Part shown: in pieces, positions 1 through 64,000 of the stretch
Position numbering within the stretch: position 1 is the stretch's first letter
Layout of the letters: the number at the start of each line of letters is the position of its first letter
DNA from: Escherichia coli
Lineage (GTDB): Bacteria; Pseudomonadota; Gammaproteobacteria; Enterobacterales; Enterobacteriaceae
DNA length: 64,000 nucleotides
NCBI GenBank assembly: GCA_902500125.1
Contig: GCA_902500125.1_4132.1
Strand: one strand, 5' to 3'
The notes under the pieces: model-generated
Seen by the model: the letters and a program-made list of their open reading frames with translations, nothing else
Told to the model about the DNA's origin: nothing
Databases searched by the model: none
Program-made: the position numbers and the translations under genes

Positions 1-168
1 GGTTATAAGAAAGAAGTACAGAAGATTGATGTATTTGTTCGTGCATTAAGTCCAACACATGCACTATTTAAATTGTTTGATGAAGTAACTAAGTACAACA
101 CACCAAAAACACAACGCTATATTGAAACAGTACATAGTGTAATACTCACTGAATATGATGGAGAATGA
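1..168 (+). CDS. hypothetical protein, C-terminal fragment (gene begins left of window)
   Basis: Frame 1 open from base 1 to TGA 166-168; same strand and packing as following genes. Confidence 0.5.
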   Translation, partial: GYKKEVQKIDVFVRALSPTHALFKLFDEVTKYNTPKTQRYIETVHSVILTEYDGE

Positions 169-171
169 CAA

Positions 172-390
172 ATGAATTTATATCTAGTTGAAGGGTCAGT
201 ACAAGTATCCAAGCAAGACGGAGAAGGGTATCGTTTTTCACATGTAGAATATTTTAAGTACGTAGTAAAGGCCGATGGTCAGTACGACGCAGAAATTCAG
301 GTTGAAGAATCATTCCGTAAGAAGAATGATATTGGTAAATTTGAATACCAAGACTTACAATTCACTGTATGGCCTAGCATTAATGACTAA
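172..390 (+). CDS. hypothetical protein (72 aa)
   Basis: ORF track; GGAG at 160-163 upstream of ATG. Confidence 0.6.
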   Translation: MNLYLVEGSVQVSKQDGEGYRFSHVEYFKYVVKADGQYDAEIQVEESFRKKNDIGKFEYQDLQFTVWPSIND

Positions 391-595
391 GATGTGGTGG
401 TGTCATGGTGTCTACAATGTCTATGAATATGGTAGATTCAAAATGAGCAGCACCTATGCCAGACGTGTTAATGCGAAAAACCAAGTTGATGCTGCTTGTG
501 AGATTGTAGAGTGGTATGCAGAGTTCAATGCAATTGATTTTATGTACGAAATAGTTACAATAAATGTTGTACAAATTGACACGTCTTTGATATAA
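383..595 (+). CDS. hypothetical protein (70 aa)
   Basis: ORF 275..595 trimmed to ATG 383 (MTKMWW...); 8-nt overlap with previous stop; upstream part lies inside 172..390. Confidence 0.45.
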   Translation: MTKMWWCHGVYNVYEYGRFKMSSTYARRVNAKNQVDAACEIVEWYAEFNAIDFMYEIVTINVVQIDTSLI

Positions 596-629
596 TAACT
601 GTATCAAAACAACCGCAACTGAGGATACT

Positions 630-1292
630 ATGTTAGTTAATCTTAATTTCATCACTTCTCCTGATTGGGCATTGCGTGGTGTTTCTTTGAACTTTAAAGA
701 AACTAATTTCGACTACATTGGTGATTGTACTTTAGTTAATGCTACATTTGATCCTCATCATCCTTTTTGGGCTGAAATTCATGATCCTAATGTAAACAAT
801 AGTACATCTGTTATGACTATTGTACAGACGAAACATACAGGTATCCTCGCAGGTTACAGACCAGGACATGCGATTGAACACTTCACTGATTATGATGTAG
901 TAGATGAGTATCCAATGATCCATGAAGATGGAAGTTTATACACGTCAGAAGACTTCCGTGCTATCTTTAATAGTACTGATGACATTCTACCAAGTGGTCG
1001 TCCACGCCCTGAGTCTTATCTTATGCACTCGTCTTATGGTGTAGCAGATACGCTTGAACAGATTTTGACGAAGTACAAGAACCTTATTGAAGGTCCTGAA
1101 GAAATTGTCATGTGCTATCATCCAGTACTGAAGTCTGACCAACCAGAGAGTGGTGGGTGGCGTTGGCATAAGAATGGTGAGTACATCGGTACTAAGCGTA
1201 GTAAAGAACGCTTTGAGTACTTGTATGATGAGCCAGATGTTGAGGTTGTTTTATGTTATAATTTTCTTAAGGTGAAAAAGAAATGTATCTAG
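630..1292 (+). CDS. hypothetical protein (220 aa)
   Basis: ORF track; GAGGA 621-625 before ATG. Confidence 0.7.
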   Translation: MLVNLNFITSPDWALRGVSLNFKETNFDYIGDCTLVNATFDPHHPFWAEIHDPNVNNSTSVMTIVQTKHTGILAGYRPGHAIEHFTDYDVVDEYPMIHEDGSLYTSEDFRAIFNSTDDILPSGRPRPESYLMHSSYGVADTLEQILTKYKNLIEGPEEIVMCYHPVLKSDQPESGGWRWHKNGEYIGTKRSKERFEYLYDEPDVEVVLCYNFLKVKKKCI

Positions 1293-1525
1293 TATTGAGT
1301 TTTGTAGTTGCATTATTGTTTATGTTCTACCCTACACTAGTAGCAGTAGCCACTAAACGAAAGCTGGTGGATATCACTACTGTATTCTTGCTAAACGTGG
1401 CACTCGTTCTAGTGTCTATTATCATTCCCGTGAGCTTTACGGTTATTGATATTATTTCGGTATTACTCTTCGTGTTAAGTTATCTTATGCTTATTGAAGA
1501 AACAAATGTTGACAAACGTTCGTAG
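1283..1525 (+). CDS. small membrane protein (80 aa)
   Basis: ORF track; almost entirely hydrophobic (2-3 TM); AAGGTG upstream. Confidence 0.6.
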   Translation: MYLVLSFVVALLFMFYPTLVAVATKRKLVDITTVFLLNVALVLVSIIIPVSFTVIDIISVLLFVLSYLMLIEETNVDKRS

Positions 1526-1536
1526 TACTGTATAAT
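1509..1536 (+). promoter_or_regulatory. sigma70-like promoter
   Basis: TTGACA 1509-1514, 16-nt spacer containing AGTACTG, TATAAT 1531-1536; feeds 1583. Confidence 0.55.
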
Positions 1537-1582
1537 GGTTCCTGTAGTCTGAAACTTAACACTTAAACTTGAGGTAAAAAAT

Positions 1583-1909
1583 ATGCTATCAGTACTAATT
1601 TCAATTCCGTCTTTAATTCTGATTTGGCTTCTGGTTTACGAATGCTTTATTACTGATGATAATGATAAAAAAGAGTTCTCTGAGTTGTTTATGCTTGATT
1701 CACCGATTGTGCGTATTTTCTATACAGTCGTTGTGGTTTCAGTAATTGTATGGGTTTTGAGTTTTATCTTCCCACTCGGTGCAGTAGTTAAAACTTTGGA
1801 TTTAGTTGAGAACTTTGTTGCAATTATGTGGCTAATCAAAGCACTATTTGCAGGAAATGTTAAAATTTGGATTGATATTATCAAATTCAAGTTCACGAAT
1901 AAGATGTAA
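1583..1909 (+). CDS. membrane protein (108 aa)
   Basis: ORF track; GAGGT upstream; hydrophobic segments. Confidence 0.65.
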   Translation: MLSVLISIPSLILIWLLVYECFITDDNDKKEFSELFMLDSPIVRIFYTVVVVSVIVWVLSFIFPLGAVVKTLDLVENFVAIMWLIKALFAGNVKIWIDIIKFKFTNKM

Positions 1910-1933
1910 CAGTGAAAATATCTCTATAGTATT

Positions 1934-1970
1934 AAATACTTCTGTACATATATATAGTACAGAAGTATTT
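1934..1970 (+). terminator. 14-bp perfect hairpin, probable terminator
   Basis: AAATACTTCTGTAC / loop atatatata / GTACAGAAGTATTT directly after stop of 1583..1909; weak T tract. Confidence 0.5.
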
Positions 1971-1987
1971 CTCGTTAGAGGTTTGTT

Positions 1988-2347
1988 ATGAAGAGTTATA
2001 TAAAATTAATAGCACTTGTGTGTGCATTATTTTCATGTTTTAGTTATGGTGCAGCAGCAGAAACATATTGTCGTAGTACTAAGGGAACGTGGCATGTATT
2101 GACTAACGACCCTAGAAATGGTAAAAATATAGTTGTTGATGGTGTGATTTATCGTTTTAAAGTAGCAAGTATTATCGGTAATAAAAAAATCTCGACTTAT
2201 AGAGATGATTCTGGTACATTAGCAAACGTAATATTAATTGTAGACCCAAGAACTGGTAATGGTGATATCTATATAGTAATTTACTTGGACTCATCGGTAC
2301 GCCGTGACCTAGATATAGATAAATTGAACTTACACTGTGAAATATAG
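1988..2347 (+). CDS. small secreted protein, signal-peptide/Cys-pair family
   Basis: N-terminal signal peptide MKSYIKLIALVCALFSCFSYGAAA; Cys near mature N-terminus (ETYC) and C-terminus (LHCEI). Confidence 0.7.
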   Translation: MKSYIKLIALVCALFSCFSYGAAAETYCRSTKGTWHVLTNDPRNGKNIVVDGVIYRFKVASIIGNKKISTYRDDSGTLANVILIVDPRTGNGDIYIVIYLDSSVRRDLDIDKLNLHCEI

Positions 2348-2358
2348 GACTTAAAAAA

Positions 2359-2736
2359 ATGGTAAACACTATTTTACTTTTGTTGTTGAATATTCCAATT
2401 ATTCTGTCTTTTTTAATTTCTATTTTTATGGCAGGATATTGTTTAGTTGCAGTAATTCATTTCATTTTAACAAACAAATATGTCCTAATTTCTAAGCTTG
2501 ATTCTATTTTTGCTTGCGATTCGATTGCTTATAACTTGTGGTTAATTTGTTCTTGCATTATGGGAGTAACTTTCCTTCTGTATGTATTTGATGTCCTTGA
2601 CCAAAAGTTCGTATATATCAGTACTGGATTGGCTCTTTATCCTGCTACGTGGTACTTGATTTACGTTGGTGATATATGGTATAGTACTTATAAAGAATAT
2701 CAGTACAAGAAATCACTTAACGTTGGAGGAAAATAA
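2359..2736 (+). CDS. membrane protein (125 aa)
   Basis: ORF track; 3-4 hydrophobic segments. Confidence 0.65.
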   Translation: MVNTILLLLLNIPIILSFLISIFMAGYCLVAVIHFILTNKYVLISKLDSIFACDSIAYNLWLICSCIMGVTFLLYVFDVLDQKFVYISTGLALYPATWYLIYVGDIWYSTYKEYQYKKSLNVGGK

Positions 2737-2738
2737 TC

Positions 2739-3089
2739 ATGAAAATTATTTTATTTTTTGTATGTATGTTAATGTGTGGATTGTCATATGCTGAACCATT
2801 GGAAGGTTTAGTTTGTACAGATGGTAATATTAAACATATCTATCAAGGTGATAGTGACGATCGAGATATTGTATATATTGATGGACAATCATATACGTTT
2901 GTTAAAGAGCATACAGTAGGCGACATTAGCTTCACTGAGTTTTCTAACGACACAGACCCTAACTTCTTAGCGTTTATTGAAGTAGATGTATATGAAGATA
3001 GTAATGGTACACAATATGCTAAATTAGTTATGATGCGTCGTGGTGCTAAAGAAACTAGTTTTGGTGGCTTGTGTAAATATAAGGATTGA
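2739..3089 (+). CDS. small secreted protein, signal-peptide/Cys-pair family
   Basis: Signal peptide MKIILFFVCMLMCGLSYA; Cys pair LVCTDG ... GLCKYKD; paralog of 1988, 6964. Confidence 0.7.
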   Translation: MKIILFFVCMLMCGLSYAEPLEGLVCTDGNIKHIYQGDSDDRDIVYIDGQSYTFVKEHTVGDISFTEFSNDTDPNFLAFIEVDVYEDSNGTQYAKLVMMRRGAKETSFGGLCKYKD

Positions 3090-3093
3090 TATT

Positions 3094-3285
3094 ATGTTGA
3101 TTTATCAAAGTGATAATATTCGTGTTATGCAGCATCCCTACTTACAAATCTTTGATGTGCAGCAGTATATGGAAGGTGATGACCCAAGAACCTATGGTCG
3201 TAAGTATGATTACTTCACTGTAAAGCAGTGTAATAATATTAACGAAGTACGACAATTAGTTCAAGAACTTCAAAACAAAGGTTGA
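3094..3285 (+). CDS. hypothetical protein (63 aa)
   Basis: ORF 3040..3285 trimmed to ATG 3094 just after previous stop (3089); AAGGA upstream. Confidence 0.55.
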   Translation: MLIYQSDNIRVMQHPYLQIFDVQQYMEGDDPRTYGRKYDYFTVKQCNNINEVRQLVQELQNKG

Positions 3286-3311
3286 CTTCGGTCAGCCTTT
3301 TTTGTTATAAT
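3280..3311 (+). terminator. TTCG-loop terminator hairpin whose stem carries a -35 (terminator/promoter cassette)
   Basis: GGTTGAC-ttcg-GTCAGCC + T6; TTGACT 3282-3287 and TATAAT 3306-3311; stop TGA 3283-3285 lies inside the stem. Confidence 0.6.
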
Positions 3312-3339
3312 TCTCTTAATAAATTAGAGGATTTTAATT

Positions 3340-3780
3340 ATGTATGTATATCGTTTTGAACTTAAATTTAGTTACATTGAACCTAACTTAGATCCTGCAC
3401 GAACTGTAGGTCCGTTTGCACGGTATTCAACCAGATACAGTACTAAAAATGGATTTGACCGTTTGCTTATGACTACACCTTCTCAATTCCAACCTGAACC
3501 AACTGAGGATGGGATCTATTCAATCAAAAGTGGATGGGTATTTGGCTGTCAAAGTTTGAAAGATTTGTTCAGATTCTTCACTATGGACTTAGGTAAATTG
3601 CATCGTGCTGGGTTTGCTATATCTGTATATGAAGTTCCAGACCACCATGTAGACATTGGTCGTAATCAGGTTCAGTACTATTGCGGTAGTGCTAAATTAG
3701 TTCGTATCATGTCAGTTAAGGAAGCAAAGGATGAGTTCCGACAAAGTAAAAGAGAAACACATGAGGTAATATATGGATAA
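3340..3780 (+). CDS. hypothetical protein (146 aa)
   Basis: ORF track; GAGGA upstream. Confidence 0.65.
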   Translation: MYVYRFELKFSYIEPNLDPARTVGPFARYSTRYSTKNGFDRLLMTTPSQFQPEPTEDGIYSIKSGWVFGCQSLKDLFRFFTMDLGKLHRAGFAISVYEVPDHHVDIGRNQVQYYCGSAKLVRIMSVKEAKDEFRQSKRETHEVIYG

Positions 3781-4117
3781 AACTCAAATAGAATTAAAGA
3801 AATTTGTTTCATTCTATCTTCCTGATGACCCACGTAATTCACAAAAAGATATTGAATATTATAATATCCTATCTAAACAGTTAATGAGAAAGTTTCAACA
3901 GTGTTTAACTATATTCAATACAGATGGAAGACGTAGATACCGAATCGTTTCAATGAATGATGAAAACGCAAATTTCTTTGATTACGATGTAGTTTTTAGA
4001 GCATATAATGATGATCGTATAAAATTAAATTATGATCAAATTATACTTGACCTGAATGTTATATGTGTTATAATCACTCACGTAGCCGAACTTAATGGTT
4101 TTAAAGAATGGTATTGA
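3773..4117 (+). CDS. hypothetical protein (114 aa)
   Basis: ORF track; 8-nt overlap with previous gene. Confidence 0.6.
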   Translation: MDKTQIELKKFVSFYLPDDPRNSQKDIEYYNILSKQLMRKFQQCLTIFNTDGRRRYRIVSMNDENANFFDYDVVFRAYNDDRIKLNYDQIILDLNVICVIITHVAELNGFKEWY

Positions 4118-4131
4118 ATAGAGGATAACAT

Positions 4132-4398
4132 ATGAAGCTTAAATTACAATATAATGGATTTACTTTACGTAATGATACTGAATTTATTAATCGTTCTCCT
4201 GGTGCTGAACTGTTTTTACGAGAGATGAACATTCCTTTCATCATTACTACAGTGGGCGACCGTGAAGTTCTACAATATGCAGAGCATCCGATTATTGATG
4301 TTCCTTGGTACTCTGAGCATATGTACATGGATATGGCACGTCGCTACAACTGTAAGTTCGTAGTTGAAGGTGATAAAATTACAGTCGAATTTAAATAA
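4132..4398 (+). CDS. hypothetical protein (88 aa)
   Basis: ORF track; GAGGA upstream. Confidence 0.6.
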   Translation: MKLKLQYNGFTLRNDTEFINRSPGAELFLREMNIPFIITTVGDREVLQYAEHPIIDVPWYSEHMYMDMARRYNCKFVVEGDKITVEFK

Positions 4399-4409
4399 GG
4401 TAAATTAAA

Positions 4410-4703
4410 ATGATCAGTACTTCAGTTAATGAAAGCATCGTCGCTGACGTAGAAATGGTTAAAGAATGTGCAGATGAAACTCTTCGTGATATGTACATTA
4501 ATGATTTAATTACTGAATACGGTAGTCGTGGTGTACACGAATTTATTCGTTTAAGTGGAGAGTTGATGAAAAATCGAATTCGTATGAAGCTTAACGTACA
4601 TCCAAAAGCATGGGCATTTACATTAAAATACGCAGAAGATATTGTGAATTTGCGTCGAACTGAAGTATATGAACGTTTACACAATGGTATGTTAGATAAA
4701 TGA
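4410..4703 (+). CDS. hypothetical protein (97 aa)
   Basis: ORF track; close packing. Confidence 0.6.
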   Translation: MISTSVNESIVADVEMVKECADETLRDMYINDLITEYGSRGVHEFIRLSGELMKNRIRMKLNVHPKAWAFTLKYAEDIVNLRRTEVYERLHNGMLDK

Positions 4704-4712
4704 TTGTAAAAT

Positions 4713-4739
4713 AGGAATTCTTAAATGAATTCCTTTTTG
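4713..4739 (+). terminator. rho-independent terminator
   Basis: AGGAATTC-ttaaat-GAATTCCT followed by TTTT. Confidence 0.65.
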
Positions 4740-4755
4740 TTTATAAGGTATAGTA

Positions 4756-4977
4756 ATGAAATATATAGTACTTGTACTGATATTATTCAGTACTGTTGTA
4801 AGTGCTAAACAAAAAGAATATATTAAATGTATAAATTATGAAGAGAAATATGTTGAAACATATAAAAAAAGTATAATTAAAAACGTTTCGATTACTAACA
4901 GAGCAACAATCATTGTACTTAAAAATGGGTTAATTATGCTATATAAACCACACGTTAAATGTGAAATTATTAATTGA
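4756..4977 (+). CDS. small secreted protein, signal-peptide/Cys-pair family
   Basis: Signal peptide MKYIVLVLILFSTVVSA; Cys pair IKCINY ... VKCEIIN. Confidence 0.6.
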   Translation: MKYIVLVLILFSTVVSAKQKEYIKCINYEEKYVETYKKSIIKNVSITNRATIIVLKNGLIMLYKPHVKCEIIN

Positions 4978-4984
4978 GGAAATT

Positions 4985-5557
4985 ATGAATCGTAAAGGTC
5001 GTTTTAAAGTATCAAAAAAGAACAAAAGTTCTAGGTTTAAACCTATTGTTTTAACAGTTAAATCTAACAAAGATTTAACTGCACTTAGTAAAAAGATAAT
5101 TTCATCTAAGATTGAAGTATCATACGTAAATTCATTAAAATATATGAATGTCAAACCACTGGACCAACTCATTTCACTTATATTTGAACGTAATGATTTT
5201 GAGATATCAGTAGATGATTATAGAGCCTATAATGCTGGTTTCATTAATGTTACTTGTAATAAAAAACTAACTGAGTTGGAAAATTTGTCATGTATAATAA
5301 ATCTAGATAAAGGTGTTGTGAAGTACCATTTTGTACATTTCACTAATATCAATAATGGAATGGGTGTACAATCCAGACCTATAGTGCCTACGTGTGATGT
5401 TACTAAATTAGCAAAGCTCAATGATGAAGAATATTTTCAAGAAAGCATTGTAACTGAGCATTTAGATGATATAATAGCTACTTACAAAGAATGCATATGG
5501 GTGTTGAATGCTATAAAACCTAAATTGTGTTTAATGAATATTGTTCGTGATTTATGA
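4985..5557 (+). CDS. family C protein, long form with basic N-terminus (190 aa)
   Basis: ORF 4961 trimmed to ATG 4985 (GAGGA upstream); motif NDEEYFQESIVTEH shared with 59065-63737 genes. Confidence 0.65.
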   Translation: MNRKGRFKVSKKNKSSRFKPIVLTVKSNKDLTALSKKIISSKIEVSYVNSLKYMNVKPLDQLISLIFERNDFEISVDDYRAYNAGFINVTCNKKLTELENLSCIINLDKGVVKYHFVHFTNINNGMGVQSRPIVPTCDVTKLAKLNDEEYFQESIVTEHLDDIIATYKECIWVLNAIKPKLCLMNIVRDL

Positions 5558-5570
5558 ATGGGGAATCGTA

Positions 5571-6014
5571 ATGAGTTGGGTAAATGTTAATAGTATTGAA
5601 CTTAACGAACAAGATATTTTTGCATTTGTAAATTTAACTAATAACACAGTACTAAAAGGGCGTTTGTTCAGTGCGAGTGATGGATATAAATGGATCTCTT
5701 TGATGGATGATAGTGGTGTGATTTATAATGTAATGCAATTACCCCAATGGGTATATAGTAACACTGCCGACGATGTTCTTGCCGCAGTTATGCGTGAGTT
5801 TGAAAAACTCCCAGGTGGTGATATCAAAAACAAAGTTTTTAATGCAGAACGGAAAAATTATACAGCACAGCAGTTGGAATCCCTTGCCATTGCTGCTTAT
5901 CAAGCTGCTATTAAGAAGCCAGAGTGCGTTATTCTTAAGTATGTACCAGACTTAAAACTTACGTTGGAAGACATGGATGCATTCATTTTTACATCTGAAC
6001 TTGATCAGTACTAA
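5571..6014 (+). CDS. hypothetical protein (147 aa)
   Basis: ORF 5541 trimmed to ATG 5571 after previous stop; GGGGA upstream. Confidence 0.6.
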   Translation: MSWVNVNSIELNEQDIFAFVNLTNNTVLKGRLFSASDGYKWISLMDDSGVIYNVMQLPQWVYSNTADDVLAAVMREFEKLPGGDIKNKVFNAERKNYTAQQLESLAIAAYQAAIKKPECVILKYVPDLKLTLEDMDAFIFTSELDQY

Positions 6015-6021
6015 TTTAACT

Positions 6022-6051
6022 TTGGGACAACCATTCTTATTATGATATAAT
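6022..6051 (+). promoter_or_regulatory. sigma70-like promoter (weak -35)
   Basis: TTGGGA 6022-6027, 18-nt spacer, TATAAT 6046-6051 followed by GTTTTATGTC, the downstream box seen in the 34-52 kb promoters. Confidence 0.45.
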
Positions 6052-6129
6052 GTTTTATGTCATTCGATATAAATGACAACGGAACTATAAATATTATAGT
6101 AAAATTTATCTCTTATAGGAGTTATAAAA

Positions 6130-6513
6130 ATGGTTGGTAAATGGAATAAGAAAGATCCATCACATGATGTTGATATTTCTGGTCTAGACAATGCACATAA
6201 GCACAAGTATCTAGATTCACTAGGTCTTCTAAAACCAGACCAAAGTCTTGCACATGATCGTCCATCCCGTGAAAAAGCATTTAGCCTAGAATCACTAGGC
6301 CATGAGCTTAATCGTGTGTTTGAGGATCACCCAATCTATGTACGTGATATTATCGAGAAACTTAAAGTAACTCCTAAAGAGCACTTTAAAGCAACTGTAC
6401 ACTCTGCATTCCGTGCATTACATGAATCTCTAAAGAAAACTCACAATCTTCGTAAAATTCATGATGAAATCGTGAATGCAATCGAAAGTGAAAAACATAA
6501 GTTCAAGAAGTAA
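6130..6513 (+). CDS. hypothetical protein (127 aa)
   Basis: ORF track; AGGAG upstream; module YLDSLGLL...EKLKVTPKEHFKA resembles part of 7859..9118. Confidence 0.65.
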   Translation: MVGKWNKKDPSHDVDISGLDNAHKHKYLDSLGLLKPDQSLAHDRPSREKAFSLESLGHELNRVFEDHPIYVRDIIEKLKVTPKEHFKATVHSAFRALHESLKKTHNLRKIHDEIVNAIESEKHKFKK

Positions 6514-6520
6514 TAAAAAT

Positions 6521-6552
6521 GGTTGACTAAGGTCAGCCCTTTGTTGTATCAT
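6521..6552 (+). terminator. terminator/promoter cassette (variant)
   Basis: GGTTGAC-taag-GTCAGCC then CTTTG; TTGACT 6523-6528, TATCAT 6547-6552. Confidence 0.5.
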
Positions 6553-6581
6553 AACTTCTCAATATAACTGAGGTATCATAT

Positions 6582-6695
6582 ATGCAAGGTTTGAAATTTG
6601 TAGTTGCTGCCCTAATCGCTGCTGTTGTAGTGGGTACAGTATGTTATTCAATTGACACCTATATCAATACACCTAGTGTTGAACAAACCAAATAA
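6582..6695 (+). CDS. small membrane peptide (37 aa)
   Basis: Not in ORF track (<60 aa); ATG 6582 after GAGGT; MQGLKFVVAALIAAVVVGTVCY hydrophobic; fills the gap. Confidence 0.4.
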   Translation: MQGLKFVVAALIAAVVVGTVCYSIDTYINTPSVEQTK

Positions 6696-6703
6696 GGGAT
6701 ATC

Positions 6704-6967
6704 ATGGCTGAAACATTATCACTATATGCGTTAGTACTGTTATTTGTCGGATTTCTTCCCGCACTCATTACAGCCATTCGTGTTGTTAAACATGAAGCTG
6801 CATTGATTGTATGTAGTATTGGGTCGAACATTCTATTGTATTTCTTTTTGACAAATACTATTGTACTGTTTGCTTTCTTTATCATGATTCTGTGGGTACT
6901 TGTAATTCTCGGATTCTTCATTTGGTCATTGGTTGATCCTAAGAAAAAATCAGGAGAAGTGAAATGA
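6704..6967 (+). CDS. membrane protein (87 aa)
   Basis: ORF track; 2-3 TM segments. Confidence 0.6.
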   Translation: MAETLSLYALVLLFVGFLPALITAIRVVKHEAALIVCSIGSNILLYFFLTNTIVLFAFFIMILWVLVILGFFIWSLVDPKKKSGEVK

Positions 6968-7260
6968 AATTAATTATAGCAATGATAATGTGTTTGGCTT
7001 TCCCTGTACTGGCTACTCCTAATCTGGACTGCACACTGTTGCGTTCAGATGGTGACACACTTGAAATCAACACATATGAACTCTTTGGTCCAAGTGTAGT
7101 GGAGAATGAAACCACCTACAATTTCAAAGCTATTGACTTTGAAGGTAATGTTCCAGTACTAACTACAATGACTATTGACAAAACTACTTTACTCGGACGA
7201 ATCACCACACAACGCGGAGAAAGTAAAACATTCACAGCGAAAGCTGACTGTAACTACTAA
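6964..7260 (+). CDS. small secreted protein, signal-peptide/Cys-pair family
   Basis: ATGA overlap with previous gene; signal peptide MKLIIAMIMCLAFPVLA; Cys pair LDCTLL ... KADCNY. Confidence 0.65.
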   Translation: MKLIIAMIMCLAFPVLATPNLDCTLLRSDGDTLEINTYELFGPSVVENETTYNFKAIDFEGNVPVLTTMTIDKTTLLGRITTQRGESKTFTAKADCNY

Positions 7261-7282
7261 TGGTATAGTACAGTGAAAATAG

Positions 7283-7312
7283 GGTTGACTTCGGTCAACC
7301 TTTATATATAAT
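7283..7312 (+). terminator. terminator/promoter cassette
   Basis: GGTTGAC-ttcg-GTCAACC + TTT; TTGACT 7285-7290; TATAAT 7307-7312 overlaps ATG 7311. Confidence 0.5.
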
Positions 7313-7883
7313 GGAAGAAATAAACATGGAACGTTGGAAATTAATTCCTGATTATGACTATTCAATTTCTGATCATGGAAGAGTAAGAAACGAACAAACT
7401 GGATATATAAGTTGTGGATTTAAAAATAAAGATGGGTATGTGAAGGTCGATTTGTATCGCAATTCTGTGAAAAATAGAAAGGCGATTCATCGACTAGTAG
7501 CTGAAGCATTTTTACCACCACCCACACAGAAACAGTTACAGTGGGCGAGTAGAACAAAGAAAAAAGTTGTTCACATAAACCATAAAGATTGTAATAGAAG
7601 TAACAATCACTATTTGAATTTGGAATGGAACACAGCATCTGAAAACGTACTATATTCTTATTCACATGGTAACGCAACAACTAATCGTGGTGCTGCTGTG
7701 TTGACATGGGAAATTGTAAGAGAAATAAGAAAAGATTATAATGATAATTATAATGATGTGATAGAATATGCACGAGAAAATTGTAATAAATACCGTGTAT
7801 GTAAAAAAAACAATACGTCGTATTTTATACAATCAAACATGGATAGAGGATTAAAAATATGCCACAAGATAATGGGGATATGA
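7311..7883 (+). CDS. HNH homing endonuclease (NUMOD4 + HNH_3 type)
   Basis: ERWKLIPDYDYSISDHGRVRN (NUMOD4-like) and HINHKDCNRSNNHYLNLEWNTASEN (HNH); start could be ATG 7326. Confidence 0.85.
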   Translation: MEEINMERWKLIPDYDYSISDHGRVRNEQTGYISCGFKNKDGYVKVDLYRNSVKNRKAIHRLVAEAFLPPPTQKQLQWASRTKKKVVHINHKDCNRSNNHYLNLEWNTASENVLYSYSHGNATTNRGAAVLTWEIVREIRKDYNDNYNDVIEYARENCNKYRVCKKNNTSYFIQSNMDRGLKICHKIMGI

Positions 7884-9118
7884 AACATCGTAATGGTGGA
7901 CTAGTACAACACTCGGATAAATGGGCCGACCGAAATCGTCGCAAAAATAGTTATCAAGCAGGACAAGGTTCACGTGGTTCCAGAAACCAAGGAACGGGAC
8001 TTGCTGGTAAGGCAAACGCAGAAGCAGGTGAAGTTAAGAGTACTGAGAACATGACTGAGCTAGAAAAGCTACGTTATGTTAATTCATTGGGACTTCTTAA
8101 TGCTACACAAAAACAACGTCTAGCTGATATGGAACGTGAAGAAAAAGAAAAGTCTGCTCCTGCGAAAGAAGAACCAAAACAAGAAGCACCAAAGGCGGTT
8201 AACCCTGTCAAAGAACTGTCTGATAAGTTAGGTAAGATTTTTGCTAATAAACCACAACTTATCCAAGGTATTGTGAAAGAATTGCAATCTGTACCTAAAG
8301 AAGAATTAAAAGTCAAAGCACAAGCTGTACTTGATGCAATGAGTGGAAATACCAGTACTGAACCAACTGAAGTATTCAGTACTATAATGCGTGCACTTGA
8401 AGGTACGCAACAAGGTGATGTGCCTGCACAAGAGGAAGTAAGTCTTGAAAGCGTACTTAAAACATTTGATAGTATTGGTAAAGAAGACCGTGCTAATGCT
8501 CAACAAGTTAAGAATGTACTAGCTAAGTTAGAAAACCGTCTGGAAGGTAAAGACGATAAGATTAAATTAGTATCTGATGCAGTTAACGATGCACTTAAAT
8601 CTTATGTACAAGGTGAAAAGAGTCGTTTTGTAACTGCAATGGATGCTGCATTCAATACTATGAAAAAGTATGAAGCTGATCATGGTGAGAAGGTTACACG
8701 AGATGGTTATCTGATGCGTGATGATGAAGAAGGTGCAGTAGAACAGAATGATGTTCATTCAGACGAAGAAATTGATGACATGGAAGCTGAACTGTCACAA
8801 GACCGCCAAATGACTGAAAAATCCCATAACGAACTACAGAAATTAATGCAATGGGTTGCAGATGTTGGTGAAAAAGCTGGTGCTGATAAGAAGAGTATAA
8901 ACCGAAATCTTAGTTGGATTAAAGATAAAGTTGGTAACAACGCTCGTAAACTACAAAAAGCGTGGACTGATGTAGTGAATGGTGCTGTTGACATTGATGT
9001 TGAATCCGGTGAGGCATATGATTATGCATTGACTACACTTGATGACTCTTTCCGTGATTACGAAAATGGAAATGTAACTCCTTGGGAAAAGGATATCATG
9101 AGCAAATACGGTAAATGA
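7859..9118 (+). CDS. hypothetical protein (419 aa), basic Gly-rich N-terminus and acidic helical body
   Basis: ORF track; AGAGGA 8 nt upstream; overlaps end of HNH gene by 25 nt (alternative ATG 7880). Confidence 0.7.
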   Translation: MPQDNGDMKHRNGGLVQHSDKWADRNRRKNSYQAGQGSRGSRNQGTGLAGKANAEAGEVKSTENMTELEKLRYVNSLGLLNATQKQRLADMEREEKEKSAPAKEEPKQEAPKAVNPVKELSDKLGKIFANKPQLIQGIVKELQSVPKEELKVKAQAVLDAMSGNTSTEPTEVFSTIMRALEGTQQGDVPAQEEVSLESVLKTFDSIGKEDRANAQQVKNVLAKLENRLEGKDDKIKLVSDAVNDALKSYVQGEKSRFVTAMDAAFNTMKKYEADHGEKVTRDGYLMRDDEEGAVEQNDVHSDEEIDDMEAELSQDRQMTEKSHNELQKLMQWVADVGEKAGADKKSINRNLSWIKDKVGNNARKLQKAWTDVVNGAVDIDVESGEAYDYALTTLDDSFRDYENGNVTPWEKDIMSKYGK

Positions 9119-9128
9119 TAAAACAAAA

Positions 9129-9160
9129 GGTTGACTTCGGTCAGCCTTTTTTGTTATGAT
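9129..9160 (+). terminator. terminator/promoter cassette
   Basis: GGTTGAC-ttcg-GTCAGCC + T6; TTGACT 9131-9136, TATGAT 9155-9160. Confidence 0.6.
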
Positions 9161-9188
9161 GTTGGTATTAACTACAGAGGATAAAGTA

Positions 9189-9830
9189 ATGACTAAGCAA
9201 GACATATTCAAAACTTTAATTGACATTTTGCGTCCATCAAAAACTCGTTGTGCGATGGAGTTTGATATTCCTTATGCTGAACGCGTAATCTTTCCACAAG
9301 TTAAAGCTGCTGGACTTACTTTGCTTGGAATGGGGATGTACTCTGTAGTAGTTGAACATAAAAACTATCCTGGACGTGCATTTAAAGTAACCACTTCACG
9401 CTGGGATGGTTTTCGTGCTTATGCAAAGTACTGCATTGAAAACGCAGGAACCAAGTTTCTTCCAGTGATCTACAGTGCCAACGAACAAGGAAACTTTGGA
9501 TGGTATGAGATGGACAAGTACTATCCTATAATTAAACAAAAAAATAATTATGATGACTTTGTTAGTACTAAAATTGGAGATTTATATTCTTATGCACATG
9601 CTGGTCAGTACGCTACTTCAGTGAATGATATGCGTGGAAATTCTGAAGAGATTGCTATTGCAACGGTCGCTGCTAACATCATGAAAGAGTTTCACGGGCG
9701 TTTTGTACCAGACATTCATTCAAGTAATGTGATGATGGATAAAGATGGCAATGTATTCATTACTGATCCTCTTTCGTGTGATGTACGTAGAGAAATACCA
9801 GTTACTGAAGAAGATCCAGTTTTTTATTGA
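9189..9830 (+). CDS. protein kinase-like fold protein (213 aa)
   Basis: ORF 9156 trimmed to ATG 9189 (GAGGA); G-loop-like LLGMGMYSVV, RAFKV lysine, catalytic-loop-like DIHSSNVMM, then ITDP. Confidence 0.55.
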   Translation: MTKQDIFKTLIDILRPSKTRCAMEFDIPYAERVIFPQVKAAGLTLLGMGMYSVVVEHKNYPGRAFKVTTSRWDGFRAYAKYCIENAGTKFLPVIYSANEQGNFGWYEMDKYYPIIKQKNNYDDFVSTKIGDLYSYAHAGQYATSVNDMRGNSEEIAIATVAANIMKEFHGRFVPDIHSSNVMMDKDGNVFITDPLSCDVRREIPVTEEDPVFY

Positions 9831-9891
9831 CAGAACTGATGTTCTGGTGTATTCTTAATAAACCATAAAAATTGCGGTAAAGGATAAAATC

Positions 9892-10173
9892 ATGCGTTCA
9901 TTTGAAAACTTAATAGGTAAGCATCTTTTATCTGAAATTGATGCAGACGTTAAAGAATTATCCAAATCAAAAAGTTACATTCATTTGGATGAACTGTTTA
10001 TTAAGTACGGTGAGATTGGTTTTAAGTCATTATTTGTTTTTACTATGAAAGTACATAGTTTAAAGTACTTCGATTTGAGTTCTAAAGATGGTGAACCGAA
10101 TCTATATTACATGTATTACCTTAAGAACAAAGATGAAGCTAATACATTACTCTCTGAATATATATTGGGGTAA
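9892..10173 (+). CDS. hypothetical protein (93 aa)
   Basis: ORF track; AAGGA upstream. Confidence 0.6.
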   Translation: MRSFENLIGKHLLSEIDADVKELSKSKSYIHLDELFIKYGEIGFKSLFVFTMKVHSLKYFDLSSKDGEPNLYYMYYLKNKDEANTLLSEYILG

Positions 10174-10175
10174 AA

Positions 10176-10514
10176 ATGGAACAATATTTTGAATTAATAA
10201 ACAAAGTATCATTTTATGTAGTATCTTTGGTTTGGGTGTATTATATGTTTTGCTATATTATTGCATTCTTCCGATATACTACTTTATATGAACGTATCTA
10301 CTATGATGCCCCAATTTCATTCTTGATGTTTTGTGCATGTACGTGGGGAATATTAGAAGTACTGATATGTGGGTATAGTACTGATGAATTAAATCTGGTA
10401 TCGGTGTTGACTGGGTTTTCATTTGTTGTTATGATAGCTGCCGTTCCAGTATGGTTGTTCTTTGGACTAGTTCATCGCATTGATATATGGCGTTCTAATA
10501 TCCCTGAAAAGTAA
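10176..10514 (+). CDS. multi-TM family protein (112 aa)
   Basis: 3-4 hydrophobic segments; C-terminal tail RSNIPEK shared by the family. Confidence 0.65.
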   Translation: MEQYFELINKVSFYVVSLVWVYYMFCYIIAFFRYTTLYERIYYDAPISFLMFCACTWGILEVLICGYSTDELNLVSVLTGFSFVVMIAAVPVWLFFGLVHRIDIWRSNIPEK

Positions 10515-10523
10515 GGATTGGAA

Positions 10524-10865
10524 ATGATTTATTACACTAACATGTTTGCCTATGCTGTTGCTTGCATTTACATTGTTTACTTCTTATTCGGTGGAGTACT
10601 GTGCTTCTTTAAGTACAAAACGTTGTTCAACCGAATGTACCCAAATCATCCAATTGTAGTTGTACTTTTGATTCTTTCAGTTTCTCAAATAATCGTTGAA
10701 ACTACAATGGGTATCAGTAGTGTACATTATAGTTTTGGCACTATAGTAATTATTACTATGCTTATTGCATACATTTTAGTACTTGGATATGGTATCTTTG
10801 GTAATATTGGTATGAAAATGTATCATCGAATTAAAACATTACGTGATAATCTACCGGAGCGTTGA
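10524..10865 (+). CDS. multi-TM family protein (113 aa)
   Basis: ORF-track TTG 10518 trimmed to ATG 10524 (AAGGA 6 nt upstream); tail RDNLPER. Confidence 0.65.
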   Translation: MIYYTNMFAYAVACIYIVYFLFGGVLCFFKYKTLFNRMYPNHPIVVVLLILSVSQIIVETTMGISSVHYSFGTIVIITMLIAYILVLGYGIFGNIGMKMYHRIKTLRDNLPER

Positions 10866-10866
10866 T

Positions 10867-11211
10867 ATGTATAATTTGAACCTAATCTCATATATTATAA
10901 CAACACTGTTTACATTCTATGCCTTTGTTGGTATAATCCTACTGTACTTTAAATTTTATAAAGTGTTTAACCGTTTCTATCCTTCAATGGAGAATGAGTT
11001 TTTCTTTGTGTTGTACGTAGGTTACACATTAATGGCTACATGTTTCACTGTAGCCGATGGTGTCATCGGCATTAAAACTGATTCCCCAAATGGTAGTACG
11101 CTGGTTGCATTTATTCTTACTGGATTCCTTGCAACTTATATTGCCTTCATTACAACATGGTCAGTGGTTGAATTTCTCTTGCGACTACGAAAGAATATGC
11201 CGAATCGATAG
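10867..11211 (+). CDS. multi-TM family protein (114 aa)
   Basis: ORF 10843 trimmed to ATG 10867 right after previous stop; tail RKNMPNR. Confidence 0.65.
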   Translation: MYNLNLISYIITTLFTFYAFVGIILLYFKFYKVFNRFYPSMENEFFFVLYVGYTLMATCFTVADGVIGIKTDSPNGSTLVAFILTGFLATYIAFITTWSVVEFLLRLRKNMPNR

Positions 11212-11220
11212 GAGACATAT

Positions 11221-11475
11221 ATGTTTGCGTTGCGTAATAAAAACACTAAAGAATTATTATGTATTGATACCGTATGGGATTGTGCGGGATCAACTACAGT
11301 TCTTGAAGAAGGAACTGGATATTGCGTGTTTGTTGTTCATGATAGGAATGAACTCGAATTATTACTTGCTGAGTTCAATGCTGGTGGTAATCCTAACAGT
11401 ACTGAATACCCTGAGATTATCAATCCAGCACCACCAGGCTCTTATGAAATTCTACAACTGTGGGAGTTGAAGTAA
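11221..11475 (+). CDS. hypothetical protein (84 aa)
   Basis: ORF track; AGGAG upstream. Confidence 0.6.
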   Translation: MFALRNKNTKELLCIDTVWDCAGSTTVLEEGTGYCVFVVHDRNELELLLAEFNAGGNPNSTEYPEIINPAPPGSYEILQLWELK

Positions 11476-11855
11476 TGCGTCAAATGCACAAAGTAACCGA
11501 GCTAAACAAGCGTCTGGTTAAACAATCAATGTTCGAGGATAAAGAGTCTTATTATAACTTTAAACGTGCTGTAGAGGCTGCTATCCACATTCAGAAGCTT
11601 AAAGAACGTGGTTGTATTATTCTGGAAAATGGGTCGGAAGTTGTAACGGATGACTTTAGTGTAGCGTTTGATGTTTCACCTGACGGGACGCTATCAATGC
11701 CCCGCTTAGGAACTGGAAACATGACTGTTTGGGTTGGCTTCACTATGGGGAATGTACCTGGTACTGTGTACGTAGATGATGCGGAATTGAAAGACAGTTT
11801 CAAAAACTTATCTTATCTTGAACCACAATACGCACATGAAATGAATTTATTTTGA
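11475..11855 (+). CDS. hypothetical protein (126 aa)
   Basis: ORF 11460 trimmed to ATG 11475 (TAATG overlap with previous stop). Confidence 0.6.
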   Translation: MRQMHKVTELNKRLVKQSMFEDKESYYNFKRAVEAAIHIQKLKERGCIILENGSEVVTDDFSVAFDVSPDGTLSMPRLGTGNMTVWVGFTMGNVPGTVYVDDAELKDSFKNLSYLEPQYAHEMNLF

Positions 11856-11856
11856 G

Positions 11857-11913
11857 TTGACAAACACATTCAGTACTGTATAATGCTTATCAAGGGGATG
11901 AACTTCTCATCCC
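11857..11913 (+). promoter_or_regulatory. promoter + 5' stem-loop cassette (PeSL-like)
   Basis: TTGACA 11857, TATAAT 11879, hairpin GGGATGA-acttc-TCATCCC 11895-11913, SD GAGGA, ATG 11932. Confidence 0.6.
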
Positions 11914-11931
11914 TACAATCGAGGAACTACC

Positions 11932-12486
11932 ATGATTACTTTTAAGAAAACTGCTAACCACATCCATGAAATCTACATTAACGGTCACAAAGCTGGCCTT
12001 CTTCGTTTACTCGCCCATCATCCTGATGTTACCGTATCTGATAATGAACCTAAAGATTGGCGTGTATTTTTCTTTGGAAAGTACAGTGATTTTCAAGTAT
12101 CAAACCTGAAGAACATTCGTTCAGTATGCACGTTAACTGAAATTAAAGAAAAGTTAGAAAAAGCATTGAAAACTAATCCAGATGGTGTTCTTCCACCTGA
12201 TAACTTTGTAGAGAAAGGTTATGCATTAGCTCATTTCAAAGATGGTACTATTCAATCTATCAGTACTGAATATGAATATCAATGGACTGAGTACTTCACT
12301 TATGGATCGCGTAATACATTGATGGCTTCACGTAGTAAATTGGAAGAAGTACTGACTCGTATGAATGAACGCGAACGTCAATTTTATGACAAACCAGAAA
12401 TGTGGAGTTCAACTTACATTGACCGTATTGACTATGTTATTATGACTCCAATCTTTGACACTGCTTACTATGATTCTTTGAAATAA
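11932..12486 (+). CDS. hypothetical protein (184 aa)
   Basis: ORF track; own promoter/hairpin/SD. Confidence 0.7.
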   Translation: MITFKKTANHIHEIYINGHKAGLLRLLAHHPDVTVSDNEPKDWRVFFFGKYSDFQVSNLKNIRSVCTLTEIKEKLEKALKTNPDGVLPPDNFVEKGYALAHFKDGTIQSISTEYEYQWTEYFTYGSRNTLMASRSKLEEVLTRMNERERQFYDKPEMWSSTYIDRIDYVIMTPIFDTAYYDSLK

Positions 12487-12497
12487 GGATAACTTAT

Positions 12498-12674
12498 ATG
12501 AAACTACGTACTCGTAATCGACTGATGGATGCACTGTACCATGAACAGCTTTCACTGAATGAAGTGAAGCGACAGTTAATGTACACATATCTGTTACCCG
12601 ATCGCATTGCAAAACAACGTGCTAAAGAATTGCTGAAAGAAGCAATCGAGTACTGGGAATCTGATTCGTACTAA
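12498..12674 (+). CDS. hypothetical protein (58 aa)
   Basis: Not in ORF track; ATG 12498 after AAGGA; MKLRTRNRLMDALYHEQ...; fills gap. Confidence 0.45.
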   Translation: MKLRTRNRLMDALYHEQLSLNEVKRQLMYTYLLPDRIAKQRAKELLKEAIEYWESDSY

Positions 12675-12702
12675 TTGTCACGTTAATTAAGTGAGGCGAT
12701 AA

Positions 12703-12954
12703 ATGAAAATTTTATTAGTTCTAATACTACTAATTGTTTTACCATTTACGTTAGTATCCCCTGAACTTGCATGGAATGTGTTTGTGTACTTAGTATGTAC
12801 TATTGTAGTAAATGGTATCTTGTTCTTAGTTCTATTCATAAATGGAATAGGACACGGTGGAGGATGGACCAGTACTGCTGATATTGTACATAAAACCACT
12901 ATGTCTTTATTTGTAATGTGGAATTTATTCTGGACTTGGTTTGTGTTCTTCTAA
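12703..12954 (+). CDS. membrane protein (83 aa)
   Basis: ORF track; GAGG upstream; hydrophobic. Confidence 0.6.
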   Translation: MKILLVLILLIVLPFTLVSPELAWNVFVYLVCTIVVNGILFLVLFINGIGHGGGWTSTADIVHKTTMSLFVMWNLFWTWFVFF

Positions 12955-12962
12955 TTAAAAAT

Positions 12963-13334
12963 ATGAATATAGATTTGAAAGGTGCAACCCGAACTGTCAT
13001 ACTCATTGGGGAATATGCTATCAAGATTCCAACCTTTAAAAGTTGGAAGCTATTCTTAACAGGGATGATAGCTAACCTCAATGAACGTTCGTGGATGCAG
13101 TACTCCAATCGTAGTGATAGTAGTATCTGTCCTACGTTGTGGTCATCATGTACTGGACTAGTAACTGTACAGAAACGTTGTAAGCCAGTGCAACATAGGG
13201 GTTTATTTTGGGTGGAGTTGTGTGCTTTAGCATTGAATTCAGAGTTAAGTACTGACTTCTTCTATTCAGATGCGAAGCCAGAAAACTTTGGGTATCTGTG
13301 TGGTAAGTTGGTTAAACTTGATTATGGAGATTAA
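12963..13334 (+). CDS. minimal protein kinase-like protein (123 aa)
   Basis: ORF 12918 trimmed to ATG 12963; GEYAIKIP (VAIK-like), DAKPENF (DxKPxN catalytic loop), KLDYGD (DFG-like); very short for a kinase. Confidence 0.5.
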   Translation: MNIDLKGATRTVILIGEYAIKIPTFKSWKLFLTGMIANLNERSWMQYSNRSDSSICPTLWSSCTGLVTVQKRCKPVQHRGLFWVELCALALNSELSTDFFYSDAKPENFGYLCGKLVKLDYGD

Positions 13335-13335
13335 T

Positions 13336-13605
13336 ATGTACGCATTGTATAATAAAGAAAAGAAACGATTTGCTAAGGTTGAAATTTCGATTGATACATT
13401 TGACATGTTGGAGTACTGTATTGTAACGGACTTATATGCTAACTTGTATTACGTTCTTGATGACGTATCAGTACTGCAACGATTGCTTGAGAATTCCAAA
13501 AGTCAATGCCAGGACATCCATGATGGTTCATCTTATGAAACACCTGAGTGTCCCCACGGGCAACTCGATGGGTATGAGATTGTTAAGTTGGGAATTGTTG
13601 AGTAA
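13336..13605 (+). CDS. hypothetical protein (89 aa)
   Basis: ORF 13270 trimmed to ATG 13336 (GGAG upstream), 1 nt after previous stop. Confidence 0.55.
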   Translation: MYALYNKEKKRFAKVEISIDTFDMLEYCIVTDLYANLYYVLDDVSVLQRLLENSKSQCQDIHDGSSYETPECPHGQLDGYEIVKLGIVE

Positions 13606-13611
13606 AAGGTA

Positions 13612-13640
13612 TTGACACCGTACTCATTTAACTGTATTAT
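13612..13640 (+). promoter_or_regulatory. sigma70-like promoter
   Basis: TTGACA 13612-13617, 17-nt spacer, TATTAT 13635-13640. Confidence 0.55.
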
Positions 13641-13670
13641 GTATGTACACCAACTAATGAGGAATCGGAA

Positions 13671-14030
13671 ATGGCATCTTTATCTGAAATCACTGAACTG
13701 AATCCACTGGTAATTAGTACTGTTCAACGCACCAAGACGTTTTACTTCCGTCCTGCTGATGGATGGAAACGTGGAATGAATGGTGACTATCGAGTACTGG
13801 AAGATTCGCTCATCGAGCGTATCAACTCTGAACTACAGAAGTATGAAGGTGTTAAAGTTGTCCGTTCAACTTCTCGTTATTTTGAGTACTACATTGAGTC
13901 TTCAACTGTAAATGAAAACTCATCATTCTCGGTGGATAACACTGATATTCTTCGCAATGCAGTTGGTTTGCTATGCAACATTGCAGAAGAAATGGGATTA
14001 ACTATCACCACAATGAGTGAGTTAGAATAG
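13671..14030 (+). CDS. hypothetical protein (119 aa)
   Basis: ORF track; GAGGA upstream. Confidence 0.65.
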   Translation: MASLSEITELNPLVISTVQRTKTFYFRPADGWKRGMNGDYRVLEDSLIERINSELQKYEGVKVVRSTSRYFEYYIESSTVNENSSFSVDNTDILRNAVGLLCNIAEEMGLTITTMSELE

Positions 14031-14040
14031 AATAAAAAAA

Positions 14041-14072
14041 GGGTTGACTTAGGTCGGCCCTTTTGCTATTAT
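14041..14072 (+). terminator. terminator/promoter cassette
   Basis: GGGTTGAC-ttag-GTCGGCCC + TTTT; TTGACT 14044-14049, 17 nt, TATTAT 14067-14072. Confidence 0.6.
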
Positions 14073-14100
14073 ATCTATATCGAAACGAAGGAGACAAACC

Positions 14101-14874
14101 ATGACCCGTCAAGAGAAAGCAATCCAAATCGAAAAAAACTTCAATAGCATGATGGCTGCACTGGAATGCCTTCTTGATACACAAGCTAACTCTATCAACT
14201 CTCTGATCGTATCAGGTAAAGGTGGTGTTGGTAAAACTTATAACGTTGACCAACGGTTGCAGAAAGCTGATGATAACTTTGAAATCGACTACAAGAAAAT
14301 CAGTGGTAAAGTAACTACTTTGGGTCTGTACGAAGCACTGTATCGTTCACGTCATGCCGCATCAGTACTGTTACTTGATGACGTTGATATCTTCTCTGAC
14401 GAGACTAATATTGATTTGCTTAAAGCTGTGTTGGATACGTCAGAGAAGCGTGTAGTTTCTTACGCGACTTCTGCTAAGTACCTGGAACAGCAGGGTATCC
14501 CTAAGCAGTTTGAATTCCGTGGTAAAGTAATCTTTCTGACTAACAAAAACCTGTCACAGATTGCTAAAGGTAAAAGCAGCTTAGCACCACACATCGATGC
14601 ACTGATCACTCGTAGTATCTTTGTTGACCTGCAACTGTTCACCAACGAAGAAGTGATGATTCACATTGAGAACATCATGAACAAAACTAACATCCTTGAA
14701 AACAATGGTGTTAACAAAAATGGTTGTAAAGCAATCCTGAATTGGATGCTGAACAACGAAGAACGTTTGCGTAGTCCATCACTGCGTATGCCAGTACTGA
14801 TCGCTGGTTTGTATAATAAATTCCCATACGATTGGGAATCAATGGCAGAGAATATGTTCCTTGAGAAAATTTAA
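14101..14874 (+). CDS. P-loop NTPase, AAA-type ATPase (257 aa)
   Basis: Walker A SGKGGVGKT; Walker B VLLLDDVD; AGGAG upstream. Confidence 0.8.
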   Translation: MTRQEKAIQIEKNFNSMMAALECLLDTQANSINSLIVSGKGGVGKTYNVDQRLQKADDNFEIDYKKISGKVTTLGLYEALYRSRHAASVLLLDDVDIFSDETNIDLLKAVLDTSEKRVVSYATSAKYLEQQGIPKQFEFRGKVIFLTNKNLSQIAKGKSSLAPHIDALITRSIFVDLQLFTNEEVMIHIENIMNKTNILENNGVNKNGCKAILNWMLNNEERLRSPSLRMPVLIAGLYNKFPYDWESMAENMFLEKI

Positions 14875-14882
14875 TTACATGT

Positions 14883-14911
14883 ATTGACAGTACTACACTA
14901 TGGTAGTACTA
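14883..14911 (+). promoter_or_regulatory. sigma70-like promoter
   Basis: TTGACA 14883-14888, 17 nt, TACTAT 14906-14911. Confidence 0.5.
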
Positions 14912-14941
14912 TAACTTAATATTCACCACCGGAGATACGAT

Positions 14942-15280
14942 ATGCTTGAGTTTTTTAATTCAGATACAATGATTAGTATTACTTTGATTTATCTGTTTGG
15001 TTTTTTCTTTTATCATGCACTGGTTGTAGTACTGTGGTATTTTAAAAAGAAAATTGTTTTTAAACTGTATCCAGTAAGGAATTCATCACTAGTTCTTTAC
15101 ACACTAGTTCAAGGTTTGTTTGCAATTGTTGGTCTTATGGCACACTTAATTTATTGTGCCAATCCTCACTTGAACTCAATCTCACAATATATTGTATTCT
15201 TTGGGTTGTTCATTTGGTTAGTTGTATACTTAATCCATCTCATTATTCATGGTAGAGATAAAATTCGCGGAGACTTCTAA
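14942..15280 (+). CDS. multi-TM family protein (112 aa)
   Basis: Hydrophobic segments; tail RDKIRGDF; first of 7 tandem coupled paralogs. Confidence 0.65.
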   Translation: MLEFFNSDTMISITLIYLFGFFFYHALVVVLWYFKKKIVFKLYPVRNSSLVLYTLVQGLFAIVGLMAHLIYCANPHLNSISQYIVFFGLFIWLVVYLIHLIIHGRDKIRGDF

Positions 15281-15627
15281 TGTTTGAAGCTTATCTTGAG
15301 TTTTTAAGGAGTAGTTCAGTTGCACATTCACTTGCAGGGATTATTCTAACAACTTATGTATCATTTTGGGTAGTTATGTTTCTAGGATGGTATTTTAAAC
15401 GACAATTCTATAAACGTAATGGTGAAGATTTTATGAATTCTGCCATTAATCAATCGTTGTTTGCATCAACATTGATTGCATGTATTGTAGCAACACTCAC
15501 AGGAAAGGTACTACCAGCTTTTTCCGCAGTTTACGGCACACTTGGGATGATATGTTTAACTTTTATATTGACCATTAAAATTTGTTGTGTTATGATTGAA
15601 CTTCGAAATAAGATACCGGAGGAATGA
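15280..15627 (+). CDS. multi-TM family protein (115 aa)
   Basis: TAATG overlap; tail RNKIPEE. Confidence 0.65.
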   Translation: MFEAYLEFLRSSSVAHSLAGIILTTYVSFWVVMFLGWYFKRQFYKRNGEDFMNSAINQSLFASTLIACIVATLTGKVLPAFSAVYGTLGMICLTFILTIKICCVMIELRNKIPEE

Positions 15628-15962
15628 TGGAGTACTTTATTGATTTACTGCCGTGGTATATGAAAGTTAGTACCATGTACTATATTATTAGTGCTGGATT
15701 CTACTTTCTGATGTGGTTCTTTAAACGACCAATTTCAGTATTCATCGCTGATAACATGCTGCAATTAAAATTACACGCATGGTTTGGTATGGCGATGATT
15801 ATGCCTATTATTCACTACTCAATGATTAGTAGAGGTTTCCGTTCTAATGGTGAACCAATTGTATTAGTATTCTATTGGGGTTCAACTATTGCATATGTAA
15901 GTTTGTTGTTGTTCCCAGTCGTTCATAAGTTACGTGCTAAAGTTCCTGATGCGAGGTACTAA
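15624..15962 (+). CDS. multi-TM family protein (112 aa)
   Basis: ATGA overlap; tail RAKVPDARY. Confidence 0.65.
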   Translation: MMEYFIDLLPWYMKVSTMYYIISAGFYFLMWFFKRPISVFIADNMLQLKLHAWFGMAMIMPIIHYSMISRGFRSNGEPIVLVFYWGSTIAYVSLLLFPVVHKLRAKVPDARY

Positions 15963-16276
15963 TGGATATAGTAACATTGATTTACACGTTGTATTCATTC
16001 TATTTCATTATGTGTTGGGTTGGATTTTTATTTGTACTCAAGATGTTTGATTATGTTGAAAAACAGATAAAAGAATTTTGTATTCCTTTTATCGGTTCAA
16101 CCATTATTAGTGTTTCTTGTGTGTATTTTTTGGTTTTTGATCCACCAGATAACACTGCAATGATTGACTTGATGTTACTACCAACAACTGTTACTTTTTT
16201 ATGTAGTCTGATGCCGCCGATTAGCCGTGGACTAACAGAATTTAGACGCAATCAAAAGCGTAAACGAGGGATGTAA
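15962..16276 (+). CDS. multi-TM family protein (104 aa)
   Basis: TAATG overlap; basic tail RRNQKRKRGM. Confidence 0.65.
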   Translation: MDIVTLIYTLYSFYFIMCWVGFLFVLKMFDYVEKQIKEFCIPFIGSTIISVSCVYFLVFDPPDNTAMIDLMLLPTTVTFLCSLMPPISRGLTEFRRNQKRKRGM

Positions 16277-16644
16277 TGGAAATTGCTCTTATTATCTTAA
16301 CTGCTATGCTGTTTATTAGTACTGTGGTTATAATTGGTAAATTCTTTTGTGTATCATTTTTAGAAACGGTATACGATGAAATTGCTGATGATTATGAATT
16401 ACAAGCCGGATTTTTCATTACGTATTGGCTTAGTTTATTTTGTCTAGTCATTGCTTGGATTTTACATATCTTTAAATGGGGTATGGTAGACGGTGATCCT
16501 ATTATGGCAATTATTGTTCTAGTGTTTGGTATCCTTGGTGGTGCAGTGCATAATCTAATGGTTATCTGGCAAACTGTTCAATATGTTTTGGTTCCCTATT
16601 TCGAAAAGATGCACAGTACAATTAAAAAACGTAAACGAGGTTAG
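16276..16644 (+). CDS. multi-TM family protein (122 aa)
   Basis: TAATG overlap; basic tail IKKRKRG. Confidence 0.65.
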   Translation: MEIALIILTAMLFISTVVIIGKFFCVSFLETVYDEIADDYELQAGFFITYWLSLFCLVIAWILHIFKWGMVDGDPIMAIIVLVFGILGGAVHNLMVIWQTVQYVLVPYFEKMHSTIKKRKRG

Positions 16645-16645
16645 T

Positions 16646-17008
16646 ATGAACGGGATAGAATTATCTTTCGTTGGTCAATTACTAGTAATGGCGTATACAT
16701 TTATCTTCTCACTGAATGCATTCGTGTGCATTGGGAAGTACTTCCATAAGCGACCATTATCAAATATATATGATGTAATCCAAAAGAGATATAGTCCAGC
16801 ATATACTGTGTTGGGTACAGTATTCAATTTTGGTTTTATTGTATTAATAATTGGACTGTTCACATCCTCTTTGAATACAATAACCTTCGGTCTTATGATA
16901 TGTTCATTGGTATTAGCCGTAATTATATGTTGTTTAGTACTGCACCTTGTGGTACTATTGTATATAAAGATCTCTGAAATCCACCAACGTTTGGGTATGA
17001 GGAAATAA
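16646..17008 (+). CDS. multi-TM family protein (120 aa)
   Basis: ORF 16583 trimmed to ATG 16646, 1 nt after previous stop; tail HQRLGMRK. Confidence 0.65.
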   Translation: MNGIELSFVGQLLVMAYTFIFSLNAFVCIGKYFHKRPLSNIYDVIQKRYSPAYTVLGTVFNFGFIVLIIGLFTSSLNTITFGLMICSLVLAVIICCLVLHLVVLLYIKISEIHQRLGMRK

Positions 17009-17009
17009 T

Positions 17010-17381
17010 ATGAGTTACCGTGAGATATTTTCCATTATTTCAATTATTATGTTCAGTACTGGAACACTGGTATGGTTATTATACTTCTTCTGTATTAATC
17101 CAGTGTATAATATGTTATGTAATATTAAATCAAGTGCCGGATATATCACTTTTATGGTCTTTATGGGATATTATTGTCTAAGCATTTTAGGTGTTGTTTT
17201 GGTTGTTATATTTGATGTGGGACCAAATAGTGATGGTATGGAAATACATGAATTAATAACCATGTTTGGATGTATGATACCAACAGCACTACTGTTTGTA
17301 GCTACTGGTAGTGGATTGATAAAATTATATAATTATTTAAAATCCATTCATAATTCCATTCATAATAAGCGTATGTCATAA
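17010..17381 (+). CDS. multi-TM family protein (123 aa)
   Basis: 1 nt after previous stop; tail HNSIHNKRMS. Confidence 0.65.
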   Translation: MSYREIFSIISIIMFSTGTLVWLLYFFCINPVYNMLCNIKSSAGYITFMVFMGYYCLSILGVVLVVIFDVGPNSDGMEIHELITMFGCMIPTALLFVATGSGLIKLYNYLKSIHNSIHNKRMS

Positions 17382-17388
17382 TAAAAAA

Positions 17389-17410
17389 TCCAGTACTATT
17401 AAGTACTGGA
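17389..17410 (+). terminator. hairpin built from AGTACT half-sites (weak terminator)
   Basis: TCCAGTACT-atta-AGTACTGGA; A-run before, no T-run after. Confidence 0.35.
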
Positions 17411-17423
17411 TGTATAAGGAGTT

Positions 17424-18086
17424 ATGATGAAATCAAAATTAGGTTTGTTTTATAAAAACTATTTTGTTAAACAACGTAAATTTATAAAAAAATATTTCTC
17501 TGGCGAGAAGTCTAGTCCTATAATCTTTAAAAGACCAAGTTATAATACTTACTTAGCTGGTGCTAAACAGTCTAAGAAATTTATTACTCTTTTACATAAA
17601 AACAAAATTAAAGCTTCTTATGTTGAAACGAGAAGAAACTCATCAATAACTCCTGGTGATTTTATTGAGTACGGATGTTTCAATATTAAGTACAATGATA
17701 ATACATACTTTATGGATATTGATTGTAATACATCCAATCTTTTTAACATTGTAGTAAATCCATTAAAACAATATAATGTTTATGGTGATTCTATTATCAA
17801 ATTAATCAAAAACAAAGATAGCTTTGATTTTGAAATAAATGTTTTAGATGATAATTTTGACGAAGTACCAGTAAACCCTGAAATCTGTGATATTTTAAAC
17901 AGTTTAAAAGGTAGTACCTACACTATATCATCTGATTTAATGTTTCAGTACTCATTAATCCATAAAGATATTGAAAAGTATATTGAATGCTCCAAAATTT
18001 TGAATTATCTTTACGATGAATTTAAAAAGAGTTCTAAAATAACCGCATACACTTTGTACAATATTCCTAAAATGGTGAATCTTTGA
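17424..18086 (+). CDS. family C protein, long form with basic N-terminus (220 aa)
   Basis: AAGGAG upstream; motif SDLMFQYSLIHKD; 3' end overlaps convergent minus-strand ORF by 20 nt. Confidence 0.65.
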   Translation: MMKSKLGLFYKNYFVKQRKFIKKYFSGEKSSPIIFKRPSYNTYLAGAKQSKKFITLLHKNKIKASYVETRRNSSITPGDFIEYGCFNIKYNDNTYFMDIDCNTSNLFNIVVNPLKQYNVYGDSIIKLIKNKDSFDFEINVLDDNFDEVPVNPEICDILNSLKGSTYTISSDLMFQYSLIHKDIEKYIECSKILNYLYDEFKKSSKITAYTLYNIPKMVNL

Positions 18087-18490
18087 CAAATACAGTACTG
18101 GCAACTCCACCGTCTGTAACATATTGTCCAGTACTGTAAATTTGTATACCATCGGTTAAGTAAGTTCTGTATAAAGTTGCTGTAACATATACGTTATTCA
18201 TATTCATCTCTATTGGTAGTACACATTTGGTATAGGCTGAGACATCTGTTTGTGTACCTATACCTAATTGACCTGCGTTATCGCCTGTGTTATAACCAGT
18301 TGCGTAAACACCTAATGAAGTTATAATATGATTAGAAAAATATGAATAACCCAAACTCTTGAGATTCTCTACTGTACAACGTACCATCTGACATAAGGGC
18401 AAAAACTGTTGTATCAGATGAAGCTATTTTTGTTACAGAAGGTTGTATGTTCTGTTTTGATGATGTGATAATTCTTCGAAAGGGTAGCAT
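18067..18490 (-). pseudogene. decayed/frameshifted mini-member of the MLPF-propeller family
   Basis: ATG 18490 after GGAGG gives MLPFRRIITSS...DGTLYS, then stops. ORF 18402..18067 in another frame matches the C-terminus of 26650..27816 (GQLGIGTQTDVS...TDG..YSTG). Total about 140 aa versus 370-410. Confidence 0.55.
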
Positions 18491-18555
18491 TGTATCCTCC
18501 AAATGTAAATCGTTATTATATTTAGGACAAAAAAATGCCAGTACAAAATACTGGC
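18491..18555 (-). promoter_or_regulatory. terminator + late-type promoter/SD cassette (variant)
   Basis: Minus strand: GCCAGTAttttGTACTGGC + T7, then AAATATAATAA...GGAGG before ATG 18490. Confidence 0.5.
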
Positions 18556-18561
18556 TTTATT

Positions 18562-19767
18562 TTATATACCACGACTGGGTATTTTATATAATTGAAATTT
18601 AGTGTAATAATCAGAAACTGTTGTACCTGTCGCTTGTGGGATATAGCCACTCAAATACACATCCCCTTGATTATCCATATACACATTTGTACATTCACTT
18701 GGACAGAATAACTCGATGCTGCCAACTTTAGGTGCATCAACTGGAACTACAAATGTAGTACTTGATGTTGTATTACCGCGACCGAGCCTACCATATGTGT
18801 TTATACCACACATATAAAGTGAATTGTTAGTTTTAACCGTAAGACCACCATATGTTAATGAATTTGATTTCATTATCATATCATCTGATATTGGTAGAGT
18901 GGAGATTGTAGATAATACTGTCCCTGATGAAGCGGCTGAACCATTACCCAAGTTACCTTCCGATTGAATCCCACTTGCACGAACTGTATATGTATTATTC
19001 GTGTTGTGTTTAGATACAACCCATGATGCACTCCCACCAAGTTCATAATGTATAACAGTATTGTTGGCTAATGCACCCATTTGTGTCCATACTCTAATGT
19101 TAGTTTCACCATTACTTATACCAAGTGAACCCCATGTGTTTTGACCAGTTACCCAAAGTGTTTTATCAATTTTCTGCACAATCACTGCACTTGAACCTGT
19201 TTTTACACTATCCACATTCGTATTAATTGAAGTAAATGTTGATAATCTTGTGGTTGTGTTATTACCAAAATATCCCTGTGTATTTGCCCCCATTCCATAT
19301 AGCGTACCATTTTGAAGTAAAACAAAAATACCCTCCCCTACAATTTGAATGTCCTTAATTTGCGACAATTGTGTTGCATTGAATACTGATGTAAAATATG
19401 AAGTACAATCAGTATAAGTACTGACAGTACTTAATCCTGCACCAATAGCTCTACCTACGCCACTGTAATAAAATTTATTATCTTCGGTTTGGATTAAATT
19501 AAAAGAACCTTGGGCTGTTCTAAAACGTTTTACATTTTGGTATATTAAAGTCCACTCTTTTACTTTCGCATTAGGTACACCATTTCCGAATCCATAGTTT
19601 TGTGAACTAGTTCCACCTATACCCATTAAGTCTCCATTTTTATATAATAGTAAGAGTGCTGTTGCTGGAATAACTGACGCACTATAACCATTGTAAATAA
19701 AGATTTCTTTCACTTCAGGAACTTTCATTTTATTTGCGTATTTTATCATCCTTGGAAAAGGTAACAT
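18562..19767 (-). CDS. MLPF-tagged RCC1-like beta-propeller repeat protein (401 aa)
   Basis: Starts MLPFPRMIKYAN; repeats such as GANTQGYFGNNTTT, GQNTWGSLGISNGE, GINTYGRLGRGNTT. Confidence 0.75.
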   Translation of the reverse strand: MLPFPRMIKYANKMKVPEVKEIFIYNGYSASVIPATALLLLYKNGDLMGIGGTSSQNYGFGNGVPNAKVKEWTLIYQNVKRFRTAQGSFNLIQTEDNKFYYSGVGRAIGAGLSTVSTYTDCTSYFTSVFNATQLSQIKDIQIVGEGIFVLLQNGTLYGMGANTQGYFGNNTTTRLSTFTSINTNVDSVKTGSSAVIVQKIDKTLWVTGQNTWGSLGISNGETNIRVWTQMGALANNTVIHYELGGSASWVVSKHNTNNTYTVRASGIQSEGNLGNGSAASSGTVLSTISTLPISDDMIMKSNSLTYGGLTVKTNNSLYMCGINTYGRLGRGNTTSSTTFVVPVDAPKVGSIELFCPSECTNVYMDNQGDVYLSGYIPQATGTTVSDYYTKFQLYKIPSRGI

Positions 19768-19831
19768 AAAATCCTCCTTTATTCATTATACTATATTTAA
19801 TCAAAAAGAAAAGCCAGTGTTAAGTACTGGC
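19768..19831 (-). promoter_or_regulatory. terminator + late-type promoter/SD cassette
   Basis: Minus strand: hairpin 19831-19813 + T-run, TTAAATATAGTATAATGAATAAAGGAGG, ATG 19767. Confidence 0.6.
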
Positions 19832-19838
19832 ATAAAAT

Positions 19839-21008
19839 CTAAGCAGAAGGCATATTCTTCATCTTAATAAATGAAAATTGTGTACCAGTATTTGTGGTTT
19901 GATCAGTAAAATATGAATTACTCCCAGCCCAGTACAATTCATTATTGACTATACAATATATAACAGAACTCGAACTCTGTGAATACACACGACTTATATT
20001 TGATTGTTCTACTCCAGTACTGAACTGAACTACCCCCAACTGTGAACTTGGTATTACATTAGTTGGTCTACCTAAACCGTTAACACCCGCTCCACCACCA
20101 CATGTATATACTCCAGTACTATCAGTTGATATATTAACATAACCATTTCCGGCATTTTCAAATAGTATTTCACTGGGAACAACACCAAATCCTGTAAGAT
20201 CTATTTTCCTGAATGTAGTGTAAACAGTAGAACCACCAACACCTCTTCCACCATAATCATTAGAACCAGCCATATAGATACTATATCCAGAACTTCCTAA
20301 ACATAATAACTGTACGTTGTCATATAAAATTTGCATAGATATAACGTTATCAGGAATACTCAATACCGTAAAAGTAGTTAAAGAAGAACTTCCAATATTA
20401 CTACCAACCGATGTTCCACATCTGTAGTACTTACCGCCTTTTATATAATGGAACGATGAACCGCCTAACTTATGTGCTCCTATTTCACTTACCCCAGTAT
20501 CTATAAGAATGGGAGATACAACTTTGTTATTAACACCTAACTCAGATCTACTGTTCATACCGAACCCATATAAACGACCATCTAACATCAATATTAGTGT
20601 ACTACCTGACGTACCTGCTGACGTAAATTCTATATTCTTTATTTGCGACACGTCAATACCTACAAATAATGAAGTTACTTCAGTCCAGTTAACATATGAA
20701 CCACTAGCCCCAAAATATCCACCCATGTATAGTCCGGCACAATATAACTTATTATCAACCGTCTTTATTAATGTACCGGATACACACGCCCAAAAATCAT
20801 CAACTTCATAGGGTACATGTACCCAACCACCTAATACATCACTATCATTCCCTGTTCCTAATTTGTAGTTCGATCCAGAACCACGCATATACATATTCCC
20901 TGTACTATAAAGTAATCCGACATGTAATTGACTACCATCCAATTTCTTTATTTCGGGAAGAGTTGGTTTAATATTTCCGTACTTTAACATTCTTCCAAAA
21001 GGTAACAT
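19839..21008 (-). CDS. MLPF-tagged RCC1-like beta-propeller repeat protein (389 aa)
   Basis: ORF 21074 trimmed to ATG 21008 (MLPFGRMLKYGNI) after AAAGGAGG; GMNSRSELGVNNKV, GAGVNGLGRPTN. Confidence 0.75.
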   Translation of the reverse strand: MLPFGRMLKYGNIKPTLPEIKKLDGSQLHVGLLYSTGNMYMRGSGSNYKLGTGNDSDVLGGWVHVPYEVDDFWACVSGTLIKTVDNKLYCAGLYMGGYFGASGSYVNWTEVTSLFVGIDVSQIKNIEFTSAGTSGSTLILMLDGRLYGFGMNSRSELGVNNKVVSPILIDTGVSEIGAHKLGGSSFHYIKGGKYYRCGTSVGSNIGSSSLTTFTVLSIPDNVISMQILYDNVQLLCLGSSGYSIYMAGSNDYGGRGVGGSTVYTTFRKIDLTGFGVVPSEILFENAGNGYVNISTDSTGVYTCGGGAGVNGLGRPTNVIPSSQLGVVQFSTGVEQSNISRVYSQSSSSVIYCIVNNELYWAGSNSYFTDQTTNTGTQFSFIKMKNMPSA

Positions 21009-21072
21009 AATTCCTCCTTTATTCATTATACTATATTTAATACAAATAAGAAAGCCAGTACAAAGTACTGGC
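21009..21072 (-). promoter_or_regulatory. terminator + late-type promoter/SD cassette
   Basis: Hairpin GCCAGTACtttGTACTGGC (21072-21054) + T-run, TTAAATATAGTATAATGAATAAAGGAGG. Confidence 0.6.
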
Positions 21073-21086
21073 ATAGTTTTATAGTA

Positions 21087-22196
21087 TTATTTCGGCATTG
21101 TAATTGCAGACCATGAGTTCGTGGTAATAGGACCTGGCACATACAAAAAAGAACCACAAGCATAAATTTGATTATTACCATCAAATACTATACTAAAATG
21201 TGCACATGTGTATAATGCTGATTTTTCTGGGTTGTAATTATCTAAAGTTAGTGTATTGGTGAATCTACTCAAACCACCACCAGAACCATTTCTACCAAAT
21301 TCACCAGTACTGTATATCTTTCCTTCGGTTGTTGCGTACATATTAACATATGAAGTCGCACTTGATTTTGATATTTTATGTATCTTACTATCAATAGTAG
21401 TGGAGTTAAATGCAAATGGATATACTTGTGTGTTCGTTGTAATACCGTTACCAAGTTGACCAATATACTGCCAACCTGCGTTGTATATATTGCTGGCTGA
21501 ATAAGCAAGAGTACCAGTACTGTTACCACCAAATAGTTTAACACTTGTTAACCTGCTTACTAGTGTAGTATACTGTCCGGGACTTACGCCAAGTGAACCA
21601 TATCCACTGCTCCCGCAACCGAGAAGTTCATTATTTGATGTTAATATTAATGTGTTATTCTGTGTACCCAATATATCAAGGACTGTATTAGCTCCGGTAT
21701 TAACAACTGAAACAAAAGTACTCTGAACCGTGGAATACCCACCACCGAGTGAATAGTTACCATTCATGCCTCTACCATAAACAATCGAACCACTAGCATC
21801 AACGTAGTGCATTGTATCTGCACCAATTGATATCATTTTAATATTAGATATATGTGGAAATGAAGAAGTAACATTCAAACCACCCAACGGAATCATAGTA
21901 TTTCCTGTGCCTAATTGTGTGGTAACTCCATGCATTATGAATTCTTCACCCTTGAGATAAAGAATATTGTACGCACCAGCCCATGCATCAGTAACACCTT
22001 CTGAAATTAATATCCAAGTATTTCTTGTTGCTGTATTTTCAACGTTTAACTGCAAATACGTATTAACCCCACAACCATAAAGTGAGCCATCGCCATAGAG
22101 GACGTACAAATTATCAAGACCGCACAGAACTTTCTTTATCTTTGGAGCTTCAGGTGCAATATTTCCGTACTTAACCATTCTAGCAAAAGGTAACAT
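21087..22196 (-). CDS. MLPF-tagged RCC1-like beta-propeller repeat protein (369 aa)
   Basis: MLPFARMVKYGNI; GWQYIGQLGNGITTNTQ, GSSGYGSLGVSPG, GMNGNYSLGGGYS; SD overlaps stop of upstream gene. Confidence 0.75.
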   Translation of the reverse strand: MLPFARMVKYGNIAPEAPKIKKVLCGLDNLYVLYGDGSLYGCGVNTYLQLNVENTATRNTWILISEGVTDAWAGAYNILYLKGEEFIMHGVTTQLGTGNTMIPLGGLNVTSSFPHISNIKMISIGADTMHYVDASGSIVYGRGMNGNYSLGGGYSTVQSTFVSVVNTGANTVLDILGTQNNTLILTSNNELLGCGSSGYGSLGVSPGQYTTLVSRLTSVKLFGGNSTGTLAYSASNIYNAGWQYIGQLGNGITTNTQVYPFAFNSTTIDSKIHKISKSSATSYVNMYATTEGKIYSTGEFGRNGSGGGLSRFTNTLTLDNYNPEKSALYTCAHFSIVFDGNNQIYACGSFLYVPGPITTNSWSAITMPK

Positions 22197-22206
22197 AAAT
22201 TCCTCC

Positions 22207-23386
22207 TTAAATTTGTGGCAATTGGTATTCAGTTAAAGTCCATGTACCAACAACTGTCCCTACTGGAGACATACCAGTGTAGTATAATTTCCCACTCACA
22301 TATGCAAATAATGCATTGTCATTCGCAGCAACCAACGATGTTGACGGATCATAAACTACAGAATTTGGAAATTGTGCTTGGACGAAAATTGAAGCATTAT
22401 TAGATGAATTGTTACCAAGCTGTCCATAATTATTATACCCTGTTCCAAAAATACGACTTCCATTTCTATATAATAATCCCCTAGGGTTTTGTGAATATGT
22501 TTGTATAAATTCAAAATCGGAAACATTAGTTAATTGTAAATAAGTACTTTGTGGCGTTAAAGATATCTTATTAGTATTAGATAGAACACCATTTCCTAAT
22601 TGTCCGTGAATTTTGTGACCCTACACCATATAGCGGATAAGTATTATCTACATTAAGAACTATACCCAACATATTGTTATATGAAATTATATCAACTGGG
22701 TACTGGCCTGTAGGAAAACTATACTTTGTCCAACTCGTCAAAGTATCAGTAGCAGAACCAGTTAACAATGTACCAGTACTAGTTTTACCACATCTCCATG
22801 CTGAATTATCATTTTTAATTATCCAAGTTGGACTATTGAAAAATGAACTAACCTTTTTAACATTAATATTAACCTGTGTAAATGATGTAAGTGTAGATGA
22901 ACTACTACCCAACTCATAGGTTGAATTATCACCTATTGCGTAAAGAACACTATCATTTGTTAGTAAAAACATATTACGAACATTTGGATATATCTCCTTG
23001 ATATTATCCACATTAAAACCTAAAAAATAAGACGTACAATCAACAAATGTAGTACTTTGAACTGCCCTAGATGTACCAGTCCAAAAGTTCCAACCTGCAT
23101 AATAAAATTTATTATCATTGGTCTGAACTAAGCTATATGAAGCATTCCTTGTGCACCAAAAATTTTTCACATTTTGCATTAAGCGAACCCATTTGGTCTG
23201 TGTCGTTGTATTTCCAAGACCGAATATACCAGCATTGTTACCGCCAATACCCCACAAATCACCGTTCTTATACAGAATCATCAATGTGTTGTTGGTAAAA
23301 GCCGATGGTGCTTGCATTTTAATTACATTAGATTCATATACAGGTGCTATATTCCCGTACTTTAACATTCTCCCAAAAGGTAACAT
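22207..23386 (-). pseudogene. MLPF-tagged propeller paralog interrupted by a frameshift near 22620-22632
   Basis: ORF 23386..22577 (MLPFGRMLKYGNI, 269 aa) hits TAA. Shifted frame continues ..GHKIHGQLGNGVLSNTN..NYGQLGNNSS.. to TAA 22207-22209. Summed length about 392 aa equals the paralogs. Confidence 0.6.
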
Positions 23387-23394
23387 ATTCCCTC

Positions 23395-24570
23395 CTATTC
23401 CGGTAAAATCATTTTCTTCATTTTAACTTGTTGTGTACCTGGACTCTGTTCCTGAAACATAGACCCGTTACCACACCAGTACACCTCATTAGTACCCACT
23501 AACGCGTATAACACACCAGAACCACCTTGTACTGAAAATGCATTAACATCTGGTGCAACATCCATATCCTCATATTGTACCTGGTGGTAATAAGATCTTT
23601 CTGATGCAGTAGTAACAGGCCAACCAAGAGGAACACCACTACCACATGTATAAAGTTTACCATTCTGTGTCATTGCCATTATAAAATAATTCAAACTGTG
23701 ATTGTTCATCGACCCAGCATCTGGTATAATACCACTAATTGCAGGAGTGGTACTAAATGGACTCATGATAATAGTAGTGTCGCCATACCCTATTCCTAAA
23801 CAATAATCAGTGTTTTTTCCAGCAGTATATACATTAATCTTATTTCTATTGGATGTAAGTACTGAAGTGGTTTCAGGAGTACATGAAATACCAATAACTG
23901 TTCCAGATATATCAGTACTTACTGTAAATGTGGATAGTTTAGATGAACTTGAACCTAGGTTATAACTTGCATTATTACCACATCTGTAATATTGTCCATT
24001 TTTTACAAAATGGAAAGCACCACCCGACTGTGTTCCTGCGATTAAAGTAACACCCGTGTTAATCAAAATAGGTGTTGATTTTATTCCAGTAACACCCAAT
24101 TCACCCCCAGCATTACGGCCTATCCCATATAAGTTACCATCACTTAACAGAATTAACAAAGAACCATTGGATGCGGTAGTTTCGGTAGAAGCTATATCTT
24201 GAACTGTAGTAAGGCTTGGAATTGTAGACAATATAGATGTAATATTAGTCCATCCGGGAACAGGTGATGCAGATACACCGACATAGTTCATTTGCCCTGC
24301 TAAGTAAAATTCTCCGTCAGTCGTAAGTATAATTGTCCCTGCGAATAAACACCAAACATTAGAAACTTTATATGGACACTGTACCCACCCATTTTGTACA
24401 TACTCCGTACTATTATTTCCTAGCCTATAATGTGCACCACTTCCACGTAGATATAAGTTACCACTATCAAATAACATACCCATATGTGATGACGATGTAC
24501 TAATCTTTAATACACCAGAAGGTGCAGGTTTAATATTTCCATACTTAACCATTCTTGCAAAAGGTAACAT
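23395..24570 (-). CDS. MLPF-tagged RCC1-like beta-propeller repeat protein (391 aa)
   Basis: ORF 24588 trimmed to ATG 24570 (MLPFARMVKYGNI); GRNAGGELGVTGIKS; stop TAG overlaps SD of next gene. Confidence 0.75.
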   Translation of the reverse strand: MLPFARMVKYGNIKPAPSGVLKISTSSSHMGMLFDSGNLYLRGSGAHYRLGNNSTEYVQNGWVQCPYKVSNVWCLFAGTIILTTDGEFYLAGQMNYVGVSASPVPGWTNITSILSTIPSLTTVQDIASTETTASNGSLLILLSDGNLYGIGRNAGGELGVTGIKSTPILINTGVTLIAGTQSGGAFHFVKNGQYYRCGNNASYNLGSSSSKLSTFTVSTDISGTVIGISCTPETTSVLTSNRNKINVYTAGKNTDYCLGIGYGDTTIIMSPFSTTPAISGIIPDAGSMNNHSLNYFIMAMTQNGKLYTCGSGVPLGWPVTTASERSYYHQVQYEDMDVAPDVNAFSVQGGSGVLYALVGTNEVYWCGNGSMFQEQSPGTQQVKMKKMILPE

Positions 24571-24634
24571 ATTTCCTCCTTTATTCATTATACTATATTT
24601 AATACAAAAAGAAAAGCCAGTACTCTGTACTGGC
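24571..24634 (-). promoter_or_regulatory. terminator + late-type promoter/SD cassette
   Basis: Hairpin 24634-24616 + T-run, TTAAATATAGTATAATGAATAAAGGAGG. Confidence 0.6.
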
Positions 24635-24641
24635 CTATATT

Positions 24642-25379
24642 TTAGACTGAATTGTTAGGATAATATCTCCCACGTCCCCATATTATTCGCACAGCACCAC
24701 CACCAGCAGCCGTATAAGAAAAATTATCCCATATACTACCACCACCACCATACATCTTACCAGCACCACCACTACCAGCACCACCATTATATGAACCATC
24801 GTATCTACCGCCAATACCATTAGCACCTTGAACAATGATACCAGTACCACCACCCGTACCAATGAACGAGGTATTATAGAATGCACCACCACCACCGCCG
24901 CCGCCAGCACCATTTTCACCAGTGATTGCATCTCCGTTACCACCTTTACCAGTGTAGCCACCAGCACCACCACCAATGACTGCACCACCACTTACACCAG
25001 CGTTGCCCCCATTACCACCACCATCATTAATAGCGTTAGCAGCTTTCCCACCTAGTCCACCAACCCTATATTCACCAGTGAAGCTAACACATAGTTTTTC
25101 AGTTCCACGATATAAACCGTTTTCAACTGCTGTAGTAGTGTTGGGATGTGTAAGAGAAACACTTAAGTACTCACCACTAGTAACCGGAATATTATTACGC
25201 CACGATAAGCCGCCGCCAGCACCACGTTGACCACCCGGCGAAATAACACATACTGATATTTCGGTAACGCTAGCAGGAACTGTAAATTGTGTTGTTCCTA
25301 TTGTCGTGATTAATTGTTCACCATGTGGCTTATATTCAATTTCATTCCCGTACTTAATCATTCTTCCAAAAGGTAACAT
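24642..25379 (-). CDS. MLPF-tagged glycine-rich protein (245 aa), tail-fibre-like Gly-rich domain
   Basis: MLPFGRMIKYGNE, then QFTVPASVTEISVCVISPGGQ and long GGxGG runs (GAGGGGGGGAFYNTSFIGTGGGTG); no propeller repeats. Confidence 0.7.
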   Translation of the reverse strand: MLPFGRMIKYGNEIEYKPHGEQLITTIGTTQFTVPASVTEISVCVISPGGQRGAGGGLSWRNNIPVTSGEYLSVSLTHPNTTTAVENGLYRGTEKLCVSFTGEYRVGGLGGKAANAINDGGGNGGNAGVSGGAVIGGGAGGYTGKGGNGDAITGENGAGGGGGGGAFYNTSFIGTGGGTGIIVQGANGIGGRYDGSYNGGAGSGGAGKMYGGGGSIWDNFSYTAAGGGAVRIIWGRGRYYPNNSV

Positions 25380-25445
25380 AATTCCCTCCTTTATTCATTA
25401 TAATATATTTAATACAAAAAAGAAAAGCCAGTACAAAGTACTGGC
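25380..25445 (-). promoter_or_regulatory. terminator + late-type promoter/SD cassette
   Basis: Hairpin 25445-25427 + T-run, TTAAATATATTATAATGAATAAAGGAGGG. Confidence 0.6.
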
Positions 25446-25452
25446 ATAGTAT

Positions 25453-26580
25453 TCAAAAAGGTAAATCAATTTGCTTAGTAATAATAGTATCTAACGGTAT
25501 TGAACACAATGAGAAATTCTTTCCACCCGTATTTTTAGGATTATATCCATTCATCCATACATTATTACCTTCGTAAAATGTATTCCAGTATAAAGACCCA
25601 CTATATCGTGTATTCGAATTGAACGATGTAAAATTGAATTCTTGAAATGCTGTAAAATATGGAAGGGAACTTGAACTACTTCCCGTAAATGGGGTATGCC
25701 CAGTTGCTATTAGTTTGTTTGTATCTGCATTAATTAAAAATACAACACTAGTCGAATAGTCCAACGAATCAGGATGATATATATTACTCATATCACCTAT
25801 AGTAAAACCAACATCAAAAACTTTACTATGTGCACCACTACCAGCAAAAGTAGTTCCAGTTGCATATATTTTATTATCAGATGTTATCATTACAAAACCA
25901 ACACCAGAAACAAAACTGCATTTTATATCATAAGATATATCATCAAACAACGGAACAAATGTGGTTGCATCACCCGATGTTGCTTTAACTTGAAAGCTGT
26001 TATTTGAACCTGAACCATATACAGTTCCATCGTTTTTAATCTTAAACAATGTATCGCCAAGGTAACCGCCAAATATATTATCCACATTAGTGTCAAGTAC
26101 AGTCCACGCTGAAACATAATTTTTATGTCCTAAACCTAATGAACCACTTCGATTCCATCCTCTTCCATAAAGTGTTCCGTCTTTCATTAATATAAATGCT
26201 GTATAACCACATAACATTTTTTTAATTTGGGTAACATCTATACCAGTGAAATACACAGCCCAGTCAGTATATCCTTGTTGGAAAGTATTAGAATTCGTGA
26301 ATGCATATGTTGAACCTGAACCATATATTTTATCACCTTTAATAACAACGGAAAACGATCCTAACCATAAGTCATCAACTTCAGTTGTGATTTGTTGAAC
26401 TGCTCCTAACGATACAAACTGTGTACTTAAACCCGCATTATAGTTTGAATCTTCACCGTGTGCATATACAGTGCCATCTTGCATTAGAAACATTTCAAGA
26501 GTGTAACTAACAACACTTTTCTTTATATTATTAACTTCGATTATATTCCCATAATCAAACATTCTAACAAAAGGTAACAT
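25453..26580 (-). CDS. MLPF-tagged RCC1-like beta-propeller repeat protein (375 aa)
   Basis: MLPFVRMFDYGNI; GWNRSGSLGLGHKNYVS, GSGSNNSFQV. Confidence 0.7.
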   Translation of the reverse strand: MLPFVRMFDYGNIIEVNNIKKSVVSYTLEMFLMQDGTVYAHGEDSNYNAGLSTQFVSLGAVQQITTEVDDLWLGSFSVVIKGDKIYGSGSTYAFTNSNTFQQGYTDWAVYFTGIDVTQIKKMLCGYTAFILMKDGTLYGRGWNRSGSLGLGHKNYVSAWTVLDTNVDNIFGGYLGDTLFKIKNDGTVYGSGSNNSFQVKATSGDATTFVPLFDDISYDIKCSFVSGVGFVMITSDNKIYATGTTFAGSGAHSKVFDVGFTIGDMSNIYHPDSLDYSTSVVFLINADTNKLIATGHTPFTGSSSSSLPYFTAFQEFNFTSFNSNTRYSGSLYWNTFYEGNNVWMNGYNPKNTGGKNFSLCSIPLDTIITKQIDLPF

Positions 26581-26642
26581 ATTTCCCTCCTTTATTCAAT
26601 ATACTATATTTAATCAAAAAAAGCCAGTACTCAAGTACTGGC
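26581..26642 (-). promoter_or_regulatory. terminator + late-type promoter/SD cassette
   Basis: Hairpin 26642-26623 + T7, TTAAATATAGTATATTGAATAAAGGAGGG. Confidence 0.6.
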
Positions 26643-26649
26643 ATATCAA

Positions 26650-27816
26650 TTACGAAAAACGTGGATCATCAAGAACAAACACGGTACTACTTGGACCACC
26701 TTGTGTGGTGACAGCACTAGTACTGTAAAGAAAGTTACCATCTGTCATATAAGTTCTACGATTCGTACAAATAACTCTTACTTTATTCATATCGATATCA
26801 GGATTAGGTAATGGACATGAAGTATACACTGATACATCAGTACTTGTTCCTATTCCCAGCGTACCTTCATTTGTGGTTGAACCGCTATTCAACCCACTAG
26901 CATATATACCACTGCTTGTAATAACAAAAGTGGCGTAGAATGGAGAACCTTCACCTATATTTAATTTAGTTCCAGGTGGTTGTCTTGCCGCAGCAACCGC
27001 ACCATATGCTTTCCCACCAGATGTGGCAAGATTACCAAGAGCACCATACTGTTGTTGTCCACCATTATACACTGTGTTAGTGCCATCACTGTTAGTGTGG
27101 ATACCAATAGAATTATAGTTACTGTTGCTATATACTAAAGCGGCATTAGAAGTAACTGTATTTCGTGTATATACTTTATATTGTTGGGTAAAATTACCAC
27201 TAGTGGACGTACCCTGTACAGTTCCAGTGTAGTATATATATCCGTCTGTACCAATGAATGAGTGCATAACACTACCTGCAAAAATTTTTTCTGGAGTAAC
27301 ACCTGACGGTATTGTTGATTGTACAAATCTACCCACTACATTTGTTGTTGTATTATTTCCCAATTGACCGGAGTCACCATAACCACTTGACCATATGGTA
27401 TTGTTCTCAAGAAGAACACTAATTGATAATCTTGATAAAGCTATTTCTTTAACATCACTTTCTAATGTATCAAAAAATGAAGTACAATTTGTCCAAGTGT
27501 TCACTACGCTAGAACTAACACCAATTTGTTTATTATCACCAGAACTATAATAATTCCCATCATATGTTTGTATAAGTATAACAGAACCACCAACCCATAC
27601 TTTATCAACTGAACCAAACGTTCTTGTCCATGTGGTAACTATATCCCCGCTATTATTACCCAATCCAAAGCAACCACTACTATCTACGCCTCGTACATAT
27701 AAATCTCCTGAAGTCATCAGAACTGCACAGAATGATTGTGCACCTTTAACATCTTTAATTGGCTCTGGTTCAGGTGCAACATTTCCATAATCAAACATTC
27801 TTACAAAAGGTAACAT
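26650..27816 (-). CDS. MLPF-tagged RCC1-like beta-propeller repeat protein (388 aa)
   Basis: MLPFVRMFDYGNV; GYGDSGQLGNNTTTNV, NEGTLGIGTSTDVS, QQYGALGNLATSG. Confidence 0.75.
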   Translation of the reverse strand: MLPFVRMFDYGNVAPEPEPIKDVKGAQSFCAVLMTSGDLYVRGVDSSGCFGLGNNSGDIVTTWTRTFGSVDKVWVGGSVILIQTYDGNYYSSGDNKQIGVSSSVVNTWTNCTSFFDTLESDVKEIALSRLSISVLLENNTIWSSGYGDSGQLGNNTTTNVVGRFVQSTIPSGVTPEKIFAGSVMHSFIGTDGYIYYTGTVQGTSTSGNFTQQYKVYTRNTVTSNAALVYSNSNYNSIGIHTNSDGTNTVYNGGQQQYGALGNLATSGGKAYGAVAAARQPPGTKLNIGEGSPFYATFVITSSGIYASGLNSGSTTNEGTLGIGTSTDVSVYTSCPLPNPDIDMNKVRVICTNRRTYMTDGNFLYSTSAVTTQGGPSSTVFVLDDPRFS

Positions 27817-27850
27817 AAATCCCTCCTTTATTCATTATATCATATTTACC
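27817..27850 (-). promoter_or_regulatory. late-type promoter/SD (first cassette of the minus-strand block)
   Basis: Minus strand AAATATGATATAATGAATAAAGGAGGG before ATG 27816. Confidence 0.5.
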
Positions 27851-27865
27851 CCATAAACAAAACCC

Positions 27866-27894
27866 TTGACATCCTTTCAGTACTGATGTACTAT
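27866..27894 (+). promoter_or_regulatory. sigma70-like promoter for the family A array
   Basis: TTGACA 27866-27871, 17 nt (contains CAGTACTG), TACTAT 27889-27894; divergent from the minus-strand block. Confidence 0.55.
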
Positions 27895-27919
27895 AGAATG
27901 AATATAAGGAGAACTGCAC

Positions 27920-28147
27920 ATGACAAATACTTTTAAGTACTACCTCAATACTCTAAATGAACTAGAGTACGCGAAGTTTCTCGCGGATTGTTCGTGGCTA
28001 ATTGAGCTAAAAAAATATAACAGTACTGGATGTAACCTTATGCTGAACAATGCACTTGATACCCTTGTAGTGAGCATTTTACACAACAACATCTGCGGGG
28101 ATAGAAACAAACAATTATCAAAAATCTTAGTACTGCTATCTATATGA
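27920..28147 (+). CDS. family A small protein (75 aa, divergent first member)
   Basis: AAGGAG upstream; MTNTFKYYLNTL... Confidence 0.6.
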   Translation: MTNTFKYYLNTLNELEYAKFLADCSWLIELKKYNSTGCNLMLNNALDTLVVSILHNNICGDRNKQLSKILVLLSI

Positions 28148-28347
28148 ATATCGAACAGTACTACATCGATGCACTACCAACAAAAGGTCTACGTGAAAGC
28201 CTACTGCATACACAAACTAATTTCAAACACCTCAAACGTAGCCCTAAACTCCTGAACTCGTACAGGAATAATAACATAAGAAATGCTTTACAAGGGGTAG
28301 AATGTATGCAATACTATTACATCCTTACCCTATTAATCGAGTACTAA
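28144..28347 (+). CDS. family A small protein (67 aa)
   Basis: ATGA overlap; MNIEQYYIDALP...LTLLIEY. Confidence 0.65.
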   Translation: MNIEQYYIDALPTKGLRESLLHTQTNFKHLKRSPKLLNSYRNNNIRNALQGVECMQYYYILTLLIEY

Positions 28348-28348
28348 T

Positions 28349-28558
28349 ATGAATACTGAACATAAAGAATTCTACACCAAATACCTTAGCAACGAAGAAC
28401 AATTGTTTCTAAGGAGTGTATCACCTGTAAGTACCAATACTCAATTCGGTAGAGATTGCTTTAATAATTGTATACGTAGTACTCTAGAAGCAATCGAATG
28501 CAATAACAAAAATATTATGTACTCAGGTTTAATAGGACTAATATATTTCTATGAATAA
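28349..28558 (+). CDS. family A small protein (69 aa)
   Basis: TAAtATG junction; MNTEHKEFYTKYLS...IGLIYFYE; close paralog of 31333. Confidence 0.65.
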   Translation: MNTEHKEFYTKYLSNEEQLFLRSVSPVSTNTQFGRDCFNNCIRSTLEAIECNNKNIMYSGLIGLIYFYE

Positions 28559-28745
28559 TCATAAAGATTTCTATTGTAGTAAACTACCCAAACAAGAACA
28601 GCTATCATTCTCTTTAGCACCACCTATGAGAAAGGATAATCTGTATTATAATTACGATTTCAGGATGGTGACACGTTATGCAATAGAACATCAATTTCCT
28701 GAAACTAAGTACTTATCTATCATGAACATCATCTTTAAGTTCTAA
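28551..28745 (+). CDS. family A small protein (64 aa)
   Basis: 8-nt overlap; MNNHKDFYCSKLP...; close paralog of 31535. Confidence 0.65.
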   Translation: MNNHKDFYCSKLPKQEQLSFSLAPPMRKDNLYYNYDFRMVTRYAIEHQFPETKYLSIMNIIFKF

Positions 28746-28756
28746 AAGAGTACTAT

Positions 28757-28969
28757 ATGAAAACTATGAACATTCATCAGTACTACTTGGATATTCTCCC
28801 TAAAGATGTACAGTTCATCCTTAAACAAGAATACAGTACTTTAAAAAACCTTAAAAGAACCGCACCGAATGTATTAATCCTGCACCAAGAAAATGTAGTT
28901 GATAATATTCTACAAGGTGTACCAGGAACCGAGTACTTTAACATAATAAGGCTAATTACATTACCATGA
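28757..28969 (+). CDS. family A small protein (70 aa)
   Basis: M(KTM)NIHQYYLDILP...; family alignment would favour ATG 28766. Confidence 0.6.
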   Translation: MKTMNIHQYYLDILPKDVQFILKQEYSTLKNLKRTAPNVLILHQENVVDNILQGVPGTEYFNIIRLITLP

Positions 28970-29151
28970 ATCATATATTATACTATTACCAAAATCTATC
29001 CGACAGGGACAAGTACACCCACAACTCCCATGTATGGTACTACAAACGCGGTAGTATAAGGGACAAACAACATTACTTCAGTACTGCTATAAAAGAAACA
29101 CTAACAACTAAGTACACGTACAGAGCAGTACTGAAACTTATTGATATGTAA
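28966..29151 (+). CDS. family A small protein (61 aa)
   Basis: ATGA overlap; MNHILYYYQNLS...AVLKLIDM. Confidence 0.6.
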   Translation: MNHILYYYQNLSDRDKYTHNSHVWYYKRGSIRDKQHYFSTAIKETLTTKYTYRAVLKLIDM

Positions 29152-29161
29152 AGAGAATACT

Positions 29162-29347
29162 ATGAATACATTTGAGTACTATACAAATAAACTATCTATG
29201 CCAGAAAGATCTCATCTCTATGTGTGGAGAAATGCGTATAAAAGCGGCAATAAACTTATACAAAGAAATTCCCTTACAGTGTGTACAAATTTAATTAAAG
29301 CAGAGTACCGCACATATATTGAAGTACTGAAACTAATCTCTATCTAA
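29162..29347 (+). CDS. family A small protein (61 aa)
   Basis: ORF-track TTG 29141 trimmed to ATG 29162 (AAGAGA upstream); MNTFEYYTNKLS...EVLKLISI. Confidence 0.6.
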   Translation: MNTFEYYTNKLSMPERSHLYVWRNAYKSGNKLIQRNSLTVCTNLIKAEYRTYIEVLKLISI

Positions 29348-29355
29348 GGTACTCT

Positions 29356-29535
29356 ATGCAAGAATTCTATATCTATAAACTTCAGCACAAAGATAGATAC
29401 AACTATAATAAATTCCAAAGGTACTACACAGTCGGGAACAAAAGAGATAAAAAACGATACTTTCTATCATGTACAGTAGAAGCACAAAACGAAAAGTACA
29501 CGTACAGAGAAGTACTGAAACTCATCTCTATGTAA
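29356..29535 (+). CDS. family A small protein (59 aa)
   Basis: Not in ORF track (<60 aa); MQEFYIYKLQ...EVLKLISM. Confidence 0.55.
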   Translation: MQEFYIYKLQHKDRYNYNKFQRYYTVGNKRDKKRYFLSCTVEAQNEKYTYREVLKLISM

Positions 29536-29543
29536 GGAATAAT

Positions 29544-29723
29544 ATGCAAGAATACTATATAGAACACATAAACATTAAAGACCGTTTCATGTACGACACC
29601 TTCGTGAAGTACTACAACCTGGCAACTAACAGTACTAAAAATATTAATCTCAATAGCTGCATTCATCACGCACTAACAAAAGATAATCCCTTCAGGGAAA
29701 TCCTCGCACTAGCATCTGTATAA
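29544..29723 (+). CDS. family A small protein (59 aa)
   Basis: ORF 29469 trimmed to ATG 29544 (AAGGA upstream); MQEYYIEHIN...EILALASV. Confidence 0.55.
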   Translation: MQEYYIEHINIKDRFMYDTFVKYYNLATNSTKNINLNSCIHHALTKDNPFREILALASV

Positions 29724-29733
29724 AGGAAACCAA

Positions 29734-30393
29734 ATGAAACTTAATGCACACAGCAAACAATACCTTAAGCACTTTAAGTACCTCAACAGTATTCAAGCAG
29801 AATCTATTACATCTGCATATACGTATCACCCTAATGTACTAAAGAAACGAAATAAAAAGAAAAAATCCAGAAATGTTCTCGTATCTAAGAACCTCAAATC
29901 GTACTTGAAGAAAAATAATATAGCTCTTGCTTTTATTAATATCTATCATACTGATTTAAAAGTATTGAGTACTAATACCAGCACAAAAGCACTAAAGAAT
30001 GCATCTATCTATATACACATGGATAATATCCCGTGCACTATAATTCTATCTTTCGGGAATGTATACTTCTTCGGGAATTGTAATAGCACCCATGATATCA
30101 GTACTGCACAATTCCAAATCGGCGATATGTACTGCATGGGTTCAGAAAAAATACACGATAACATGCACTTCTTCCAAAAGCAACGTACTAACGAAACTGA
30201 TACAGTACTGCAATTCCTCAAAGAACTACAAAACAAAGAATTAACACCAGAAGAAGAATTCATGTACAGTACTGTAATCGATAATCCAGAACTCTATAAA
30301 AACGCGTACAAACTAACAAAACATGTACAGGAACTTATCAGTACTGATAAGAAATTTCATAACCTCATTACGTATATTACAAACTATGTATAA
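29734..30393 (+). CDS. family C-related protein, long form with basic N-terminus (219 aa)
   Basis: AAGGA upstream; KKRNKKKKSRN N-region; TPEEEFMYSTVID resembles the EEYFQxSL motif; interrupts the family A array. Confidence 0.6.
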   Translation: MKLNAHSKQYLKHFKYLNSIQAESITSAYTYHPNVLKKRNKKKKSRNVLVSKNLKSYLKKNNIALAFINIYHTDLKVLSTNTSTKALKNASIYIHMDNIPCTIILSFGNVYFFGNCNSTHDISTAQFQIGDMYCMGSEKIHDNMHFFQKQRTNETDTVLQFLKELQNKELTPEEEFMYSTVIDNPELYKNAYKLTKHVQELISTDKKFHNLITYITNYV

Positions 30394-30571
30394 AGAATAC
30401 TACATAGAGAAACTCCCAATGTATCTCCAACACCTTCTACCAACAGAACCATTGGGTATAGAAAAAAACTACGAAAAAGACTACTTCATTCAGTGCACTA
30501 AATCCTCGATATATATTGAAGACTATAATCGAGTACTGTATCACATCCTTTTACTAATATATAGGTACTAA
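30386..30571 (+). CDS. family A small protein (61 aa)
   Basis: ORF 30323 trimmed to ATG 30386; MYKEYYIEKLP...ILLLIYRY. Confidence 0.6.
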   Translation: MYKEYYIEKLPMYLQHLLPTEPLGIEKNYEKDYFIQCTKSSIYIEDYNRVLYHILLLIYRY

Positions 30572-30572
30572 T

Positions 30573-30755
30573 ATGCACAAAGAATACTACACACAATTTC
30601 TCCCCAGCATTTTTGAACACTACGCCAGATACAAAGTCCCTATGGATAACGATTTGGCAGTACTGGGATTCAATAACTGCATAGAACGAAGTATAGAAAA
30701 TAGTAGTAGTTATGACCAGCTATATAACACTATCCTACTTATATTCAGGTACTAA
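30573..30755 (+). CDS. family A small protein (60 aa)
   Basis: TAAtATG junction; MHKEYYTQFLP...TILLIFRY. Confidence 0.65.
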   Translation: MHKEYYTQFLPSIFEHYARYKVPMDNDLAVLGFNNCIERSIENSSSYDQLYNTILLIFRY

Positions 30756-30756
30756 T

Positions 30757-30945
30757 ATGCATAAAGAATACTACACAAAATATTTCCCAATGTACCTCAG
30801 TACTAATCTATTAGATAAACCTCGCGGTATCAATGCACAAAACGATAAAGTGTACTTTACTATGTGCACTAAAGCATGTATACTAGATTTTGACAGCTAT
30901 CATCGAGTACTGTATCATACCCTGTACCTAGCTTTCGTATTCTAA
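30757..30945 (+). CDS. family A small protein (62 aa)
   Basis: ORF 30712 trimmed to ATG 30757 (TAAtATG); MHKEYYTKYFP... Confidence 0.65.
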   Translation: MHKEYYTKYFPMYLSTNLLDKPRGINAQNDKVYFTMCTKACILDFDSYHRVLYHTLYLAFVF

Positions 30946-30954
30946 AAGAACAAT

Positions 30955-31140
30955 ATGCATAAAGAATTCTACTTAAGCCATCTCGATCTAAACTCCCAAA
31001 TGCTTATACCACTAATCCCAATAGATATCAAGGATAAGAAAAATACCGAACAATTCATTTACCATACACAGTGTGCGATCACCCCAAATTACATTCCATA
31101 TGAATTGTACTACATTATCGCCCTAATATATAGGTACTAA
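30955..31140 (+). CDS. family A small protein (61 aa)
   Basis: MHKEFYLSHLD...IIALIYRY. Confidence 0.65.
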   Translation: MHKEFYLSHLDLNSQMLIPLIPIDIKDKKNTEQFIYHTQCAITPNYIPYELYYIIALIYRY

Positions 31141-31141
31141 T

Positions 31142-31327
31142 ATGCATAGAGAATACTACACACAATTTGTTAAAGGGAACTACAAACATGCCGTACCCAG
31201 AACCCCTTTAAATTCTCATGACCCAAGTACTATATTCTTGTTTAATGACGCAATACGTACAGTACTCAATACTAAAGATGAACAAGTGCAGTACGTATTC
31301 TTACTATTACTTATATACAGACACTAA
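31142..31327 (+). CDS. family A small protein (61 aa)
   Basis: TAAtATG; MHREYYTQFVK...LLLLIYRH. Confidence 0.65.
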   Translation: MHREYYTQFVKGNYKHAVPRTPLNSHDPSTIFLFNDAIRTVLNTKDEQVQYVFLLLLIYRH

Positions 31328-31332
31328 CTAAT

Positions 31333-31542
31333 ATGAATAAAGAACATAAAGAATACTACTCCAAACACCTCAGCCCCTCAGAACAAATGTTTCTAAGGAC
31401 TACTCCACCTTTAAGTACTAATACATTTTTCGGCAGAGTATGCTACAATAATTGTATTCAAATGACTTTAAACGCAAACGAAGATGGTAACAGTACTAAC
31501 CTGTACTCAGGTATCATAGGTATACTATTCCTGTATGAATAA
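31333..31542 (+). CDS. family A small protein (69 aa)
   Basis: MNKEHKEYYSKHLS...IGILFLYE. Confidence 0.65.
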   Translation: MNKEHKEYYSKHLSPSEQMFLRTTPPLSTNTFFGRVCYNNCIQMTLNANEDGNSTNLYSGIIGILFLYE

Positions 31543-31723
31543 TTACAAAGACTTCTATTTGAATACACTACCTACTGTACTTTCTCTAAGTGCTCAATGT
31601 AAAATCCCGCTGGATAATGCTTACGCCAGATATAGCTATTCCATAACTGTTAATCGATGTATAGAGAATCATTGCAGTACTAACCAGTACTATAACATAA
31701 TCCTACTTATATTCAGGTACTAA
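31535..31723 (+). CDS. family A small protein (62 aa)
   Basis: 8-nt overlap; MNNYKDFYLNTLP...IILLIFRY. Confidence 0.65.
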   Translation: MNNYKDFYLNTLPTVLSLSAQCKIPLDNAYARYSYSITVNRCIENHCSTNQYYNIILLIFRY

Positions 31724-31724
31724 T

Positions 31725-31907
31725 ATGAATAAAGAACATAAAGAATTCTATATACGAAAACTAACATTCGTCCCCGTAAGAATATATAAAGAATGCGACC
31801 CAAGATTATACCTATGGCACTTCAATGAGTGCATAAAAGATTCTATATACCATAAGAACTATAAAGAACAATTGTGCTCAGTACTAACACTAGTACTATC
31901 ATATTAA
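31725..31907 (+). CDS. family A small protein (60 aa)
   Basis: TAAtATG; MNKEHKEFYIRKLT...VLTLVLSY. Confidence 0.65.
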   Translation: MNKEHKEFYIRKLTFVPVRIYKECDPRLYLWHFNECIKDSIYHKNYKEQLCSVLTLVLSY

Positions 31908-31922
31908 TTAATAGAGAATACT

Positions 31923-32114
31923 ATGTATAAAAACTTCTATATAAGTAAACTAAAAGAAAATGAACAAGTATGGATTAGATCTATAATTCCACTGGCATTT
32001 AATAGATATGCATTTAACAGATGTACCGAGATTGCTATAGACCCTTATAATATTAAAGAGAATGTACAGTATAATCAGTACTACTATATCTTAATGCTTA
32101 TATATAGAAAGTAA
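31923..32114 (+). CDS. family A small protein (63 aa)
   Basis: AGAGAA upstream; MYKNFYISKLK...ILMLIYRK; last member. Confidence 0.65.
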   Translation: MYKNFYISKLKENEQVWIRSIIPLAFNRYAFNRCTEIAIDPYNIKENVQYNQYYYILMLIYRK

Positions 32115-32130
32115 TTAAACACATAGAGAC

Positions 32131-32222
32131 AGGGGAAGCTCCTAGTGAACAACCTTTATGTACAGGCGAATTGTTAAAATTCAGCCTGGACAAATGCGAT
32201 CACTAGGATTCTCCCCAGGCTA
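32131..32222. repeat. interleaved inverted repeats (A-B-A'-B')
   Basis: A GGGGAAGCTCCTAGTGA 32132-32148 / A' TCACTAGGATTCTCCCC 32200-32216; B AGCCTGG 32183-32189 / B' CCAGGCT 32215-32221. Confidence 0.45.
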
Positions 32223-32290
32223 AACCCCGTAATCATAGGTAGTCATAAGTAATCATATATAAACATTTATATGAGCACCGTAGAATCACA

Positions 32291-32388
32291 GAATGATTAT
32301 ATATGATTCAGTACTGATTAGTATAGACAAGATTGCTCAAGAATGCACGGAAATGTGTGTGAATGATTATATATGATTCAGTACTGAT
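32291..32388. repeat. 28-bp direct repeat pair
   Basis: GAATGATTATATATGATTCAGTACTGAT at 32291-32318 and 32361-32388. Confidence 0.8.
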
Positions 32389-32674
32389 ATGCCACTAAGT
32401 AGGCAGAGGAAGTCTGCCGTACTTTGTAGTTTCCAAGCTCCTTTTCCATTTTGCAAATTACATCAAATGTAATCAAAAGTAATCACACAATGATTAGTAC
32501 TGAATTATTACTTTCACCTTAATTACAATTACCCTTTTACCCTTCGGGGTAAAATTCCATTACCCCTTGAGGCTCCAGCAAAAAGTTGGTTAGTACTCCA
32601 TCCTAAATCTCGATCCTAAAAATTTTGGAGTACCTATGAAATAAAAGTTGGATCTTCGAAAGTTGAAATTTACG

Positions 32675-32704
32675 TTGGGACGTTTATGATTTGTGGGATA
32701 TAAT
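32675..32704 (+). promoter_or_regulatory. possible promoter (weak -35)
   Basis: TTGGGA 32675, 18 nt, TATAAT 32699; same layout as 6022-6051. Confidence 0.35.
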
Positions 32705-32762
32705 GATGTTTGTAGTCGGGTAGTTCTCAAGAATATCAGTACTGAATAATGAAAGAAAGCTA

Positions 32763-32790
32763 TTGACATTATGATTCAGTACTGTATAAT
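32763..32790 (+). promoter_or_regulatory. sigma70-like promoter with no downstream ORF
   Basis: TTGACA 32763-32768, 16 nt (CAGTACTG), TATAAT 32785-32790, GTTCTACATAGAGAG start region; no SD or ORF follows. Confidence 0.55.
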
Positions 32791-32976
32791 GTTCTACATA
32801 GAGAGATGAGTTGCCGCAAACAATTCATTCACTCTACCTCCTGTCGTGAGACAGTACTGAAAGGATAGTTCCTCCTATGGGTGGTACATCTTTTTATAAC
32901 CTCTTTTTTCGTAATATAAACAGTACTGATATTAACAGAATGGTGTCAGTACTGATTTTAATCTAAAGCATTATGC

Positions 32977-32995
32977 CACCAGCTTGTGCTGGTGG
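32977..32995. other. hairpin made of Chi and its complement
   Basis: CCACCAGC-ttgt-GCTGGTGG; + strand Chi at 32988-32995. Confidence 0.8.
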
Positions 32996-33192
32996 ATTCC
33001 CTCTAACAGTATTCAGTACTACATGATGGTCTTCATCCTCCTAGGGTAACATAGTGAGGGCTATGATGGCAGTACTGAATACTCCCTTTCAAAAGATAGA
33101 TCTATGGTATAGTACTGACGGATTTTGGGTGTAGTTACCCTGGGTGGATTTTGGACGTAGATATGTCTAGCCCTCCAGAAGTCTGGAAGTAA

Positions 33193-33328
33193 AGATGGCT
33201 ATCCATCTAGACGGCTAAACGGCTAGATTTCTGGATGGCTGGATGGCTAGATTTCTGGATGGCTGGATGGCTAGACGTTTGGACGGCTAAACGGCTAGAT
33301 GGTTACACGTCTGGAAGTATAGACGGCT
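33193..33328. repeat. iteron-like array of the octamer RRAYGGCT (10-11 copies), with 24-bp tandem unit x2
   Basis: AGATGGCT 33193, AGACGGCT 33209, AAACGGCT 33217, GGATGGCT 33233/33241/33257/33265, GGACGGCT 33281, AAACGGCT 33289, AGACGGCT 33321; flanked by GTCTGGAAGTA 33181 and 33309. Confidence 0.8.
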
Positions 33329-33489
33329 AAATCAAAATTTTATTTTGTTTTTTCCAATAGTTCCCCTACCGCGTGGGGATAGTTTCCCCGCAGTATCTGG
33401 AGTTAGATTTTTCTGAATCTGGAATCATTATCTTATAAACTGGGGGCAATGTCAACGGCCTGGACGGATATTTTTAAAAATTTTTTCAG

Positions 33490-33580
33490 TACTGAATTTT
33501 GGGCGTAACTATGCACCCGGTGGGCTTGAGTCTTTCTCGACTTGATGGAACTATTATACAGTACTGAAAAAATAAAGCAA
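33490..33580 (-). promoter_or_regulatory. U element: promoter + conserved transcribed core
   Basis: Minus strand TTGCTT (33580-33575), 16 nt, TATAAT (33558-33553), then ...ATCAAGTCGAGAAAGACTCAAGCCCACCGGGTGC (core 33525-33513). Confidence 0.45.
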
Positions 33581-33639
33581 TACCCTGGAAGCAAAAAAAT
33601 TTTAATTAATTTGCTTGCTATCCTGGGCCGGACTATGGT

Positions 33640-33702
33640 ACTATATTTCAGTACTGAGAAAGTGCGTTTGCCTGCTAGGGTGCGGGAGTGTATCCTTTTT
33701 TT
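33640..33702 (+). promoter_or_regulatory. U element, degenerate copy (core + T7)
   Basis: CTAGGGTGCGGGAGTGTATCC 33675-33695 followed by T7; no good promoter; converges on next element. Confidence 0.3.
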
Positions 33703-33711
33703 ATATCTTGA

Positions 33712-33796
33712 ATTTTGGGCGTAATTCCGCACCCCCTGGGGTTTCCGCTTTCTCGCGTCTATGTAGTAATTATACGCTTTTTCAGGATCAAGTCAA
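33712..33796 (-). promoter_or_regulatory. U element: promoter + conserved transcribed core
   Basis: Minus strand TTGACT (33796-33791), 16 nt, TATAAT (33774-33769), TACTACATAGACGCGAGAAAGCGGAAACCCCAGGGGGTGC. Confidence 0.45.
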
Positions 33797-33949
33797 TACC
33801 TAAAAACAAAATAATTGAAAATAATTTAACGCGTTTAAACGGCCCGTAAAGCCCTGGAATGATTAGAATGGTGCAAATGTATAGCTTAGGTGTATTAATG
33901 CGTTAGAATGCGTCTGAGGCCGTTTTACGGGGTATAGGGATGATTTAGT

Positions 33950-34115
33950 GGATTGATTCAGTACTGAATAATAGTACTCCTATATAGAAAGATAGTTCCC
34001 CTGGATTGATTCAGTACTGAATAATAGTACTCCTATATAGAAAGATAGTTCCCCTGGATGGTTGCAGTACTGAATGATAGTACTGAATAATAGTTCCCCT
34101 ATATAGAAAGAAAAC
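33950..34115. repeat. 53-bp tandem repeat, 2 exact copies + 1 diverged
   Basis: GGATTGATTCAGTACTGAATAATAGTACTCCTATATAGAAAGATAGTTCCCCT at 33950-34002 and 34003-34055; variant 34056-34115. Confidence 0.85.
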
Positions 34116-34142
34116 TATTTTAAAAGTATTTGTAGAAAGTAC

Positions 34143-34202
34143 TTGCAAACTAAGTTTAACGGCGTATAATGTTTTACATCGAGAGCGGGAACACTTCCCG
34201 CT
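34143..34202 (+). promoter_or_regulatory. PeSL-like cassette (early-type promoter + stem-loop)
   Basis: -35 TTGCAA 34143; -10 TATAAT 34165 + GTTTTACATC; hairpin 34184-34202; ATG 34226. Confidence 0.7.
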
Positions 34203-34225
34203 ACATATTACGAGAGATTAAAACG

Positions 34226-34588
34226 ATGGCGACTCAAATCACTAAAATTATTGCTAACCTGGTTAACTTTCGCGACGAGATGAAAGATCTTCCGGCAGAA
34301 ACGGTAAAAATTCACATTTCAGCTTATCGGGAACTTATTGCAATGTTACCGCTTAAGCGTGAACAATACGCCGCGACCGTGATGCTTGATGCGATGATCC
34401 ATAAGATGATCGCCAGTGATTTAACGATGGTTTATCAGTATATGGGCGAAAATTTCGCGGTGTATAGTAAACCAGTACCAGGAATGGAAAGTACAGAAGT
34501 ATTACACGGTTTAAATTTAAAACAAGATGCATGGGATAATATGCCTCGTTTCCTGGTATGGGCTGACAGTGGCAAGATTTACGAATAA
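34226..34588 (+). CDS. hypothetical protein (120 aa)
   Basis: ORF 34169 trimmed: its first 19 codons read through the -10 and hairpin; ATG 34226 follows GAGAGA. Confidence 0.65.
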   Translation: MATQITKIIANLVNFRDEMKDLPAETVKIHISAYRELIAMLPLKREQYAATVMLDAMIHKMIASDLTMVYQYMGENFAVYSKPVPGMESTEVLHGLNLKQDAWDNMPRFLVWADSGKIYE

Positions 34589-34602
34589 GTTTTAGAAAGT
34601 AC

Positions 34603-34661
34603 TTGCAAACTAAGTTTAAAAGCGTATAATGTTTTACATCAGGTGGGGAATAGTTCCCCAC
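34603..34661 (+). promoter_or_regulatory. PeSL-like cassette
   Basis: TTGCAA 34603; TATAAT 34625; hairpin GTGGGGAA-tag-TTCCCCAC 34643-34661; ATG 34682. Confidence 0.7.
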
Positions 34662-34681
34662 TATATAAGAGGATTAAAAAA

Positions 34682-34921
34682 ATGGCTAAATCAAAAATGT
34701 TCTTAGGTCACAAAAACAAAACTCATTGGAATGTAAGCCTTTGGATTAATAACGATGAGTCATTGTACCGGTTGGCCCAGGACTTTATTAACGATAGCAC
34801 TAATCGCAATGATGCGGCCCGTCATATGATGTTATTTTTAGAACAGACTGGACAAGATAAAACACCGGACGGATTCAAATATAGCACTACTGCGATCCGT
34901 GCGGCTATGGTTGGAATGTAA
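34682..34921 (+). CDS. hypothetical protein (79 aa), paralog of 36724..36963
   Basis: Trimmed from 34643; shared GHKNKTHWNVSLWINN..ESLYRLAQ...TPDGFKYSTTAIRAAMVGM. Confidence 0.7.
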   Translation: MAKSKMFLGHKNKTHWNVSLWINNDESLYRLAQDFINDSTNRNDAARHMMLFLEQTGQDKTPDGFKYSTTAIRAAMVGM

Positions 34922-35009
34922 TAGAATAGAATTTATTTAAAGTACTATTGCACGGGGATAGTACTTTATAATAGTGTTTTATTCATACACCAACGATAAG
35001 GGCAACAGC

Positions 35010-35276
35010 ATGAATATTAAGTATTTTGCGACGCGTGAACAAGCTCGGATCGCCGCTCGCCAGGACGGGGCAACGTTTAAAGATATGGGCGTACAATCGG
35101 AACGTGGTAAACGTTGGGCCATTGTAAAGCGTAGTACAGCCAGATCATTACAGTACTGGTTAGCGGCGTTAAAAAGTCCCGATAGTGTATCGCGTCGAGT
35201 GGTAGAAATAAAGCTCGACCGAAAGGGCAACCGCGTGACCGTGTACCGTACTAAAAAGATTGCAGTACTTGAATAA
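35010..35276 (+). CDS. hypothetical protein (88 aa), paralog of 46942..47337
   Basis: Trimmed from 34974; KYFATREQARIAARQDGATFKDMG...DRKGNRVTVY shared with 46942. Confidence 0.65.
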   Translation: MNIKYFATREQARIAARQDGATFKDMGVQSERGKRWAIVKRSTARSLQYWLAALKSPDSVSRRVVEIKLDRKGNRVTVYRTKKIAVLE

Positions 35277-35283
35277 AAAGTAC

Positions 35284-35342
35284 TTGCACCGTACTGATAA
35301 AAGCGTATAATGTTTTACATCGAGAGCGGGAACTCTTCCCGC
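35284..35342 (+). promoter_or_regulatory. PeSL-like cassette
   Basis: TTGCAC 35284; TATAAT 35306; hairpin 35326-35342; SD GGAG. Confidence 0.7.
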
Positions 35343-35363
35343 CTATAACCTGGAGTAATGAAA

Positions 35364-35594
35364 ATGACTAATATGTATATGACTGAAGTTAAAACCGTAA
35401 AAGATACTACCACGAATAAAACTACTTACTTACAGCGGATCTGTGGTGTATGGCAACGTATCAGCAAATCAAAGTACTTTAAATTAACATCATATGCAAA
35501 CCGTTCGGATTCATTCAGTACTGAAATAAAAGGTAATAAAGTACACCAATACGGCACTTATTATTATTACAGCCTGGACGCGATTGCAGTATAA
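35364..35594 (+). CDS. hypothetical protein (76 aa)
   Basis: ATG 35364 is 8 nt after GGAG (ATG 35358 is too close to the SD). Confidence 0.6.
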   Translation: MTNMYMTEVKTVKDTTTNKTTYLQRICGVWQRISKSKYFKLTSYANRSDSFSTEIKGNKVHQYGTYYYYSLDAIAV

Positions 35595-35624
35595 GCAGTT
35601 TACAAATCTTTACAATTGCCGGTA

Positions 35625-35704
35625 TTGACTTATTTTGTCAGTACTGGCATAATGTATTCATTGGCAGATAAGCCGTAGCCCATAGGGTGCGGGAGTGTAT
35701 CTAT
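35625..35704 (+). promoter_or_regulatory. U element: promoter + conserved transcribed core
   Basis: TTGACT 35625, 17 nt, CATAAT 35648; core GCCCATAGGGTGC 35678-35690; TGTATCTAT 35696-35704. Confidence 0.5.
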
Positions 35705-35734
35705 AGAAAAATTAGTTTAGTATAGTTACAATTG

Positions 35735-35797
35735 TGCACCCGGTGGGTTAGCTGTTGTCATGGGGTATATTATGCCAGTACTTGATAATGCTGTCAA
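35735..35797 (-). promoter_or_regulatory. U element, convergent partner of 35625-35704
   Basis: Minus strand TTGACA (35797-35792), 17 nt, CATAAT (35774-35769), core AACCCACCGGGTGC (35759-35746). Confidence 0.5.
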
Positions 35798-35843
35798 TAC
35801 TTTTTTTTAATATTCAGTACTGAAAACTATTTTTAAAAAGTAC

Positions 35844-35871
35844 TTGTAAACTATGTTTAAAGGCGTATAAT
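35844..35871 (+). promoter_or_regulatory. early-type promoter (upstream of tandem pair)
   Basis: AGTACTTGTAA: TTGTAA 35844; TATAAT 35866 + GTTTTACATC. Confidence 0.6.
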
Positions 35872-35876
35872 GTTTT

Positions 35877-35953
35877 ACATCAGGACGGGGAACGAAATAA
35901 GTAACTTCCCGTTAAGTAGCCCAGGAGTAAGGCACACGAAAAACTCCCCTGAT
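35877..35953 (+). ncRNA. conserved structured leader RNA (copy 1 of 3)
   Basis: Closing helix ATCAGG/CCTGAT; inner hairpin ACGGGGAA..TTCCCGT; motifs TAAGTAG, AGTAAG, ACGAAAAACT; near-identical at 46016-46090. Confidence 0.4.
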
Positions 35954-35961
35954 AAAATAGT

Positions 35962-35989
35962 TTGACAATAGAAAGTAAAAGCGTATAAT
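35962..35989 (+). promoter_or_regulatory. sigma70-like promoter (downstream of tandem pair)
   Basis: TTGACA 35962, 16 nt, TATAAT 35984; ATG 36022. Confidence 0.6.
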
Positions 35990-36021
35990 ACTTACATCAA
36001 CTACTGAATGAGGGTTACAAA

Positions 36022-36633
36022 ATGAAAACTATCACTACTACTACTTTTGTTATGGCTTTTTCTGAACTGAACGCAGAACAAAAAACGGCGGCTATCGAAC
36101 TGGTTCGGGATCGTGAGCGTTCATGTGAGGATAATTTCTTTGCTGAGGGCGTTATCGAGTACTATAAAGAAACAGTACTACCAGAATACGGCATAGATGA
36201 AGCTGAATTGCAATACAGTGGTTTTTGGTCGCAAGGTGACGGTGCATCAATCAGTACTAACCACGTTGACGCTGAGAAGTTTTTACGCAAGGTTAAGGCG
36301 TTAACGAAATATCGTTCAATCCGTCACCTGTTGAACGAGGATGATTTAGAAATGAGTGTAGAACGTTTCCAATCACGCTACGCACACGAAAACACGGTAG
36401 GCGGTTGCGTTGATACTCGCTACACTGATTTAACTGTAAAACAGGCGGCATTGGCTGAGGATCTGGAAAACTTACTGACTGATGCGATCCGTGAATTATC
36501 TCGTAAGTTGTACCGTGATTTAGAGAATGCATATGAGGATCAATTCACTACTGAAAACATTACTGCACTGATTGAGGGTAACGAATATCAATTCAATGTT
36601 ATTGATGGCGTAGTGGAATCAATCGAATATTAA
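36022..36633 (+). CDS. hypothetical protein (203 aa)
   Basis: ORF track; GAGGG upstream; acidic; motif GFWSQGDGAS; function not recognised. Confidence 0.7.
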   Translation: MKTITTTTFVMAFSELNAEQKTAAIELVRDRERSCEDNFFAEGVIEYYKETVLPEYGIDEAELQYSGFWSQGDGASISTNHVDAEKFLRKVKALTKYRSIRHLLNEDDLEMSVERFQSRYAHENTVGGCVDTRYTDLTVKQAALAEDLENLLTDAIRELSRKLYRDLENAYEDQFTTENITALIEGNEYQFNVIDGVVESIEY

Positions 36634-36644
36634 TTTAAAAAGTA

Positions 36645-36705
36645 CTTGTAAACTAAGTTTAAAAGCGTATAATACTTTACATCAAGGCGGGGAGTGGTTC
36701 CCCGC
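36645..36705 (+). promoter_or_regulatory. PeSL-like cassette
   Basis: TTGTAA 36645; TATAAT 36668; hairpin GCGGGGA-gtggt-TCCCCGC 36687-36705. Confidence 0.7.
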
Positions 36706-36723
36706 TCAAACGAGGATTTAAAA

Positions 36724-36963
36724 ATGGCTAGTACTAAAACTTACAACGGACACAAAAACAAAACTCATTGGAATGTAAGCCTTTGGATTAATAACGGTGA
36801 GTCATTGTATCGGCTTGCTCAAAGTTGCATCGCACAAAGTAGAACTAAAGATATTGCTGCGGAATGTATGTACCGCAGATTAAAAGCCAACGGTACTACT
36901 ACAACGCCGGACGGCTTTAAGTATAGCACTACTGCGATCCGTGCTGCAATGGTTGGAATGTAA
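36724..36963 (+). CDS. hypothetical protein (79 aa), paralog of 34682..34921
   Basis: Trimmed from 36694 to ATG 36724 after GAGGA. Confidence 0.7.
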   Translation: MASTKTYNGHKNKTHWNVSLWINNGESLYRLAQSCIAQSRTKDIAAECMYRRLKANGTTTTPDGFKYSTTAIRAAMVGM

Positions 36964-37020
36964 TATTCAGTACTGAGATAATGGCGGGTAATAGTTCCCG
37001 CCTTTACTGAGGGTTATCTA

Positions 37021-37281
37021 ATGAGTAAAGTAATTAGCTATACAGCACTAAGCAAGTCATTATCTATTAGCCAGTGCACCGATGGTTATTGGCTTTATGA
37101 TGAAACGCGTGGAATGAATTTAGCTATGCGTGCAAAAACTGCTGAGGCGGCGTATCTTGAGGCACTGGAATACTACCAGGAACGTTTAACGGAAGTAGAA
37201 GAAGATTATAAAAGCCTCAAAGCGAAAGTAGATCATTTCGTCGGTCAATTCATCGAGGAAGACGACGATAAACAATACTGA
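37021..37281 (+). CDS. hypothetical protein (86 aa)
   Basis: ORF track; GAGGG upstream; preceded by hairpin GGCGGG-taatagtt-CCCGCC. Confidence 0.6.
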   Translation: MSKVISYTALSKSLSISQCTDGYWLYDETRGMNLAMRAKTAEAAYLEALEYYQERLTEVEEDYKSLKAKVDHFVGQFIEEDDDKQY

Positions 37282-37291
37282 AAAAAAGTAC

Positions 37292-37350
37292 TTGCAATTA
37301 GTTTTCAGTACTGTATAATGGTTTACATCAAAGGGAGAAATGGTTCTCCC
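37292..37350 (+). promoter_or_regulatory. PeSL-like cassette
   Basis: TTGCAA 37292; TATAAT 37314; hairpin GGGAGAA-atgg-TTCTCCC 37333-37350. Confidence 0.7.
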
Positions 37351-37369
37351 TGGTAATGAGGAAAATAAA

Positions 37370-37591
37370 ATGGCTAATATCACTACTCTTTCCCAACTGG
37401 AAGCACTGGTGAAATCTATGCGGGAACATGCCGACAAAATCGGCGTACAAGATCCAGCCGTTTGCTTCTGCGACGAATTGAATGATGATACCCTGGTAAT
37501 AGCAGAAGTCCAGGACGTTTCTAACTATTCATCGCGTTACACTGGCGGCGTAGCAAATAAAGGCGACTTCTGTTTATACCTTACAAAATAA
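37370..37591 (+). CDS. hypothetical protein (73 aa)
   Basis: Trimmed from 37340 to ATG 37370 after GAGGAA. Confidence 0.65.
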   Translation: MANITTLSQLEALVKSMREHADKIGVQDPAVCFCDELNDDTLVIAEVQDVSNYSSRYTGGVANKGDFCLYLTK

Positions 37592-37595
37592 CAAC

Positions 37596-37626
37596 GCGGG
37601 GAGATAATAACTCCCCGTTACTTTTT
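37596..37626 (+). terminator. rho-independent terminator
   Basis: CGGGGAG-ataataa-CTCCCCG then TTACTTTTT. Confidence 0.6.
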
Positions 37627-37639
37627 CAGTACTGAATCA

Positions 37640-37726
37640 TTTAATAGACGGATCTCGGCACCCGGTGGGTTAGTGACTGTTTCGTCTTGATGTAGTAATT
37701 ATGCCAGTACTGGATGCACTTGTCAA
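37640..37726 (-). promoter_or_regulatory. U element: promoter + conserved transcribed core
   Basis: Minus strand TTGACA (37726-37721), 17 nt, CATAAT (37703-37698), TACTACATCAAGACGAAACAGTCACTAACCCACCGGGTGC (core 37671-37658). Confidence 0.5.
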
Positions 37727-37759
37727 CAACTATTTTTCAAATACTTTTTATTAAAATAC

Positions 37760-37814
37760 TTGCAATTAGTTTTTAAACGCGTATAATGTTTTGCATAGGG
37801 GGAGCGGTTCCCCC
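37760..37814 (+). promoter_or_regulatory. PeSL-like cassette
   Basis: TTGCAA 37760; TATAAT 37782; hairpin GGGGGA-gcggt-TCCCCC 37798-37814. Confidence 0.7.
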
Positions 37815-37835
37815 TGGTAACTAAGGAATAATAAA

Positions 37836-38072
37836 ATGCTTGAACAAATCAAATCAACGACTTCGAATGTAACGGGAACGGTAGCACACTTTACTAGTGA
37901 TGAATCGCGGGGCGTACCCTATTGTGCTGTACATGTAAACACTGATGGCAACTACTGGTTTACTGTTTACGGATCATATTCCTTTGGACGACCAGGGCAT
38001 CAAAAAATTCTGGATAAAGTACAGCCAACGGGTAAAAATATCACTGCTGAAATGTTTTATAAAAAATCATAA
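37836..38072 (+). CDS. hypothetical protein (78 aa)
   Basis: ORF track; TAAGGAA SD. Confidence 0.65.
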   Translation: MLEQIKSTTSNVTGTVAHFTSDESRGVPYCAVHVNTDGNYWFTVYGSYSFGRPGHQKILDKVQPTGKNITAEMFYKKS

Positions 38073-38077
38073 AGTAC

Positions 38078-38136
38078 TTGATAATAGTTTTTAGTACTGT
38101 ATAATATTTTACATCGCAAGGGGGAGCGGTTCCCCC
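38078..38136 (+). promoter_or_regulatory. PeSL-like cassette
   Basis: TTGATA 38078; TATAAT 38100; hairpin 38120-38136 identical to the one at 37798. Confidence 0.65.
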
Positions 38137-38156
38137 TGGTAACTAAGGATAATCAA

Positions 38157-38456
38157 ATGAAAATTGCAATCATCGCCCTGGCTTTATCTGTTTCCTCTTT
38201 CGCTGTTAATGCGTCATTAGATGTAAGTAGTGAAAAATTCATTCAGTGCACTGTTGCAATGACCGATGAAAGTACTGGCGAGATTGTATTAAAGGATCTG
38301 GAGATTCAGCCGGAAGCATTTAAAAACGGCCCGTTCCATGAAGAAGACGAAAACGGTAGCACGACAATTTATTATGATGCCAGTACTAAACGCGGTTCGG
38401 TCACTGTAATGGATACTGAGAAAGTAACGCATACCGGCGTTATTAATTGCCGTTGA
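38157..38456 (+). CDS. small secreted protein, signal-peptide/Cys-pair family
   Basis: Signal peptide MKIAIIALALSVSSFAVNA; Cys pair IQCTVA ... VINCR. Confidence 0.7.
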   Translation: MKIAIIALALSVSSFAVNASLDVSSEKFIQCTVAMTDESTGEIVLKDLEIQPEAFKNGPFHEEDENGSTTIYYDASTKRGSVTVMDTEKVTHTGVINCR

Positions 38457-38477
38457 TAGATACTACGGGGTAACATC

Positions 38478-38708
38478 ATGACTAAGCGAATTGTTTTACT
38501 TAACGAAAGCAGTACTACACAACTACTTAACGCCGTGCATTATGATATTGAAACGAGCGTTAATCTTATCAGTACTGTAGTACTGTTGGACACTGGAAAG
38601 GTCGCCAATGATAAAGCGATTGCAGGTATATTAACGGATCTTGAGCCTGGTAGCAGTGCACCAATAACGTTAAATGGTAAAGTGTTTAATATTTTACTCA
38701 CTGATTAA
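38478..38708 (+). CDS. hypothetical protein (76 aa)
   Basis: ORF track; GGGG upstream. Confidence 0.6.
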   Translation: MTKRIVLLNESSTTQLLNAVHYDIETSVNLISTVVLLDTGKVANDKAIAGILTDLEPGSSAPITLNGKVFNILLTD

Positions 38709-38714
38709 GTACAT

Positions 38715-38737
38715 AGCCCACCTGGTGGGCTTTTTTG
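38715..38737 (+). terminator. rho-independent terminator
   Basis: AGCCCACCTGGTGGGCT + T6. Confidence 0.75.
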
Positions 38738-38790
38738 TTTTTGTAGTATCGTAGTACTGAGATACTTTGAAAATAGTTTTAAGAAAGTAG

Positions 38791-38818
38791 TTGACATTAC
38801 CGCAGAAAAGCGTAGAAT
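38791..38818 (+). promoter_or_regulatory. sigma70-like promoter
   Basis: TTGACA 38791, 16 nt, TAGAAT 38813. Confidence 0.55.
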
Positions 38819-38823
38819 GTATT

Positions 38824-38898
38824 ACATCAAGACGGGGAGCACTAAGTAGACCGCCAGTAAGTCGAACGAAAAACTGGACACGTCGAGAAAACTTTGAT
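38824..38898 (+). ncRNA. structured leader RNA (diverged copy 3)
   Basis: ACATCAAGACGGGGAG...; closing helix ATCAAG/CTTTGAT; shares TAAGTAG, AGTAAG, ACGAAAAACT with 35877 and 46016. Confidence 0.3.
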
Positions 38899-38941
38899 AC
38901 ACTAATAAACGTAAACTAAACTTTAATTGAGGATTTATAAA

Positions 38942-39424
38942 ATGGCTAATGTAAAATCATTCATCAAAGCACTGGTAGCAAATGAAACTAACGTCGCGGC
39001 TGAGATCCTGGCTGAACTGGATAACGATACCATGAAAGCGGTACGCAATAATTTTAACATCGCGTACAGTACTGCGAAAGAACTACAAGCAAATAAAGCG
39101 GCAGAGATTGAAGCAGCGAAGGCGGCCCGTGAAGCAGAACTACAAGCAACAATTGAAAGTATCCAGGCGGCAGTAGTTGGGCTGGATCTGGAAGTAGTTA
39201 CCGAGATGGCACAAAAAGCCCTGGCGGTTAAGTACGGGGAAGATAAGCCGGAATCTAAGCCTAAAAAATGGATTCAAGAACGTGTAGCGGTAGTACTTGA
39301 TAACGGGGAAGAATATCTGATTCCGGTGCGTGGTAACTGCATTGCGGTAGTACTGGATGCTATCAAAGAAAGCGGATTGACTCGCGAGGAATGGATCGAA
39401 GCTCATCGCAAAGTTGAAGCATAA
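38942..39424 (+). CDS. hypothetical protein (160 aa), Ala/Glu-rich helical centre
   Basis: Trimmed from 38927 to ATG 38942 after GAGGA. Confidence 0.65.
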   Translation: MANVKSFIKALVANETNVAAEILAELDNDTMKAVRNNFNIAYSTAKELQANKAAEIEAAKAAREAELQATIESIQAAVVGLDLEVVTEMAQKALAVKYGEDKPESKPKKWIQERVAVVLDNGEEYLIPVRGNCIAVVLDAIKESGLTREEWIEAHRKVEA

Positions 39425-39445
39425 CAATTAAAGTACTGAATCATT

Positions 39446-39472
39446 AGCCCACTTATACAGTGGGCTTTTTTG
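39446..39472 (+). terminator. rho-independent terminator
   Basis: AGCCCACT-tatac-AGTGGGCT + T6. Confidence 0.75.
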
Positions 39473-39552
39473 TGTTTATCGTTTACCAGGCCACCAGCAC
39501 CGCCTAGAAACGATTCTAACGTATTAAACTGTTTATCTGATGCATTGCCCTA

Positions 39553-39560
39553 GCTGGTGG
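39553..39560 (+). other. intergenic Chi octamer
   Basis: GCTGGTGG; its complement CCACCAGC lies at 39491-39498. Confidence 0.8.
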
Positions 39561-39625
39561 CGTTAAAGTCGTTAGAATGCGATTGAGTGCGTTTAAAGTA
39601 TTTTGCAAAAAGTAATAAAAAGTAC

Positions 39626-39687
39626 TTGCACGATTAAGAGATTAGCGTATAATGTTTTACATCGAGAGGGGGAAACGGTTCTCCTTC
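39626..39687 (+). promoter_or_regulatory. PeSL-like cassette
   Basis: TTGCAC 39626; TATAAT 39648; imperfect hairpin 39666-39687. Confidence 0.65.
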
Positions 39688-39708
39688 CAAATCAAAGGAA
39701 TCAAAACA

Positions 39709-39936
39709 ATGGCTATCGTAATCGCTTATGTAACTGGTACTACTGGCACTTCTTCTACTGTTGCTGTAATTACCAACAAGAAAGGTGCGGAATTACATTC
39801 TGCAATGGATACCTGGGCGGTAAATGAGTTCGGTCAGTGGGCAAGTGTAGCATATGTTGAAACCTATCAAGTGCCAACCATTAGCTTAACGGATCTCGGT
39901 GTAGATCGTATCCTTTGCCTGGATGAATTAAATTAA
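39709..39936 (+). CDS. hypothetical protein (75 aa)
   Basis: Trimmed from 39652 to ATG 39709 after AAGGAA. Confidence 0.65.
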   Translation: MAIVIAYVTGTTGTSSTVAVITNKKGAELHSAMDTWAVNEFGQWASVAYVETYQVPTISLTDLGVDRILCLDELN

Positions 39937-39944
39937 AAAAGTAC

Positions 39945-40005
39945 TTGCAAAGTAAGTTGGATAAAGTATAATACATTACATCAAGGGGAGAAAATGGTTC
40001 TCCCC
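39945..40005 (+). promoter_or_regulatory. PeSL-like cassette
   Basis: TTGCAA 39945; TATAAT 39967; hairpin GGGGAGAA..TTCTCCCC 39985-40005. Confidence 0.7.
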
Positions 40006-40023
40006 ACTAAGAGGAAACTAAAA

Positions 40024-40167
40024 ATGAAAACTTGTCAATGTGGTAAAAAATCTATTACTGGTTTGAAACGGGGCGTTGCTCTTTGTCAGTATCACTATAA
40101 CGCTCAGGTATGGGGTAAAGAGTGGGCCGACCAGGTGGAAGCAGTAAAGAAAGCAAAAAGTAAGTAA
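40024..40167 (+). CDS. small Cys-containing protein (47 aa)
   Basis: Not in ORF track; own cassette + AGAGGAAA SD; MKTCQCGKK...ALCQYHYNAQ (CxC...CxxH). Confidence 0.55.
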   Translation: MKTCQCGKKSITGLKRGVALCQYHYNAQVWGKEWADQVEAVKKAKSK

Positions 40168-40186
40168 AATTATTATCACAGTACTA

Positions 40187-40215
40187 TTGACATAGATTGA
40201 TAGTACTGGCATAAT
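40187..40215 (+). promoter_or_regulatory. class-2 promoter (AGTACT-flanked)
   Basis: AGTACTATTGACA: TTGACA 40187, 17 nt, CATAAT 40210; about 85-bp unit repeated at 40445-40542. Confidence 0.65.
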
Positions 40216-40248
40216 AGATTTTATCAAGACAACTAAGAGGAAACAATA

Positions 40249-40461
40249 ATGGCTATCATCACAAAAATCAAAGTAAACAAATCACTGGTTAAGCTGGAAG
40301 AAGTGAAAGAAGGTTATAAAGTATCGTGGTGCGGCATGTATCGGATTTTTACAGATGTTGACGATGCAATCAATTACTACACTGACACGGTAAAAAACTT
40401 TGTTCGTGCTGATGTGGTTATGGCAGTGGCAACACACAAAGCATCGAAAGAAAGTAAGTAA
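40249..40461 (+). CDS. hypothetical protein (70 aa)
   Basis: ORF track; AGAGGAAA SD. Confidence 0.65.
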   Translation: MAIITKIKVNKSLVKLEEVKEGYKVSWCGMYRIFTDVDDAINYYTDTVKNFVRADVVMAVATHKASKESK

Positions 40462-40480
40462 AAATATTATCACAGTACTA

Positions 40481-40509
40481 TTGACATAGTTTGATAGTAC
40501 TGGCATAAT
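40481..40509 (+). promoter_or_regulatory. class-2 promoter (repeat of 40187)
   Basis: TTGACA 40481, CATAAT 40504. Confidence 0.65.
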
Positions 40510-40542
40510 AGATTTTATCAAGACAACTAAGAGGAAATTAAA

Positions 40543-40887
40543 ATGGCTAATATCAACACTATCGCAAAACAAAATATCAACCTGTCTTCTGTTGAAGTTG
40601 TACATATTGCCGCTCGGCGTTGGTTCCAGGCTTCATATGGTAACACTTATTTCTCTTTAAGTGTAGACGTAGAAATTGATGGTAATTTTATTGAAGTAGT
40701 AAACGTGCCGTTCCAATATGGATACGGGGATCACTTTGACACTGTAGCAATGGAAGAATTTAGCAAGGTTATTAATATGGAAGATAAAGAGTTTTTACGC
40801 GGTTCTTATCTTTCCCGTTTTTGCCGTGACAATAATATCACTGTTTACAGTTCGGTAACTGATGTTAAACGCAAAAAAGATCTTTAA
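40543..40887 (+). CDS. hypothetical protein (114 aa), paralog of 46523..46846
   Basis: Shared NTY..S, F.YGYG and C-terminal DVKRKKD(L/M). Confidence 0.7.
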   Translation: MANINTIAKQNINLSSVEVVHIAARRWFQASYGNTYFSLSVDVEIDGNFIEVVNVPFQYGYGDHFDTVAMEEFSKVINMEDKEFLRGSYLSRFCRDNNITVYSSVTDVKRKKDL

Positions 40888-40967
40888 TTAGCTTTACTTT
40901 ATGCAGATACTTTGATATAGTGTCTGCATAGGGGAAAGAAATTAAATTAACTTAAGAGGATCGTATA

Positions 40968-41237
40968 ATGAAAAATATCAGTACTTTAATCGATGCAGGT
41001 ACACATGTTCGGCGGTCTATGGTTGCAACCAGTACTACAAAACAAGTAGCGAGCGGTTATCTTGTATTTGTGCACGATGGTAAACTCCTGGAACGTTCAA
41101 TCAATTTTGATGTTAAAAACAATTGCCGTTTTATTATCTTTCGCCGTGAACAATATAAGATCGACATTCCAGCGAAGCCCATTAGCGGTGCGTACAATGT
41201 GCAATCATTGTTTGAGCGTCAACCATACACCTATTAA
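40968..41237 (+). CDS. hypothetical protein (89 aa)
   Basis: ORF track; AAGAGGA SD. Confidence 0.6.
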   Translation: MKNISTLIDAGTHVRRSMVATSTTKQVASGYLVFVHDGKLLERSINFDVKNNCRFIIFRREQYKIDIPAKPISGAYNVQSLFERQPYTY

Positions 41238-41288
41238 TCAAAACATCGTTAGCGGTCGATTCAGGCCGCTTATATTGGGGATTATACC

Positions 41289-41561
41289 ATGAACGTTAAT
41301 CAAGTACTGAATGAGATCGAAAGCATCATTAAACCGATGAAGCGTACTGATGCTATGTTAACACCGGAAGAATGCCGCCTTTATGAGCGTTACAGCGTCG
41401 AACAAGTCCAGGCAATGGCTATGGCTACCCCAGCCGTTAAACCGCCTGAGAATGCGTTACAGGACGTTACAGGGGATTATATCATCAATCCAGTACTAGG
41501 GAAGATGGCTGCAATCACCGAAGATCAACAAGACTACTTAAGCCAGTACTTAAAAGGTTAA
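41289..41561 (+). CDS. hypothetical protein (90 aa)
   Basis: ORF track; GGGGA upstream. Confidence 0.6.
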   Translation: MNVNQVLNEIESIIKPMKRTDAMLTPEECRLYERYSVEQVQAMAMATPAVKPPENALQDVTGDYIINPVLGKMAAITEDQQDYLSQYLKG

Positions 41562-41566
41562 TTAAT

Positions 41567-41776
41567 ATGCTTACTGTACAGGATAAGATCGACATCTTAA
41601 AGGTTAATATGTATGTGATTGATGCCGTACCTGGTAAAGTATTTGCATACGATGACACTACTGTAAGCGATTTCTACTATAGCCAGGCCGTGGGGGATCT
41701 TTCTGTACAGTCGGTTATTGAAAACGTAGTTAATGCAGCGTATGAGCATTTACTTTCAAATAGTACTTGCAATTAG
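41567..41776 (+). CDS. hypothetical protein (69 aa)
   Basis: ORF track; last codons ..NSTCN* are encoded by the next cassette's AATAGTACTTGCAATTAG. Confidence 0.6.
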   Translation: MLTVQDKIDILKVNMYVIDAVPGKVFAYDDTTVSDFYYSQAVGDLSVQSVIENVVNAAYEHLLSNSTCN

Positions 41777-41826
41777 TTTTTAAACGCGTATAATGTTTTA
41801 CATGAAGGGGAGAAATGATTCTCCCC
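41767..41826 (+). promoter_or_regulatory. PeSL-like cassette
   Basis: TTGCAA 41767; TATAAT 41789; hairpin GGGGAGAA-atga-TTCTCCCC 41807-41826. Confidence 0.7.
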
Positions 41827-41845
41827 ACTAATTAAGGAATATGAA

Positions 41846-41992
41846 ATGAAAGCATCAAAAAAGAGTAATACTAAGAAAGCACGTTCACCTTTCGCTGGGG
41901 TATTCCCTTTACGTTTCGTTGATGAAGTAGTTTCCTACCCGCCGGGCCTTACTCCTGAGATGGTAGAAAGTTTGCGTAAATCTAAAAAATAG
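41846..41992 (+). CDS. small basic protein (48 aa)
   Basis: Not in ORF track; own cassette + AAGGAA SD; MKASKKSNTKKARSPFAG...; stop TAG lies in next cassette. Confidence 0.5.
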   Translation: MKASKKSNTKKARSPFAGVFPLRFVDEVVSYPPGLTPEMVESLRKSKK

Positions 41993-41995
41993 TAC

Positions 41996-42055
41996 TTGCA
42001 ATTAGTTTTTAGTACTGTATAATAGTTTACATGAAGGGGAGAAATGATTCTCCCC
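41996..42055 (+). promoter_or_regulatory. PeSL-like cassette
   Basis: TTGCAA 41996; TATAAT 42018; hairpin 42036-42055. Confidence 0.7.
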
Positions 42056-42073
42056 AATAACAGGAGAAACAAA

Positions 42074-42226
42074 ATGAAACAATACAACGCTCGGTTTGAT
42101 GTTACTATCGGTAACGGCAAAGGTCAATTCTCTTTCAGTACTCGCAAAAGTTATACAGAAAACTTCCTGCGTAATTGTGCACTGACCGCCGCTCAAATTA
42201 AACATTATTTTCAGGCTAAAAAATGA
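42074..42226 (+). CDS. small protein (50 aa)
   Basis: Trimmed from 42044 to ATG 42074 after AGGAGAAA. Confidence 0.55.
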   Translation: MKQYNARFDVTIGNGKGQFSFSTRKSYTENFLRNCALTAAQIKHYFQAKK

Positions 42227-42312
42227 AATCATTAGCTTATTACAGTTCAGCGGTGATCGGTGCATTGATCGCGGCATTGTTAGTAACCTATCTATTCTTT
42301 ATGGTGATTTAA
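42223..42312 (+). CDS. hydrophobic micro-protein (29 aa)
   Basis: ATGA-coupled to previous gene; MKSLAYYSSAVIGALIAALLVTYLFFMVI (one TM). Confidence 0.4.
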   Translation: MKSLAYYSSAVIGALIAALLVTYLFFMVI

Positions 42313-42453
42313 ATGAATCCTAACGGTTTAATTTACAGTACTCCTAAAACGAAAGCAGATAAAGCGAAAGCACGTAAAGCGAAAGTAAAGGAGTACATTA
42401 AGCAAGGCATGACGCGAAAGGCCGCACTACTCAGAGTAAAGGCTGAAAAATAA
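42313..42453 (+). CDS. small basic protein (46 aa)
   Basis: ATG directly after previous TAA; Lys-rich KADKAKARKAKVKEY. Confidence 0.4.
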   Translation: MNPNGLIYSTPKTKADKAKARKAKVKEYIKQGMTRKAALLRVKAEK

Positions 42454-42460
42454 TTGAAAA

Positions 42461-42548
42461 AAGGGTTGACTCCGGTCAGTCCCTTTGCTATTATATATAC
42501 ATACCAGCGATACACTGGCGGCCCATAGGGTGCACAAATGTATCTATT
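42461..42548 (+). promoter_or_regulatory. composite cassette: terminator hairpin carrying -35, plus U element core
   Basis: GGGTTGAC-tccg-GTCAGTCCC; TTGACT 42466, 17 nt, TATTAT 42489; core GCCCATAGGGTGC 42521-42533; TGTATCTATT 42539-42548. Confidence 0.55.
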
Positions 42549-42588
42549 ATATAAGTATTGAGTACTGAAAACTATTTTTAAAAAGTAC

Positions 42589-42648
42589 TTGCAAACTATC
42601 TCAATAAGCGTATAATGTTTTACATCGAAAGGGGAAACGGTTTCCCCT
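42589..42648 (+). promoter_or_regulatory. PeSL-like cassette
   Basis: TTGCAA 42589; TATAAT 42611; hairpin AGGGGAAA-cgg-TTTCCCCT 42630-42648. Confidence 0.7.
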
Positions 42649-42667
42649 GGTAATAAGGAAACAAATC

Positions 42668-43009
42668 ATGACTATCTCAATTGCTCAATCTAACTTTGAA
42701 AATGAAATCATCGCCCAGGCACTGCGTTTAAATGATGGTCGGGCCGAAATTAATTACGGTTTCAATTCAGGCGGTTGTGAAAAATATCAGTACTTTGTAA
42801 CGGCTGATGGCGGTGTCCTGGGTATCAATACAGTTATTGTAAACATCCAAAAAATTAATTTCAATGATCCAGACGATAGCCAGTTTTACATCACGGGCGT
42901 AGACGTGAACTATGAGGATGACTCACTAACTGATGACTACACTGGTGAAACGTTAGAAAGTGCATACTGTGAAGATGATTATCAGTCCGGTCCAGAAGAT
43001 TTCGAATAA
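42668..43009 (+). CDS. hypothetical acidic protein (113 aa)
   Basis: ORF track; TAAGGAAA SD. Confidence 0.65.
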   Translation: MTISIAQSNFENEIIAQALRLNDGRAEINYGFNSGGCEKYQYFVTADGGVLGINTVIVNIQKINFNDPDDSQFYITGVDVNYEDDSLTDDYTGETLESAYCEDDYQSGPEDFE

Positions 43010-43023
43010 TATAAAAAAATAGT

Positions 43024-43083
43024 TTGACAATAGATTATAGTACTGTATAATAGTTTACATCAAGGGGAGAAAAACTTCTCCCC
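43024..43083 (+). promoter_or_regulatory. PeSL-like cassette
   Basis: TTGACA 43024; TATAAT 43046; hairpin 43064-43083. Confidence 0.7.
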
Positions 43084-43105
43084 ACTAACAGAGAGAGAAA
43101 ACAAA

Positions 43106-43318
43106 ATGGCTAATATCTGCACTGTACTGAAAAATGCAAAACAAGTTTTATTTTCTGATCACGATCATTTAAACAAGGATATTACTGGCGTTCGGAATAT
43201 CAAAGATGTAAAAAGTGTTATGGGTATCTATTGCAATATGAAACGTGTTGGAACGTTCGGCGACAAAGTACTATACCAGGCAGGGGATTACAATTTTACA
43301 CTGACTATCATTAACTAA
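43106..43318 (+). CDS. hypothetical protein (70 aa)
   Basis: ORF track; GAGAGAGAAA SD region. Confidence 0.65.
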   Translation: MANICTVLKNAKQVLFSDHDHLNKDITGVRNIKDVKSVMGIYCNMKRVGTFGDKVLYQAGDYNFTLTIIN

Positions 43319-43337
43319 AAATATATTACCAGTACTA

Positions 43338-43365
43338 TTGACATAGTTTGATAGTACTGTATAAT
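43338..43365 (+). promoter_or_regulatory. class-2 promoter
   Basis: AGTACTATTGACA: TTGACA 43338, 16 nt, TATAAT 43360. Confidence 0.65.
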
Positions 43366-43409
43366 AAGTTTTATAAACAGTAGTTAACTTAACCTAAGAG
43401 AGAAATAAA

Positions 43410-43553
43410 ATGATCGCACTGGATTCATTCATCGACGCAGTACTGGCAAAAACTGGCGAGGATCTGACCGCAGAACAATACGCGATGATCGAGCAATGTC
43501 AGCAAGACGGTAAATCGGTGAAAGATACTGTTAAGATTATCCGCAAGATGTAA
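43410..43553 (+). CDS. small protein (47 aa)
   Basis: Not in ORF track; AAGAGAGAAA SD; MIALDSFIDAVLAKTGEDL... Confidence 0.5.
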   Translation: MIALDSFIDAVLAKTGEDLTAEQYAMIEQCQQDGKSVKDTVKIIRKM

Positions 43554-43560
43554 TATTATA

Positions 43561-43587
43561 GCCCACTGGTCAACGCTGGTGGGCTTT
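43561..43587 (+). terminator. terminator hairpin containing Chi
   Basis: GCCCAC...GTGGGC + TTT; 3' arm includes GCTGGTGG 43575-43582. Confidence 0.5.
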
Positions 43588-43658
43588 AATCCTTTACCCT
43601 ATACAATGCCAGTACTAAACCGTTTATCTCGTTAGAATGCGTTACAGGACGTTTGACA

Positions 43659-43856
43659 ATGATTAGCATGAAATCAGTACAAAAACAAATAGAAACATTA
43701 TCAAAAATTAAACGTAAACAGTACTCGTTAGAATATACAATCAATGGTAACTATCATCTAATGAAAGAGAATAATTTTATTGTCATTGATGAATCATTGC
43801 AAATCATTAGTATAGTACTGAAAGCATTAATCAATGACAGAAAAAAATTAAAATAA
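43659..43856 (+). CDS. hypothetical protein (65 aa)
   Basis: ORF-track TTG 43653 trimmed to ATG 43659; AT-richer than neighbours; weak SD. Confidence 0.45.
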   Translation: MISMKSVQKQIETLSKIKRKQYSLEYTINGNYHLMKENNFIVIDESLQIISIVLKALINDRKKLK

Positions 43857-43860
43857 TCTA

Positions 43861-43944
43861 TTGACAATATCATCCAGTACTGGCATAATACTTACATCAA
43901 GACGAGAACGTCACTAACCCATAGGGTGCACAAATGTAACTATA
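43861..43944 (+). promoter_or_regulatory. U element: promoter + conserved transcribed core
   Basis: TTGACA 43861, 17 nt, CATAAT 43884; ACTTACATCAAGACGAGAACGTCACTAACCCATAGGGTGC (core to 43930). Confidence 0.5.
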
Positions 43945-43951
43945 TAATATC

Positions 43952-44022
43952 GATCAATAAATGATCAAAAAAGTACTGGATCAATTTAACATAAGGAGTA
44001 TAATTCTGATCAATTCTTGATC
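43952..44022. repeat. cluster of five GATCAA(A/T) motifs
   Basis: GATC at 43952, 43963, 43979, 44008, 44019, each followed by AA; non-coding. Confidence 0.8.
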
Positions 44023-44084
44023 AAAGGCAATATACGCAGTTGAATTTATATAGACATTACAAAGGCGTTACTATCCGTGGTAAT

Positions 44085-44092
44085 GCTGGTGG
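44085..44092 (+). other. intergenic Chi octamer
   Basis: GCTGGTGG. Confidence 0.8.
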
Positions 44093-44185
44093 ATATGTAG
44101 TATCATATGGTTTGAATAAGATTAGCACTAGTAGTATTATTGTAGCATTACAGTACTATAGTATTTTTATAATGAGGTTAAAATA

Positions 44186-44443
44186 ATGGCAGTAGGATAC
44201 GCGAAAGACGGGGCCGAACAAGACGAGATTCACGCAGTGATTCAGGCCGCCGTTAACCACGCTAGAAAGCAAATTAACGCACAAAGAGAATCACTGGTAC
44301 ATTGCCTCGACTGCGGCGATAAAATCCCTGAGAATCGACGCCAGGCCGTTATAGGGTGCATGTATTGTATTACTTGCCAGGAGGATCATGATAGTACTTT
44401 TAAAAGAGATCCGCGTAATTGTTGGCATAGATCTATGAGATAA
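44186..44443 (+). CDS. TraR/DksA-family C4 zinc-finger protein (85 aa)
   Basis: CLDCGDKIPENRRQAVIGCMYCITCQ = CxxC-x17-CxxC with the IP..RR signature; GAGG SD. Confidence 0.8.
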   Translation: MAVGYAKDGAEQDEIHAVIQAAVNHARKQINAQRESLVHCLDCGDKIPENRRQAVIGCMYCITCQEDHDSTFKRDPRNCWHRSMR

Positions 44444-44450
44444 AAAGTAA

Positions 44451-44478
44451 TTGACAGTACTGAAAGATAGTGTATAAT
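44451..44478 (+). promoter_or_regulatory. sigma70-like promoter
   Basis: TTGACA 44451, 16 nt, TATAAT 44473 + GTTTTATATC. Confidence 0.65.
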
Positions 44479-44507
44479 GTTTTATATCTTAACTGAGGAT
44501 AGTAATC

Positions 44508-44864
44508 ATGGGAATACAACATATCACGCGTACTACTGACAATGGAGAGATCACTGGTTATCAGGTACAGGGCAAAGTAGCACAATTGCAGTACTGGTTT
44601 GTTAAACGTGGAATCATTGCACCGGATCTTGATTATGACCGTGTAGCGTTTATTGATTCTCTTTATGTTGATCCTGATAGTCGGGGCAATGGTGAAGGTA
44701 ACGAATTAATGAATGCCTTTATCGATGCCGCCGATGATTCAGATTGTATCATCTTAGAATGCGATACGGGAGAAGATAACGCCTTTAATCTTAAAGAATG
44801 GTACGAAGGTTTCGGATTCGAGGTATTGATAGATAGTGAATATCCTATCATGATTTTATCATAG
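44508..44864 (+). CDS. GNAT-family N-acetyltransferase (118 aa)
   Basis: LYVDPDSRGNGEGNELMNAF (motif A-like R-x-x-G-x-G) and WYEGFGFE tail; short for a GNAT. Confidence 0.55.
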   Translation: MGIQHITRTTDNGEITGYQVQGKVAQLQYWFVKRGIIAPDLDYDRVAFIDSLYVDPDSRGNGEGNELMNAFIDAADDSDCIILECDTGEDNAFNLKEWYEGFGFEVLIDSEYPIMILS

Positions 44865-44867
44865 TAC

Positions 44868-44924
44868 TTGCATTTAGTTTTCAGTACTGTTATAGTACTT
44901 GCATCAAGGGGAAACATCTTCCCC
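44868..44924 (+). promoter_or_regulatory. PeSL-like cassette, degenerate -10
   Basis: TTGCAT 44868; TTATAG 44890; hairpin GGGGAA-acatc-TTCCCC 44908-44924. Confidence 0.45.
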
Positions 44925-44942
44925 TACTAAGAGGAAATAAAA

Positions 44943-45131
44943 ATGGAAAACTTATCAAGTATTTTAGTACAAGATGATTTCGGTAATCCTGGAAGTGCTA
45001 TCATTGTTCGGGGCAATAAAGCAACGTTTGTTATTGCTGGTGGACCCGTACAGCGTAGCATTAAAAATAATGCTGTTACCATTAATAATGTACGCTATCG
45101 CTTAGATAAAGAATTAATTCATAAACTGTAA
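44943..45131 (+). CDS. hypothetical protein (62 aa)
   Basis: ORF track; AGAGGAAA SD. Confidence 0.6.
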   Translation: MENLSSILVQDDFGNPGSAIIVRGNKATFVIAGGPVQRSIKNNAVTINNVRYRLDKELIHKL

Positions 45132-45139
45132 AAAAGTAC

Positions 45140-45199
45140 TGGATAATAGATTATAGTACTGTATAATAGTTTACATGAAGGGGAGAAATGATTCTCCCC
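45140..45199 (+). promoter_or_regulatory. PeSL-like cassette (degenerate -35)
   Basis: TGGATA 45140; TATAAT 45162; hairpin 45180-45199. Confidence 0.55.
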
Positions 45200-45216
45200 A
45201 CTAAGAGGAAAGAAAA

Positions 45217-45429
45217 ATGCAAGGTCAACTAATCGTTCGTAAATGGTCTGATACTAACGAAAAACCGTGGGATGTACAATACATCGCCCCCAATGGTGAA
45301 TCCAGATATCAACCAGGTGTAACGCATAGTACTGAGCAATTCGCCGCCGCTCATCGCGAACGTCTGTTACAATCAATGCAGCAAGGTTTCGGTGAAAAAT
45401 TCATTCAGGATCATTGGCTGAAAGATTAA
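45217..45429 (+). CDS. hypothetical protein (70 aa)
   Basis: ORF track; AGAGGAAA SD. Confidence 0.65.
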   Translation: MQGQLIVRKWSDTNEKPWDVQYIAPNGESRYQPGVTHSTEQFAAAHRERLLQSMQQGFGEKFIQDHWLKD

Positions 45430-45436
45430 AAAGTAC

Positions 45437-45494
45437 TTGCACTGTACTGAATAAAGTGTATAATGTTTTATATCGGAAGGGGAATAGTTCCCCT
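45437..45494 (+). promoter_or_regulatory. PeSL-like cassette
   Basis: TTGCAC 45437; TATAAT 45459; hairpin AGGGGAA-tag-TTCCCCT 45478-45494. Confidence 0.7.
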
Positions 45495-45515
45495 CCTAAC
45501 AAAGAGGAAAGTATA

Positions 45516-45689
45516 ATGGTCCAGGTAGAATTAACAGTACTGAAAGATCTGTTTTATCGGATTGGTACTACTGGCGAATATCCGAAGGGTGATAATGCAA
45601 AACTTTACGTATCACTCGACTTATGGCAACGCGAACAATTAGCAACGGCCTGGCGTAAAGGCAAAGCAGATAGCGAGGTGAAAGCATGA
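45516..45689 (+). CDS. small protein (57 aa)
   Basis: Trimmed from 45414 to ATG 45516 after AGAGGAAA. Confidence 0.55.
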   Translation: MVQVELTVLKDLFYRIGTTGEYPKGDNAKLYVSLDLWQREQLATAWRKGKADSEVKA

Positions 45690-45835
45690 AAGAATTCTTA
45701 TTTGAAGTAGTGTTTCAAGGTGTCGGTAGTAACCAACTGATTCGCTCAAGTGGTTATAATGTTAACCAGGCATGGAATAACATTAAACAAATGTACCCGA
45801 ACGCTATCACCTATCGCAACCCGAAAGAAGTTTAA
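45686..45835 (+). CDS. small protein (49 aa)
   Basis: Not in ORF track; ATGA-coupled; MKEFLFEVVFQGVGSNQ... Confidence 0.45.
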   Translation: MKEFLFEVVFQGVGSNQLIRSSGYNVNQAWNNIKQMYPNAITYRNPKEV

Positions 45836-45848
45836 AAATAATTGAAAA

Positions 45849-45930
45849 AGGGATTGACTCCGGTCAGTCCCTTTGCTATTATATACGCATAGAAACAAAT
45901 TAGCCCACCGGGTGCATAAATGTATCTATT
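45849..45930 (+). promoter_or_regulatory. composite cassette: terminator hairpin carrying -35, plus U element core
   Basis: AGGGATTGAC-tccg-GTCAGTCCCT; TTGACT 45854, TATTAT 45877; core GCCCACCGGGTGC 45903-45915; TGTATCTATT 45921-45930; Chi 45935-45942 follows. Confidence 0.55.
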
Positions 45931-45982
45931 GTTTGCTGGTGGCTAGTACTATCAAGTACTGAAAACTATTTTTAAAAAGTAC

Positions 45983-46010
45983 TTGCATTGTAATTAGAAT
46001 CAAGTATAAT
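45983..46010 (+). promoter_or_regulatory. early-type promoter (upstream of tandem pair)
   Basis: TTGCAT 45983; TATAAT 46005. Confidence 0.6.
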
Positions 46011-46015
46011 GTTTT

Positions 46016-46090
46016 ACATCAGGACGGGGAACGAAACAAGTAACCCCGTTAAGTAGTCCAGGAGTAAGACATACGAAAAACTCCCCTGAT
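46016..46090 (+). ncRNA. conserved structured leader RNA (copy 2 of 3)
   Basis: Near-identical to 35877-35953; inner stem ACGGGG/CCCCGT. Confidence 0.4.
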
Positions 46091-46098
46091 AAAATAGT

Positions 46099-46126
46099 TT
46101 GACAATAGAAAGTAAACGAGTATAAT
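46099..46126 (+). promoter_or_regulatory. sigma70-like promoter (downstream of tandem pair)
   Basis: TTGACA 46099, 16 nt, TATAAT 46121. Confidence 0.6.
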
Positions 46127-46159
46127 ACTTACATCAACCACTGATAAGGAAACATTAAA

Positions 46160-46435
46160 ATGCGGATTCTACTGACAGCTAACGAAATCGAACAAGTACT
46201 GACTACTAACCTGGAACAATGGAAACGTGATGCAGATATCCAGGCGGTTCAATGGCTTAACGATAAGTTAACGCCGGATGACTTAAGCAAGATTGTAGAT
46301 CCTCAATTCTACGAAGATATTCACGACACGGCTTTAAGCGTCGAGGATGTACTTGATAAGCATTACATTAATACCGATTTACAGGTTTACGGGCGTAAAA
46401 ACTTTATCACTATTCACGACATTTACAATACTTAA
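46160..46435 (+). CDS. hypothetical protein (91 aa)
   Basis: ORF track; AAGGAAA SD. Confidence 0.65.
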   Translation: MRILLTANEIEQVLTTNLEQWKRDADIQAVQWLNDKLTPDDLSKIVDPQFYEDIHDTALSVEDVLDKHYINTDLQVYGRKNFITIHDIYNT

Positions 46436-46438
46436 GTA

Positions 46439-46500
46439 TTGACAAAGTATCTTAGTACTGTATAATAGTTTACATCAAGGCGGGGAAATGGTTCCCCTCC
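46439..46500 (+). promoter_or_regulatory. PeSL-like cassette
   Basis: TTGACA 46439; TATAAT 46461; hairpin 46479-46500. Confidence 0.7.
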
Positions 46501-46522
46501 TAACAAAGAGAGAGAAATAAAA

Positions 46523-46846
46523 ATGGCTATGATCCTTACCCAGAAAGTGGAATTGAAAATTGTAACCTCCTTTGACATTAAAGTTAATCGCTGGACTGAT
46601 CGGAACGGCAATACTTACCACTCTTGCTACGTGTCTGCGTTAATTGGCGACCGCTGGGAAGACCTGGGACACGAAACCTTTACATACGGTTACGGTACGC
46701 AAGGCGAATACACTGGTTTGGAGATCATTAAAGAAACCGTTATAGGTTTCAACCCGAAAGAAAAAGTTATGCACCGCATCGAAAAAGAGATTAACAAAGA
46801 AATAACAGTTCGCTACTACGATGTAAAACGTAAGAAAGACATGTAA
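46523..46846 (+). CDS. hypothetical protein (107 aa), paralog of 40543..40887
   Basis: ORF track; shared motifs (see 40543). Confidence 0.7.
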   Translation: MAMILTQKVELKIVTSFDIKVNRWTDRNGNTYHSCYVSALIGDRWEDLGHETFTYGYGTQGEYTGLEIIKETVIGFNPKEKVMHRIEKEINKEITVRYYDVKRKKDM

Positions 46847-46868
46847 TAGAATCCATTTAAAGTACTAT

Positions 46869-46897
46869 TTGACATTGCCCAGATAGTACTTTATAAT
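46869..46897 (+). promoter_or_regulatory. sigma70-like promoter
   Basis: TTGACA 46869, 17 nt, TATAAT 46892; a decayed copy lies upstream of 35010. Confidence 0.6.
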
Positions 46898-46941
46898 AGA
46901 CTCTAACTTGTAGTACTAACTCAACTAATAGGATGTATACC

Positions 46942-47337
46942 ATGATTACTAAATTCTACGCTACCCGTGAAGCTGCCCGTATTGTTGCACGCGAGGAAGG
47001 AGCAGCATTTAAAGACATGGGAACGACAGCACCGAAAGGTCAACGCTGGGCCGTACAGTTCAAAGAAATCTCTGATATTGTGAATTCACCTGAGCCAGTA
47101 CTAACAGCAGCAGAACTAAAACGAGCGGATATGCTGGCGGCAATACTTGACGCACAAGATGAGTTTATCGCTGATTCTGATATCAAAGTACAGGTAAACC
47201 ACACCGCATGGACTCACGCGGATCACCTGGCAAACCTTAAGCGTCCAAGTGAACTGATTCGCAACCAGAAAGAGATCCGACATGATCGTAAGGGTAATCG
47301 TGTAACAGTATACAGTAAACGCCGCCAGGTTATCTAA
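46942..47337 (+). CDS. hypothetical protein (131 aa), paralog of 35010..35276
   Basis: ATG 46942 is 9 nt after AGGA (ATG 46933 overlaps the SD). Confidence 0.65.
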   Translation: MITKFYATREAARIVAREEGAAFKDMGTTAPKGQRWAVQFKEISDIVNSPEPVLTAAELKRADMLAAILDAQDEFIADSDIKVQVNHTAWTHADHLANLKRPSELIRNQKEIRHDRKGNRVTVYSKRRQVI

Positions 47338-47359
47338 TAACTTGCAGTACTAACAACAC

Positions 47360-47384
47360 GGCGGGATCAGTTCCCGCCTTTTTT
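47360..47384 (+). terminator. rho-independent terminator
   Basis: GGCGGGA-tcagt-TCCCGCC + T6. Confidence 0.75.
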
Positions 47385-47398
47385 ATAGGACAAACAAA

Positions 47399-47653
47399 AT
47401 GATTAAGGTTCAACTATATAAAGATAACATCTTACGGGTACACTATAAAGCACCGAAGAGAATCATCACAAAGGCCGTACAGCTTGCTAATGAGTTTATT
47501 AATGGTAACCTATTACCAAGGAAGTTAAGCAACGGGAAACTGCGTGTAATCGACGTGGACACTAACAACAGGATAGTAATCGAGAACACAGGAAAAATAA
47601 ACCTTTATGAGCATCAACAATACAATAAGAAAATAAAACTAATATCACGTTGA
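47399..47653 (+). CDS. hypothetical protein (84 aa)
   Basis: ORF track; AGGA upstream. Confidence 0.6.
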   Translation: MIKVQLYKDNILRVHYKAPKRIITKAVQLANEFINGNLLPRKLSNGKLRVIDVDTNNRIVIENTGKINLYEHQQYNKKIKLISR

Positions 47654-47678
47654 CAGTACTCAAATGTTTTAGTATTAT
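47650..47678 (+). promoter_or_regulatory. sigma70-like promoter (about 60-bp unit repeated at 47924)
   Basis: TTGACA 47650, 17 nt, TATTAT 47673. Confidence 0.6.
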
Positions 47679-47706
47679 GTACACATACCAACACGGGAGA
47701 AACAAA

Positions 47707-47925
47707 ATGAAATTATCTAAAATCGAAAAGAAAACTATTGATGAAGCAGTTAAGCACGGTTATACCTTTCGTAATGATTCACATTTTACCAATTTTCAAC
47801 AGGGGTATCGTACTATTAAAAAACTAATTGACAAAGGTTTATTAGTTGAAGTCAATAATGGGAACGGTATCGAGTATCAGCCAACCCAAGACGCATTATC
47901 TTTAAAGAAATATAATATTATCTAA
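47707..47925 (+). CDS. hypothetical protein (72 aa)
   Basis: ORF-track TTG 47650 trimmed to ATG 47707 after GGGAGAAA. Confidence 0.6.
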   Translation: MKLSKIEKKTIDEAVKHGYTFRNDSHFTNFQQGYRTIKKLIDKGLLVEVNNGNGIEYQPTQDALSLKKYNII

Positions 47926-47954
47926 TTGACAGTACTCAAATGTTTTAGTACTAT
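47926..47954 (+). promoter_or_regulatory. sigma70-like promoter (repeat of 47650)
   Basis: TTGACA 47926, 17 nt, TACTAT 47949. Confidence 0.55.
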
Positions 47955-47983
47955 ATGTACATACCAACACGGGGAAAAACAAA

Positions 47984-48226
47984 ATGATTACTTTAGAAAA
48001 ACGTATCAAAGAAACTACATCGCTGGTGGAATTGTTAACAGTACTCAAATGTAAAACAACACCATTCAGCACGCCGGACTTTATTAATATGGTTGATGTT
48101 AATGGTCGCTATCGTATCACGGTCGAACAAGGAGCGGCGAAAGTATTCAGTACTAAAAACACGAAGGAAGTGATCCACGCCGTTAATGTTAAAAAAGTAG
48201 TTGCCATTGATAGTAAAGTACTGTAA
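47984..48226 (+). CDS. hypothetical protein (80 aa)
   Basis: ORF track; GGGGAAAA upstream; contains Chi at 48022. Confidence 0.6.
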   Translation: MITLEKRIKETTSLVELLTVLKCKTTPFSTPDFINMVDVNGRYRITVEQGAAKVFSTKNTKEVIHAVNVKKVVAIDSKVL

Positions 48227-48257
48227 TATAGTTTCATTAACTCAAGGAGAACATGCA

Positions 48258-48842
48258 ATGCGTAATTATACTAAATTCATCCGTACACTGTCAGAAATGG
48301 AAACCAACAAAGAGATCCTTTCAGCTTGTCGGTTAGCTGGCCTGGAGATCATCGGTGCTGGTTCTTCCCGTATAGTTTTCGCTTTAAATGATCGGTTAGT
48401 GATTAAGGTCGCGAATTGTGATGCGGGTGTAGAACAAAATGAAACTGAATGTAAGGTATGGAATTTTTTAGACTATGACCGCCCTCAGTTGAAACAGTAC
48501 TTTGCAAAGGTGCATATGCATTTATGCGATCCTGATAATATGTTTATCGTTATGGATCGGTTGAGTACTGCAAGCAAAGGTAGTGTGAAGCACGTAAACG
48601 CGTGCAATGAATTAAAGTACAATATTAAACGTAATGCAATCGAACGCCAGCACCGCTTTGCTGATGCACTACAACACGTCGATGATACATTATCAACACT
48701 AACGATAAGAGATATCAGAAAACAGAATATCGGCCAGGATCGTAATGGCCTTATTAAAGTACTTGATTACGGTTTAACCTGCAATATCTGGAATCAGTAC
48801 TATAAAAAGCGTGATGTGGCAGCAAGTAAGGTAACACGATAA
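48258..48842 (+). CDS. protein kinase-like fold protein (194 aa)
   Basis: Trimmed to ATG 48258 after AAGGAG; G-loop IIGAGSSRIVF, LVIKVA lysine, IRDIRKQNIG catalytic-loop-like, VLDYGL (DFG-like). Confidence 0.55.
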   Translation: MRNYTKFIRTLSEMETNKEILSACRLAGLEIIGAGSSRIVFALNDRLVIKVANCDAGVEQNETECKVWNFLDYDRPQLKQYFAKVHMHLCDPDNMFIVMDRLSTASKGSVKHVNACNELKYNIKRNAIERQHRFADALQHVDDTLSTLTIRDIRKQNIGQDRNGLIKVLDYGLTCNIWNQYYKKRDVAASKVTR

Positions 48843-48855
48843 AAAAGATTAAAAA

Positions 48856-48942
48856 AGGGATTGACTCCGGTCAGTCCCTTTGCTATTATATATCCATTGA
48901 GAGATAACTCACTGACCCATAGGGTGCGGAAGTGTATCTATT
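48856..48942 (+). promoter_or_regulatory. composite cassette: terminator hairpin carrying -35, plus U element core
   Basis: TTGACT 48861, TATTAT 48884; core CCCATAGGGTGC 48916-48927; TGTATCTATT 48933-48942. Confidence 0.55.
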
Positions 48943-48983
48943 ATATAAGTATTCAGTACTGAAAACTATTTTTTAAAAAGTAC

Positions 48984-49044
48984 TTGCATTGTACTTAGAA
49001 TCAAGTATAATGTTTTATATCGAGAGGGGGAAATGGTTCTCCCT
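48984..49044 (+). promoter_or_regulatory. PeSL-like cassette
   Basis: TTGCAT 48984; TATAAT 49006; hairpin 49025-49044. Confidence 0.7.
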
Positions 49045-49065
49045 GGTATATTAAGGAATAAAATC

Positions 49066-49287
49066 ATGACTACAATGACTTGCATTTACGCTTCCAATCG
49101 TCTGAATGATGCGGCCTTTAATGTTGATTCAGAATATCAATGTTATCGGGATGAAAATAAAAAAGTTTTTGTAGTTGATAATAATGGTTTCCATATTGAA
49201 TTACAATCCGGCTTCACTGGTGTTGATGGTAAATCAGTATGGGGCGTACAGGATGATAAAGGTACATATCATTTTAAACGTAATTAA
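49066..49287 (+). CDS. hypothetical protein (73 aa)
   Basis: Trimmed from 49033 to ATG 49066 after AAGGAA. Confidence 0.65.
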   Translation: MTTMTCIYASNRLNDAAFNVDSEYQCYRDENKKVFVVDNNGFHIELQSGFTGVDGKSVWGVQDDKGTYHFKRN

Positions 49288-49291
49288 GTAT

Positions 49292-49350
49292 TTGACAAAG
49301 TATCTTAGTACTGTATAATAGTTTACATCAAGGGGAGAATAGTTCTCCCC
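49292..49350 (+). promoter_or_regulatory. PeSL-like cassette
   Basis: TTGACA 49292; TATAAT 49314; hairpin GGGGAGAA-tag-TTCTCCCC 49332-49350. Confidence 0.7.
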
Positions 49351-49371
49351 GATACTAAAAGGAATAAAATC

Positions 49372-49776
49372 ATGACTACTACTAATCTTGCTCGGAATAT
49401 CGCCAACGATAAAAATCATGCTGCAATGGTCGCTGGTTACATTGAAGCTATGCAATTCAGTACTGTACATAATGATAACGGCGATTACCTGGAAGATTAT
49501 GAGTTATCTGATGAAGCACGTCAAGCGGCGGTGATTGCATGTTCTCGCTTCATTGAGAAACACGGTAATGATCTGGAAGTAGTTCGCGGTATGTTTATTG
49601 ATTACGGTTATGAGCAAGCTGGTCATGATCTGTTCCTTACCCGCGAAGGTCACGGAACTGGTTTTTGGGATCGTGGTTTAGGTCACTATGGCGATGTATT
49701 CACGAAGTACTGCGAAGAAATCAACGTTTGCGATCCCTATGTAGGCGATGATAACTTAATCTATATGGGCGAATAA
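49372..49776 (+). CDS. hypothetical protein (134 aa)
   Basis: ORF track; AAGGAA SD; motif GHDLFLTREGHGTGFWDRG; function not recognised. Confidence 0.7.
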   Translation: MTTTNLARNIANDKNHAAMVAGYIEAMQFSTVHNDNGDYLEDYELSDEARQAAVIACSRFIEKHGNDLEVVRGMFIDYGYEQAGHDLFLTREGHGTGFWDRGLGHYGDVFTKYCEEINVCDPYVGDDNLIYMGE

Positions 49777-49782
49777 AAGTAT

Positions 49783-49841
49783 TTGACAAAGTATATCAGT
49801 ACTGTATAATAGTTTACATCAAGGGGAGAATAGTTCTCCCC
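49783..49841 (+). promoter_or_regulatory. PeSL-like cassette
   Basis: TTGACA 49783; TATAAT 49805; hairpin 49823-49841 (same as 49332). Confidence 0.7.
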
Positions 49842-49863
49842 AATACTAAAAGGAAACAAAATT

Positions 49864-50136
49864 ATGTCCAGCTACTCCGCTACTATGATCATTAAAGATA
49901 TGAACGGTAATCCTACTTCTGCTGGTGGATCATTTGGAAATATTAACTTAGATGGGCGGTTATCCATGCAATCAGCCATCGATGCAGCGAAAGAAGTTTT
50001 TAAGAATGAATGTACTGTTAGTAAGCTGGATTATATGGGTTTCGCTATCGAGAAAACTACTCGTTTTGTGAACTACAAAAATCCACTGATGATTGATACT
50101 AACCTGAAAGCTAACGAAGTGGGGTACTTATTATGA
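49864..50136 (+). CDS. hypothetical protein (90 aa)
   Basis: ORF track; AAGGAAA SD; contains Chi at 49921. Confidence 0.65.
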   Translation: MSSYSATMIIKDMNGNPTSAGGSFGNINLDGRLSMQSAIDAAKEVFKNECTVSKLDYMGFAIEKTTRFVNYKNPLMIDTNLKANEVGYLL

Positions 50137-50324
50137 CAGTAGAAGAAGTAAAAAAAGTACTGGCAGTACTACGATATCATAATCATTGCAAGGTGAAGAA
50201 TGATCCTGATTATCTTGATTCATCCCTGGAGGAAGACACCTTGAACGCTATAAGCCATATGCAGACATTAGCAAAGCGTATGACTGAAAAGAACATGCCG
50301 GACTATATCGGAAATAAAATTTAA
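50133..50324 (+). CDS. hypothetical protein (63 aa)
   Basis: ATGA-coupled to previous gene. Confidence 0.6.
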   Translation: MTVEEVKKVLAVLRYHNHCKVKNDPDYLDSSLEEDTLNAISHMQTLAKRMTEKNMPDYIGNKI

Positions 50325-50331
50325 AAAGTAC

Positions 50332-50393
50332 TTGCATTGTAGTTAGATTAACGTATAATGTTTTATATCGAGAGGGGGAAATGGTTTCCCCTC
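50332..50393 (+). promoter_or_regulatory. PeSL-like cassette
   Basis: TTGCAT 50332; TATAAT 50354; hairpin 50372-50393. Confidence 0.7.
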
Positions 50394-50411
50394 AAGTCCA
50401 GGAGATACACA

Positions 50412-50675
50412 ATGAACACTATCGAAATCACTATCAATGCACACGTATACGACAACGTAGTACTGCAAACTACTATGACCGCTAATGATACCAGTACTTT
50501 GCGGAATACTGTTATTAGTGCCGTATGTGCTGCAATCGGTGATGTATCCCTGGAAAATGCAGAACATATCAACAACGGTTTCACTATGTGCAAGCGTGAT
50601 AACGCAAAACATATCATCGTGGAAGGTTACGGCGGTGTAGAATTTAATGTTTATATGAAAAAAGTACTTGCATAA
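50412..50675 (+). CDS. hypothetical protein (87 aa)
   Basis: Trimmed from 50358 to ATG 50412 after AGGAGA; C-terminus KKVLA* is encoded by the next cassette's AAAAAAGTACTTGCATAA. Confidence 0.65.
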   Translation: MNTIEITINAHVYDNVVLQTTMTANDTSTLRNTVISAVCAAIGDVSLENAEHINNGFTMCKRDNAKHIIVEGYGGVEFNVYMKKVLA

Positions 50676-50724
50676 TAACTAAAACAAAGTATAATGTTTT
50701 GCATAGGGGGAGATATCCTCCCCC
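50668..50724 (+). promoter_or_regulatory. PeSL-like cassette
   Basis: TTGCAT 50668; TATAAT 50690; hairpin GGGGGAG-atatc-CTCCCCC 50706-50724. Confidence 0.7.
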
Positions 50725-50742
50725 ACTAAAAGGAGTAATAAA

Positions 50743-50967
50743 ATGGCTAACTTTGATGAACTGATGCGGGAAGTAGCTAACCTGGCAGAAGAGAAGAAAT
50801 CATTCGATTCTATCTATAACACCGCTCACCGTGATTCAGTACTGGCATGTAACCAGGATCAAAAAGATGAACTAATCGCCACCTATCATGAAGCATGGAA
50901 GTACTACCGACAATGGGAGAAAGAAGAAAGTGAGTCTACCATTGACGGCCTCAATAATCTAATCTAA
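50743..50967 (+). CDS. hypothetical protein (74 aa)
   Basis: ORF track; AAGGAG SD. Confidence 0.65.
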   Translation: MANFDELMREVANLAEEKKSFDSIYNTAHRDSVLACNQDQKDELIATYHEAWKYYRQWEKEESESTIDGLNNLI

Positions 50968-50986
50968 AAGTTTTATTTCAGTACTA

Positions 50987-51015
50987 TTGACATAGCTTGA
51001 TAGTACTGATGTAAT
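50987..51015 (+). promoter_or_regulatory. class-2 promoter
   Basis: AGTACTATTGACA: TTGACA 50987, 17 nt, TGTAAT 51010. Confidence 0.55.
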
Positions 51016-51043
51016 AACTTTACTAACTACAAGGGGAAACATA

Positions 51044-51301
51044 ATGGATCAGTTCACACAATATCGGGTAAATCCTCAAGCTATGGCCTACGTAGAAGAC
51101 CATAAAACGTTACCAGTACTGCAACCAGTTAAAGGCCATATCTATCGTGCAATGTCGTGGTGTGCGGCCCAGGATGGCTATAAAACCGTAGCCGTTGGTA
51201 TGTACTGCGGTAATGGTGAATGGTTTGATCCAAATAATCCGGTATCCATTGACAGTACTGAAAAAATGAAATGGGCCGACTACATCGAAGATATTTCATA
51301 A
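51044..51301 (+). CDS. hypothetical protein (85 aa)
   Basis: ORF track; AGGGGAAA upstream. Confidence 0.65.
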   Translation: MDQFTQYRVNPQAMAYVEDHKTLPVLQPVKGHIYRAMSWCAAQDGYKTVAVGMYCGNGEWFDPNNPVSIDSTEKMKWADYIEDIS

Positions 51302-51308
51302 AAACTAT

Positions 51309-51369
51309 TTGACAGTACTAACCAGTAATGTATAATGTTTTACATAGAGCGGGGGAATAGTTCTCCCGC
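51309..51369 (+). promoter_or_regulatory. PeSL-like cassette
   Basis: TTGACA 51309; TATAAT 51331; hairpin 51349-51369. Confidence 0.7.
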
Positions 51370-51391
51370 CAATAGTTTGGAGTAAAACATT

Positions 51392-51592
51392 ATGTCTATC
51401 GCTATCGCCCTGGTTGAAGTACTGAAAGAAGCTAAAGCCAACCAGATCGACGTAAAGATCCAGGAACTACAAAACGGCTTAATCGGCTGTACTTGTACCG
51501 CTGGTGGAGCGGCAGACTATCGAGAACACGAATCACTCGAATCACTGGTTCGGTATCTTACCATGATCGTTGATGATTGGAGAATCATCTAA
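51392..51592 (+). CDS. hypothetical protein (66 aa)
   Basis: ORF track; GGAG SD; contains Chi at 51500. Confidence 0.65.
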   Translation: MSIAIALVEVLKEAKANQIDVKIQELQNGLIGCTCTAGGAADYREHESLESLVRYLTMIVDDWRII

Positions 51593-51608
51593 CAAAAAAG
51601 AATAAAAA

Positions 51609-51687
51609 AGGGATTGACTCCGGTCAGTCCCTTTGCTATTATATACGCATAGACAAAAACTAGCCCACAGGGTGCATAGGTGTATCC
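51609..51687 (+). promoter_or_regulatory. composite cassette: terminator hairpin carrying -35, plus U element core
   Basis: TTGACT 51614, TATTAT 51637; core GCCCACAGGGTGC 51663-51675; TGTATCC 51681; Chi 51722-51729 follows. Confidence 0.55.
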
Positions 51688-51754
51688 AAAATATATAGTT
51701 AATAACGGTGAGTAACTATCTGCTGGTGGAACTAAAACTATTAATAAAAAAGTA

Positions 51755-51816
51755 TTGACAAAGTATATCAGTACTGCAATAATGTATCTCGTAGGGCGGC
51801 AATGGTGCGACGGCCC
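51755..51816 (+). promoter_or_regulatory. promoter + weak stem-loop (degenerate PeSL)
   Basis: TTGACA 51755; -10 CAATAAT near 51777; GC-rich imperfect hairpin 51794-51816. Confidence 0.45.
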
Positions 51817-51836
51817 ACAAAGTTAGGAGATTCAAA

Positions 51837-52169
51837 ATGACTACTTCAATCGCTATCGTTAAAGCTTTCATCCGTACTAATGTTTCCTCTGTATTCATCG
51901 ACGGCCTCGACCGTAACGTAGAATACTCAATCATTATCGCACAAACGGCAAACGGTTCTCGGTACATCCTGAATGATAGTGAAGCAAATCACTACTACTT
52001 CACTAAAGCCACTGGCTTTAAACGCATCGATGCTGATGTAGTATACGCTAAGATGAATAAGCTGGTAGACAAGATTAACGCGAAAGGTACTATCGATTTA
52101 CAGTACTGGACCGAAACCGATCCAGAATATGGATCTCACCGCTACCTGAATCCAGGTATTAAAATGTAA
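51837..52169 (+). CDS. hypothetical protein (110 aa)
   Basis: ORF track; AGGAGA SD. Confidence 0.65.
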   Translation: MTTSIAIVKAFIRTNVSSVFIDGLDRNVEYSIIIAQTANGSRYILNDSEANHYYFTKATGFKRIDADVVYAKMNKLVDKINAKGTIDLQYWTETDPEYGSHRYLNPGIKM

Positions 52170-52176
52170 AAAGTAC

Positions 52177-52238
52177 TTGCATAGTACTTAGAATCAAGTA
52201 TAATGTTTTACATAGAGAGGGGGAAATGGTTCTCCCTC
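52177..52238 (+). promoter_or_regulatory. PeSL-like cassette
   Basis: TTGCAT 52177; TATAAT 52199; hairpin 52217-52238. Confidence 0.7.
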
Positions 52239-52258
52239 CTAAATTAAGGAGTTTTATC

Positions 52259-52660
52259 ATGACCTTCTCAATCAATTCCTTCGCTGACGTTTTAGTACTG
52301 GCCCGGACTTTTGGTAAAGCTGGCCTTGAACACGCTGTAAGTAATGGTCATATGCACCCTGAATATTGCCGCATCATTGGAAGCTGTAAACGTTGGGCCG
52401 TGTCCCGTAACATTGAGATTGAAAACTTCAATGACGGTAACAACGAATATACAGTTGATGCAGTATTCGAATCCGTTGATCTCGGCGGTATCTATAACAC
52501 TAACCTGAATGATGTGCGTATCGTTCGCACGGGGTTCGGTGCTTATGATGTATCTATCCGTGAAGCTATGGACAAGGGATACATTAGCAAGGACCAGTTA
52601 GCTTACATCATGCAGCAAACTAAGGAACGTAACGAAGCACGTACTATCTTAGGGCTGTAA
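52259..52660 (+). CDS. hypothetical protein (133 aa)
   Basis: Trimmed from 52226 to ATG 52259 after AAGGAG. Confidence 0.65.
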   Translation: MTFSINSFADVLVLARTFGKAGLEHAVSNGHMHPEYCRIIGSCKRWAVSRNIEIENFNDGNNEYTVDAVFESVDLGGIYNTNLNDVRIVRTGFGAYDVSIREAMDKGYISKDQLAYIMQQTKERNEARTILGL

Positions 52661-52684
52661 GCAATACACATCACCAAACATCAT

Positions 52685-52704
52685 AGGCCGCTCTCTAGCG
52701 GCCT
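52685..52704 (+). terminator. GC hairpin, possible terminator
   Basis: AGGCCGCT-ctct-AGCGGCCT; no T tract. Confidence 0.4.
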
Positions 52705-52728
52705 TAACTATATCAGGAGGGCATACAT

Positions 52729-52938
52729 ATGTTCTATACAGTATACAGCGTTCTAGGCACTATTGCAGGCGTACATGATAACGTCGATAGTGCTATGCGT
52801 ACAGTACTGCAACAGGTTCCACTAAAGCCTAAGACCATTAAGCAGATGACAGCACGACTAACCAGGGCGACGGCTGGCGTGGAAGTATGGCAGGACTATG
52901 GGGATACACAGATAATCGTAAGCGTAACGAAGGATTAA
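52729..52938 (+). CDS. hypothetical protein (69 aa)
   Basis: ORF track; AGGAGG SD; last gene of the GC-richer block. Confidence 0.65.
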   Translation: MFYTVYSVLGTIAGVHDNVDSAMRTVLQQVPLKPKTIKQMTARLTRATAGVEVWQDYGDTQIIVSVTKD

Positions 52939-52967
52939 TGCGTAAAAGGATTTAGTACTGAATCATA

Positions 52968-53030
52968 AAAAAGTCAAGGCATTTTTAAAAATCAGCGTTA
53001 AAAAAATGCATAGGTAATCCCTTGACTTTT
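52968..53030. repeat. 11-bp inverted repeat pair
   Basis: AAAAGTCAAGG ... CCTTGACTTTT separated by about 40 nt in a non-coding gap. Confidence 0.6.
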
Positions 53031-53129
53031 ATGAATAAAAAGGGATTGGACTATGGCAAAATGCGTAGGGGGCTTAACTGCGGGTAACCTTAGCGACTTC
53101 GATAAAGGGGTATTACTAATAAAATGTTA

Positions 53130-53157
53130 TTGACTTTTTATACGAATCGTATATTAT
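53130..53157 (+). promoter_or_regulatory. sigma70-like promoter for the family B array
   Basis: TTGACT 53130-53135, 16 nt, TATTAT 53152-53157. Confidence 0.5.
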
Positions 53158-53187
53158 AGGATTGATATTATTTTTAATGGAGTCCCT

Positions 53188-53385
53188 ATGCGTATTTTAA
53201 CTCAAGCAGAACATCACGAAAGACTTATCAATAACATGGCATATATCCTACATATGTCACATATCCGTGGTATTGCATATAAGCGTGAATTGGTTATGGC
53301 ACTATTCATTGGAACTAACTTTCAGGAAAGGTATGTCAAGGATTGGATTTCATATTTAATTGAAGATATAACGGGTAAACTATGA
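53188..53385 (+). CDS. family B small protein (65 aa)
   Basis: GGAG SD; motif FIGTNFQERYVKDWISYLIEDI. Confidence 0.65.
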   Translation: MRILTQAEHHERLINNMAYILHMSHIRGIAYKRELVMALFIGTNFQERYVKDWISYLIEDITGKL

Positions 53386-53590
53386 AAATTATCACACAAT
53401 TTCAACTATATAATCTTATGATCGAATATAGAAAGAATATATATATATACCAGATGAGTTATCTAGGGATGAAAAAAAGTTTATTCTATCGGAGTGGTGG
53501 ATGATGGCTGGACTGGGAACCAACTTCCAAGAAAGTTTTGTTAATGATTGGATTTTACATTTAATAAAAGATATAAAGAGTAAACAATGA
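53382..53590 (+). pseudogene. family B member disrupted at an (AT)7 run
   Basis: ATG 53382 (ATGA-coupled) gives MKIITQFQLYNLMIEYRKNIYIY. The conserved C-half (..SEWWMMAGLGTNFQESFVNDWILHLIKDI) is in another frame. The switch lies in ATATATATATATAT 53436-53449. Confidence 0.55.
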
Positions 53591-53796
53591 AAACTATAAC
53601 ACGAACCCAATCATTAGGTCTTATCTTGAAATACATGGACTTAATGTTGGATATCAGCAAAGACCTTCCTAAAACTGAAATCCAAGTTGCAAGAGCAGAG
53701 ATCCGCATGTTGGCTGTACTGAACACAAACCATCAGGAAGATTATGTTGAAGAATGGATTCGATTTTTAATAGAAGATATAAAGAGTAAATTATGA
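53587..53796 (+). CDS. family B small protein (69 aa)
   Basis: ATGA overlap; VLNTNHQEDYVEEWIRFLIEDI. Confidence 0.65.
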   Translation: MKTITRTQSLGLILKYMDLMLDISKDLPKTEIQVARAEIRMLAVLNTNHQEDYVEEWIRFLIEDIKSKL

Positions 53797-54008
53797 TTAT
53801 TATAGAAAACTCATATCAATATACTGAACGCATCGCTGCCAGACAACTTGAAATCCTCATAATATACGAAGAGACTTCTGATTTAAACTTAGCCGAGGTA
53901 TTGGAAAATGATATACTATTGGGTGCATTCTTAGGAACAGACTATCAGAAGTATTATGAGGAAAAGTATTTGTCATCTCTTGAGAAATATATCAGGAGCA
54001 AATTATGA
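53793..54008 (+). CDS. family B small protein (71 aa)
   Basis: ATGA overlap; FLGTDYQKYYEEKYL. Confidence 0.65.
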   Translation: MIIIENSYQYTERIAARQLEILIIYEETSDLNLAEVLENDILLGAFLGTDYQKYYEEKYLSSLEKYIRSKL

Positions 54009-54217
54009 TTTTTTTAACACCAGAAGAATATAAGAAACGTTTCAATTCCGCACAGGGTGAAATCTTACTTATATACCTTTCAAATGCAGACCTTAACTTA
54101 TCAAGGGTATTAGAAAAAGATTTACTTATGGGTGCATTCCTTGATACAGACTTTCAGGTGTATTATGTAGGGGAATACTTAATTGCACTTCAGAATTATA
54201 TCAGGAGTAAACTATGA
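54005..54217 (+). CDS. family B small protein (70 aa)
   Basis: ATGA overlap; FLDTDFQVYYVGEYL. Confidence 0.65.
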   Translation: MIFLTPEEYKKRFNSAQGEILLIYLSNADLNLSRVLEKDLLMGAFLDTDFQVYYVGEYLIALQNYIRSKL

Positions 54218-54441
54218 AACATTTAAGTAATTCCGAGAAGAATAAAATTATCATTGCTGCAATAAACAAATATTTTACACTTCCTCACAAAGAAGGTTTA
54301 TGTATAAGAGAACACAGGATAAACACCACCGATATACGCATGATGGCTGTACTGGGGACGAACTTCCAGGAAGAGTATGTTATTGCACACATAGTTGCAC
54401 TCAAGAATTACATTATGGACAAATGTAATGAACATCATTAA
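54214..54441 (+). CDS. family B small protein (75 aa)
   Basis: ATGA overlap; VLGTNFQEEYVIAHI. Confidence 0.65.
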   Translation: MKHLSNSEKNKIIIAAINKYFTLPHKEGLCIREHRINTTDIRMMAVLGTNFQEEYVIAHIVALKNYIMDKCNEHH

Positions 54442-54652
54442 TAACTTTGAATACGAGGCCCGTGCTAAGAGTGCCAGAAAAAAAGAGAACACCATTTACT
54501 TCACTATGATGTACTTACAATGGACTGAAATTGAAGAAAAGGTTGCTGAAGTATGGATGTTGGAATTCATGGGGACGCAGTATCAGAATAGGTTTGCGGG
54601 TGAGTATATCAATGTTCTTATGAAACAAATAGAAAGAAAGGAAAAGAACTAA
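54428..54652 (+). CDS. family B small protein (74 aa)
   Basis: ORF 54395 trimmed to ATG 54428; FMGTQYQNRFAGEYI. Confidence 0.6.
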   Translation: MNIINNFEYEARAKSARKKENTIYFTMMYLQWTEIEEKVAEVWMLEFMGTQYQNRFAGEYINVLMKQIERKEKN

Positions 54653-54810
54653 TGGTTTTCATTAACATATCTGACCAACTCGATACTAAACTAGAAGTCG
54701 AGCAGAGTGAGGGATGGATGTTGTACTTTCTTGGAACTTCTCATCAGAATTTTTATATCCATGAACACATAGTTGCACTCACAAATCTAATAAGGGATAA
54801 ATGTAAATGA
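54652..54810 (+). CDS. family B small protein, short (52 aa)
   Basis: Not in ORF track; TAATG junction; FLGTSHQNFYIHEHI. Confidence 0.55.
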   Translation: MVFINISDQLDTKLEVEQSEGWMLYFLGTSHQNFYIHEHIVALTNLIRDKCK

Positions 54811-55064
54811 AACACTTGACGAACGATGAATATTCACTTAGAATTCGAAAGCTCACCCCAGAAGCAAGAGTAATCTACGATGACGATGCACTTTCATGGA
54901 ACGAGATGAAAGTTAAAGTTCATGAGCTATGGTTGCTGTACTTTGTGGGAACCCAATATCAAGAGAAATATTGTACCGATTATCTTGAACAACTAATGGA
55001 TCTTATACAGATAAAACTAAATGAACGAATTGTGGAAAAATATGAAAACTTTATCAAGCACTGA
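54807..55064 (+). CDS. family B small protein (85 aa)
   Basis: ATGA overlap; FVGTQYQEKYCTDYL. Confidence 0.65.
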   Translation: MKHLTNDEYSLRIRKLTPEARVIYDDDALSWNEMKVKVHELWLLYFVGTQYQEKYCTDYLEQLMDLIQIKLNERIVEKYENFIKH

Positions 55065-55293
55065 GTATCAAACTGCCCTCTTCTCCCTTCTAAACACCCT
55101 CCGCACGAACAATAAACTTTATAATTCCCGTGAAGCTGATATCGTCAACGCTGATGTATATCTTAATAAATTCATAGGGACTAACTATCAAGAACTGTTC
55201 ACTCTACGATATATCGCTGCATTGAGAAACGAAATATCAGATAAAACCCGTCAAGCCAGAAGAGAATGGAATAAACAATGCGACAAAGACTAA
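55042..55293 (+). CDS. family B small protein (83 aa)
   Basis: ORF 55021 trimmed to ATG 55042 (either is possible); FIGTNYQELFTLRYI. Confidence 0.55.
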   Translation: MKTLSSTEYQTALFSLLNTLRTNNKLYNSREADIVNADVYLNKFIGTNYQELFTLRYIAALRNEISDKTRQARREWNKQCDKD

Positions 55294-55514
55294 ATCACAA
55301 AATGTATTGTAAACTATTGCAGACACTGGCACAGAAACACTATGACACTGTATCTGAAATATTACCCTATGATATCATGCGTTTAATTCATAGTGAGGCA
55401 GAGATGCTTGTACTGATGACAGGCACTGATAAAAAAGCAATTGCCAAATCAATAGATATGTTCATCGAAGCACAATGTCAACACATTAGAACCGAGATAT
55501 GGAGACGAGAATGA
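55278..55514 (+). CDS. family B-related small protein, divergent (78 aa)
   Basis: Position and size fit the array; motif degraded (LMTGTDKKAIAKSI). Confidence 0.55.
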   Translation: MRQRLNHKMYCKLLQTLAQKHYDTVSEILPYDIMRLIHSEAEMLVLMTGTDKKAIAKSIDMFIEAQCQHIRTEIWRRE

Positions 55515-55726
55515 TAACACTAAATGAGTTTCAGTATCATTGGAGGTTACAAACTATCAAATCAAAAGTGTATAGTATTGTGTTAAACAAATCTATTGCA
55601 CAAGAGGACAAATGTGTTATAATAGCTGAAATGAAGTTGGGTGCTTTCGTAGGGACAAACTATCAAAACATCTACACTGACGTATTGTTAAGTGCCTTAC
55701 GTAACAAGGTGGTATCCAAAATATGA
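55511..55726 (+). CDS. family B small protein (71 aa)
   Basis: ATG 55511 is 6 nt after GGAG and ATGA-coupled (ORF track 55499); FVGTNYQNIYTDVLL. Confidence 0.6.
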   Translation: MITLNEFQYHWRLQTIKSKVYSIVLNKSIAQEDKCVIIAEMKLGAFVGTNYQNIYTDVLLSALRNKVVSKI

Positions 55727-55941
55727 GAAATTTACAAGGCTTTGAATACATCAGACTCCTGAAAACATGCACCAGCAGAAGGAAAATCTTATCAAGCGAT
55801 AAGAGCATCCAAGCTAACCTTAAGCACGCACTAGTAACTGAACTCTATGTAGGTGCACTCTTAGGCACAAACTATCAACAAATGTATGTGGATCTATGGA
55901 TTGACGCTCTACAGAAAGAGGTTAAAAGTAAATGCAAATGA
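55723..55941 (+). CDS. family B small protein (72 aa)
   Basis: ATGA overlap; LLGTNYQQMYVDLWI. Confidence 0.65.
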   Translation: MRNLQGFEYIRLLKTCTSRRKILSSDKSIQANLKHALVTELYVGALLGTNYQQMYVDLWIDALQKEVKSKCK

Positions 55942-56150
55942 TTAATTTAAGTAAAGATGAATATTATGAACGTCTTGCAAAAACTTATCCAGCACGTAAG
56001 GCCGTTTATGATAGTCACATTATTGAACGCTCAAAGAAGTTGATTGTAGTAAATGAGATTAAGATGCTTTCAGTCTTAGGAACAAACTATCAAGAGAATG
56101 CTGTACTGTTGTTAATTGATGCCCTCCAGAGAGAGATACAAAGTAAATGA
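55932..56150 (+). CDS. family B small protein (72 aa)
   Basis: ATGCAAATGA junction (alternative ATG 55938); VLGTNYQENAVLLLI. Confidence 0.6.
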   Translation: MQMINLSKDEYYERLAKTYPARKAVYDSHIIERSKKLIVVNEIKMLSVLGTNYQENAVLLLIDALQREIQSK

Positions 56151-56395
56151 TTCATTTATCTTACCATGATTATCAAAAACGTTTAAATGCATCAAGGGAT
56201 ATAAGGATTCAAATCTTCAATAACAAAAAATTGAAACCTGACACCAGAAGAATCAAAATGATAGAAGCAGAGTTATGCAACTTCCTGGGGACGAACTATC
56301 AGGCAGGTAAGGTAAAAAACTATCTTAGAGAACTAATGATTTGTATCGAAAATAAATGTGAGGTTGATGAACATGCAAATGATCAATTTAAGTAA
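56147..56395 (+). CDS. family B small protein (82 aa)
   Basis: ATGA overlap; FLGTNYQAGKVKNYL. Confidence 0.65.
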   Translation: MIHLSYHDYQKRLNASRDIRIQIFNNKKLKPDTRRIKMIEAELCNFLGTNYQAGKVKNYLRELMICIENKCEVDEHANDQFK

Positions 56396-56636
56396 AGATG
56401 AATATACCGAGCGTATGACAAAAATTACGCACAAACGTAATACAATCTATCACAACCCAGAAATTCAACACAGTAAGAAAATGATTATGATGCGTGAGTT
56501 AAAGATGGGTGTATTCTTGGGAACAAACTATCAAGAGCCAGAAGTAAATCGATTAATTGCTGAGTTACTATTGGAAATCAAAGGTAAGCTGTACTTTCAT
56601 CAAATGACCCAGCCACTGAGGTGTACTGATCGATGA
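56373..56636 (+). CDS. family B small protein (87 aa)
   Basis: ORF 56358 trimmed to ATG 56373 (MQMINLSKDEY, as in 55932); FLGTNYQEPEVNRLI. Confidence 0.6.
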   Translation: MQMINLSKDEYTERMTKITHKRNTIYHNPEIQHSKKMIMMRELKMGVFLGTNYQEPEVNRLIAELLLEIKGKLYFHQMTQPLRCTDR

Positions 56637-56884
56637 ATGCGATGAATATTGTGAATAACATCAGATTAGCAGAAAGATTTGATAGAATTGGGGAAGCACT
56701 GAGAAGATACGATAAAGAATATGGTCATTTGAGCTTTTCTATAGAAAAGAGATATGAACTTGAAGCAGAGTTTAAAATGCAGAGTCTCTTAGGCACACAG
56801 TATCAAAACCAATATATTCAAACTTGGATTGATTGTTTAATCCAGACAATTTACGTAAGAAACATTAAATGCAAAATGAAATGA
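56633..56884 (+). CDS. family B small protein (83 aa)
   Basis: ATGA overlap; LLGTQYQNQYIQTWI. Confidence 0.65.
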   Translation: MNAMNIVNNIRLAERFDRIGEALRRYDKEYGHLSFSIEKRYELEAEFKMQSLLGTQYQNQYIQTWIDCLIQTIYVRNIKCKMK

Positions 56885-57129
56885 TATACTTAACCTATAA
56901 TGAATACGTCGAGAGATTAGTTCGTGCCAAGAGATATACCAATAAACGTCCAATTGACCTAAACCAAACCCCAGCAGAAAGGAGTGCAGAAGTATTATTC
57001 CAATCACTACCATATCTTCTGGGAACTGATAGACAAGAGGAATATGTTGCACGTATGATTAGATATCTTAAAATCACTATTAAGGAAAAAGTAAATGCAA
57101 ATGCAAATGAAATACTTAACAGACGATGA
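56869..57129 (+). CDS. family B small protein (86 aa)
   Basis: LLGTDRQEEYVARMI; alternative ATG 56881. Confidence 0.6.
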   Translation: MQNEMIYLTYNEYVERLVRAKRYTNKRPIDLNQTPAERSAEVLFQSLPYLLGTDRQEEYVARMIRYLKITIKEKVNANANEILNRR

Positions 57130-57352
57130 GTTAAAAGAACGACTAATTAAATCCAGAAAACTTACAAATCAACTTCCAAACGACACAAACAAGTCACATG
57201 CCGAAAGGAGTGCAGAAGTTTTATACATTCAACTCATGTACTTTCTTGGTACTGACAGACAAGAGTATTACATTGAAAGTATGCTTCGATATCTTAAATT
57301 CTCTATAAAGGAAAAGATACATGCTCAAGAATTTAAAAATCCTAACAGTTAA
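57095..57352 (+). CDS. family B small protein (85 aa)
   Basis: FLGTDRQEYYIESML; close paralog of 56869. Confidence 0.6.
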   Translation: MQMQMKYLTDDELKERLIKSRKLTNQLPNDTNKSHAERSAEVLYIQLMYFLGTDRQEYYIESMLRYLKFSIKEKIHAQEFKNPNS

Positions 57353-57563
57353 TGAATATCATAAGATTGTAATGAAAACTAATAGTGAAATTTCTAAAAA
57401 ATCAAACCCAAAGTACATACTGGAACACACATTCGAAGAACGTCAATTAGCTCTAGTTGAAGCAAAACTTCTTGCACTCCTAGGGACTAACTATCAAGAA
57501 GAATACATCAGAAAACTAATATACCTTTTAACTAAACATATAAGAAAAAGAAAAAATGCATGA
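57321..57563 (+). CDS. family B small protein (80 aa)
   Basis: AAGGA SD; LLGTNYQEEYIRKLI. Confidence 0.65.
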   Translation: MLKNLKILTVNEYHKIVMKTNSEISKKSNPKYILEHTFEERQLALVEAKLLALLGTNYQEEYIRKLIYLLTKHIRKRKNA

Positions 57564-57790
57564 AACACTTGACAGATGATGAACATGGGCTTATAGTAAT
57601 GGATGTAATCAACATCGAATACAAAAAGTTGATACGCTACCGTTGTTATGAAGATAAGCAACTCGTTCTAGCAGAACAGAAGTTGTTTCGACTCTTAAAC
57701 ACAAACTTCCAAGCACAATACGAAGAATCGTATATGTACCTTTTGGCGAGGAAAGCAAAAAGAGATTATGAAAATTTTAAGCAAAGGTGA
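57560..57790 (+). CDS. family B small protein (76 aa)
   Basis: ATGA overlap; LLNTNFQAQYEESYM. Confidence 0.65.
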   Translation: MKHLTDDEHGLIVMDVINIEYKKLIRYRCYEDKQLVLAEQKLFRLLNTNFQAQYEESYMYLLARKAKRDYENFKQR

Positions 57791-57983
57791 TTCAGTAATA
57801 TTACTTATAGAGAGTTCAAGTAAATTCTTAAACATAACACTGTCTGATATAGATGAAGATGACAAAGAAGTACTGAGAGCAGATTTAAGAGTACTGTTAC
57901 ATATCGGAACAAACCTACAAGAAGAATATGTAGAGTGCTACATCAATGAACTTAAAGAATTAGTACTGAGAAAATGCAAATGA
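57768..57983 (+). CDS. family B small protein (71 aa)
   Basis: HIGTNLQEEYVECYI. Confidence 0.6.
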   Translation: MKILSKGDSVILLIESSSKFLNITLSDIDEDDKEVLRADLRVLLHIGTNLQEEYVECYINELKELVLRKCK

Positions 57984-58201
57984 AAATCATTACCGATGCA
58001 GAATACCTAACAATCATAAATGGACTGTTTTTGAAGCTCTTCGTCATTAACACATCAGATATACCAGATATGGATAAAATTATTAAGAGAAATGAAGTCT
58101 ATGTTCTAGCTACCCTTGGAACGAACTATCAAGAACACGACATTAAAGATTATATTAATACACTTAAACGAGCGATTGAACTAAAATGCCAAAACCACTA
58201 G
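57974..58201 (+). CDS. family B small protein (75 aa)
   Basis: ATGCAAATGA junction; TLGTNYQEHDIKDYI. Confidence 0.6.
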   Translation: MQMKIITDAEYLTIINGLFLKLFVINTSDIPDMDKIIKRNEVYVLATLGTNYQEHDIKDYINTLKRAIELKCQNH

Positions 58202-58401
58202 GAACAGCAGAATACATTGAACTAATGGGATTACACTTCTCATCCTTTCAGAAACTTATGCGAGAATCAAAGAATGATTTAGAATATACCATCAGAGGTT
58301 CCGATTTAAGAATGCTTCTCACCCTAGACACAGATTCCCAAGAGCGATTTGTCAATGAGCATATTAGAGCACTTTTAATGGAAATTCAAAGTAAACTATG
58401 A
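58186..58401 (+). CDS. family B small protein (71 aa)
   Basis: TLDTDSQERFVNEHI. Confidence 0.6.
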   Translation: MPKPLGTAEYIELMGLHFSSFQKLMRESKNDLEYTIRGSDLRMLLTLDTDSQERFVNEHIRALLMEIQSKL

Positions 58402-58613
58402 AGGTAATATCAAATCAAGAGTACTTGGCACTATTCAGGAAGAATAATCACAAATATATGGCACTTGATTCAAGAACTGATATAAGTGAACTTGAAAAAA
58501 ATCTTTTGCGTTCAGATATGATAGTACTGACACTCTTAGGAACACAGCATCAAGAGAGAACTGTTAATTCACACATAGGGATTCTAATGCAGATAGTACA
58601 GGAAAAGATATGA
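58398..58613 (+). CDS. family B small protein (71 aa)
   Basis: ATGA overlap; LLGTQHQERTVNSHI. Confidence 0.65.
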   Translation: MKVISNQEYLALFRKNNHKYMALDSRTDISELEKNLLRSDMIVLTLLGTQHQERTVNSHIGILMQIVQEKI

Positions 58614-58831
58614 GAATCATAACACAACAAGATATTCTTAAGTTCACAAGGGTTCATGCATCTGAATTTGATGCTATATTATCAAAAAGTTACAACAACC
58701 CTTATACAGAAGATGTACACTACAATGAATTATGGGTGTATATACTTTTAGGTACAGATCATCAAGAGCAAGCAGTACAGAAGTATTTGTTAGCTTTACG
58801 TGATGCTACTGCTAATGGAGTACGTGTTTAA
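58610..58831 (+). CDS. family B small protein (73 aa)
   Basis: ATGA overlap; LLGTDHQEQAVQKYL. Confidence 0.65.
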   Translation: MRIITQQDILKFTRVHASEFDAILSKSYNNPYTEDVHYNELWVYILLGTDHQEQAVQKYLLALRDATANGVRV

Positions 58832-58832
58832 T

Positions 58833-59075
58833 ATGAAAGTACTGACAGAACTAGAAATGTATCATAGATTTAATAAGTACTATCATTTACTTAAGCCTAT
58901 ACAGAGGATTAAATGTCCATTTGAAGAGAAACAGGTATTAATTTATGAGCATAAGTTATTTGTATCATTAGGTACAGATCAACAAGAGTACTATTTGACG
59001 TTGTACTTGATTACATTAATAGATTTAATTTACTATAAAACCAAACAAGCTAATAAAGAGAAATATGAAAACTAA
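58833..59075 (+). CDS. family B small protein (80 aa)
   Basis: ORF 58800 trimmed to ATG 58833, 1 nt after previous stop; SLGTDQQEYYLTLYL. Confidence 0.6.
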   Translation: MKVLTELEMYHRFNKYYHLLKPIQRIKCPFEEKQVLIYEHKLFVSLGTDQQEYYLTLYLITLIDLIYYKTKQANKEKYEN

Positions 59076-59409
59076 TATACAACTCAAGGTATATAAATCA
59101 TTTGAACATACATATATCAAAAGTAGTCTATGTAGAGATGTAATGGATTACAAGGGTAAGCCATTCACAATTACTTATGATTCTTATGTTGATGATTTAT
59201 ATATATCATTTGTTAATTACGAAAATAAAATATACAAGCACGTTGATATTAAAGATTTAAGTACTTTATCACCAGAGGAATACTTCCAGGAATCATTAGT
59301 ATGGGATTTAGAGTTCCCTATGCCATTAGTACATAAGATGATAGTACTAATGAAAGAATCTAAACAGGAGCCTAATAGTGCTTATGAAGAACACATTATT
59401 GAGTATTAA
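59065..59409 (+). CDS. family C protein, short form (114 aa)
   Basis: Motif LSPEEYFQESLVWDLEFPMPLVHKM. Confidence 0.65.
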   Translation: MKTNIQLKVYKSFEHTYIKSSLCRDVMDYKGKPFTITYDSYVDDLYISFVNYENKIYKHVDIKDLSTLSPEEYFQESLVWDLEFPMPLVHKMIVLMKESKQEPNSAYEEHIIEY

Positions 59410-59779
59410 GAGTACTGATAATATTAAGAGTTATACAAGCTCAAGTACTGTGACAATCGAAGTGAATTCTATTAATGCTGGTAATGCAGTAGATAAGTTC
59501 TTTATTGCTCAAGGGTACAGGAAAGATATTCATCAATATTGTTCAGTATATGGGGAGTACAATAGTACTGAAGATATAATTTATTGGTCAACACATCAAG
59601 ATTATCTAACTAAAATTGGAGTCCCAGATGTTAGTACTTTATCTGAAGAAGAATACTTTCAGTACAGCTTAATATGTGATGTACCTATACCTTTAGGGTT
59701 AATCAAGGGTATACAGGAAGAGGTTCATAAGCTTAAATCCATGAGTAAAGGTACTTTCATTAGAACAGTGCAATACTAG
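59378..59779 (+). CDS. family C protein (133 aa)
   Basis: GTG 59378 is 9 nt after AGGAG (alternative ATG 59384); LSEEEYFQYSLICDVPIPLGLIKG. Confidence 0.6.
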   Translation: MLMKNTLLSIKSTDNIKSYTSSSTVTIEVNSINAGNAVDKFFIAQGYRKDIHQYCSVYGEYNSTEDIIYWSTHQDYLTKIGVPDVSTLSEEEYFQYSLICDVPIPLGLIKGIQEEVHKLKSMSKGTFIRTVQY

Positions 59780-59780
59780 C

Positions 59781-59809
59781 TTGACAGTACTTTTCATTAC
59801 TGATATAGT
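59781..59809 (+). promoter_or_regulatory. sigma70-like promoter
   Basis: TTGACA 59781, 17 nt, TATAGT 59804. Confidence 0.5.
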
Positions 59810-59838
59810 ACACTAACGTTAATCATAGGGTAAAAATT

Positions 59839-60084
59839 ATGTTAAATTTTTTAAATTTCCTTATCGTTTTGTGTATTGTTCTTGGGATTGCACCATTTGT
59901 ATTGTATTTCATGGATTCAGATGAAATGCAGAAGATGAATTGTACAAGGACAGGACAGAGTAGAGAAGAGACGATTCTTATGCCTGTTACGGTTATTGTT
60001 AACAACATGCCCATTACAAACATGGTCCCTACCCTAACGACAACGTACCAGTACTCTTGTGCTGACGGAGAGAGGTGGAGATGA
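59839..60084 (+). CDS. membrane protein (81 aa)
   Basis: ORF track; N-terminal TM MLNFLNFLIVLCIVLGIAPFVLYF. Confidence 0.6.
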   Translation: MLNFLNFLIVLCIVLGIAPFVLYFMDSDEMQKMNCTRTGQSREETILMPVTVIVNNMPITNMVPTLTTTYQYSCADGERWR

Positions 60085-60401
60085 AATTTAATATAGCAAA
60101 AACATCGAGTATATGTATTTTTGGTTATGCAGAAGAGTTAGGTGATATTGACATTCTTTTGTACAAAAAGGATGGTGTTATGCATTTCAAGTACCAGGAT
60201 GAAGAGGCAGACAATTATCTTTTACCTAATTTAGTACAAATGCAGGAAGAGGAATTATTCCAGTACAGCTTAGTATACGACATTGATATTTGCACGATGC
60301 CAGTACTAATTAGTATTCAAAAAGTGATGCTCGATATGTATGATAAGCTAATACAAGGTACATCAGGGAGAATCATTGAAATCGATATACAAGACAATTA
60401 A
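60075..60401 (+). CDS. family C protein, short form (108 aa)
   Basis: GGTGGAG SD; QEEELFQYSLVYDIDICTMPVLISIQK. Confidence 0.65.
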   Translation: MEMKFNIAKTSSICIFGYAEELGDIDILLYKKDGVMHFKYQDEEADNYLLPNLVQMQEEELFQYSLVYDIDICTMPVLISIQKVMLDMYDKLIQGTSGRIIEIDIQDN

Positions 60402-60594
60402 TCAAGAATGGAAGACCCAAAAGTACAGGGAATTCAACAGGAATTTTACAAAAGATGCATTGAATTTAAAAACAACAGAGTTTGATATGTTTATTTTTCT
60501 TGGAACACGTTCACAAGAACAATTTGTTCATTATTATATAAATTCGTTGCGAACGGAGATAGTATGCAAAACACAGGGTATTATAAAAAGGTAA
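60376..60594 (+). CDS. family B-like small protein (72 aa)
   Basis: TTG start 5 nt after GGGAG (no in-frame ATG until codon 46); FLGTRSQEQFVHYYINSL. Confidence 0.5.
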   Translation: MKSIYKTINQEWKTQKYREFNRNFTKDALNLKTTEFDMFIFLGTRSQEQFVHYYINSLRTEIVCKTQGIIKR

Positions 60595-60830
60595 ACCAAT
60601 ATTTGTACGCTACAAAGTACAGGGATTTTTGTTTAAAGGGTGGTGATGAAGATTTTTCTTTGCGATTATCAGAATTTAATCTGTTATTTTATCTTGGTAC
60701 AAAAGAACAAGAAGAAATGGCACAGAAATTTATCAAGCACCTTTTACAAAAAATTAATATGCAAATTTTGATGCTTAAGTTACAGAATGAGATAAATGAA
60801 TATGAATCCAGAAATAGTACAGGATCTTAA
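60564..60830 (+). CDS. family B-like small protein (88 aa)
   Basis: GGAGAT SD; YLGTKEQEEMAQKFIKHL. Confidence 0.6.
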   Translation: MQNTGYYKKVNQYLYATKYRDFCLKGGDEDFSLRLSEFNLLFYLGTKEQEEMAQKFIKHLLQKINMQILMLKLQNEINEYESRNSTGS

Positions 60831-61188
60831 ACAAGTAATATTCCTTTTGAATACCAGAAGTGAATTGTATACAGAGTTAAAAGAGATTAATGCATTTTAT
60901 CAGAATTTTGTAATCCAAGAGTTCAGTGATTTAATTACAGATGCATTATTTGAATTCTCGGAGAAATACAAAGGAACAGAGTTCAGTGTTAAGAATGTTA
61001 TTCGTCCAAGTACAAGGAAAATTATATTATCACATTTTACATTTGACAATAAAGATTTATTCAGTCATAATCCAAGTACAGCTTTATATTTTATTCCTGA
61101 TTCAGACAAAAATCATCCTATTCATTACGGATGGATTTTGTCATATATAGTACAAGGAAAGGAGTATCCTATTAAATGGAAAGATTAG
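60796..61188 (+). CDS. hypothetical protein (130 aa)
   Basis: ORF track. Confidence 0.6.
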   Translation: MNMNPEIVQDLKQVIFLLNTRSELYTELKEINAFYQNFVIQEFSDLITDALFEFSEKYKGTEFSVKNVIRPSTRKIILSHFTFDNKDLFSHNPSTALYFIPDSDKNHPIHYGWILSYIVQGKEYPIKWKD

Positions 61189-61337
61189 GGCGATTAGATT
61201 ATTACACAATTAATACAAATTATTTGTTGAGTAATATAAAATCCGATTACAAAATATGGATAAAGAACAGAGATAGCATGTGTTATGAATTTTATTTAGA
61301 TTATGCTATCAAACGATTTTTAAGAGAAGAACATTAA
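61176..61337 (+). CDS. small protein (53 aa)
   Basis: Not in ORF track; ATG 61176 after GGAG; ends TAATG into next gene; fills gap. Confidence 0.4.
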   Translation: MERLGRLDYYTINTNYLLSNIKSDYKIWIKNRDSMCYEFYLDYAIKRFLREEH

Positions 61338-61540
61338 TGCAAAAGATTAATACGATAACATTAAATGCATTACAGGATTCATTATTAGATAGTATTAAGA
61401 TGTATTACAATATACATTTGAAGGGTGGTATTGATAATTACGATTATTATTTGAGTTTAATTACATTTGAGCACCTTTCAGTACAGGACAGGATTATACA
61501 TCCTACAAATCCTAGGTATCCATCGATAGGTAAATTATGA
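61337..61540 (+). CDS. hypothetical protein (67 aa)
   Basis: ORF track; TAATG junction. Confidence 0.55.
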   Translation: MQKINTITLNALQDSLLDSIKMYYNIHLKGGIDNYDYYLSLITFEHLSVQDRIIHPTNPRYPSIGKL

Positions 61541-62085
61541 ATGAGATAGATTTATTAGCACACAAGATAAGTACAATAATGCTTATCCTCAATAACAACC
61601 ATCCTATATCGCAGATAGATGGAATCCTGAGTCAGAGGACAGGTGGTAGTTTATATTTGTCCATAAACGCAGATATCGCAAGGAAATACATTGATATTGA
61701 TGTTGAAATCGAATATGATACAACGGGGATTGTTGATGTAGGAGCATTAATCAGTTCAAATCCAGTATCAGCATCCCCATTGACCAAAGATGTTAGTACA
61801 GGATTCGAAGGATATTTGTGGTACAATACCAATGATGATTATTTTATATATCAGCATTCCAATACAAATTATGATGAAGACAAATTTCAGTTCATAGACC
61901 CTTATGATGAAGCTGAAGTATTTCAAAAATCATTAATCACAAAACCGCATGAGATGATGTATCTAATGTTATTCAGTACAATGCATTTGAATCCATTAAT
62001 TAAAGGTTTAAAATTTTATATTCAATTAAATTTAGTCCATGTAGTTTATGATTTATTAATGCAAGGATATAGTTATGAAGTATAA
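61537..62085 (+). CDS. family C protein, long form (182 aa)
   Basis: ATGA overlap; DEAEVFQKSLITKPHEMMYLMLFSTMHLNPL. Confidence 0.65.
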   Translation: MNEIDLLAHKISTIMLILNNNHPISQIDGILSQRTGGSLYLSINADIARKYIDIDVEIEYDTTGIVDVGALISSNPVSASPLTKDVSTGFEGYLWYNTNDDYFIYQHSNTNYDEDKFQFIDPYDEAEVFQKSLITKPHEMMYLMLFSTMHLNPLIKGLKFYIQLNLVHVVYDLLMQGYSYEV

Positions 62086-62386
62086 AATGATGTATACCCC
62101 AGATATGATTTATGTTGAATTAGAAGATGATGACGATGGGTGGAATTTGATTTATTCAAGAAGTTCAGGTTGGTACATGGCACATTTAAATGATTCGATA
62201 GTTACAGATTATTTTGTAGATTTCAATACATTATCCGATGAAGAATTGTTCCAACAGCAATTAGTGATTGACACGGGTGGTTATGATGTCTTATTATTAA
62301 AAAAGATACAAAAAGCTGTTATTGATTTTAAGCCCATGATATGGCAAAGGAAATATTATGACCTCGAAGTACCATACCAGCAATGA
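62075..62386 (+). CDS. family C protein, short form (103 aa)
   Basis: AAGGA SD; LSDEELFQQQLVIDTGGYDVLLLKKIQK. Confidence 0.65.
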   Translation: MKYKMMYTPDMIYVELEDDDDGWNLIYSRSSGWYMAHLNDSIVTDYFVDFNTLSDEELFQQQLVIDTGGYDVLLLKKIQKAVIDFKPMIWQRKYYDLEVPYQQ

Positions 62387-62924
62387 AATTCAGTACACCT
62401 ACGCTAATGCAATCCTTATGGGACAAAAGTTAGCTTGTATTGTTGCAGCCTTATATAATGCCCAGAAATATCACAAGCGTCATTTCCACAAATGTATTGG
62501 TATTATTCCATCGAAGTACAATACATATATTGCGTGCACGAGTCATTTTGATAAACGATTCAATACACCTGATACCCCAAATGCCAGTAGTGTTATTGGT
62601 CTTTTGGATTTCGCACCTGGTGCTGTTATTGGAAAGAATGATTTAGAGTACACATGGTATAATAAAAATGCCCCGTTAGTAATGGGAAAATATGATACAG
62701 AAACGAATAAAACAATAGAGTACAATACATATAAATCAGAGGAAGAATTTTTCCAAGGTTCATTGCTTGTACCAGTGCGTTTGTTGTTTTATAATGTCCT
62801 TATTAGTACAGTACACAATAGTCCATTACACAAGAATCACAAAATTAATTTCAATTTTTGTGCTTATGCGATTGATGGTGTGTATGAGTGTTTAATGGAG
62901 GTATTGAGTTATGAAGCTGAATAA
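62358..62924 (+). CDS. family C protein, long form (188 aa)
   Basis: AAGGA SD; SEEEFFQGSLLVPVRLLFYNVLISTVHNSPL. Confidence 0.65.
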   Translation: MTSKYHTSNEIQYTYANAILMGQKLACIVAALYNAQKYHKRHFHKCIGIIPSKYNTYIACTSHFDKRFNTPDTPNASSVIGLLDFAPGAVIGKNDLEYTWYNKNAPLVMGKYDTETNKTIEYNTYKSEEEFFQGSLLVPVRLLFYNVLISTVHNSPLHKNHKINFNFCAYAIDGVYECLMEVLSYEAE

Positions 62925-63252
62925 TACATTTGATATTAATAAGTTAAGAGAATGGTTTTATAGTATTGAAATTGAAGCCATCCCGTATCATAGATATGAA
63001 CAATATAATTTAACCAGTATTGATATCCGTGAGTTGTACGCGTATTATCAAAGTGCATTAGAGATGCATAAGTTATTTTTGAGTACAGATTTTGTTATAA
63101 ATTACAATTTTGAGGAATTTAATAATTATAATTTAGTACAGAAATATGTAGTAGCAAAGTACATGTACCTTCAAGGAATTACAAGTAATTTGGAATTCAA
63201 TACAGTCCTGGCTTTAGTTGAGGTAATTTTATGCAGTACATGTATGATTTAG
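62911..63252 (+). CDS. hypothetical protein (113 aa)
   Basis: GGAGG SD. Confidence 0.6.
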   Translation: MKLNNTFDINKLREWFYSIEIEAIPYHRYEQYNLTSIDIRELYAYYQSALEMHKLFLSTDFVINYNFEEFNNYNLVQKYVVAKYMYLQGITSNLEFNTVLALVEVILCSTCMI

Positions 63253-63737
63253 AGTTTAGTTTAGATGCTGCCTTTAAATTTGTTCACAAGATAGAAACAA
63301 TATACAGTACATTATGTGCAATACAATCAGTATCATCTGAGTTTGATGTTGGTGAAAAATATCAGGTATGGAATAATACATTTCTAAACAAAGAACGTTG
63401 CTCTACGGGGTTTAATATTTTAACATTTAATCCCAGCAATTGTTACCCAGAGAAGCATGAACGTTATCCGAATGACGACATGTGGTTTGATTACACAAAA
63501 GATGGTGATATGTCATCCCTTGTAGTTCCTGATGATTTTAATGCCGAAGATTTAACGAAAGAGTGGTGGTTTCAACAGAATTTAGTACACGATGATATTG
63601 ATTTATTTTTTTATGTAGTATTTAAAATGCTTTACCACAACAATATATTAAAAGATAGTGTGTTTTTTTCATGTCTATATATTGATGATTTGTACAATGA
63701 AATCCAAATCAACATGCCCAGAACGCCTGTATCGTAA
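63231..63737 (+). CDS. family C protein, long form (168 aa)
   Basis: GAGG SD; LTKEWWFQQNLVHDDIDLFFYVVFKMLYHNNIL. Confidence 0.65.
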   Translation: MQYMYDLEFSLDAAFKFVHKIETIYSTLCAIQSVSSEFDVGEKYQVWNNTFLNKERCSTGFNILTFNPSNCYPEKHERYPNDDMWFDYTKDGDMSSLVVPDDFNAEDLTKEWWFQQNLVHDDIDLFFYVVFKMLYHNNILKDSVFFSCLYIDDLYNEIQINMPRTPVS

Positions 63738-63762
63738 GATATGGGCTTTTTTCGTTTTGGTA

Positions 63763-63791
63763 TTGACAAAGAAGTGCAAAGCTGTTATCAT
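63763..63791 (+). promoter_or_regulatory. sigma70-like promoter
   Basis: TTGACA 63763, 17 nt, TATCAT 63786; preceded by GGGC + T6. Confidence 0.5.
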
Positions 63792-63819
63792 GTGTAATCA
63801 TTTTAAAGGAGAACATATA

Positions 63820-64000
63820 GTGAGTTTCATAATCCCAAGTACATACGAAGATGCATCAAGTGCAGTGTATAAGGTTCATTATATTTTTAATTTAATTATT
63901 AGTGCATCAAAAAATAAAATGTATGCACCTCTTGTGAAATATGATAAAAATGAGGAAATTTTTGTTAGCACAGAACAAACGATTTTTCCATATTTCAAAG
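63820..64000 (+). CDS. hypothetical protein, N-terminal fragment (runs off window)
   Basis: GTG 63820 is 7 nt after AAGGAG; frame open to the window end. Confidence 0.5.
   Translation, partial: MSFIIPSTYEDASSAVYKVHYIFNLIISASKNKMYAPLVKYDKNEEIFVSTEQTIFPYFK

Follow-up and report, generated by a model that had tools for sequence, protein, structure and literature searches.

Convergent promoters that give rise to antisense RNA are known in several phages, including sar/ant of P22, pR/pL of coliphage 186, and OOP/cII of lambda. Compact regulatory units of another kind, the promoter-early stem-loop (PeSL) cassettes, are small, repeated and intergenic, and occur in the plastic early regions of T4-type phages (PMC2839356, PMC4122927). 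We analyzed a 64,000-nucleotide stretch of DNA, hereafter the window, that carries a family of short repeated units with predicted promoters, which we call U-elements, some of them arranged as convergent pairs. Ordinary PeSL-like cassettes were also observed in the window (34131-37370, repeat family D1), and these are distinct from the U-elements.

Source Phage and Distribution of the U-Elements

The window is DNA of an Asteriusvirus (121Q/PBECO4-like) jumbo coliphage and spans the left boundary of a direct terminal repeat (DTR) of ~21.5 kb. The DTR starts at window position 32398, which is base 1 of phage vB_Ec-M-J, whose annotated DTR is 1-21525. The window holds 11 U-elements, every one of them within the DTR, and in the complete 352-kb genome of EC22.5-2 the units (10/10) are in a single 19-kb stretch corresponding to the terminal repeat. 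The copy number is thus 11 per terminal repeat, or 22 per genome if both repeats carry the units. Near the genome end is a gene-free leader of ~2 kb that holds three of the units (E, C, and D) along with an 8-bp tandem array and 53-nt repeats.

Searches with a covariance model (CM) identified 72 distinct copies in at least five genera of Rak2-like phages, which are distant relatives of T4 (CBB paper, PMC5259590). The family was seen only in Rak2-like jumbo phages, namely Asteriusvirus, Alcyoneusvirus, Mimasvirus CBB, GAP32, Munch-like phages, and IMG/VR contigs of 345-378 kb. Unit order is shuffled among these genera and the gene 3' of orthologous unit subtypes varies between them. The pair pattern was also matched by GC-rich IMG/VR contigs, which proved to be unrelated iteron arrays without a promoter or the 5' hairpin described below. 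No match to the 53-nt consensus of the units turned up in 5,426 E. coli genomes (a 28-Gb database, in which matches shorter than ~24 nt exceed the E-value limit), and a search for CCCAYNGGGTGCN5TGTATCT in 185,579 GTDB bacterial and archaeal genomes gave 27 scattered matches, none of them enterobacterial, versus ~35 expected by chance by our own estimate. There were no gathering-score matches to Rfam 15 across the whole window; at E <= 10, the matches in the region 33400-37800 were scattered, none with E below 1.5, and scored far under the gathering level. No tRNA or tmRNA was detected by ARAGORN, and no description of the U-element was found in the literature on phAPEC6, Asteriusvirus RNA-seq, Rak2-like small RNAs, or the core motif. 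The U-element, having no Rfam, tRNA, host-genome or literature match, is a previously undescribed small structured-RNA unit.

Anatomy of the U-Elements and Evidence for an RNA Hairpin

The U-element layout is a sigma70-type promoter followed by a 5' hairpin (HP1), the motif RCCC-AYN-GGGUGC, and a 3' arm with a Y/R pattern. The 11 window units were recovered by nhmmer at E <= 0.002, with the next match, at E = 1.1, being noise. All copies have the same 12-nt motif and a predicted early promoter, and show no linkage to particular downstream genes. A sigma70-like promoter is at a constant distance in 11/11 window units, and among 60 distinct units collected by the core-motif regex the promoter consensus score was at least 8/12 in all 60 and at least 10/12 in 50.

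In the CM-based alignment used for covariation (A2), which is biased toward the model structure, changes on both sides were observed at 4/4 pairs of HP1, with 114 compensated cells compared to 48.5 +/- 5 in shuffles (0/500 as high). A2 replaced a MAFFT alignment (A1) in which HP1 was out of register. The compensation in HP1 also far exceeded that in slid controls, and the top four mutual-information column pairs were precisely the HP1 pairs. HP1 is an RNA hairpin maintained by compensatory substitutions. The core and a second potential hairpin, HP2 (GGGUGC with YRYRYCY), had one-sided changes only, in contrast to the both-sided changes in HP1. Since the core is invariant, HP2 and a mini-hairpin (RCCC/GGGU) fit the data equally. 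Core variants in loop length (3-4 nt) retain CCC and GGG, and one copy has a compensated CCU/AGG change. The G.U pairs in HP1 and HP2, which on the other strand would be A/C mismatches, suggest that the RNA is made from the promoter strand. Folding of single-unit RNAs was not significantly better than that of shuffles (z -0.4 to -1.7).

Other interpretations of these sequences were rejected. A mini-ORF or minigene (SD-like GGGUG/GGAG, then NUG UAU CUA UAG) would have its third NUG base at position 12, where G is found in just 32/60 copies, and this reading was dropped because C5-G12 pairing accounts for the G. A pseudoknot between AGAUA in the HP1 loop and UAUCU in the 3' arm was also rejected, as the same 3' arm is found in units with different loops and there is no covariation between the two. 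Likenesses of the core to an ops-like element, a DnaA box or a CRISPR-repeat mimic were dropped, the resemblance presumably lying in variable positions or being too short. A search of the window for complements of the core or of the 3' arm (ATAGATACA) returned the units themselves and, beyond these, about the number expected by chance. Lone ATAGATACA 9-mers were noted at 29393(+) and 52549(-), and one core match with a single mismatch at 1771(-).

The Two Convergent Pairs and the Single Units

Unit A (35622..35706, plus strand) was found by promoter scan to have a -35 of TTGACT (35625-35630), a 17-nt spacer, and a TG-extended -10 of CATAAT (35648-35653), with an inferred start near 35660. Its HP1 is GGC-AGAUAA-GCC, its core is GCCCAUAGGGUGC with GGGTGC at 35685-35690, and its 3' arm is UGUAUCU (CM match 35657-35706, 47.6 bits, E 1.2e-11). 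An orthologue of unit A is conserved in RaK2, Muenster, CBB, and GAP32. One sub-gathering Rfam match, IS102 (35421-35662), clips the promoter of this unit. The facing unit B (35720..35800, minus strand) has a promoter scoring 11/12, with TTGACA at 35797-35792, a 17-nt spacer, and CATAAT with TG at 35774-35769. Unit B belongs to a short class without HP1; it has the leader CAUGACAACAGCUAA and the core ACCCACCGGGUGC, which reads GCACCC at 35736-35741 on the plus strand (CM match 35720-35764, E 3e-4; nhmmer E 3e-6). The interval from GGGTGC to GCACCC (35691..35735) is exactly 45 bp, as an earlier note on this DNA had claimed for facing units at 35625(+) and 35797(-), and comprises both 3' arms and an A/T-rich center. 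A repeat search identified an inverted repeat of 35 nt (35622-35656 / 35766-35800) that is 74% complementary. The gene at 35358-35594 has no terminator of its own ahead of this pair, based on its sequence and a terminator scan.

The second pair, C/D (33615-33796), lies across a T7 run (33696-33702) with its cores likewise 45 bp apart, in agreement with the earlier note except that the plus-strand unit is placed at 33615 and not 33640; the minus-strand unit is at 33796 as given there. Unit C (33615..33702, plus strand) has a weak promoter (TTGCTA-18-TACTAT, 33615-33644, 8/12) and GGGTGC at 33678-33683 (CM match 33649-33699, E 6.4e-6). Its HP2 and the T7 run together form an intrinsic-terminator-like site, with a terminator scan match at 33677-33696. 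The orthologue of unit C in Muenster is at a similar distance (~1.28 kb) from the genome end. Unit D (33713..33799, minus strand) has a promoter of 11/12 with TTGACT at 33796-33791, a 16-nt spacer and TATAAT at 33774-33769; its HP1 is CGC-GAGAAA-GCG, and its core reads GCACCC at 33729-33734 on the plus strand (CM match 33713-33763, E 3.6e-8).

Each module thus contains two homologous units in opposite orientation, which confirms the imperfect inverted repeat of the form promoter-core ... core'-promoter' that had been proposed, and in both pairs the promoters predicted by the promoter scan are sigma70-type and face inward, also as proposed. The module length had been put at 175-195 bp. From -35 to -35 we measured 182 bp for C/D, which is within that range, and 173 bp for A/B, which is just below it.

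The remaining units in the window are single. Unit E (33497..33580, minus strand) is 160 bp to the left of C and has the promoter TTGCTT-16-TATAAT and an HP1 of AGUC-GAGAAA-GACU (CM match 33497-33547, E 2.5e-9). The minus-strand unit at 37590..37726 has its promoter at 37726-37698 and a GGGTGC core starting at 37663 (CM match 37642-37692, E 3.7e-11), and runs into a bidirectional terminator (37617-37597), giving a predicted RNA of ~105 nt. Five single units are on the plus strand. The unit at 42463..42549 (core 42528) has its promoter, TTGACT-17-TATTAT, within a terminator-like hairpin, GGGTTGACTCCGGTCAGTCC, with a T-rich tail. The unit at 43861..43945 (core 43924; CM match) is carried on a 318-bp cassette (43858-44174), and those at 45847..45931 (core 45910; CM match) and 51607..51691 (core 51670; CM match) are of the short class, the former having a terminator/promoter overlap hairpin. 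The unit at 48854..48943 (core 48922) is the top-scoring copy of the CM search, with 59.4 bits. A sequence scan predicted terminator-like hairpins overlapping the promoter (-35 region) at units 42463, 45847, 48854, and 51607, and none at units A-E. Units without a partner account for 7/11 in the window, and for most of the units in Muenster and CBB.

Orientation, Spacing, and Termination

The distance between the cores was 45 bp in 14/16 distinct convergent pairs across the sampled genera, and the sequences in the center of these pairs were not alignable. That the spacings 45, 56, and 67 reflect helical phasing was considered and dropped, because the outliers, L029 and Muenster, are homologous and share a central palindrome, and so are not independent. 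The pairs either separate two genes of the same direction or precede the first gene.

Comparison of the 34 units of the window, Muenster, and CBB revealed 13 that point against the direction of the genes, of which ~12 are directly before a terminator or a partner. In the unpaired minus-strand units (n = 4), a terminator-like hairpin begins 45-47 nt past the first G of GGGTGC, and in paired units the core of the partner begins 51 nt past the core G. That units pointing against the genes are nearly always followed, at a similar distance, by either a terminator or a partner suggests that the partner substitutes for a terminator. The sole exception with neither, 33518(-), i.e., unit E, is located in the 2-kb leader that is free of genes. 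No gene lies ahead of the minus-strand units, and a gene that follows a unit has its own proximal promoter. Among isolated plus-strand units, 10/13 have no terminator within 170 nt, so that, barring processing, their RNA would be a 5' leader and no discrete small RNA.

Transcripts that cross the partner would, when modeled, be mutually complementary and form long hairpins. For the read-through RNA of pair A/B, the folding energy was -42.7 kcal/mol (z -4.9) on the plus strand and -28.8 (z -4.6) on the minus strand, and for pair C/D it was -41.8 kcal/mol (z -3.7) and -29.4 (z -2.3), respectively. When the pairs were scanned for a hairpin with a T-run, unit C alone had such a terminator, with none in A/B on either strand or in C/D on the minus strand. 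Unit C excepted, no U-run follows the read-through hairpins, and a partner would therefore not terminate transcription by the canonical intrinsic mechanism. The proposal in the earlier note that the pairs form a bidirectional terminator therefore stands in part: the partner is terminator-like by its position, which is indirect evidence, while U-runs on each strand were not found, unit C having the only one.

Conservation of the Pairs and a Polymorphic Cassette

The A/B module is conserved at least as well as its 3-kb neighborhood in 10/11 relatives compared, e.g., 99.1% versus 93.9% in SP27 and 98.7% versus 94.5% in CRJP21. The exception is phage A4, with 89.2% in the module and 89.7% in the neighborhood. 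The only presence/absence polymorphism that we found is that of the 318-bp cassette with unit 43924, which 27 Asteriusvirus records carry and 7 lack. This cassette is bounded by a 10-bp direct repeat of the RBS region, TTAAAATAAT, and has no terminal inverted repeats, which fits recombination between regulatory cassettes and not transposition.

These data bear on the possibility, also raised in the earlier note, that the modules are MITE-like footprints or the mobile elements themselves. Like MITEs, the modules are short (~175-180 bp), have imperfect inverted repeats, and are in many copies; in addition, unit order is shuffled between genera, and one single unit is polymorphic for presence with a 10-bp direct repeat at its bounds. 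The latter cassette, however, lacks terminal inverted repeats, its repeat is an RBS region, and it matches recombination of the PeSL type (PMC2839356). The earlier note had named target-site duplications and presence or absence in relatives as checks. No direct repeat flanks A/B (ACAATTGCCG, TTTTTTTTAA) or C/D, and A/B was found in 36 and C/D in 37 Asteriusvirus matches, with no absence among near-full-length matches (at least 80% query coverage). As both pairs are fixed in all of these, insertion is refuted by that note's own criterion, i.e., that relatives show the same fixed sequence with no insertion signature. The arms of the pairs are also independent functional units that are found singly (the unit A orthologue is alone in RaK2 and Muenster, and that of unit B in Munch), and the family is restricted to one 19-kb region of a 352-kb genome, the terminal-repeat region, with none in the E. 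coli genomes searched and a chance level of matches in GTDB genomes. Overall, the MITE reading is largely refuted, and we give it next to no credence.

Discussion

The explanation that we favor, with about even confidence and based on sequence features, is that U-elements may be self-contained immediate-early ncRNA units and that the pairs represent a compact, mutually limiting arrangement of them. Host sigma70 RNA polymerase would start at the strong promoter, as its match to the consensus suggests, and the product would be a non-coding RNA whose first 45-50 nt comprise HP1, RCCC-AYN-GGGUGC, and the Y/R-patterned 3' arm. Such a unit would be functional in both orientations. In a unit that points with the genes, transcription would continue into the next early promoter and gene, and in one that points against the genes it would likely stop ~45-50 nt past the core, either at a bidirectional intrinsic terminator that is shared with the preceding gene or at a facing U-element. 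A convergent pair would then be two RNA units placed tail to tail with a fixed spacing of 45 bp, each limiting the other, whether the polymerases collide, the read-through RNA folds into its long hairpin, RNase III cuts the 3' ends where they are complementary, or several of these occur together. Flanking early genes may also be shielded from read-through by the pair.

As to what the RNA does, our best guess is that it may be a trans-acting, protein-binding early RNA that serves as a decoy or for recruitment. It is also conceivable, if rather unlikely, that ~22 strong promoters per genome produce a new, abundant class of immediate-early RNAs of 45-100 nt with an invariant motif that sequesters or recruits a host protein while a Rak2-like jumbo phage takes over the cell, and that the convergent pairs are built to yield two such RNAs from ~180 bp with no terminator. 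Candidates for the host target in that case would include RNA-binding regulators, nucleases, accessory factors of RNA polymerase, and defense sensors.

Several alternatives have to be weighed against the favored explanation of self-contained RNA units. The pair itself might be the functional unit, with the promoters being secondary: a bidirectional transcription barrier or processing site, in which the long imperfect palindrome CCCAYNGGGUGC-N45-GCACCCNRUGGG and the flanking HP1 antisense sequence stop transcripts from both sides or are cleaved in them, possibly by RNase III, which cleaves at sites in the early mRNA of phage T7. The constant 45-bp spacing is consistent with a barrier, as are the long hairpins of the read-through RNAs (z -3.7 to -4.9 on the plus strand), the location of the pairs between co-directional genes or before the first gene, the position of the partner where a terminator would be, and the lack of a dedicated terminator between the gene at 35358-35594 and pair A/B. 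Yet each arm is also found alone with the same promoter and RNA features (7/11 window units, and most of those in Muenster and CBB), no U-run follows the long hairpin except in unit C, and two promoters of 10-11/12 and a covarying 5' hairpin would be needless for a pure terminator, and we regard a barrier as unlikely. In another alternative, the conserved RNA might act in cis close to its promoter, where it would alter the polymerase that transcribes it or bring a factor to that polymerase, giving read-through of downstream terminators; the put RNA of HK022, lambda nut boxB with N, and the ops-like pause site all act on transcribing polymerase in this manner. The two small hairpins directly downstream of a strong promoter have the appearance of such an element, and the HP1 loops (GAGAAA, GCGAAA, AGAACAA) are purine-rich, as are boxB loops. 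Plus-strand units are right after a terminator and have none of their own, and a GG-N8-UG layout matches the consensus elemental pause in about half of the copies. What makes this decidedly unlikely is that an antitermination signal would be pointless in the 13/34 units (window, Muenster, and CBB) that run against genes, ~12 of them right before a terminator or partner. There are also 11 copies per repeat, compared to two nut or put sites in lambdoid phages, no tie to particular downstream genes, and no evident similarity to put, nut, or ops sequences.

There are two further alternatives. The units could provide primers of replication origins, as in T4 ori(uvsY)/ori(34) and the early RNA of T4 oriE, with the G-rich RNA (GGGUGCGGAG) forming a persistent R-loop beside the A/T-rich spacer and the convergent pairs giving bidirectional initiation. 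An orientation-independent design with an A/T-rich center between two G-rich cores would suit an origin, and so would the location of units E, C, and D in the 2-kb gene-free region near the genome end with its 8-bp tandem array and 53-nt repeats, in phages that are distantly related to T4 (PMC5259590). We consider origins very unlikely, as 11 of them within 19 kb are implausible, most units have no iterons or helicase-loading features beside them, and an R-loop leaves the covarying 5' hairpin and the invariant CCC partner of GGG unexplained. Lastly, the conserved 12-mer might be a DNA operator or roadblock at which a phage or host DNA-binding protein shuts the promoters off. RCCC-N3-GGGT is indeed a short palindrome, some copies read ACCCA-T-TGGGT, and TGACCCACTGGGTGCA serves as iterons in unrelated GC-rich viral contigs. 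However, the orientation of the motif and its distance to the promoter are constant in 60/60 distinct copies (core-motif regex), loop variants of 3-4 nt keep CCC/GGG with one compensated CCU/AGG, and the neighboring HP1 covaries as RNA, all of which makes an operator highly improbable.

Rak2-like jumbo phages include therapy candidates against E. coli and Klebsiella, and almost none of the content of their ~20-kb terminal repeat, which is given over to host takeover, is understood. Our analysis defines within it a conserved, multi-copy structured RNA with a promoter that is confined to the repeat. If the RNA is made as predicted, it would constitute a new phage ncRNA family with a simple anatomy, and the convergent pairs of fixed spacing would show how transcription units that limit each other can naturally be fitted into little space. 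In addition, the analysis removes MITEs as a false lead and ties U-element turnover to the PeSL-type cassette recombination of T4-type phages.

Comparison with Known Systems

U-elements resemble PeSL cassettes in that both are intergenic, lie in early regions, and have an early promoter that is strong and sigma70-like, with A/T-rich sequence upstream of it. The GGGG...CCCC-type stem-loop by which PeSLs terminate upstream transcription may have a counterpart in the four window units with a predicted hairpin of this kind around the -35, and the gene-sized indels that PeSLs undergo via short homologies near the RBS and -10 have one in the 318-bp cassette and its bounding repeat. The differences are that a PeSL drives an early gene whose RBS and start codon come right after the cassette, whereas a U-element leads into a conserved ncRNA (HP1 and RCCC-AYN-GGGUGC) without an RBS, and that U-elements occur in both orientations and in convergent pairs at a constant 45 bp. 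MITEs are similar to the pairs in size, imperfect inverted repeat, and multiple copies, but the pairs have no target-site duplication or host copies, are fixed in relatives, are confined to one genome region, and consist of autonomous arms.

The put sites of HK022 and nut sites of lambda are also small hairpin RNAs with purine-rich loops right after early promoters, unlike which U-elements are in many copies, in both orientations, and often immediately before terminators. Bidirectional intrinsic terminators share with the pairs an intergenic inverted repeat that can fold on both strands, and a real one replaces the partner in minus-strand units, but the pairs are without U-runs except for unit C, their stems have internal loops, and each arm has a promoter. 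P22 sar/ant, 186 pR/pL, and lambda OOP/cII likewise have facing promoters, ~60-110 bp apart, a layout that yields RNAs which overlap and are complementary, with interference in transcription, as the U-element pairs would too. One of the two RNAs there is an mRNA, and a gene or the lysis-lysogeny switch is controlled, whereas in the U-element pairs both partners are the same ncRNA unit, with no coding target, in a phage that is virulent.

Anatomy of the U-elements

Searches of the window with the core motif and then with nhmmer returned 11 U-elements, i.e., units comprising a promoter and a small structured RNA, and nothing else; the weakest unit had an E-value of 0.002 and the next match one of 1.1. 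The unit cores start at 33518, 33734, 35741 and 37663 on the minus strand, and at 33678, 35685, 42528, 43924, 45910, 48922 and 51670 on the plus strand. The anatomy common to all units opens with a sigma70-like promoter, with an A about 6–7 nt past the -10 element as the inferred start. Most units then have a 4–5-bp 5' hairpin (HP1) with a purine-rich loop (e.g., AGAUAA, GAGAAA, GCGAAA or AGAACAA); a short class is without the HP1 stem and keeps an A-rich stretch. Downstream are U-A-R, the invariant CCC-AYN-GGGUGC, 4–6 variable bases and a 3' arm, U-R-Y-R-Y-C-Y.

In four units the promoter lies inside a terminator-like hairpin, AAAGGGATTGACTCCGGTCAGTCCCTTT, with a T-rich tail (42463–42482, 45847–45874, 48854–48881 and 51607–51634). 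The -35 element TTGACT is in the AAAGGGATTGACTCCGGTCAGTCCCTTT stem and the tail reaches into the -10 element TATTAT. Phages Muenster and CBB have the same overlapping design with a UUCG loop. Two early gene promoters (40187–40250 and 40481–40545) were also observed to combine a U-type promoter with the 5' leader AUCAAGAC..ACUAA, as in units 43924 and 37663, but unlike U-elements these leaders run on into an RBS and gene. The resemblance hints at a shared origin for U-elements and ordinary gene leaders.

Convergent pairs and the orientation of units

Four units form two convergent pairs. In pair A/B, the promoter scan identified TG-extended promoters on the plus strand (TTGACT-17-CATAAT, 35625–35653) and on the minus strand (TTGACA-17-CATAAT, 35797–35769). 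Pair C/D has a minus-strand promoter, TTGACT-16-TATAAT (33796–33769, also from the scan), and a weaker plus-strand promoter, TTGCTA-18-TACTAT (33615–33644). The gap from the plus-strand GGGTGC to GCACCC is exactly 45 bp in both pairs, a T7 run (33696–33702) lies within C/D, and the pair arms were picked up as an inverted repeat in a repeat search. The earlier note's description of facing units with inward promoters and cores 45 nt apart, the second pair lying across the T7 tract, was therefore borne out. As the inferred starts within a pair are about 110 bp apart, two polymerases cannot both get beyond about +38. The read-through RNA of either pair is predicted to fold into an extended hairpin with a stability well above that of shuffled controls; among the paired units, unit C alone has a canonical hairpin and U-run.

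Sixteen distinct convergent pairs were found across the loci collected for comparison, and in 14 of these, which represent five or more lineages and several positions in the genome, the core gap is exactly 45 bp. The central ~20 bp of the 45-bp-spaced pairs is A/T-rich and not alignable. The two exceptions, with gaps of 56 and 67 bp, are homologues of each other and have a central palindrome. RaK2 and Muenster have an orthologue of unit A with no partner, its RNA part being highly conserved across genera, and Munch has an unpartnered orthologue of unit B right before a bidirectional terminator. The halves of a pair are independent of each other.

Comparison of the sequences that follow the units of the window, of Muenster and of CBB revealed a rule for units running counter to the genes. 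Where such units are paired, the partner core begins 51 nt past the first G of GGGTGC, and where they are unpaired (window 37663-; Muenster 5014- and 11992-, for which the record likewise annotates the terminators; CBB 10239-), an intrinsic-terminator-like hairpin begins 45–47 nt past that G. The sole exception, 33518-, is in a gene-free 2-kb leader, where no gene needs protecting. Of 13 isolated plus-strand units, 10 lack a terminator in the following 170 nt; such units lead on to the early promoter and gene that come next. Orthologous unit subtypes sit before different genes in different genera. Based on this orientation pattern and the differing downstream genes, the unit behaves as an orientation-independent, self-contained module, and its important parts are apparently the promoter and the opening ~50 nt of the RNA. 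Within a pair, the partner sits where a terminator would otherwise be, and could halt transcription by way of the extended read-through hairpin, a head-on collision of polymerases, or RNase III cleavage of complementary 3' ends.

Evidence for a structured RNA

We trained a covariance model on 43 units and obtained 92 matches in the window plus 16 related loci; of these matches, 72 are distinct. Both sides vary in every one of the four HP1 pairs (GC, CG, AU, UA), with 114 compensated cells versus 48.5 ± 5 in shuffles (0/500) and far lower values in slid controls. An independent mutual-information scan ranked exactly the four HP1 pairs at the top. The GGGUGC arm never varies, and so its proposed partner, the 3' arm, shows one-sided changes only; these are consistent with pairing (G.U to G-C, U-A to U.G), and 86% of cells are paired. 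An alternative mini-hairpin, RCCC-AYN-GGGU, backed by loop-length variants and one CCU/AGG double change, fits the core equally well. Single-unit RNAs taken individually were not significantly more stable than shuffles, and Rfam and tRNA searches gave no match to the units.

The terminal repeat and distribution of the family

The 3-kb region around the pairs has 94–98% identity to Asteriusvirus jumbo coliphages (BF17, slurp01, vB_Ec-M-J, PBECO4, 121Q). Base 1 of the vB_Ec-M-J record, with an annotated direct terminal repeat (DTR) of 1–21,525, corresponds to window position 32398, so that the window spans the unique right genome end into the DTR. By this alignment, the DTR would occupy roughly 32398 to about 53,900. 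It is dense in small plus-strand early genes behind strong predicted sigma70-type promoters.

At the left end of the repeat is the gene-free ~2-kb leader (32115–34168), possibly a packaging, origin or injection-control region, which houses units E (the single minus-strand unit at 33518), C and D, an 8-bp tandem array (CTGGATGG / CTAGATTT, 33215–33317), 53-nt tandem repeats (33949–34120) and many copies of the palindrome CAGTACTG. This palindrome occurs 65 times in the whole window versus 0.8 expected, densely in 32300–34100, and is frequent in promoter spacers just 5' of the -10 element (AGTACTGG-CATAAT), beside -35 elements (AGTACTTGCAA) and downstream of U-elements. It may be a phage-regulator site, or belong to a promoter architecture specific to the phage. 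GTTCCCC-N8-GGGGATA (33360–33393) has the outline and spacing of the E. coli type I-E CRISPR repeat, and is probably just another GGGG/CCCC stem-loop of the PeSL type (promoter-early stem-loop cassettes of T4-type phages). Over 19 kb of the repeat (32988–51722), the plus strand has 10 Chi sites (GCTGGTGG) versus about 0.3 expected, a strong enrichment, and the minus strand only 2, suggesting that the genome end is shielded from RecBCD; the Chi at 45935 is directly 3' of unit 45910.

The family is known only from Rak2-like jumbo phages: Asteriusvirus, Alcyoneusvirus (RaK2, Muenster, K64-1), Mimasvirus CBB, GAP32, Munch-like Salmonella phages and IMG/VR contigs of 345–378 kb. Muenster and CBB have about 12 units each, all inside the annotated 20–22-kb terminal repeat, with zero in ~28 kb beyond it, and a scan of the full 352-kb EC22.5-2 genome found 10 units, all in 19 kb. 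The motif was absent from E. coli genomes and at chance level only in 185,579 prokaryotic genomes. Our literature search found no description of the U-element. In Muenster (L003), a copy of the core motif without a promoter (GCACCCAGTGGG, 12–29) is 17 nt away from the left genome end as defined by PhageTerm. GC-rich IMG/VR contigs (L005, L006, L013–L015, L017, L019, L022, L024, L025, L027, L030) have direct and inverted TGACCCACTGGGTGCA iteron arrays; these share the 12-mer with the U core, but were rejected as U-elements as they have no promoter or HP1 and the contigs are unrelated.

Possible functions

Function is the weak point of our analysis, and the readings considered are compatible with the main one rather than mutually exclusive. 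We favor, with about even confidence, U-elements being immediate-early non-coding RNA units whose conserved RNA would be a trans-acting protein-binding motif, the pairs being compact, mutually limiting and insulating neighboring genes. That a pair serves mainly as an RNase III site or as a barrier to transcription from either side seems improbable to us; the stable read-through hairpin is consistent with it, and the lone orthologues of A and B count against it. A cis-acting put/nut-like or pause element is less probable again, and is weakened by some units standing directly before terminators. R-loop replication primers are unlikely, and a DNA operator very unlikely; the HP1 covariation points to an RNA.

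Least probable of all is the MITE-like footprint that the earlier note saw in the inverted-repeat layout, which we rejected. No target-site duplication flanks A/B or C/D, and the pairs are fixed in relatives (A/B in 36 and C/D in 37 records, all near-full-length Asteriusvirus matches), in most of which both match or exceed the surrounding 3 kb in conservation. Moreover, the arms are autonomous, and the family is confined to a single genome region and lacks copies in the host. Turnover was observed for a single unit, 43924, carried by a 318-bp cassette (43858–44174) that was found in 27 Asteriusvirus records but is missing from 7. A 10-bp direct repeat, TTAAAATAAT, bounds the cassette, its right copy being part of the RBS and start region of the gene that follows; terminal inverted repeats are absent. 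The cassette lies upstream of a DksA/TraR-like zinc-finger gene (44186–44443).

Comparison with PeSLs

An ordinary PeSL-like early cassette (AAAGTACTTGCAAACTAAGTTTAAAAGCGTATAATGTTTTACATC, GGGG..CCCC hairpin, RBS; repeat family D1) occurs six times in 34131–37370, and paralogous small genes (families D3, D10) are at 34678–34923 and 36720–36965. Recombination between PeSL promoter/terminator cassettes has been described in T4-type phages (PMC2839356, PMC4122927), and the turnover of the 318-bp cassette matches such a process. U-elements resemble PeSLs in promoter type, location and, in some units, the associated terminator stem-loop. Unlike PeSLs, they occur in both orientations and continue into a conserved non-coding RNA, not a gene.

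Follow-up and report, generated by a model that had tools for sequence, protein, structure and literature searches.

The locus poses the question of whether a short element that recurs between early promoters, in front of unrelated genes, is a functional RNA or a product of chance, and what such an RNA may do at the onset of infection. The window, i.e., the whole stretch of 64,000 nucleotides that was analysed, is that of a 121Q/PBECO4-like jumbo coliphage, with 91–97% identity to 121Q-like jumbo phages; its source is an Asteriusvirus-like jumbo phage, and the copies of the motif are located in the terminal-repeat, early-cassette region of that genome. In its relatives, the element is found 3.6–3.7 kb from the genome end, within a direct terminal repeat of 20–21.5 kb, and, since all three copies lie inside the repeat, there are presumably six of them per packaged genome. 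The 77-nt element recurs without a single difference in 22 phage records, in some of which (e.g., PBECO4 and EC.P1) the surrounding 501 nt are only ~91–92% identical.

Structure of the three copies

Exactly three copies of the motif are present in the window, all on the + strand (35879–35953, 46018–46090, and 38826–38898, referred to as copies 1, 2, and 3). A covariance model of the core, R1, built from 31 sequences of all lineages, matches them with 53.1 (copy 2), 51.8 (copy 3), and 50.2 bits (copy 1), with E from 2.7e-12 to 1.6e-11, whereas the next best match in the 64 kb, both strands included, has E = 0.74. The string ACGAAAAACT also occurs exactly three times in the window, against 0.3 occurrences expected by chance. 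The copies are composed as follows.

35879..35953, + strand: copy 1 of the motif (sequence, MFE fold); R1 match at 35911–35951, 50.2 bits, E 1.6e-11
35879–35884 with 35948–35953, + strand: closing helix of copy 1, AUCAGG with CCUGAU
35885–35891 with 35906–35912, + strand: inserted, lineage-specific hairpin of copy 1, ACGGGGA with UUCCCGU
35913–35919, + strand: conserved junction of copy 1, UAAGUAG
35924–35947, + strand: hairpin 2 of copy 1, GGAGU (35924–35928), loop AAGGCACACGAAAA (35929–35942), ACUCC (35943–35947)
46018..46090, + strand: copy 2 of the motif (sequence, fold z = -3.3); R1 match at 46048–46088, 53.1 bits, E 2.7e-12
46018–46023 with 46085–46090, + strand: closing helix of copy 2, AUCAGG with CCUGAU
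46024–46029 with 46044–46049, + strand: inserted hairpin of copy 2, ACGGGG with CCCCGU
46050–46056, + strand: junction of copy 2, UAAGUAG
46061–46084, + strand: hairpin 2 of copy 2, GGAGU (46061–46065), loop (46066–46079), ACUCC (46080–46084)
38826..38898, + strand: copy 3 of the motif, diverged and without the inserted hairpin (sequence, fold); R1 match at 38841–38881, 51.8 bits, E 5.8e-12
38826–38831 with 38892–38898, + strand: outer helix of copy 3, AUCAAG with CUUUGAU (one G-U or a bulge)
38831–38834 with 38881–38884, + strand: inner helix of copy 3, GACG with CGUC
38843–38849, + strand: junction of copy 3, UAAGUAG
38854–38877, + strand: hairpin 2 of copy 3, CCAGU (38854–38858), loop AAGUCGAACGAAAA (38859–38872), ACUGG (38873–38877)

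The common core comprises a closing helix whose sequence varies freely, the invariant and unpaired stretch UAAGUAG-N4, and a 5-bp hairpin (hairpin 2) with the loop UAAGNCNNACGAAAA; this loop has 14–17 nt, and the spacer between UAAGUAG and the hairpin 4–6 nt. Hairpin 2 abuts the closing helix on its 3' side, so that the two could stack. Its stem is GGAGU/ACUCC in copies 1 and 2 and CCAGU/ACUGG in copy 3, and it is the best-covarying part among the copies in the window.

The sequence-only reading had described 35877–35953 and 46016–46090 as near-identical segments sharing ATCAGG/CCTGAT, ACGGGG.../...CCCGT, TAAGTAG, AGTAAG, and ACGAAAAACT; the near-identity is confirmed, and all of these motifs are present. 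The helices that it described exist, but the second hairpin, GGAGU/ACUCC, had been overlooked, with AGTAAG and ACGAAAAACT forming the two sides of its loop. The inner hairpin ACGGGG/CCCCGT is likewise real, but it is lineage-specific and outside the conserved core, corresponding to the ordinary 5' hairpin of the generic promoter cassettes of this phage. The third copy (38824–38898) retains the motifs, as had been noted, and its AUCAAG/CUUUGAU closure is possible, with GACG/CGUC as an additional inner helix. The core of copy 3 is 91% identical to positions 553–587 of the T7-like phage phiA1122 (BLAST).

By folding energy, copies 1 and 2 stand out only modestly (z = -2.4 and -3.3), and copy 3 does not stand out (z = -0.18). 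These scores, above all that of copy 3, are too weak to serve as evidence, and the case therefore rests on the comparison of homologues.

Promoters and genes flanking the copies

Each copy begins at the predicted +1 of a sigma-70 early promoter (P1) and is followed by a second promoter-like site (P2), which is of consensus strength only for copies 1 and 2. A pattern scan for promoters and terminators covered copies 1 and 3, and the hexamers flanking copy 2 were read from the sequence.

35844..35871, + strand: P1 of copy 1, TTGTAA-16-TATAAT, promoter scan 10/12, repeat family D1
A35879, + strand: predicted +1 of copy 1, by analogy with T7 A1 (GATACT-7 nt-AUCGAGAGGG)
35962..35989, + strand: P2 of copy 1, TTGACA-16-TATAAT, promoter scan 12/12
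36022–36633: ORF downstream of copy 1, 203 aa, phrog_5162, no functional annotation
45983..46010, + strand: P1 of copy 2, TTGCAT (45983–45988), 16-nt spacer, TATAAT (46005–46010), hexamers read from the sequence, family D1
A46018, + strand: predicted +1 of copy 2
46099..46126, + strand: P2 of copy 2, TTGACA (46099–46104), 16-nt spacer, TATAAT (46121–46126), hexamers read from the sequence
46160–46435: ORF downstream of copy 2, 91 aa, phrog_14947
38715–38731: intrinsic-terminator-like hairpin just 5' of P1 of copy 3 (terminator scan)
38791..38818, + strand: P1 of copy 3, TTGACA-16-TAGAAT, scan 11/12
A38826, + strand: predicted +1 of copy 3
38894..38922, + strand: weak P2-like site of copy 3, TTGATA-17-TAAACT, scan 9/12, overlapping the 3' strand of the outer helix
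38942–39424: ORF downstream of copy 3, 160 aa, phrog_27871
39446–39466: terminator-like hairpin after the ORF of copy 3 (terminator scan)

The placement of copies 1 and 2 between an early promoter and a TTGACA/TATAAT promoter, proposed earlier, is thus borne out by the scan for copy 1 and by the hexamers for copy 2. The genes that follow these two copies (36022–36633 and 46160–46435) are unrelated, as had also been claimed, belonging to different PHROG families. All three downstream ORFs represent three different families, none with an assigned function, and their proteins have no match in Pfam, so that the context gives no functional clue.

The copies are embedded in a plastic region with at least 23 generic repeat cassettes (family D1–D7, 32.7 to 52.2 kb), each a strong sigma-70 promoter and a GGGG…CCCC stem-loop before small ORFan genes; all of these cassettes have a G-rich hairpin just after +1, and the motif is found in only three of the cassettes of the window. 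The published description of the promoter-early stem-loops (PeSLs) of T4-type phages matches these cassettes (PMC2839356). A repeated strong sigma-70 promoter with a G/C stem-loop before small ORFans describes the cassette backbone, not the motif itself. What defines a PeSL is its activity as promoter and terminator, together with recombination, whereas the motif is a conserved RNA with covarying helices.

Homologues in T7 and other phages

The sequence-only reading had presented a family of three. The three copies are real, but the family is not a local one: it is widespread and includes T7. A homologous core, UAAGUAG-ACAG-CCUG(A)UAAGUCNNACGAAAAACAGG, is located at positions 549–590 of T7 (R1, 61.8 bits), on the sense strand between the annotated promoters A1 (+1 = 498) and A2 (+1 = 626); no feature is annotated at this position in the T7 reference record. 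The T7 leader shares with the copies in the window the core, the strand, and the place between tandem sigma-70 promoters, and the start of the A1 transcript, AUCGAGAGGG, is also that of the cassettes of the window. The T7 motif lies 550 bp from the left genome end and more than 300 nt from the first gene, the A1 RNA begins with a hairpin, and the 3' strand of the closing helix is at the same time the -35 hexamer of A2. Part of the loop is also found, in degenerate form, in the A2–A3 spacer. The motif of T7-like phages adjoins an anti-restriction gene and is present once per genome; their leaders also carry an rrn-type boxA downstream of the motif, at a distance of ~220 nt in T7 and of 11 nt in another homologue, L042.

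With the A1–A2 region of phiA1122 as the query, 583 phage records match (BLAST), many of them with the motif and most of those inspected belonging to Studiervirinae, although part of this query is the A2 promoter, so that the number is not a count of records shown to carry the motif. The motif is also found in Vequintavirinae, in Stephanstirmvirinae, and in other Rak2-like jumbo phages, and further diverse copies are present in IMG/VR. The whole P1–element–P2 unit recurs in Stephanstirmvirinae and Vequintavirinae phages, and the Stephanstirmvirinae phage muut (L003) has the same motif-plus-gene module as copy 2 with ORF 46160–46435. As the distribution shows, promoter-plus-leader modules pass from one phage family to another, very different one, and PeSL-type cassettes offer a route for the transfer of a motif-plus-gene module such as that seen in the unrelated phage muut. 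Throughout, the motif is positioned within the first ~50–130 nt of the first early transcripts. A promoter-like site follows within 110 nt in ~47 of the 51 true distinct instances; a few lineages depart from this, in that no downstream promoter is detectable in L064 and L068, and that of L042 is weak at best, with the motif kept in all three.

Outside phages, a pattern scan of 185,579 bacterial and archaeal species genomes gave nine loci, only two of them true matches, and no BLAST match to the T7 A1–A2 leader was found in 5,426 E. coli genomes. The two true matches are on contigs of 1.1 and 2.7 kb, which we take to be phage contamination; apart from them, the motif is absent from these genomes. 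A metagenome scan yielded mostly chance matches and additional copies from 121Q-like phages. In the searchable literature, queried by sequence string and by topic, no description of the motif was found, only incidental listings of the T7 sequence.

Covariation and topology

Covariation was assessed on ~50 distinct homologues, arranged in a T7-like set (n = 23) and an all-lineage set (n = 31). Both helices covary, and the proposed check with homologues has thus come out in favour of an RNA structure. In the T7-like set, changes on both sides are seen in 10 of 15 pairs, and 91% of the cells are paired, compared with 15–35% when the partner columns are slid; among 500 shuffles, none reaches the observed value on four of the five measures, and two do so on the fifth. 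In the closing/pseudoknot helix of this set, five of the six pairs change on both sides, with up to four pair types per position, and overall at least 12 different closing-helix sequences are found, all complementary. For hairpin 2, four of six pairs change on both sides in the 31 sequences of all lineages, and the G-C to G-U changes are such only when read on the sense strand. RNAalifold independently predicts the closing helix and hairpin 2, in a nested arrangement. Around the helices, ~20 unpaired nucleotides are invariant across four phage groups.

The topology differs between lineages. T7-like phages have the 5' strand of the closing helix in the loop of a small covarying hairpin, which creates an H-type pseudoknot, and their motif begins ~50 nt after +1, behind a separate hairpin. 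In the window, on the other hand, the 5' strand is at the very 5' end of the transcript, with the closing helix starting at +1, the fold is nested rather than pseudoknotted, and copies 1 and 2 contain the inserted hairpin; these copies therefore represent a topological variant of the T7-like motif.

The earlier suggestion of a functional RNA rather than chance is supported by the covariation in both helices and by the R1 matches (E ~1e-11). Each of the three elements is a copy of one structured RNA module, conserved and non-coding, that is transcribed, from +1 onwards, under strong host sigma-70 early promoters, and we regard it as nearly certain that the family is a real structured RNA that includes T7.

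Comparison with known RNA classes

No family of Rfam matches the copies in the window or the T7 version, which answers the second check that had been proposed. The whole window gave no matches to Rfam 15 at gathering thresholds; permissive thresholds around copy 1 gave chance-level matches only (E 0.19–8.5, far below the gathering scores), and nothing was found at the motif in T7, phiA1122, muut, and the two loci L053 and L056. ARAGORN finds no tRNA or tmRNA genes in the window. A small leader ORF was rejected because copies 1 and 2 contain no ATG, GTG, or TTG; the single one in copy 3, a TTG, falls within the putative -35 hexamer. Nor is the motif an intrinsic terminator or attenuator, as the scan, which covered copies 1 and 3, revealed no terminator-like site within these copies or immediately 3' of them, the nearest being 38715–38731 and 39446–39466.

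Some features recall the nut and rrn antitermination signals, namely the A-rich hairpin loop (…CGAAAAA…) in an early leader and the tandem promoters, which resemble rrn P1–P2; in T7-like leaders there is also the rrn-type boxA, CGCTCTTTAACAA in T7 compared with the rrn consensus TGCTCTTTAACAA. However, the boxB loop is a GNRA-like loop of 5 nt, whereas that of the motif has 14–17 nt. A lambda-type nut or rrn site (CGCTCTTTA / TGCTCTTTAACAA) was rejected for the window, where no boxA is found near any copy and the loop of hairpin 2 has 14 nt; the only exact boxA 13-mer (2899–2911, - strand) lies opposite an ORF, in antisense, at a great distance from the copies. Descent from, or mimicry of, a host RNA was likewise rejected, as R1 finds nothing in an E. 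coli rrn leader or the 5' region of 16S. A short resemblance to 16S (AAGUCGAACG…AACAGG) is by chance or unproven, the matching tetraloop positions varying among homologues, and the same judgement was made of a resemblance to the rrn P1–P2 spacer, ACGCCG(CC)GGGUCA.

The put RNAs of the lambdoid phage HK022 act in cis, making RNA polymerase resistant to pausing and termination. They comprise ~70 nt, with several helices and conserved unpaired bases, are located just 3' of the early promoters, and require no phage protein. The motif is similarly a short multi-helix RNA with conserved unpaired bases, situated just 3' of early promoters used by the host polymerase. put is made of two simple stem-loops, whereas the motif combines a closing helix or pseudoknot with a hairpin that has a large loop. 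Relatedness of the two was rejected, since R1, with its filters off, gave no match at E <= 1 in the complete HK022 genome.

Possible functions of the motif

The presence of the motif in four unrelated phage groups suggests that the folded RNA would be recognised by a conserved component of the host, since what these groups have in common is an enterobacterial host and host-type sigma-70 early promoters, with the motif early in the first transcripts. That its action is in cis, on the early transcript or its transcription complex, is in our estimate as likely as not. A mechanism specifically like that of put, suggested by analogy, is the one that we prefer, although it is distinctly less probable than action in cis as such: the folded leader would act in cis, its target being the very RNA polymerase from which it has just emerged, and transcription of the first-entering DNA would become resistant to pausing and termination, as it does with the put RNAs of HK022. 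Each jumbo-phage copy, however, precedes a single short gene and then another promoter, which leaves little obvious need for antitermination. The transcripts from the downstream promoters lack the motif, which fits a trans-acting product, of which a certain amount would suffice, at least as well as a role in cis.

The lack of the motif in P2 transcripts bears on two of the other explanations. It fits a decoy or sponge acting in trans, in which P1 would serve chiefly to mass-produce the RNA in the first seconds of infection so as to titrate or inhibit a host protein, e.g., a nuclease, an RNA chaperone, or an immune sensor, while P2 would secure expression of the downstream gene independently; the P1–motif–P2 layout is nearly universal, so that many mRNAs are without the motif. 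The three copies in the terminal repeat, with their presumed doubling on packaging, the position in the DNA that enters first, where T7-like phages have an anti-restriction gene beside the motif, and the restriction of the motif to phages all point the same way, as does the RNase III cut at R0.3, which frees the T7 leaders as separate RNAs. Nevertheless, the scan showed no terminator or evident processing site 3' of the motif in the window, the motif is single-copy in T7-like phages, and there is no known candidate target; we consider such a decoy rather unlikely. We assign a similarly low probability to protection of the 5' end, in which an elaborate stem-loop would bury the triphosphorylated end, obstruct 5'-end-dependent access or scanning by RNase E, and prolong the life of the first early mRNAs. 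The closing helix does start at the predicted +1 in the window, in the other jumbo phages, and in the Vequintavirinae copies (AUCAGG, AUCAAG, and AUCAA), all of the generic cassettes (at least 23) have their G-rich hairpin just after +1, and the T7 A1 RNA begins with a hairpin as well. A simple hairpin would suffice for that purpose, though, leaving the ~20 invariant unpaired nucleotides in four phage groups unexplained; moreover, the T7-like motif is ~50 nt from the 5' end, behind a hairpin of its own, and P2 transcripts would be unprotected.

An element acting as DNA, either an UP-like or factor-binding region of P2 or a recombination-prone, PeSL-like cassette that hitch-hikes with a functionless RNA fold, appears very unlikely. 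It would account for the position of ACGAAAAAC, at about -42 to -50 of T7 A2 and -53 to -61 of the P2 in the window, where the A-tracts of UP elements act, for the double use of the 3' strand of the T7 closing helix as the A2 -35 hexamer, for the degenerate partial loop in the A2–A3 spacer, and for the crowding of the region with repeated promoter cassettes like the PeSLs of T4-type phages (PMC2839356). It would not account for compensatory changes that keep both helices in at least 12 sequence versions, for pairing that is preserved where the 3' strand is no -35 hexamer (CUAAUC, ACCGAC, GAUGAC, GUGAC, and UCUGAU), or for G-U pairs that are sensible only in the transcribed sense strand; the distance from ACGAAAAAC to the next -35 hexamer varies from ~5 to more than 50 nt, and the motif is retained in L064 and L068, without a detectable downstream promoter, and in L042, with one that is weak at best. 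That the early leader contains a riboswitch-like sensor or a self-cleaving ribozyme is scarcely to be expected at all: a compact, pseudoknotted fold with invariant nucleotides in junctions and loops is typical of aptamers and small ribozymes, but no expression platform is seen, with no terminator or sequestered ribosome site coupled to the fold, over 300 nt separate the T7 motif from the first gene, and no known model matches even at permissive thresholds.

Recognition by a host component, whether or not in cis, leaves room for a more general formulation. We can tentatively propose a new class of phage "first-transcript" RNA aptamer that would, before any phage protein is made, either bind directly to a conserved host machine and reprogramme it (possibly RNA polymerase/Nus, in a put-like manner that arose independently) or neutralise a nuclease or an immune sensor; the ~20 extremely conserved unpaired nucleotides would also fit an aptamer that binds a ligand or protein and has a different job. 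The phages in question are T7-like phages, rV5-like and phAPEC8-like myoviruses, and Rak2-like jumbo phages of Enterobacterales. For growth of T7, any one of A1, A2, and A3 suffices, so that in laboratory hosts the phage can probably do without the motif. When dCas9 was used to block A1, T7 lysis was delayed to a greater extent than when A2 or A3 was blocked, a comparison that is confounded (PMC11863960).

Implications

T7 is among the most thoroughly studied phages, and its A1–A2–A3 region is used worldwide as a model promoter array. One recent paper labels this region simply a "non-coding internalisation signal". The occurrence of a pseudoknotted RNA with ~20 invariant unpaired nucleotides in numerous T7-like phages as well as three unrelated groups of large myoviruses implies a selected function, exerted in the very first transcripts of infection by a motif that has no name, Rfam family, or known partner. 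If the proposal of a first-transcript aptamer is true, it would give a function to the long-unexplained non-coding A1–A2 leader of T7, and phages could turn out to have a novel means, based on RNA instead of protein, of controlling host transcription or RNA decay or of evading defence.

Copies of the element and their promoter setting

The window is 91–97% identical to jumbo coliphages of the 121Q/PBECO4 type (genus Asteriusvirus) and carries at least 23 repeated early-promoter cassettes between 32745 and 52263, all on the + strand. Each comprises AAAGTACTTGCAA…TATAAT-GTTTTAC-ATCGAGAGGGG, followed by a G-rich hairpin (GGGGAA…TTCCCC), a Shine–Dalgarno ribosome-binding site and the ATG of a small ORF, and the predicted transcript start, AUCGAGAGGG, is the same in the cassettes and in T7 promoter A1. 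The cassettes match the published description of PeSL, the promoter/stem-loop cassettes of T4-type phages (PMC2839356). In relatives with determined ends, the cassette region forms a direct terminal repeat of about 20–21.5 kb, which spans 1–21,525 in vB_Ec-M-J, with the element at 3.7 kb, and 1–19,736 in fENko-Kae01, with the core at 3.6 kb.

Only three of the cassettes in the window contain the element. Two near-identical segments, starting with ACATCAGGACGGGGAACGAAA at 35877 and 46016, and a diverged third one, beginning at 38824, were seen as the sequence-only reading had described them (35700–36200, 45850–46300 and 38650–39100). At up to three mismatches ACATCAGGACGGGGAACGAAA has these two matches only, with none expected by chance, and ACGAAAAACT occurs exactly three times in the 64 kb versus 0.3 expected. 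A covariance model of the core (the UAAGUAG junction and hairpin 2 with its conserved loop; 31 sequences) scores the three copies at 50–53 bits, with E about 1e-11; the strongest remaining hit is at E = 0.74. A peptide-coding role was rejected for all copies, copies 1 and 2 being without any start codon.

Copies of the element and flanking promoters (P1 upstream, P2 downstream; promoters from the promoter scan)
35844–35871, + strand, P1 of copy 1
35879–35953, + strand, copy 1
35962–35989, + strand, P2 of copy 1, perfect consensus
38791–38818, + strand, P1 of copy 3
38826–38898, + strand, copy 3
38894–38922, + strand, weak P2-like site of copy 3
46018–46090, + strand, copy 2 (beyond the scanned region; P1 and P2 hexamers taken directly from the sequence)

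The tandem promoters noted around copies 1 and 2 are present; the downstream site of copy 3 is only weak.

Other repeats and promoter-like sites lie in the window. Strong leftward promoter-like sites (35797–35769 and 37726–37698, - strand; TTGACA-17-CATAAT with an extended -10 TG) are oriented away from the rightward cassettes, one of them directly upstream of P1 of copy 1. A second repeat family (42444–42538, 45832–45926, 48839–48933 and 51592–51686, as well as 3260, 7264, 9110 and 14022) has a promoter-like TTGACT-17-TATTAT within the hairpin GGGATTGACTCCGGTCAGTCCC, followed by conserved TAGCCCACCGGGTGCA; it may represent a combined terminator/promoter or another promoter class, and one of these repeats precedes P1 of copy 2 by ~110 nt. 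Paralogous gene arrays occupy 19718–27859 (- strand; gene starts every ~1.2 kb, …AAAAGGTAACAT…CCTCC) and 53902–58143 (+ strand; recurring coding motif …TTAGGNACAAACTATCAAGA…).

Fold of the three copies

By analogy with T7 A1, transcription would start at A35879, A46018 and A38826, so that the closing helix would begin at +1 in each copy.

Elements of the fold
Closing helix: AUCAGG/CCUGAU in copies 1 and 2; AUCAAG/CUUUGAU outside GACG/CGUC in copy 3
Inserted hairpin: ACGGGG(A)…(U)CCCCGU in copies 1 and 2; none in copy 3
Junction: UAAGUAG + 4 nt in all three copies
Hairpin 2 stem: GGAGU/ACUCC in copies 1 and 2; CCAGU/ACUGG in copy 3
Hairpin 2 loop: 14 nt, AAGNCANACGAAAA, in copies 1 and 2; AAGUCGAACGAAAA in copy 3

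The 3' strand of hairpin 2 adjoins that of the closing helix, and two G-C to C-G swaps separate its stem in copies 1 and 2 from that in copy 3. This hairpin had been overlooked: two of the motifs listed separately earlier are present, but they are actually the two sides of its loop. The inner hairpin noted in copies 1 and 2 exists there, but it corresponds to the hairpin of the ordinary cassettes and shows no conservation elsewhere.

Relatives and distribution

Twenty-two Asteriusvirus records have the 77-nt element at 100% identity, and in some of them the surrounding 501 nt are only about 91–92% identical; this invariance indicates purifying selection, as judged from sequence conservation. 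The P1-element-P2 layout is also found in unrelated ~145-kb myoviruses of the Stephanstirmvirinae (outra, muut) and Vequintavirinae (A73, LTH01). BLAST matches to the element were obtained in EmilieFrey, W70, A7_1 and A5-4 as well. Phage muut (2440–2700) and the window (45976–46435) have in common the whole module of P1, motif, P2 and a 91-aa gene, an instance of a promoter-leader-gene cassette that has moved across unrelated phage families. Among other jumbo phages, Munch, Hallingskeid and an uncultured 366-kb phage carry the motif too.

Copy 3 shares 91% identity over its core with Yersinia phage phiA1122 553–587; there, as well as at T7 549–590, annotated E. coli promoters A1 (+1 = 498) and A2 (+1 = 626) flank the motif. 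The phiA1122 A1–A2 leader matched 583 phage records by BLAST, although the query includes the A2 promoter and the motif is thus not assured in each; their hosts are Escherichia, Klebsiella, Salmonella, Yersinia, Enterobacter, Citrobacter, Cronobacter and Erwinia, and the majority of inspected records are Studiervirinae. IMG/VR scans and targeted fetches yielded about 50 distinct versions of the motif. No bacterial chromosome was found to carry it: a pattern search of 185,579 species genomes gave nine matches, two of them true and both on tiny contigs that we read as phage contamination, and BLAST against 5,426 E. coli genomes gave none.

In the T7 A2–A3 spacer (T7 660–715, phiA1122 655–700), part of the hairpin 2 loop plus promoter recurs as a degenerate half-copy (CACAUAAGGUGAAACAAAACGG-UUGACAACAUGAAGUAAAC), suggesting an origin of A3 by duplication of the A2 region.

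Covariation

A three-helix structure with a pseudoknot was tested on 23 distinct T7-like sequences. In this set 91% of cells are paired, versus 15–35% with slid partner columns, and both sides change in 10 of the 15 pairs; the observed value is reached by 0 of 500 shuffles on four of five measures and by 2 of 500 on the fifth. The closing helix occurs as GUCAA/UUGAC, GAUUAG/CUAAUC, GUCGGU/ACCGAC, GUCAC/GUGAC, GUCAUC/GAUGAC and GUCAGA/UCUGAU. A small hairpin that itself covaries (CCGG/CCGG, CCAC/GUGG, CCAG/CUGG, CGGG/CCCG) has the 5' strand of this helix as its loop, making the T7-like fold a classic H-type pseudoknot.

In hairpin 2, both sides change in four of the six pairs across all lineages (n = 31), where changes from G-C to G-U are sensible on the sense strand only. 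As an independent prediction, RNAalifold gives the closing helix and hairpin 2, in the nested topology of the window. Jumbo-phage and Vequintavirinae versions have a closing helix in every case, with differing sequences; singly these are only modestly above shuffled flanks, and a hand-calculated Fisher combination of seven independent lineages yields p ≈ 6e-4. With both helices covarying, the proposal of a functional structured RNA is supported.

Comparison with known elements

No Rfam family was matched, which answers the check suggested by the sequence-only reading. No tRNA was found, and a terminator was rejected by the promoter/terminator scan around copies 1 and 3. The core model shows no sequence or structure relatedness to HK022 put RNA. 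A nut or rrn boxB-boxA site was also rejected: the early region of the window lacks boxA and an rrn leader lacks the core motif. T7-like leaders differ in having an rrn-type boxA downstream of the motif, ~220 nt off in T7 and 11 nt off in one T7-like locus.

An exact 13-nt rrn boxA consensus, TGCTCTTTAACAA, at 2899–2911 (- strand; about 0.002 expected by chance) is antisense to a + strand ORF starting near 2741 and is probably a chance match unrelated to the three copies. In the E. coli rrnA leader and 16S sequence (350–420 and 682–705), 16S CAAGUCGAACGGUAACAGG resembles phage UAAGUCGAACGAAAAACAGG, and the rrn P1–P2 spacer ACGCCGCCGGGUCAGCGGGG resembles Kayfunavirus ACGCCGGGUCAUCCCGG, with a spacer GGGUCA potentially complementary to the P2 -35 region. 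Both resemblances are probably due to chance, since the core model finds no motif in the rrnA leader and 16S.

Searches of the literature by sequence and topic, in which older T7 work is thinly covered and an early mention is possible, returned only incidental T7 sequence listings; as far as they can tell, the motif is undescribed.

Possible function

The motif folds compactly, keeps about 20 unpaired nucleotides invariant and is made in the first roughly 50–130 nt of the first host-polymerase transcripts, and its DNA is near the genome end in records with known ends. Four phage groups that are unrelated to one another have it, and their common traits are an enterobacterial host and host sigma-70-type early promoters, and a further promoter lies downstream in about 47 of 51 true distinct instances. 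Together, these features suggest that a conserved host component recognises the motif. We can speculate that the folded RNA, bound in this way, would act in cis on RNA polymerase as it transcribes, or on its elongation factors, and that anti-pausing or antitermination of the put type would aid early transcription of the entering DNA; this analogy is offered tentatively, as the first-ranked option but well short of an even chance.

Protection of the 5' end, or a barrier to RNase E, is rather unlikely. An abundant decoy acting in trans on a host factor or defence is just as doubtful; T7 A1 transcripts continue past A2 and A3, and the leaders are cut free by RNase III as separate RNAs, which bears on this option. 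An upstream element acting at the DNA level, or mere hitch-hiking with the cassette, is quite improbable: the 3' strand of the closing helix is the A2 -35 hexamer in T7, but in several lineages it is not a -35 hexamer and pairing is still preserved, which counts against a purely DNA-level explanation. A riboswitch or ribozyme is more improbable still, and a minor share of belief is left to mechanisms outside these five.

The element in the window is a real finding and is not peculiar to one phage: it represents the jumbo-phage version, with nested topology, of a widespread RNA motif to which the T7 A1–A2 leader also belongs. As a kind, conserved leader RNAs encoded in cis in the early transcripts of phages are known; what is new is the particular fold, its distribution and its putative partner, and these are directly testable in T7.
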